Shown: positions 1 to 14,160 of the stretch, piece after piece
Numbering within the stretch: position 1 is the first letter of the stretch
How the letters are laid out: every line of letters begins with the position of its first letter
DNA from: Rhodothermales bacterium
GTDB lineage: Bacteria; Bacteroidota; Rhodothermia; Rhodothermales; Bin80
NCBI GenBank assembly: GCA_012271205.1
Contig: JAAXGT010000189.1
Location: forward strand, 1-14,160
Length of the DNA stretch: 14,160 nt
Direction of reading: 5' to 3'
The notes under the pieces: model-generated
What the model was told of the DNA's origin: nothing
Seen by the model: the letters and a program-made list of their open reading frames with translations, nothing else
Databases searched by the model: none
Position numbers and translations under genes: made by a program

Positions 1-210
1 GAGTAGCGCGGGCTGTGTTTAAACCGGCAACCCAAGCCTGTGAAACCGGAAACAAGGCTGAGATGGGAATTACCGTGGGAGCGTCAGTGGACGGTTCTAT
101 GCCTGCAGCGCCAGTGAGCGGATGCCGTGGTCGCTGCGCGTCAGGACTCCAGCCCCGCCGTTACCTGAATTCTGGAAGTGCTGACACTTGGCCCCTTACC
201 TGAAAATCAA

Positions 211-268
211 CATCCCTTCCAAGGGATGCAGCCGCAGACATGATCTGCCTTTGGTCAGTCTGCGGCTG
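211..268 (-). terminator. Two consecutive hairpins at the 3' end of the flotillin transcript, followed by a T-rich tract
   Basis: Read on the minus strand, the first hairpin is a perfect 11-bp inverted repeat, CAGCCGCAGAC (229-239) with GTCTGCGGCTG (258-268). Its 18-nt loop contains the flotillin stop codon (255-257). The second hairpin is CATCCC-TTGGAA-GGGATG (228-211). It is followed by TTGATTTTC (210-202). Confidence 0.45.
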
Positions 269-1526
269 ACTGGTCGTCCTGACGGGCGGGCGACTCGTGG
301 GAGGCACGGCTGAGCATACCGGCAATGTCAATGCCTGTGGACGCCTTTAAGCTCTCCAGTAAGGCCGGCGTAGAACCGGCAATCTGATTGAATACGGAGG
401 GAACGCCAGCCCCCTGCCCACTGTCGACGACGGTTAGCTTGTCGATTTTGAGATGATCCACCGTTTGTACGACCTGCTTCAAAATGTCCGGCAACATCTG
501 TATCAGGAAGAGCCGTTCCGCGTTTGACCCGGCCTCCTGCCACAACGCCAACTTCTGACGCAAGACCTCAACTTCAGCCTGGCCATCTTCAAGAATCCGC
601 GCAGCATTGCCCTTGGCAATCTCCTCCTTCGCCTTCCGCTCGGCTTCTGCCGCCACTACCACATCAGCGCGCTGACGCTTCTCCGCAAGCTTGATCTCTT
701 CTAGGGCCAATTCCTGCCGCACTTGCGCTGCCGCCACTTCCGCGGCCACGTCAACGCGGGCCTCCTCAGCCGCACTCCTCGCCGCCAATTGTGCTTTTAG
801 AACGCGAAGGTCGTTTTCGGCCTGCTCAATGCTCTTGTCCGCCGCCGCCTCGGCCAGCCTCGCCTGCTCTTTTTTCTCGGCCTCCGCAATCCGGGCAGCC
901 GCAATAATATGGGCGGATTGCTGACGCCCGATTGCATCCAGATAACCCGCATCATCCTCCACACTCTGAATCTTCATCGTATCCAGTTGCAGACCCAGGT
1001 TGCTCAAGTCATGATCGGCCTCGGCCAACAACTCCTTGGCAAATTTGAGCCGATCTTCGTTCACCTCCTCGGGGGTAAGGGTCGCCAACACCCCCCGCAA
1101 GTTTCCCTCAAGCGTCTCCTTGGCGATAGTCTGGATTTCATCGCGGCCCTTGCCCAATAGCCGCTCAACCGCGTTGGCCAGTTCGGTCTCGTTTGACGCC
1201 ACCTTGACGTTGGCAATGGCCCGCACCGTCAGCGGTATACCCCCTTTCGAATAGGCGTTCTGTACCGTCAAATCAAGCGGAATTGTGTTCAGTTGAATGC
1301 GTTCAACCTGCTCCAAAATCGGAATCCGAAACCCCCGACCTCCCTTAATAACGCGGTACCCGACGGCCGAACCGTCCGAGAGCCGGCGTCTGCGCCCGCT
1401 GAATATCAACACCTCATTGGGCTGACAAATCTTGAGGTTGGCCCTTACAATACCCAGAATGGTGAAAATTGCAACGACAATAATGCCACCTATAAGAAGG
1501 CCGCCGGTTACCGGATCCGCTCCCAT
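255..1526 (-). CDS. Flotillin-like SPFH/band-7 membrane protein (YqiK/FloT family)
   Basis: 423-aa ORF with an N-terminal hydrophobic anchor (LLIGGIIVVAIFTILGIV). An SPFH-like core follows (IPLDLTVQNAYSKGGIPLTVRAIANVKV). The central coiled-coil segment is long and Ala/Glu/Lys/Arg-rich (AEAEKKEQARLAEAAADK...AEAERKAKEEIAKG), as is typical of flotillins. The ATG lies at 1526-1524. Confidence 0.85.
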   Translation of the reverse strand: MGADPVTGGLLIGGIIVVAIFTILGIVRANLKICQPNEVLIFSGRRRRLSDGSAVGYRVIKGGRGFRIPILEQVERIQLNTIPLDLTVQNAYSKGGIPLTVRAIANVKVASNETELANAVERLLGKGRDEIQTIAKETLEGNLRGVLATLTPEEVNEDRLKFAKELLAEADHDLSNLGLQLDTMKIQSVEDDAGYLDAIGRQQSAHIIAAARIAEAEKKEQARLAEAAADKSIEQAENDLRVLKAQLAARSAAEEARVDVAAEVAAAQVRQELALEEIKLAEKRQRADVVVAAEAERKAKEEIAKGNAARILEDGQAEVEVLRQKLALWQEAGSNAERLFLIQMLPDILKQVVQTVDHLKIDKLTVVDSGQGAGVPSVFNQIAGSTPALLESLKASTGIDIAGMLSRASHESPARQDDQSAAD

Positions 1527-1576
1527 GCTTTATGTGATAGATCTCATGCGGCCGCTGAGGCCATAGTTATTCAACT

Positions 1577-2140
1577 TCAGGTGGCGCTCACAACTTCTGC
1601 CACCGTGCCATCCATGCGTACTACCAAAACTTCATCTCCTGCTGCATACTCCCCCCCTTCTTCTTCGAATGCGCGAGCCGCAAGTTGCATTCGCTGACCC
1701 TTTGCAACGAGTGCGATCTTGCCGGTATCGGTTGTACCAAACGGTATGACCACCCGGGCGGCGCAGCCGCGCAAGTCGCTGGCCGTTACCTCACTGGAAA
1801 CGTGTTCGTAGCCTACGCGCTTGATCACGTAGTTGCCCCCCAGCCCGATCCCCCCGCCCAAAGTGAGCGAAATCAATAGCCTGGCCACCTCATTTACACC
1901 CGCCAGAGGCAAGAGCACGCCGCAAAGGCCGAAGAAGGCCGTAAACAGAAACACCGTCCGCAAGGACAAGAGGTCGACAAAGCCCGGCCCGGCACCGATT
2001 GCGGCATCCACATCCAGTTCTGCTTCCCAGTCCAAGTCCACATCCGCGTCGACATCTGCTTCATGGTCGCCAAATCCGAACACCGAAAGCAGCACGAATA
2101 CTCCGCCGACCACCAAGCTTATCCAGTAAAGCATCTCCAT
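1577..2140 (-). CDS. NfeD-like membrane protein (YqiJ/YuaF family), the partner of flotillin
   Basis: 187 aa. The N-terminal half is hydrophobic and multi-TM (ISLVVGGVFVLLSVFGF; FLFTAFFGLCGVLLPLAGV; LLISLTLGGGIGLGG). The C-terminal part is soluble, beta-rich and OB-fold-like (VVIPFGTTDTGKIALVAKGQRMQLAARA...GDEVLVVRMDGTVAEVV). It lies immediately upstream of the flotillin gene on the same strand. GGAG sits 4 nt before the ATG at 2140. Confidence 0.75.
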   Translation of the reverse strand: MEMLYWISLVVGGVFVLLSVFGFGDHEADVDADVDLDWEAELDVDAAIGAGPGFVDLLSLRTVFLFTAFFGLCGVLLPLAGVNEVARLLISLTLGGGIGLGGNYVIKRVGYEHVSSEVTASDLRGCAARVVIPFGTTDTGKIALVAKGQRMQLAARAFEEEGGEYAAGDEVLVVRMDGTVAEVVSAT

Positions 2141-2200
2141 GATCTCCGGCCGGAACGAACTGGCCCAGAATGTTAAAACTACAAAGAGAATTACAAAGTC

Positions 2201-2221
2201 GCTCCACTGGATTCGTGGAGC
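2201..2221 (-). terminator. Hairpin downstream of glnK, a candidate terminator for the amtB-glnK unit
   Basis: GCTCCAC-N7-GTGGAGC, a perfect 7-bp stem, lies 30 nt after the glnK stop. On the minus strand it is followed by GACTTTGTAATTCTCTTTGTAGTTTT, which is T-rich. Confidence 0.45.
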
Positions 2222-2251
2222 GGCCCTACAATGGCCTGGTGTGGATGTGTA

Positions 2252-2602
2252 TTACCGAACCGGCGTAACGGCGGCCCTGTCTTCTTCCTTTGTACGGACC
2301 CGGACTATGCGTTCGACCGGAAGAACAAAGATCTTGCCGTCGCCAACCTCACCCGTATATGCAGCCTCACAGATGGCTTTCACGGTTCGGTCCACGAATG
2401 GCTCCGATACTCCGATATCGAGCATGATCTTGTCGTGGAGTTCCATTTTGACCGTAGTCCCGCGGTAGGTCTCGACCTTTTCGACTTCGCCGCCATGTCC
2501 ACGAACGCGCGATACTGTAAGTCCGTAGACCTCAGCCGCGTACAGACCCCGCAGTACTTCGGGCAATCTGTCAGGGCGAATAATTGCTTTGACCAGTTTC
2601 AT
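2252..2602 (-). CDS. glnK: Nitrogen regulatory protein P-II (GlnK type, linked to amtB)
   Basis: 116 aa beginning MKLVKAIIRPDRLPEV. The T-loop region ETYRGTTV carries a conserved Tyr, and the C-terminus reads GDGKIFVLPVERIVRVRT. The start lies 22 nt downstream of the amtB stop on the same strand. Confidence 0.9.
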   Translation of the reverse strand: MKLVKAIIRPDRLPEVLRGLYAAEVYGLTVSRVRGHGGEVEKVETYRGTTVKMELHDKIMLDIGVSEPFVDRTVKAICEAAYTGEVGDGKIFVLPVERIVRVRTKEEDRAAVTPVR

Positions 2603-2624
2603 GAGAATGTGGTTTTCCGGGTTT

Positions 2625-3968
2625 TCAAGTGACGCTTATCAGACCATTGACGTGCTCCGGCGCCTCCTCGTCATTGAGTAGTACCGCTCCTTCGCCAGTT
2701 GCATACGCCTCTTCGCCGTGGGCTGAAATATCCATTCCAAGGCCCTCCGACTGAGCATCCGCCCGCAACGGTGCGAACAGGCCAATGAATTTCAGCAACA
2801 GGAACGTTACGATGCCGCTATACCCCGCAACGGCCAAGATTGACACGGCCTGAATGCCCACCTGCGCAGCGTTGCCGTCAATCATCCCTTCAGCGCCGCC
2901 AAATGCGACCGATGCAAACACGCCCGTCAGCAAGGCACCTGAGATGCCGCCCACGCCGTGCGCCGCAAAGACATCCAACGAGTCATCCAGCTTGGTACGC
3001 GTGCGCCAGCGGATGAGCAGGTAGCTGGGGAAAGCACTGATCAAGCCAAGCGCAATCGCGCCTGTGGGCGAAACAAAACCGGCAGCCGGCGTAATTGCAA
3101 CCAGGCCAACTACAATAGCCGTCGCCACGCCGACGGCCGTAATGCGTTTGGTAACGAAGTAATCCAGGAACACCCAGGCAACCAGGCAAGCGGCCGGTGC
3201 GAGCATCGTATTGACCAGTGCAAGCGCCGCAATGCCATCCGCCGCCAAGGCACTCCCCCCATTAAACCCGAACCAGCCGAACCACAAAATGCCAGCACCC
3301 AAAAGCACAAATGGTACGTTATGAGGGAGCAGCGCTTCGCGCCCGTAGTCCTTGCGCGCGCCCAAAACCAGCGCCGCCACCATAGCGGCTACGCCTGCAT
3401 TGACATGTACTACTGCCCCGCCAGCGAAGTCTAGAGCACCCATCTCACCAATCCAGCCGCCACCCCAGACCCAATGACACACTGGTGCATAGACAAGCAG
3501 CCCCCACAGTGCAATAAACGCCATGTAAGATGGAAACCGCATACGCTCAACCACGGCCCCACTGATCAGCGCGGCCGTGATGATGGCAAACGTTCCTTGG
3601 AACGCCATAAACAAAAGGCTAGGGATAGTGCCATTTGGCTCCAGTCCCACGCCTTTCAGGGCAGCCATGGAAAAGTCGCCGATCCAAGCACTGCCTTCGC
3701 CAAAAGCCAGCGAGTATCCCAACAGCGCCCACAAGGCCCCCGATACGCCTAGCGCGACAAAACTCATCATCATGGTATTCAGCGCATTCTTGGAGCGCAC
3801 CAAGCCGCCGTAGAAAAACGCCAGCGCCGGTGTCATTAGAAGCACCAGTGCCGTAGATACCAAAAGCCAGGCCGTGTCTGCCCCGCTGATGGCATCTGCT
3901 TCCTGTGCGAAGGCCGCTGGCACAAAAACCATGAGCACTGCCATGAAGCAAACGGTCCGTCGAAACAT
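2625..3968 (-). CDS. amtB: Ammonium transporter (Amt/AmtB family) with an N-terminal signal peptide
   Basis: Multi-TM protein with the Amt signatures DFAGGAVVHVNAGVAAMVAALVLGARK and FGFNGGSA. The ORF track starts it at a GTG at 3977. I prefer the ATG at 3968 (MFRRTVCFMAVLMVFVPAAFAQEA, a signal peptide). AAGGTGA precedes it with a 5-nt spacer. Confidence 0.9.
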   Translation of the reverse strand: MFRRTVCFMAVLMVFVPAAFAQEADAISGADTAWLLVSTALVLLMTPALAFFYGGLVRSKNALNTMMMSFVALGVSGALWALLGYSLAFGEGSAWIGDFSMAALKGVGLEPNGTIPSLLFMAFQGTFAIITAALISGAVVERMRFPSYMAFIALWGLLVYAPVCHWVWGGGWIGEMGALDFAGGAVVHVNAGVAAMVAALVLGARKDYGREALLPHNVPFVLLGAGILWFGWFGFNGGSALAADGIAALALVNTMLAPAACLVAWVFLDYFVTKRITAVGVATAIVVGLVAITPAAGFVSPTGAIALGLISAFPSYLLIRWRTRTKLDDSLDVFAAHGVGGISGALLTGVFASVAFGGAEGMIDGNAAQVGIQAVSILAVAGYSGIVTFLLLKFIGLFAPLRADAQSEGLGMDISAHGEEAYATGEGAVLLNDEEAPEHVNGLISVT

Positions 3969-3977
3969 GTGAGTCAC

Positions 3978-4100
3978 CTTTAGTTTTTAGGTATATGATG
4001 ACTTATAGTCATATTTAACCGTAATATTTTAAGACATTTCAACAATTCATCCAATTTAATTAGTCTATTGGAAGCGTTTACATCGAAAGATTGGGGATTA
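3978..4100 (-). promoter_or_regulatory. AT-rich intergenic island upstream of amtB, a candidate promoter/operator containing a 15-bp palindrome
   Basis: The AT content is strikingly higher than in flanking coding DNA. On the minus strand there is a sigma-70-like TTGGAT-N17-TAAAAT. A palindrome ATGACT-TAT-AGTCAT (3998-4012) lies about 30 nt upstream of the amtB start codon. Confidence 0.45.
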
Positions 4101-4106
4101 TTTCAC

Positions 4107-4131
4107 AAAAAACACAACGAAACAAGGTGTT
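4107..4131 (-). terminator. Weak hairpin plus T6 run downstream of the outer-membrane-like gene
   Basis: On the minus strand, AACAC-N11-GTGTT is followed by TTTTTTGTG. A GC-rich inverted repeat GAGGGG-N17-CCCCTC (4150-4178) lies just before it. Confidence 0.3.
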
Positions 4132-4207
4132 CCACGACCCAAACGAAGGGGAGGGGTAACCCGCATGCAGGCGCCCCTCGGCCTGATTGGAGATAAGAAT
4201 TACGATT

Positions 4208-5668
4208 TCAGAGGGGGAGAAGCAGCGATATTTGATGGGTCCACACGCGTGCCCGGGCCACGTCGAGCGGACCAGCCGGCGCAACCACGAAGTTGGACGC
4301 GAATGCTGCCGCCGCATCCCGTACCCGCGACTGCGCAAGTCCGGGCCGTCCGGTTCCCCAGGTCATAATGATCAGATACCGCACCGTAAAGGTGTCGAAT
4401 GAGTACGCTGTGCCCGAAGTGAATGTCCATTCGCTCCAACTCTGATCAAGCGTGCGCTTGAATTGCTCGACATAATTCTCCTGCTTCAGTCTGTAACTGT
4501 AGAGGCGAAGGTTGAGGCCCGCGCCAATTTCCATGCGCTGCCCGCGCTGACGCAGCCCCATGCGAACATGGCCGTTTTGGAATCGAAAGAAGTTCTCCAC
4601 GGTCATGGCCCCCTTTGGAATTACGTTGTCAGAGTCAGCCAAGGGCGTATCCTCCAGCGCATTGGCCCATGTATGGCTCCAGATAGGCTCATAAACGGCA
4701 TCCAGCCCGTAAGTCGTGCGCCCGATAGTTCGTGCCACGCCGATACCAAGGTTGTACGCCTGGCTATTACCGGGGTCGCGCGGTATCTGCATCAAATCAT
4801 AGTTGGGAATCTTGGGATGACTCTTCCAATCGCCTACAAGGCGACCTCCCAAACGCCAGCCCTGCCCAACCGGATGCTCGTAGCCCGCGCGTAACGCCCA
4901 GCTGTGCGTCTGATCCTGCTCAAGCCGGATCCCCGTATCTAGGAACCAGGCCTCAGTGCTAAAAAATCCCTCCGTTAGGGTGTGGTCCATTTTGAACCGG
5001 TGGTAAGACAGAACCAGCTCAGCATGACGTCCGTCAATCCAGTCCTGGGCCACCCCCAAACGTATGTTCGTCATACGACCCTCCTGCTCCAGACCGGAAT
5101 TTTGCGCATATAAGAGCTGAACCCCCTCGAGACCATTCAGCCAGCCTGAGAACACGCTCACCCCTACCGACATTCGCGTGTTGGGTATGACCCGACCCGC
5201 CATGACATAGGAGTACAGATTGTGGATCGATAGTGAGCTTGCTTCAGGAGGGCGCGTGGTCACAAACGAGGCATTAAAAAAAGTGCAACAAGACACCGCT
5301 GTGCGCTTGCTCATTTCCTGCCAAGCCAGACTTGCGGTGCCAAACCAGCTGCCACGGCGCAACATAATGCTCAGTGGCAACGAGCGGGCCGAACTCGACT
5401 GACTGCCAATCGTCTCTCCTATTTTATAAAAGTGAGGCGTGACCGCCACATGTGCCCCCTTTATTGAGGAGCCTCTGGCCGGATTGCTGTATGCATCATG
5501 CCACACATCCCGTAGCGCGATGTTCACCCCGCCCAATGCCGCATTCTCAGATGGAAAAAGCAGAAACTGTGTTCCGGTTGCAACCGGAATGGATTTGACC
5601 GGAATCTCCTGAGCATGAGCTGCCGCGGACCATAACAACAGGAAGACGACCCAATGGTGTGGCTTCAC
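4208..5668 (-). CDS. Secreted beta-rich protein with a signal peptide, a putative outer-membrane beta-barrel/porin-like protein
   Basis: The long ORF (4208-5740) is rich in Gly/Tyr/Trp/Asn/Ser/Thr with alternating hydrophobic residues (YNLGIGVARTI, LNLRLYSYRL, WTFTSGTAYSF). The preferred start is GTG at 5668, preceded by AGGAGG with a 6-nt spacer. This gives VKPHHWVVFLLLWSAAAHA-QE, a classic signal peptide. The alternative ATG at 5740 directly abuts the pfk stop (TGAATG) but adds a 24-aa Arg/Cys-rich extension. The C-terminus (...HQISLLLPL) is not a typical barrel terminus, so the family is uncertain. Confidence 0.55.
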   Translation of the reverse strand: MKPHHWVVFLLLWSAAAHAQEIPVKSIPVATGTQFLLFPSENAALGGVNIALRDVWHDAYSNPARGSSIKGAHVAVTPHFYKIGETIGSQSSSARSLPLSIMLRRGSWFGTASLAWQEMSKRTAVSCCTFFNASFVTTRPPEASSLSIHNLYSYVMAGRVIPNTRMSVGVSVFSGWLNGLEGVQLLYAQNSGLEQEGRMTNIRLGVAQDWIDGRHAELVLSYHRFKMDHTLTEGFFSTEAWFLDTGIRLEQDQTHSWALRAGYEHPVGQGWRLGGRLVGDWKSHPKIPNYDLMQIPRDPGNSQAYNLGIGVARTIGRTTYGLDAVYEPIWSHTWANALEDTPLADSDNVIPKGAMTVENFFRFQNGHVRMGLRQRGQRMEIGAGLNLRLYSYRLKQENYVEQFKRTLDQSWSEWTFTSGTAYSFDTFTVRYLIIMTWGTGRPGLAQSRVRDAAAAFASNFVVAPAGPLDVARARVWTHQISLLLPL

Positions 5669-5740
5669 GATGCACCTCCTTCTATAGCTGCATACATGAG
5701 AGGTACAACGGCGAAAGTACGGGCACCCAATGGATTGCAT

Positions 5741-6934
5741 TCAATCGGCGTTCATGATAAAGAGGGGGGCGTTGTTCAGATCCTTGAAATTCGGTCTCAA
5801 GCGCTCCCTGTTGTAGAACTTATCTACGTCCACGACTTTGTGCGGCCCGTTGATAACCTCCATCGAAATGCTGCCATACACACCGTTGCGGATATTGACC
5901 AGCCGACCCGAAGTCCCCTCAAGGATGAGATCCAAAGCCAGGTTGCCGAACGCCATCGGGACGACACAGTCGAGCGCGTCAGGTGCCCCGCATCGCACGA
6001 GGTAGCCGAGCCGCTGATTGATTACGTTGATTCGTCGCCCCGCGTTGTACTTGGGTGACAAACGCTTGAGCTCATCGCCTACGCGCCTGCCGATGCCACC
6101 CAGTTTGGCATGCCCATATTGGTCTTTCTCTGTTTCTAAAAAGGACATGCTATCGTCACCCCGGATCTTGGCCCCCTCGGACACCAGGACTACCGAATAG
6201 CTGCTTGGATGCCGATTGCGATCATACACCAAGAGGTCCGTCAATTGCTCAATATCAAAATCCAACTCTGGAATGACGCATCGGTCAGCCGCGCCTGCCA
6301 TCGTGGGCAGGAGCGCCGAATACCCTGCATAGCGACCGAAGACCTCTATAACCAGGAACCGTTCATGCGATCCGGCTGACGTGCGCAGGGTGTGGGCCAG
6401 TTCTATAGTCCGTGAAACGCAGGTGCCAAAGCCGATGCAGTAATCGGTACCGGGTACGTCATTGTCCATCGTCTTCGGAATGGCCACGACTTTCACACCT
6501 TCCTTGTGTAGCCGGTAGCCGTAGCTAAGCGTGTCGTCGCCACCGATAGGAACCAAAAAGTCCAACCCGAGCCACTCGATGTTTTTGAGCACCTGAGGTG
6601 TCACATCGTTGATTTCATCTTGATAGCTCCCACGCAGGTGGACCGGCAGATTCGGCCTGGGTAAATGGCTCGGTCGCGTGCGTGAACTGTGCAGGAAGGT
6701 TCCGCCGGTGCGACCGGCCGGATTTACGATCTCTTCGCTGAGCACGTGGAAGTTGCCGCTGTTGTCCGCCTCCCTGTCTTGAACAAGATCCACCAGCCCC
6801 GCCCAACCCCGCTTGATCCCGATCACCCGATACCCTTCACGAATCGCTCGAATGGTCACGGCTCGAATGGCCGGATTGAGTCCCGGAACGTCACCACCGC
6901 CCGTCAAAATTCCAATGGTTCCCTTGTTTGCCAT
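5741..6934 (-). CDS. pfk: 6-phosphofructokinase with a pyrophosphate-dependent-type active-site signature
   Basis: 397 aa beginning MANKGTIGILTGGGDVPGLNPAIRAV (PFK N-terminus). The motifs are GGDDT (not GGDGS) and PKTMDNDV (not PGTIDND). This Asp/Lys pair is the established signature distinguishing PPi-PFKs from ATP-PFKs. Confidence 0.85.
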   Translation of the reverse strand: MANKGTIGILTGGGDVPGLNPAIRAVTIRAIREGYRVIGIKRGWAGLVDLVQDREADNSGNFHVLSEEIVNPAGRTGGTFLHSSRTRPSHLPRPNLPVHLRGSYQDEINDVTPQVLKNIEWLGLDFLVPIGGDDTLSYGYRLHKEGVKVVAIPKTMDNDVPGTDYCIGFGTCVSRTIELAHTLRTSAGSHERFLVIEVFGRYAGYSALLPTMAGAADRCVIPELDFDIEQLTDLLVYDRNRHPSSYSVVLVSEGAKIRGDDSMSFLETEKDQYGHAKLGGIGRRVGDELKRLSPKYNAGRRINVINQRLGYLVRCGAPDALDCVVPMAFGNLALDLILEGTSGRLVNIRNGVYGSISMEVINGPHKVVDVDKFYNRERLRPNFKDLNNAPLFIMNAD

Positions 6935-7032
6935 CTCAGTGCGTAAGTCCGTACAATTGATTTTGCTGGTTGCGCAAACTACGACAGGAGGGTCAAACCG
7001 GCTATGTGTCTACAGTTATGATTACACAGGCT

Positions 7033-7060
7033 GGAATGCATCGCTACCTCTTATCGTCTA
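7033..7060 (+). promoter_or_regulatory. Candidate ECF-sigma-type promoter upstream of the first LTXXQ gene
   Basis: GGAAT (7033-7037), then 17 nt, then CGTCTAA (7055-7061). This resembles the ECF AAC-N16/17-CGT architecture. The predicted TSS is about 45 nt upstream of the ATG at 7115. Confidence 0.3.
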
Positions 7061-7114
7061 ATGGGTACATCGGACTGGCGAGAAACTCAACCACTTTCAC
7101 ACTACTCAGAAACC

Positions 7115-7501
7115 ATGCGCATCAAGTTTGCCATTCTTGTACTAATGGCCTGCACCCTCATGACCGGGACCACATTCGCCCAGCGCGGACAACGCAGCGA
7201 TATGGCGGCCCTGTATAAAGCAGAAACCGACTCCCTCATTGCCCGACTCGCATTGGAAGAGGAGCAGGTTGAAGCCGTGCAAGCAGTTTTACAATCACGC
7301 TTCGACAAGCTCACAAAACTGCGACCAGTGCCCGGAGGCGGTCGTGAACAGTTCGAGGCCATACGATCCCAGATGCAAGAAATTGAAAAAGAAACAGTGG
7401 CTGCTTTGACTCCCCTGCTCTCTGAGGCCCAGATGGAGACCTATCAGGAATTCATGGCCGAGCGGCAAGAGATGCGTCGGGCCCGCCGAGGCCGTCAGTG
7501 A
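7115..7501 (+). CDS. Small periplasmic LTXXQ/CpxP-Spy-like protein (paralog 1)
   Basis: The start is taken at the internal ATG at 7115 because it yields the signal peptide MRIKFAILVLMACTLMTGTTFA-QRG. The mature protein (~105 aa) is all-helical, Glu/Gln/Arg-rich, and carries an LTP..SEAQMETYQEF block with an Arg-rich tail (RRARRGRQ). The upstream residues of the 7061 ORF (MGTSDWRETQPLSHYSET) do not look like protein. Confidence 0.6.
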   Translation: MRIKFAILVLMACTLMTGTTFAQRGQRSDMAALYKAETDSLIARLALEEEQVEAVQAVLQSRFDKLTKLRPVPGGGREQFEAIRSQMQEIEKETVAALTPLLSEAQMETYQEFMAERQEMRRARRGRQ

Positions 7502-7504
7502 CGA

Positions 7505-7531
7505 CCGTGCGGCGGCCGTCAGGAAGCACGG
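7505..7531 (+). other. GC-rich hairpin between the LTXXQ gene and the sigma gene, a possible attenuator or terminator without a U-tract
   Basis: CCGTGC-N15-GCACGG lies 4 nt after the stop. A direct repeat GGCCGTCAG occurs at 7489-7497 and 7513-7521. No T-run follows. Confidence 0.3.
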
Positions 7532-7630
7532 TGAAAGGGCCTCGTTTGGCATGGCGCATATGCGATCGGACGGGATGCATTACACTTGTATCAAGATGGA
7601 AAAGGGAGTGCGATTCCTACCAGTGTACTC

Positions 7631-8254
7631 ATGTCGTCATTGGCCATTGTAGCGCCCCATTGCACAACGTCGCGGCTGCAGAGATACGCTTTGAAATCGC
7701 CGACGGATGAATTGCTGGTCACGCGTGCCAAAGAAGGTGACCGTAACGCGTTCCGGATGCTGGTGGTGCGACATCAGCAGGGTATTGCCCGTACGGTTGC
7801 CAGTATGCTGGGCCCTGTCGTGGAGGTGGATGATGTGGTACAGGAAGTCTTTATACGGTTTTACCAAACGCTTGCGCGATTTCGCGGGGATGCCGCATGC
7901 AGAACGTACCTCAAACGAATTGCCATCAACCTGTCACTGGACACACTACGGCGACGCAAACGGCTCGCAAGTCGCTTTGTGAGCCGGGACAATGAAAGCA
8001 TGTATGTGCCGGAAGCGAGAGACGAGAGTGCCGATCCGGAAGGGTTTGACCGCAGGCGTCTTTTGGAGCAGGCGCTCGCATCGTTGCGTCCGCATCACCG
8101 CGCCGTCGTGGTGTTGCGCCTGATTGACGGCTACTCCACCAAAGAGGCAGCTGAGATTCTTGGCGTGCCCTCCGGTACTGTGCTCTCGAGACTCAGCCGG
8201 GCCGTACAACATTTGCGATCGATTCTAGGACCGATTCTGGAGTATGAGGCGTAA
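7631..8254 (+). CDS. ECF-family RNA polymerase sigma factor (sigma-70 regions 2 and 4)
   Basis: Region 2 is DELLVTRAKEGDRNAFRMLVVRHQQGIARTVASML...VQEVFIRFYQ. The region-4 HTH is LRLIDGYSTKEAAEILGVPSGTVLSRLSRA. The start is ambiguous. The ORF track uses TTG at 7586, I annotate the only ATG at 7631, and TTG at 7691 would give the usual short N-terminus (MKSPTDELLV). Confidence 0.85.
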   Translation: MSSLAIVAPHCTTSRLQRYALKSPTDELLVTRAKEGDRNAFRMLVVRHQQGIARTVASMLGPVVEVDDVVQEVFIRFYQTLARFRGDAACRTYLKRIAINLSLDTLRRRKRLASRFVSRDNESMYVPEARDESADPEGFDRRRLLEQALASLRPHHRAVVVLRLIDGYSTKEAAEILGVPSGTVLSRLSRAVQHLRSILGPILEYEA

Positions 8255-8274
8255 TATTGAATACTGAAACAATC

Positions 8275-8646
8275 ATGAAACAGGTTACCATGCATCGACT
8301 CGAGGCCACACCGCAGGACGCAGCCCTGTGCAGCCTCCTCCGAGAAAGCGCGGAAGCTTCAGCTGAGCACGCCATGCAGCCGTTTGTCGCGGACCGCGTC
8401 ATGCGGCGAATTGCCCAATTGACCCGCTCCGAAGAAGTGTTTCAGGCGGCACTATGGCGTTTTTTTCGGCCAGTCGCGCTTGCGGGCTTCATCTTAGTGC
8501 TGGCTTTTGTGGGATACAACTCCACCATAAGTCGCACTTATGAAGTGCCACCGACGACTACGGAATTGGTGCTTGGATTGCAGCCCGTAACCCTTACGAC
8601 CGCCTACAGTGCGGATTTCTACCCGATTCTGGCAGCAGGGCCATGA
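8275..8646 (+). CDS. Putative single-pass anti-sigma factor
   Basis: It begins 3-21 nt after the sigma stop (TTG at 8257 or ATG at 8275). A cytoplasmic N-domain of about 75 aa precedes one TM helix (VALAGFILVLAFVGY) and a periplasmic tail of about 40 aa. There is no HxxxCxxC zinc motif. The call rests on position and topology. Confidence 0.5.
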   Translation: MKQVTMHRLEATPQDAALCSLLRESAEASAEHAMQPFVADRVMRRIAQLTRSEEVFQAALWRFFRPVALAGFILVLAFVGYNSTISRTYEVPPTTTELVLGLQPVTLTTAYSADFYPILAAGP

Positions 8647-9062
8647 ACGCACGCTTGAAATCAGTATTGCTTCTGGTGGGCGTACTCATAGTGGGGTTAG
8701 CGCTAGGCACATTCGGGACAAGCGCACTCCAGCACAGGCGAATGGCAGCCTTGCAAGAAGCACGCAGGGAAGGCGGTCTTATGCAGCGGTTGGAACGCGT
8801 GATCGAATTTGAAAACGAGAGCCAGCGAGAGGAGATTGAAGACATTGTGCTCCGTGCGGAAACCAATTTCCGCACCATTCAGCGTTCGTGCGGGGACAGC
8901 CTCAGTGTGTACCGCGAGGCATTCTTGGCAGACCTTAAAGAGGTACTCACTCCTGACCAGCACGCACAGGTCGAAACATGGCTGCAAAGGGATCGGGAGC
9001 TTCGCTCACACCGGCGTGGGCGATCAGCTGATCCACGAACCCGGAGCCGCGAGCGCCCCTGA
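8643..9062 (+). CDS. Membrane-anchored LTXXQ/CpxP-Spy-like periplasmic protein (paralog 2)
   Basis: Its ATG overlaps the anti-sigma stop (ATGA). An N-terminal anchor (LKSVLLLVGVLIVGLALGTF) precedes a helical, Glu/Arg-rich domain with an exact LTXXQ motif (LTPDQHAQVETWLQRD) and an Arg-rich tail (RSHRRGRSADPRTRSRERP). The LTP..AQ.ET(W/Y) block is shared with the 7115 gene. Confidence 0.6.
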   Translation: MNARLKSVLLLVGVLIVGLALGTFGTSALQHRRMAALQEARREGGLMQRLERVIEFENESQREEIEDIVLRAETNFRTIQRSCGDSLSVYREAFLADLKEVLTPDQHAQVETWLQRDRELRSHRRGRSADPRTRSRERP

Positions 9063-9090
9063 TATCTATTCCTGAATCTCTATAGACTGA

Positions 9091-10368
9091 ATGACCCGAT
9101 TTCTGCTGATCACCGGCGTGGTGGTGCTCGCCGGCGCTTCCGTTTGGTACCTAAACCGGGATGGCGATGAGACCATTAGTCCTTACCGCTTTGTAACGTT
9201 GGAGCAGGGCGATCTTGAGGCAGTCGTTGCAAGTACTGGCGCGCTGGATGCTGTCACCACCGTACAGGTGGGCACCCAAGTGTCCGGAATAATCTCACAC
9301 ATCTATGTTGACTTTAATGACAAGGTACGTGCCGGCCAGATCATCGCCCGCATAGATACGACCCTGTTGCGAAGCGCTGTACGGGATGCGGAAGCTGCCG
9401 TTGAACGAAACCAGGCGCAACTTCGTCAGGCAGAGCGAGAACTCAAGAGACTGGAGAGTCTTTATGAGAAGCAATTTGTCACGGAAGTGGACTATAACCG
9501 TGCACAATACGATCTCGACATTGCCATCGCCTCTACAAAAAGTGCGGAAATCAGCTTGGAGCGCGCGCGTCAGAACATGAGTTACGCAACCATATACGCG
9601 CCGATTTCCGGTACAGTAATCGAGCGCAACGTGGATGTGGGGCAGACGGTAGCGGCCAGCTTTTCTGCGCCGCAGCTGTTTTTGATCGCGGACGACCTGT
9701 CTCGCATGGAGATCCTGGCCTCTGTGGACGAGAGTGATATCGGGCAAATAAAGCAGGGGCAGGTTGCCCGGTTTAATGTGCAGGCCTACCCCGATGAAAT
9801 CTTCTACGGGGGGGTGCGTCAGGTGCGTCTCCAGTCCACCATGGAAGAAAACGTTGTCAACTACACTGTGGTAGTGGATGTAGAGAATCCGGACGGGCGG
9901 CTGCTTCCTGGAATGACGGCCACCGTGGACTTTTTGATCGAGACCGCTTCTGACGTGCTCAAGGTTTCCAATGCGGCCATGCGGTTTCGGGCTACGCCGC
10001 GGATGTTTGAAACATTACGAGCCCAAATGGAAGCCCGGTGGGCCGCAAGCGGGGATTCCACCCGTGATGGCAGATCCGGCAGAGGAGGAGCGATCCCCAG
10101 CGGGTCCGCAAATAACAGCTTCGGCGGCGGACAGGGTTTTGGCGGCGGGGGCGACGATTTCGTCCTGATCTGGTACTTGGAAGAAGATGGCAATCTCATG
10201 ACAGTGCCGGCCCACACAGGCATTACAGACGGGCAAATGACCGAGATCATCAGCGACCGGCTCGAGCCCGGAATGCAGATTATCGCGGGTGTCACGGAGA
10301 TGGCGGAGGATGGCGTGGCCAATCCGTTTCAGAACAACCAGCGGGGCTTCCGGCCCGGCGGTTTTTAG
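9091..10368 (+). CDS. Periplasmic adaptor / membrane-fusion protein (HlyD/MacA family)
   Basis: An N-terminal TM anchor precedes a long coiled-coil hairpin (RDAEAAVERNQAQLRQAERELKRLESLYEK...SLERARQNM). A lipoyl/beta-barrel domain follows (YATIYAPISGTVIERNVDVGQTV). A Gly-rich insert (SFGGGQGFGGGGDD) lies before the C-terminal membrane-proximal domain. Confidence 0.85.
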   Translation: MTRFLLITGVVVLAGASVWYLNRDGDETISPYRFVTLEQGDLEAVVASTGALDAVTTVQVGTQVSGIISHIYVDFNDKVRAGQIIARIDTTLLRSAVRDAEAAVERNQAQLRQAERELKRLESLYEKQFVTEVDYNRAQYDLDIAIASTKSAEISLERARQNMSYATIYAPISGTVIERNVDVGQTVAASFSAPQLFLIADDLSRMEILASVDESDIGQIKQGQVARFNVQAYPDEIFYGGVRQVRLQSTMEENVVNYTVVVDVENPDGRLLPGMTATVDFLIETASDVLKVSNAAMRFRATPRMFETLRAQMEARWAASGDSTRDGRSGRGGAIPSGSANNSFGGGQGFGGGGDDFVLIWYLEEDGNLMTVPAHTGITDGQMTEIISDRLEPGMQIIAGVTEMAEDGVANPFQNNQRGFRPGGF

Positions 10369-11135
10369 TGCGGATGGACCGTAAAGTTGTGATGCGCACG
10401 GAGGGTGTGCGCAAGACTTATGTCATGGGCAAGACCCAGGTTCATGCGCTTCGGGGCATTGACCTAACCGTACACCAAGGCGAAATGCTCGCCATTGTGG
10501 GGGCCTCCGGCTCTGGCAAGTCCACGCTGATGAACATCATCGGGTGCCTCGATTACCCTACGGCAGGCACATACATCCTCGATGATGTGCGCGTGGACCG
10601 CATGTCACGCAATATGCTCGCCAATATCCGCAACCAGAAAATCGGATTTGTCTTCCAGGGATTTAATCTGCTCGCCCGCACAAGCGCGCTGGAAAACGTC
10701 GAACTCCCCCTGCTTTACGATAGATCTGGCCGCAAACTGCCAGTTCGCACGATGGCAAAAGAGGCCTTAGAGCGCGTCGGTCTGGCAGACCGCATGGACC
10801 ATGAACCCAACGAGCTGTCCGGTGGGCAGCAGCAACGCGTAGCCATTGCCCGCGCATTGGTGTCTTCGCCGGCCATTCTACTGGCGGACGAGCCTACGGG
10901 CAACTTGGACAGTCGCACCTCCGTCGAGGTCTTGGCGCTGTTCCAAGAACTGCACGCACAAGGCATGACCGTACTCGTGGTCACTCACGAGAAGGATGTG
11001 GCCACGTGTGCCGAACGCATAATTGAATTGCGAGACGGGCGCATCATTCGTGACGAAAGGATTTCCCATCGGCGCTCCGCCGCACATGATTTGCAGCTGT
11101 TGCCTGAATCTCCGGTGACCGCTGAAGCCGCCTAA
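10368..11135 (+). CDS. ABC transporter ATP-binding protein (MacB/LolD/YknY type)
   Basis: Walker A is GASGSGKST, the signature is [15 protein letters not shown], Walker B is [12 protein letters not shown] and the H-loop is VVTHE. The GTG start overlaps the adaptor stop by 1 nt. ATG at 10374 or 10392 are alternatives. Confidence 0.9.
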
Positions 11136-11150
11136 GCCGTAACCAGTGAC

Positions 11151-12368
11151 ATGAAATCTTCCACTCTGATCAAGGTCGCGTCCCAGAGCATCCTGAAGAA
11201 CAAGATGCGCACGCTTTTGACCATGCTTGGTATTGTCATTGGTGTCGGGGCCGTCATTGTAATGGTTGCCATCGGCCAGGGTGCCCACTCTCAAATTCAG
11301 AAGCAGATCAATAATCTGGGTACCAACCTGATCATAATCACCCCCGGTGCGAGCAGCCAGGGAGGGGTGAGCCGGGGTGCCCAGAGTTATAATCGGCTCA
11401 CGGTCAAGGATGTCGAGAAGATCAAGCGAGAGAGCCTGATTGTGTCCGCTGTATCGCCGGTTGTTTTTACGCGCACACAGATCATTGGCGGGCAGGGTAA
11501 CTGGCGCGCAACCGTCAACGGTGTTTCTACTGATTTCCCGATCATCCGCAACTGGGACCTGAAGTACGGGCGTTTTTTTGACCAGAGTGACGTGCGTCAG
11601 ATGCGCCGCGTAGTCGTGCTGGGTCACACCGTCGCTGAGGAACTGTTTCCGGGTGAAGATCCGGTCGGTACAACCGTACAAGTGCGCACGGTGCCGGCTG
11701 ACGTTATTGGCGTCCTTGAACCGAAGGGGCAGACTGCAGATGGAACCGACCAGGACGACGTGATCCTGATGCCCTACACCACGGTACAGACCCGGTTGAG
11801 CGGCTGGAGTCGCATCTTTCAGATTCTGGCCAGCACGCCCTCATCGCGCGACATCCCGGCTGCACAAGCCGAGATTGCCGCGATAATGCGCGAATCCCAC
11901 GGCCTATCCCAGTGGGAGGACGATGACTTTACCGTGCGCAACCAGAATGATCTGGCGGAGGCGGCGCAGGGAACTACGGAAATCATGACGTTGCTTCTGG
12001 CCGCTATTGCCTCGATTTCGCTATTGGTCGGGGGAATCGGAATTATGAACATCATGCTGGTTTCAGTAACCGAGCGCACGCGGGAAATTGGTATTCGCAT
12101 GGCCATTGGGGCGCGTGGGCGGGATGTGCTCACTCAGTTTTTGGTTGAGAGCATCGTGATGAGCGTGTTGGGGGGCATGATCGGAATCGGCATCGGTTTT
12201 GCCGGCTCTTCGGTACTGGGCCAGGTAACTGGCTGGCATACTGTGATTTCGCCGACGACCGTTATGATTGCGCTAGGTTTCTCGGCTGCTGTAGGCATCT
12301 TCTTTGGATTCTATCCGGCCCGAAAGGCCGCAGCCCTGAATCCAATTGATGCACTCCGTTACGAGTAA
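11151..12368 (+). CDS. ABC transporter permease with a MacB-like periplasmic domain plus an FtsX 4-TM domain (YknZ/MacB type)
   Basis: An N-terminal TM (LLTMLGIVIGVGAVIVMVAI) precedes a periplasmic domain of about 230 aa. The C-terminal FtsX-like block is LLAAIASISLLVGGIGIMNIMLVSVTERTREIGIRMAIGA. The start lies 15 nt after the ATPase stop. Confidence 0.85.
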   Translation: MKSSTLIKVASQSILKNKMRTLLTMLGIVIGVGAVIVMVAIGQGAHSQIQKQINNLGTNLIIITPGASSQGGVSRGAQSYNRLTVKDVEKIKRESLIVSAVSPVVFTRTQIIGGQGNWRATVNGVSTDFPIIRNWDLKYGRFFDQSDVRQMRRVVVLGHTVAEELFPGEDPVGTTVQVRTVPADVIGVLEPKGQTADGTDQDDVILMPYTTVQTRLSGWSRIFQILASTPSSRDIPAAQAEIAAIMRESHGLSQWEDDDFTVRNQNDLAEAAQGTTEIMTLLLAAIASISLLVGGIGIMNIMLVSVTERTREIGIRMAIGARGRDVLTQFLVESIVMSVLGGMIGIGIGFAGSSVLGQVTGWHTVISPTTVMIALGFSAAVGIFFGFYPARKAAALNPIDALRYE

Positions 12369-12404
12369 TGCAGCCACGATCCAAGGAGGAATTCCCACCC
12401 TCTC

Positions 12405-12432
12405 ACCCATCCACCAAGTCGGCTGGATGGGT
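12405..12432 (+). terminator. Perfect 9-bp stem hairpin after the exporter operon
   Basis: ACCCATCCA-N10-TGGATGGGT lies 37 nt after the permease stop. No strong T-tract follows (TACAAAGCTGG). Confidence 0.4.
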
Positions 12433-12540
12433 TACAAAGCTGGTGATTCTGAAAGAGGAAATCATTGTGGCGTTGAAGTTCTTATCCGTTCCACACCTCG
12501 AGTATCGTGAGGCCCGCATTGCATGGTTGCAGGCGATCAT

Positions 12541-12972
12541 ATGAACACGTCGGCGATGGTCCGCGTGCTGGTCTTGGCCATCCTAATTTTCAGTATGATT
12601 GGTACTGGAGCAGAACTCGCACTGCTGGGTCACTATGAAGACTTTTGGCAATGGGCCCCGATCGTGTTGCTTTTCTTTGGATTCGTCGCAACCGTTTGGA
12701 ACGCTGCCAGCCCATCACGTGCCGGAAGGCGCACTCTGTTTGCTGTGATGTCCTTGTTCGTGGTTGCGGGCCTAGTTGGTCTTGGACTTCACTTTAATGG
12801 CAATCTCGAATTCGAACGTGAAATGTACCCGAGTCTGGCTGGATGGCCTCTGATTTGGAAAGCGCTGCGAGGCGCCACCCCGGCCCTTGCGCCGGGGACC
12901 ATGGTCTATATCGGACTGTTGGGCCTGCTTGCCTGGTACATTTCTCCATCCCAAACCTCCACACCATCATGA
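12541..12972 (+). CDS. Small integral membrane protein of unknown function, about 4 TM helices
   Basis: Four hydrophobic segments are present (VLVLAILIFSMIGTGAELALL; WAPIVLLFFGFVATVW; LFAVMSLFVVAGLVGLGL; MVYIGLLGLLAWYI). The start is ATG at 12541, or ATG at 12523 as in the ORF track. Its stop overlaps the next gene's ATG (ATGA at 12969-12972). Confidence 0.5.
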   Translation: MNTSAMVRVLVLAILIFSMIGTGAELALLGHYEDFWQWAPIVLLFFGFVATVWNAASPSRAGRRTLFAVMSLFVVAGLVGLGLHFNGNLEFEREMYPSLAGWPLIWKALRGATPALAPGTMVYIGLLGLLAWYISPSQTSTPS

Positions 12973-13616
12973 AATCGTTTACGTCCTTGCTCTTGACCGC
13001 ATTGCTCTTTGCGGGTGTCAGTGTGTGCTTTCAGCCTGATGCCTATGCCCAAGACACGGAAGCGGAAAGCGCCAATCTTGTGAATCCGAATCTGGCCACG
13101 GCAGACGAACTCAGTGCCGCGCTGGAAAACGAAGATTTATCCGCTGCCTTGATGGGGCAGCGCCCTTTCCTAAGCCTGACAACCTTGCATGCTGCGCTGG
13201 CCGAAGCCTTGGGAGCGGAAGGTACAGAGGGAGCCTTGAGCAAGATCACCGTACGAATTAATCTGAATACAGCTTCGCGCGAGGAGATTCTTCTGATTCC
13301 AGGGGTGGGTAACCGGATGGCGCATGAATTCGAAGAGTACCGGCCCTATGTGGCCATGGCCCAATTCCGGCGCGAGATTGGCAAGTATGTCGATGACGAC
13401 GAAGTCGATCGTCTGGCAGCCTACGTGTTTGTGCCGGCAAACCTGAACAGCGCCACAGACGAGGAGATTCTTGCGATCCCGGGTGTGGGACGCCGGATGC
13501 TTCACGAGTTCAAGGAGTATCGGCCCTATGTGGATATCGCCCAGTTCCGGCGCGAAATCGGCAAGTATGTTGATGACGATGAACTAGCGCGTCTTGAGCG
13601 CTTCGTTACGCTGTAA
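12969..13616 (+). CDS. Secreted/periplasmic protein with tandem ComEA-like helix-hairpin-helix modules
   Basis: The internal ATG at 12969 gives the signal peptide MKSFTSLLLTALLFAGVSVCFQPDAYA-QD. The upstream part of the 12843 ORF overlaps the previous gene out of frame. Two repeats of about 61 aa match the ComEA HhH pattern (INLNTASREEILLIPGVGNRMAHEFEEYRPYV... and NLNSATDEEILAIPGVGRRMLHEFKEYRPYV...). A third, degenerate copy lies N-terminal to them (NPNLATADELSAAL). Confidence 0.65.
   Translation: MKSFTSLLLTALLFAGVSVCFQPDAYAQDTEAESANLVNPNLATADELSAALENEDLSAALMGQRPFLSLTTLHAALAEALGAEGTEGALSKITVRINLNTASREEILLIPGVGNRMAHEFEEYRPYVAMAQFRREIGKYVDDDEVDRLAAYVFVPANLNSATDEEILAIPGVGRRMLHEFKEYRPYVDIAQFRREIGKYVDDDELARLERFVTL
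13258..13616 (+). repeat. Intragenic tandem duplication of the HhH module, period 183 nt and visible at DNA level
   Basis: Segments 13258-13440 and 13441-13616 share long identical runs (gaggagattctt, cggccctatgtgg, ttccggcgcga, ggcaagtatgt, gatgacga) in the same order and phase. Confidence 0.7.
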
Positions 13617-13722
13617 TCGTGCTCACATTTATCGCGCGTGAATTGCATTGCCTCACACATCCGGTGTACTACCAAGAAACTGTCTCGCCCATCGGAAGGC
13701 CGCCTCAACGAGCCGGCATAGT

Positions 13723-14034
13723 TTAGCCGGACCTCGGGCAATCCTCGCCCAAAGTACGACAGATATCTTGTTCTCGCACTCCAGGAATTATCCGTACGGG
13801 TATGCGAGGATATCGTTGCTCGTATTCGACACGGCTCCGAATCGATGTCCATGACAGAATATCTGGATAGACTATCTTCTTTCTTATCCTCTCCGGGGCT
13901 ACGATGAAGTCCGAAATCCCAGGCAGATTAACAACCAGAATGCCGGATTTCTTGTTGACTATGCCGTCGAACATGCTCGAGTAGATTTCTCCATCGACAT
14001 GCTTTCTGTTCCTCGTGTCTTGGCCGACAAACAC
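13723..14034 (-). CDS. Hypothetical ORF in the low-GC tail region, possibly spurious or a degraded foreign gene
   Basis: 103-codon ORF with a GTG start. It uses AGA, AGG and ATA codons heavily, unlike the other genes in the window. No recognisable motif or signal peptide is present. Confidence 0.2.
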   Translation of the reverse strand: MFVGQDTRNRKHVDGEIYSSMFDGIVNKKSGILVVNLPGISDFIVAPERIRKKIVYPDILSWTSIRSRVEYEQRYPRIPVRIIPGVREQDICRTLGEDCPRSG

Positions 14035-14160
14035 TCATTACATTGGTGTATTGTATTCTGGAAGACTTTTGGGGTGCAGAATAACCGCTCCAATTCTTGT
14101 CCAGAATAGCGGATACCGCCCCTGCTCATAAACCGGCACAGCGGGCCACTGTCGCGGCCC

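Follow-up and report, generated by a model that had tools for sequence, protein, structure and literature searches.

A predicted ECF-sigma envelope-stress operon joining two Spy-like proteins to a MacA-MacB-type exporter

We interrogated a block of seven genes in the window, that is, the whole stretch of 14,160 nucleotides that was analysed. All seven are real genes when checked on the sequence, and their coordinates bear out an earlier sequence-only reading that had described them as co-directional; its gene order and its five domain assignments were also correct. As examined, the block starts at the first base of a promoter (7033) and ends at the last base of a hairpin (12432), and it contains the following features:

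7033-7061, + strand: ECF-type promoter, GGAATGCATCGCTACCTCTTATCGTCTAA
7115-7501, + strand: g1, 128 aa
7631-8254, + strand: ECF sigma factor, 207 aa
8275-8646, + strand: putative anti-sigma factor, 123 aa
8643-9062, + strand: g4, 139 aa
9091-10368, + strand: membrane-fusion protein (MFP)
10368-11135, + strand: ABC ATPase
11151-12368, + strand: permease
12405-12432, + strand: hairpin 3' of the permease stop, a weak candidate for the operon end

The anti-sigma stop and the g4 start share a 4-nt ATGA (8643-8646), and the MFP stop TAG overlaps the ATPase start GTG by 1 nt (10366-10370), both as previously described, whereas at the claimed 15-nt overlap the ATPase stop and the permease ATG are actually separated by a 15-nt spacer (11136-11150). 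A 129-nt gap separates g1 from the sigma gene and a 28-nt gap separates g4 from the MFP gene; the former, like the 154-nt gap 3' of the permease, could leave room for further signals. No terminator-like site was found between the genes, the matches all lying within coding sequence. Folding of the hairpin indicates a modest structure (-26 kcal/mol, z -1.57) with no U-tract, which is not kept in the related loci L002 and L010, where the following gene abuts the permease. The gene order itself is kept in L001, L002 and L010 at 41-62% g4 identity, and L009 retains the g4-MFP junction.

The promoter is composed of a -35 element GGAAT, a 17-nt spacer and a -10 element CGTCTAA. It is the only match to the motif in the window, against 0.01 expected by chance, and the motif is kept upstream of g1 in L001, L002 and L010, occurring in this lineage ahead of g1 only. 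Since the sole copy lies ahead of g1, all seven genes would be transcribed as one sigma-dependent operon from a single self-activated promoter, and the presence of one conserved ECF promoter agrees with the earlier view of the block as self-contained. A g1 start at ATG 7061 was rejected because this ATG overlaps the -10 element; the start is ATG 7115, which gives the recorded 128-aa product.

The sigma factor is of the ECF type (group 4), with Pfam matches to Sigma70_r2 (56.1 bits) and Sigma70_r4_2 (54.9 bits) and an NCBIfam match to TIGR02937 (100.5 bits, cut-off 42.9); it reaches no equivalog cut-off in NCBIfam. It carries an N-terminal extension of ~23 aa that is peculiar to the lineage, and its orthologues in other phyla are 43-54% identical. 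The product of the next gene has no Pfam, NCBIfam or PDB sequence match, and its position, its topology and sub-threshold ASD-like matches in its relatives (zf-HC2, 18.4 bits against 22.2, and RseA_N) point to a putative anti-sigma factor. A single hydrophobic stretch (residues 63-81 of 123) is predicted to leave ~62 residues in the cytoplasm and ~42 in the periplasm, close to the ~40 periplasmic residues estimated before, and the periplasmic tail carries a conserved ..LGLxPVTL..AY motif. Identity to the protein reaches 75-78% in L001 and L002, where it is better kept than g1 or g4, and across phyla the family encoded at +1 conserves QPFxADRVMxRI, FRP-TM and the short tail motif.

g1 is predicted to be secreted and g4 to be membrane-tethered, each with a periplasmic topology. 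g1 is helical and carries a signal peptide, MRIKFAILVLMACTLMTGTTFAQ; its LxxxQ motifs (LEEEQ, LSEAQ) are degenerate and its tail is rich in Arg. g4 combines a TM anchor at the N terminus with a helical domain that contains the motifs FENESQ and LTPDQ and, as in g1, a tail rich in Arg; its charge distribution favours an N-in/C-out orientation. The sequence-only reading had called the two LTXXQ paralogs. Their C-terminal block aligns weakly in BLASTP (E=0.025 over 33 aa), and neither protein has a Pfam, NCBIfam or PDB sequence match; what stands is their relatedness and LTXXQ/Spy-like character at the profile level. Searches proposed earlier as able to split them into unrelated families instead relate them, with g1 aligning end to end with the g4 family (hhalign probability 96.4%, E 1.4e-9). 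That family comprises 511 representatives at 50% identity (E<=1e-3); 12 of 85 members match Pfam LTXXQ and 9 of 85 match Metal_resist. When run against 5.8 billion sequences its profile finds LTXXQ-annotated proteins (E 8e-7 to 6e-4), and Spy is its best specific PDB profile match (E 1e-3 to 5e-3). In L028, the gene in g1's position passes the Pfam cut-offs of both Metal_resist and LTXXQ. The AF2 model of g1 (pLDDT 79.6) has four helices and its top Foldseek PDB match is STV (5io8/5ihf; probability 0.97-1.0, TM 0.51-0.55), the aligned STV stretch containing LTPEQ; the g4 model (pLDDT 70) gives non-specific matches, and Foldseek retrieved neither Spy nor CpxP with either model. Together, the profiles make g1 and g4 remote homologues within the LTXXQ/Spy-like superfamily.

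The sigma gene, the short anti-sigma gene and the gene for a tethered LTXXQ protein form a triad found, in this order, in 30 of the 33 assessable genomes with a sigma at least ~39% identical, and in none of the 46 whose sigma is more distant. It spans at least 8 phyla, among them Bacteroidota, Calditrichota, KSB1, Acidobacteriota, Zixibacteria and Gemmatimonadota; the Bacteroidales genomes of the sample that have it are L017, L039 and L042. The gap between anti-sigma and g4 genes is at most 16 nt in 31/34 loci, and 11/34 show the 4-nt ATGA overlap. The triad promoter has the consensus GGAAT-N17/18-GTCTAA, and of 37 non-duplicate triad loci 26 have GGAAT-N16-19-GTCTA immediately 5' of the sigma gene or, where a g1-like gene comes before sigma, of that gene; the motif is found 44 times in 0.93 Mb of triad loci and 9 times in 1.21 Mb of non-triad loci. 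Additional copies stand ahead of TolC-MacAB genes (L027), LTXXQ-MacAB genes (L040) and LTXXQ or Metal_resist genes (L005, L007, L026, L028 and L038), and L031 has a one-mismatch variant ahead of TolC-MacAB.

The last three genes of the block encode an export pump. The MFP is a MacA/YknX-type periplasmic adaptor with a Gly-rich C-terminal insert (HlyD_D23, 90.5 bits in Pfam; TIGR01730, 182 bits against a cut-off of 94.9); it matches MacA PRK11578 at E 5e-43, under that model's cut-off, and its L002 orthologue has Beta-barrel_YknX. The ATPase is of the MacB/LolD/FtsE type (ABC_tran, 114.6 bits in Pfam), with the ATPase part of MacB (E 1e-78) and LolD (E 1.5e-69) as top NCBIfam matches, and the permease is MacB-type (type VII ABC) with a large periplasmic domain (MacB_PCD, 181.6 bits; FtsX, 65.7 bits; permease part of MacB PRK10535, E 9e-83). 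The profile searches suggested with the sequence-only reading thus recovered Sigma70_r2/r4_2, HlyD_D23, ABC_tran, MacB_PCD and FtsX. A domain scan found no OEP/TolC domain in the block, as that reading had said of TolC-like channel genes, nor in the four neighbouring window ORFs scanned. In other phyla, the operon at distant triad loci includes a TolC/OEP gene; with the signal peptide of g1, this suggests a probably diderm host, in which a TolC-type partner is expected.

Only 3 of 30 distant genomes have MacAB genes beside the triad, two of them with the triad promoter ahead of these genes and the third with its one-mismatch variant; in the other 27 none lies nearby. The link to the exporter that had been proposed is therefore a recurring but lineage-specific addition, present in a minority and not defining, and the suggested neighbourhood survey upheld the triad rather than the pump. 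The pump shares its adaptor and MacB-type (type VII) ABC exporter with MacAB-TolC of E. coli and YknWXYZ of B. subtilis, and its adaptor-ATPase-permease order and split ATPase/permease with yknXYZ. The yknWXYZ operon is under the control of an ECF sigma (sigma-W). The analogy with YknXYZ drawn earlier holds for gene order but weakens elsewhere: the window has no YknW-like gene, its pump genes are part of the sigma operon itself, its host is probably diderm, and relatives carry a TolC-type gene.

The sequence-only reading could not, from sequence alone, assign the combination to a described family; the wide occurrence of the triad and a described system of the same architecture now allow it to be placed. 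In Phocaeicola vulgatus, the ECF sigma CirY, the anti-sigma CirZ and a Spy-like gene directly downstream form an autoregulated unit with spy co-transcribed, and the genome has a second paralogous sigma/anti-sigma/spy trio (PMC13114119, 2026). The likeness is one of architecture as described; the CirY regulon further includes two genes with putative peptidoglycan-binding or hydrolase products, whereas the window has a MacAB pump and an upstream second Spy-like gene, and membrane tethering or a sensing role of Spy is not described in the paper (PMC13114119). We also set the window sigma beside the descriptions of ECF281 and ECF290, which have an anti-sigma at +1 and a Metal_resist (PF13801-like) protein at +2, and of ECF241, where a membrane protein sometimes matching PF13801 lies beside sigmas mainly from Bacteroidetes (PMC7826278). 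ECF281 has zinc-finger anti-sigmas, ECF290 RskA-like ones and ECF241 a two-TM fused protein, in contrast to the short single-pass anti-sigma here, which has no Pfam match. What is new in the seven-gene set is the arrangement and not the kind of system, which is an envelope-stress switch that is widespread but has been little studied.

The window promoter also resembles that of RpoE in E. coli (GGAA..N16-17..TCTAA type). RpoE-RseA-RseB is an autoregulated sigma operon with a single-pass anti-sigma, in which a periplasmic partner encoded right after it modulates the anti-sigma. The window has both a putative single-pass anti-sigma and a gene for a predicted periplasmic protein directly after it; however, RseB, a beta protein that binds lipid and LPS, has no relation to LTXXQ proteins, the periplasmic domain of RseA is far larger than that of the window anti-sigma, and RseA_N nowhere reaches threshold. 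A second comparison is with CpxP and Spy of E. coli (LTXXQ, PF07813), which are stress-induced and, like g1 and g4, small, helical and periplasmic with LTXXQ-type motifs. CpxP inhibits its sensor CpxA and is titrated or degraded under stress. Its partner is a histidine kinase, here replaced by an ECF anti-sigma; g4 differs in being permanently membrane-tethered, and the window proteins fall below Pfam thresholds and have a degenerate first motif.

We favour, at a probability of roughly 60%, a positively autoregulated ECF-sigma envelope-stress operon in which the 7033-7061 promoter drives g1, sigma, anti-sigma, g4 and the split MacA-MacB-type exporter. At rest, the anti-sigma would hold sigma at the membrane. 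Envelope stress, most likely an unfolded or foreign periplasmic polypeptide rather than a metal, would inactivate the anti-sigma, and the freed sigma would transcribe the entire operon. g1 and g4 would then be supplied as periplasmic holdase-type chaperones, and the pump would clear the harmful compound out of the periplasm or outer leaflet via a TolC-type channel encoded elsewhere, while anti-sigma and g4, remade in a fixed ratio, would shut off the response. Tethered g4 would probably be part of the switch. A sensing role is plausible: g4 may bind the anti-sigma at its conserved periplasmic tail of ~40 residues, and client proteins may titrate it off in the way that CpxP is titrated from CpxA. 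In P. vulgatus, cirZ deletion lifts the repression of cirY and of the spy gene transcribed with it, which provides the architecture with an experimental precedent, although the regulon is dispensable under the inducing condition, which counts against the model (PMC13114119).

The strongest competitor, which we consider possible but doubtful, keeps the same architecture and makes g1 and g4 pure outputs, that is, Spy-like chaperones, with the anti-sigma tail and envelope proteases sensing in the manner of RseA/DegS/RseP and the tether only localising the g4 chaperone. P. vulgatus spy is described as a regulon member with no sensing role reported (PMC13114119), the further LTXXQ genes in triad loci have their own promoter copies, marking them as outputs, and the conserved tail motif could be a protease site. 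Against this, g4 keeps its place at +2 in at least 8 phyla, and its translation is often coupled to that of the anti-sigma, as one would expect if it were a stoichiometric partner; the soluble LTXXQ paralogues are variably placed, and the tether co-localises g4 and the anti-sigma.

It is improbable that the locus is a metal-sensing or resistance module whose LTXXQ/Metal_resist proteins bind metal like CnrX or ZraP and whose pump exports metal or a metal chelate. Pfam Metal_resist matches occur in g4-family members and regulon partners, and a link to heavy-metal stress has been made for ECF groups that have a Metal_resist protein at +2 (PMC7826278), but the only columns conserved among 85 g4-family sequences are the TM glycines, R33, Q61, L98, L102 and Q106, with no His, Cys, Met, Asp or Glu, and mature g1 lacks His and Cys. 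Without a conserved metal-ligand residue a metal role is unlikely; moreover, the pump is MacB-type, neither CzcCBA nor a P-type ATPase, and the zinc-finger (ECF281) and RskA (ECF290) anti-sigma types were not found here. Of the envelope-stress, peptide or metal defence module envisaged in the sequence-only reading, the self-contained unit therefore stands and the metal function recedes.

MacB-type permeases serve as sensors in Bce-like systems, and the pump is here fused into the sigma operon. Even so, we give very little credence to a BceAB-like transporter that senses flux and signals to the anti-sigma with g4 as coupling subunit: the 27/30 distant triads with no nearby MacAB indicate that the switch works without the pump, and MacAB, where present, is preceded by a sigma-type promoter of its own, as expected of an output. 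Least credible is a merely adjacent set of independently expressed, functionally unlinked genes, which the 129-nt and 28-nt spacers might suggest and against which stand the gene order kept in related loci, the continuity of the block free of terminator-like sites between genes, its single ECF promoter and the same promoter fronting MacAB in unrelated phyla.

We analyzed a seven-gene block on the forward strand of the window, an entire 14,160-bp contig deposited in NCBI/ENA. In compact form and behind a single promoter, the block joins a widespread switch (an ECF sigma factor, a putative anti-sigma factor and a tethered Spy-like protein, together called the triad) to a MacAB pump and to another Spy-like gene. 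The seven co-directional genes that a sequence-only reading had placed between 7033 and 12432 are all present:

7115-7501, + strand: g1, the first small gene, 128 aa
7631-8254, + strand: ECF sigma factor, 207 aa
8275-8646, + strand: putative anti-sigma factor, a single-pass protein, 123 aa
8643-9062, + strand: g4, the second small gene, 139 aa
9091-10368, + strand: membrane-fusion protein (MFP)
10368-11135, + strand: ABC ATPase
11151-12368, + strand: permease

Two of the noted gene overlaps hold, ATGA at 8643-8646 and TAG/GTG at 10366-10370; the third "overlap", of 15 nt, is actually a 15-nt spacer (11136-11150). The earlier observation is confirmed with this one junction mislabelled, and its interpretation is supported in part. 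Because the -10 element of the promoter upstream of g1 overlaps an ATG at 7061, the start of g1 is placed at 7115. A search of the 129-nt spacer between g1 and the sigma gene revealed neither an attenuator nor any other structured element (z +0.64).

Profile HMMs bear out the domain assignment of the sigma factor, which matches Sigma70_r2 (56.1 bits) and Sigma70_r4_2 (54.9 bits) in Pfam and TIGR02937 in NCBIfam (100.5 bits, cut-off 42.9). There is no r3 match in Pfam, and neither region 3 nor region 1.1 is present. With sigma-2 and sigma-4 domains only, the protein fits the ECF (group 4) sigma-70 factors, and its predicted adjoining regulator and putatively autoregulatory, group-specific promoter are likewise those of an ECF factor. 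In named genomes, the closest sigma sequences reach no more than 50-54% identity. The anti-sigma factor has no match in Pfam or NCBIfam and no usable one in a PDB sequence search. Its relatives reach only sub-threshold matches to zf-HC2 (18.4 bits against a cut-off of 22.2) and RseA_N (E 0.025), and their N-terminal helix appears to resemble a zinc-less class I anti-sigma domain. The window protein contains a single hydrophobic span (residues 63-81 of 123) followed by a 42-residue tail, and we predict one TM helix, with the N-terminus in the cytoplasm and an extracytoplasmic C-terminus. Across triad loci, the periplasmic tail is uniformly short (~30-45 residues), and its motif, ..LGhPxhTLExhY, is conserved across phyla. 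Two features co-occur in the window lineage (here and in the close comparison loci L001, L002 and L010): the sigma factor carries a conserved N-terminal extension of ~23 aa that is absent from other phyla (7631-7700), and the anti-sigma factor lacks the N-terminal "LLYRSFDxxLsxxE" helix of its relatives (8275-8330).

The two small proteins had been regarded as LTXXQ paralogs. Neither has a Pfam match at E<=1 or any match in NCBIfam, and no solved structure is matched by sequence. A direct BLASTP comparison of g1 with g4 gives a weak C-terminal match (E 0.025). Alignment of g1 against the g4 family profile reaches an hhalign probability of 96.4% (E 1.4e-9), and g1 and the g4 family align end to end, with the g1 signal peptide opposite the g4 anchor; the claimed kinship holds as remote homology. 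Word-indexed homologue searches with g1 and g4 returned the query itself and one relative only. Using an exhaustive profile search, we uncovered a g4 family of 511 representatives at 50% identity (E<=1e-3), whose members consist of an N-terminal hydrophobic anchor, IEPxDxxQR, a long helical stretch, LTPEQ and a basic low-complexity tail. The anchor has a net charge of +3.0 in its 7-residue N flank versus +1.65 in its 15-residue C flank, and the signal peptide of g1 is typical and ends in FAQ.

Among 85 members of the g4 family, 12 match LTXXQ and 9 match Metal_resist at E<0.01. Proteins of L028, L003, L005, L007 and L040 exceed the Pfam cut-offs of the LTXXQ superfamily, and the g4 consensus lies below both (Metal_resist 22.8 bits, LTXXQ 18.4 bits). 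Searched against 5.8 billion sequences, the family profile (A7) retrieves LTXXQ-annotated proteins (E 8e-7 to 6e-4). In the PDB, the family matches Spy (3oeo; E 5e-3 in one search and E 1e-3, as top match, in another) as well as the Salmonella protein STV and, weakly, CpxP, mixed with apolipoprotein-type amphipathic helices. g4 itself contains one exact LTPDQ and one degenerate FENESQ motif (family consensus IEPxDxxQ), and g1 contains LSEAQ and LEEEQ. AF2 models of both proteins are all-helical (g1, four helices, pLDDT 79.6; g4, pLDDT 70). The best Foldseek PDB match of the g1 model is STV (probability 0.97-1.0, TM 0.51-0.55, E 0.12-0.5), which carries an LTPEQ motif in the stretch aligned to g1. 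Spy and CpxP themselves were not retrieved with the g1 model, and fold searches with the g4 model gave non-specific matches only. The profile matches point to remote homology with the CpxP/Spy/ZraP LTXXQ superfamily (PF07813, PF13801); the proposed LTXXQ membership thus stands at the level of remote profile homology, whereas the curated Pfam threshold is reached by neither window protein. We conclude that g1 (putatively secreted) and g4 (putatively tethered) are remote homologues of each other, and consider it likely that they belong to this LTXXQ/Spy-like superfamily.

HMM searches also agree with the assignment of the last three genes as adaptor, ATPase and permease. The permease matches MacB_PCD (181.6 bits) and FtsX (65.7 bits) and the ATPase matches ABC_tran (114.6 bits) in Pfam, the two being encoded by separate genes; these domains are those of a MacB-type permease (periplasmic core plus FtsX 4-TM domain) and an ABC ATPase. 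The MFP matches HlyD_D23 (90.5 bits), TIGR01730 (182 bits against a cut-off of 94.9) and MacA PRK11578 (E 5e-43), and fits a MacA-type periplasmic adaptor. Ahead of its last domain, at residues ~325-352 (window 10060-10150), lies a Gly/Ser-rich low-complexity insert, GRSGRGGAIPSGSANNSFGGGQGFGGGGDD. An OEP/TolC domain was found neither in the block, in line with the earlier reading, nor in the four neighbouring window ORFs scanned; a TolC-type partner may be encoded elsewhere in the window genome. At two distant triad loci, L027 and L031, an OEP gene lies between g4 and the MFP gene (E 1e-58 to 5e-61). The suggested analogy with B. subtilis yknXYZ survives as far as the X-Y-Z gene order, but YknWXYZ is a four-gene unit with YknW in a monoderm host. 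The window has no YknW-like fourth membrane-protein gene upstream of the adaptor, where g4 holds that slot, and distant triad loci carry TolC/OEP in the operon. The window pump is MacAB-like, its likeness to yknXYZ being confined to gene order.

We compared the block with numbered loci from other genomes and metagenomes. Among close relatives of the window, all seven genes are retained in L002 and L010; L001 has the block from g1 to the beginning of the MFP gene, where its contig ends, and L009 has the g4-MFP junction; g4 is 41-62% identical to the window protein in these four loci. L002 and L010 are not independent evidence for the arrangement, because the genes on either side are shared as well. 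Independent evidence comes from distant g4 homologues on metagenome contigs (L003, L005, L007), which always follow an ECF sigma gene and a gene for a small single-pass protein, with identities to the window of 43-45% for sigma, 20-27% for anti-sigma and 23-24% for g4.

A sigma-alignment scan with one genome per species gave 80 loci, whose ORFs were then surveyed with HMMs: 34 with a sigma at least ~39% identical to that of the window, 33 of them assessable, and 46 with a more distant sigma. A g4 gene lies within ~0.5 kb downstream in 30 of the 33 assessable loci versus 0 of the 46 more distant ones. An HMM-detectable anti-sigma gene sits between sigma and g4 in 27 of those 30, and is present in L017 on inspection. 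Spacing between anti-sigma and g4 is <=16 nt in 31/34 loci, with an ATGA overlap in 11/34. Host labels of the triad include Bacteroidota, KSB1, Calditrichota, Acidobacteriota/Aminicenantes, Zixibacteria and Eisenbacteria, as well as Gemmatimonadota, Verrucomicrobiota and Rhodothermales. MacAB genes lie beside the triad in the window's own lineage and in 3 of 30 distant genomes. Three loci, L013, L016 (Roseithermus) and L029, are exceptions without g4, and here the sigma clade has swapped its input module. In the HMM survey, the sigmas of L016 and L029, which like that of L013 are 48-53% identical to the window sigma, are paired with a FecR/FecR_C anti-sigma, and that of L013 with a similarly long one. 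Each locus also contains a large receptor-like gene of 409-940 aa (L013 7509-11199, L016 7613-10019, L029 7536-11354).

Upstream of g1, at 7033-7061, we found an ECF-type promoter, GGAATGCATCGCTACCTCTTATCGTCTAA, which has a single match in the window (0.01 expected by chance) and is conserved in L001, L002 and L010. The corresponding RpoE-like motif, GGAAT(A/G)-N17/18-(T/C)GTCTAA, is located just upstream of sigma or of a preceding g1-like gene in 26/37 non-duplicate triad loci, and several more carry one-mismatch variants. Triad loci (0.93 Mb) contain 44 instances of the strict pattern, compared with 9 in 1.21 Mb of other loci. No second ECF promoter was found ahead of sigma or the pump in the window or elsewhere in this lineage, so that the simplest reading of the block is one sigma-dependent, seven-gene operon. 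A sigma-70-like match (TTGCCA-18-TACAAT, 10/12) lies at 6928-6957 (+), ~75 nt before the ECF promoter. It could serve the operon as a basal promoter, but such matches are expected by chance at this rate.

At other loci, extra motif copies mark genes that are probably under sigma control. The motif precedes a TolC(OEP)-MFP-ABC-permease operon in L027 (Zixibacteria) and a divergent LTXXQ-MFP-ABC-permease operon in L040 (LTXXQ 27.9 bits, above cut-off), and a one-mismatch variant precedes TolC-MacAB in L031 (Eisenbacteria). It is also found before g1-like genes ahead of sigma in L028 and L038, the L028 protein passing both the Metal_resist and LTXXQ cut-offs, and before Metal_resist or LTXXQ genes in L005, L007 and L026. 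These copies point to a recurrent regulon of LTXXQ-type periplasmic proteins, joined in a minority of lineages by a MacAB(-TolC) pump. In L005 (5165-6145 and 10095-11753) and L007 (9181-10116), motif copies lie before longer, repeat-containing Metal_resist proteins, and in L005 one is also found ahead of a g1-like gene with an ABC ATPase gene after it, which hints at more regulon members that differ by lineage.

Bacteroidota and allied phyla have many ECF sigma factors, for most of which no anti-sigma factor or signal is recognised. For the window block, gene content, homologies, the conserved triad, and the promoter with its placement are established by the analysis. In the mechanism that we propose, the single-pass protein would sequester sigma until envelope stress relieved this sequestration, and the freed sigma would drive its own operon. 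The operon would supply a soluble and a tethered Spy-like holdase, together with a MacB-type pump that would work with a TolC-type channel encoded elsewhere. Because g4 is fixed at the second position after sigma, is frequently coupled in translation to the anti-sigma gene, and is tethered beside an anti-sigma factor with a short conserved tail, it could fit a stoichiometric partner guarding that tail, by analogy with CpxP-CpxA or RseB-RseA. Taken further, g4 might be the stress-sensing subunit of a large ECF family, clamping the ~40-residue periplasmic tail of the minimal anti-sigma factor until unfolded or foreign polypeptides in the periplasm titrate it away. CpxP-type chaperone-titration sensing would then operate in the FCB group, Acidobacteriota and allied phyla, and the window lineage would have hard-wired it to a soluble chaperone and a MacAB pump as a detect-hold-expel module. 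This full reading is tentative, with a probability of roughly 0.3. The chief alternative to g4 as a guarding partner is that it serves as an output chaperone alone. A metal-sensor reading of the CnrX/ZraP type was rejected, since no metal-ligand position is conserved in the g4 family and mature g1 contains neither His nor Cys.

If the tethered protein is the sensor, as in the titration reading, envelope-stress signalling would have adopted CpxP-style titration a second time, independently. The compact seven-gene, one-promoter version in the window is well suited to reconstitution. The unit defined by our analysis is coherent and widespread: its ECF sigma is combined with a minimal anti-sigma that has no Pfam match and with a tethered Spy-like protein, and its promoter motif is testable. 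Among its predicted outputs, LTXXQ chaperones are joined by MacAB(-TolC) pumps in several unrelated lineages, which ties a family of periplasmic chaperones to ECF signalling and type VII ABC export. The closest experimental precedent is CirY/CirZ of Phocaeicola vulgatus, in which induction in colitis exceeds 130-fold for an ECF sigma, an anti-sigma and the Spy-like gene co-transcribed with them; cirY, spy and two genes downstream are de-repressed when cirZ is deleted, and the genome also has a second sigma/anti-sigma/spy trio (PMC13114119). Compared by architecture only, this recently found system and the triad are alike in their order of sigma, anti-sigma and Spy-like gene (PMC13114119), and CirYZ-Spy gains a broad comparative frame. 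Among classified ECF groups, ECF281 and ECF290 have a Metal_resist protein at the +2 position with zinc-finger or RskA anti-sigmas, and ECF241 has a two-TM Metal_resist-like protein (PMC7826278). ECF03, a Bacteroidetes RpoE-like group, is without a recognised anti-sigma in the account of PMC7406223, which cites the original ECF classification.

The permease gene is followed by genes for a 149-aa membrane protein (12523-12972) and for a secreted protein carrying two helix-hairpin-helix (ComEA-like) repeats in tandem (12972-13616). These two genes are syntenic within the window lineage only and are not beside MacAB in L027, L031 or L040. In L002 and L010 they adjoin the permease gene (20-nt overlap, or 15-nt gap) and may be co-transcribed with it. 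On the opposite strand, a 510-aa ORF without a Pfam match (4208-5740) is flanked by a PPi-type phosphofructokinase gene on one side and the Amt/P-II pair on the other. L002 retains this ORF (489 aa, likewise without a Pfam match), and in L010 two shorter genes take its place. The region 255-3977 (-) encodes a flotillin (Band_7) and NfeD-like pair and a P-II and ammonium-transporter pair, both of which are syntenic in L002 and L010.
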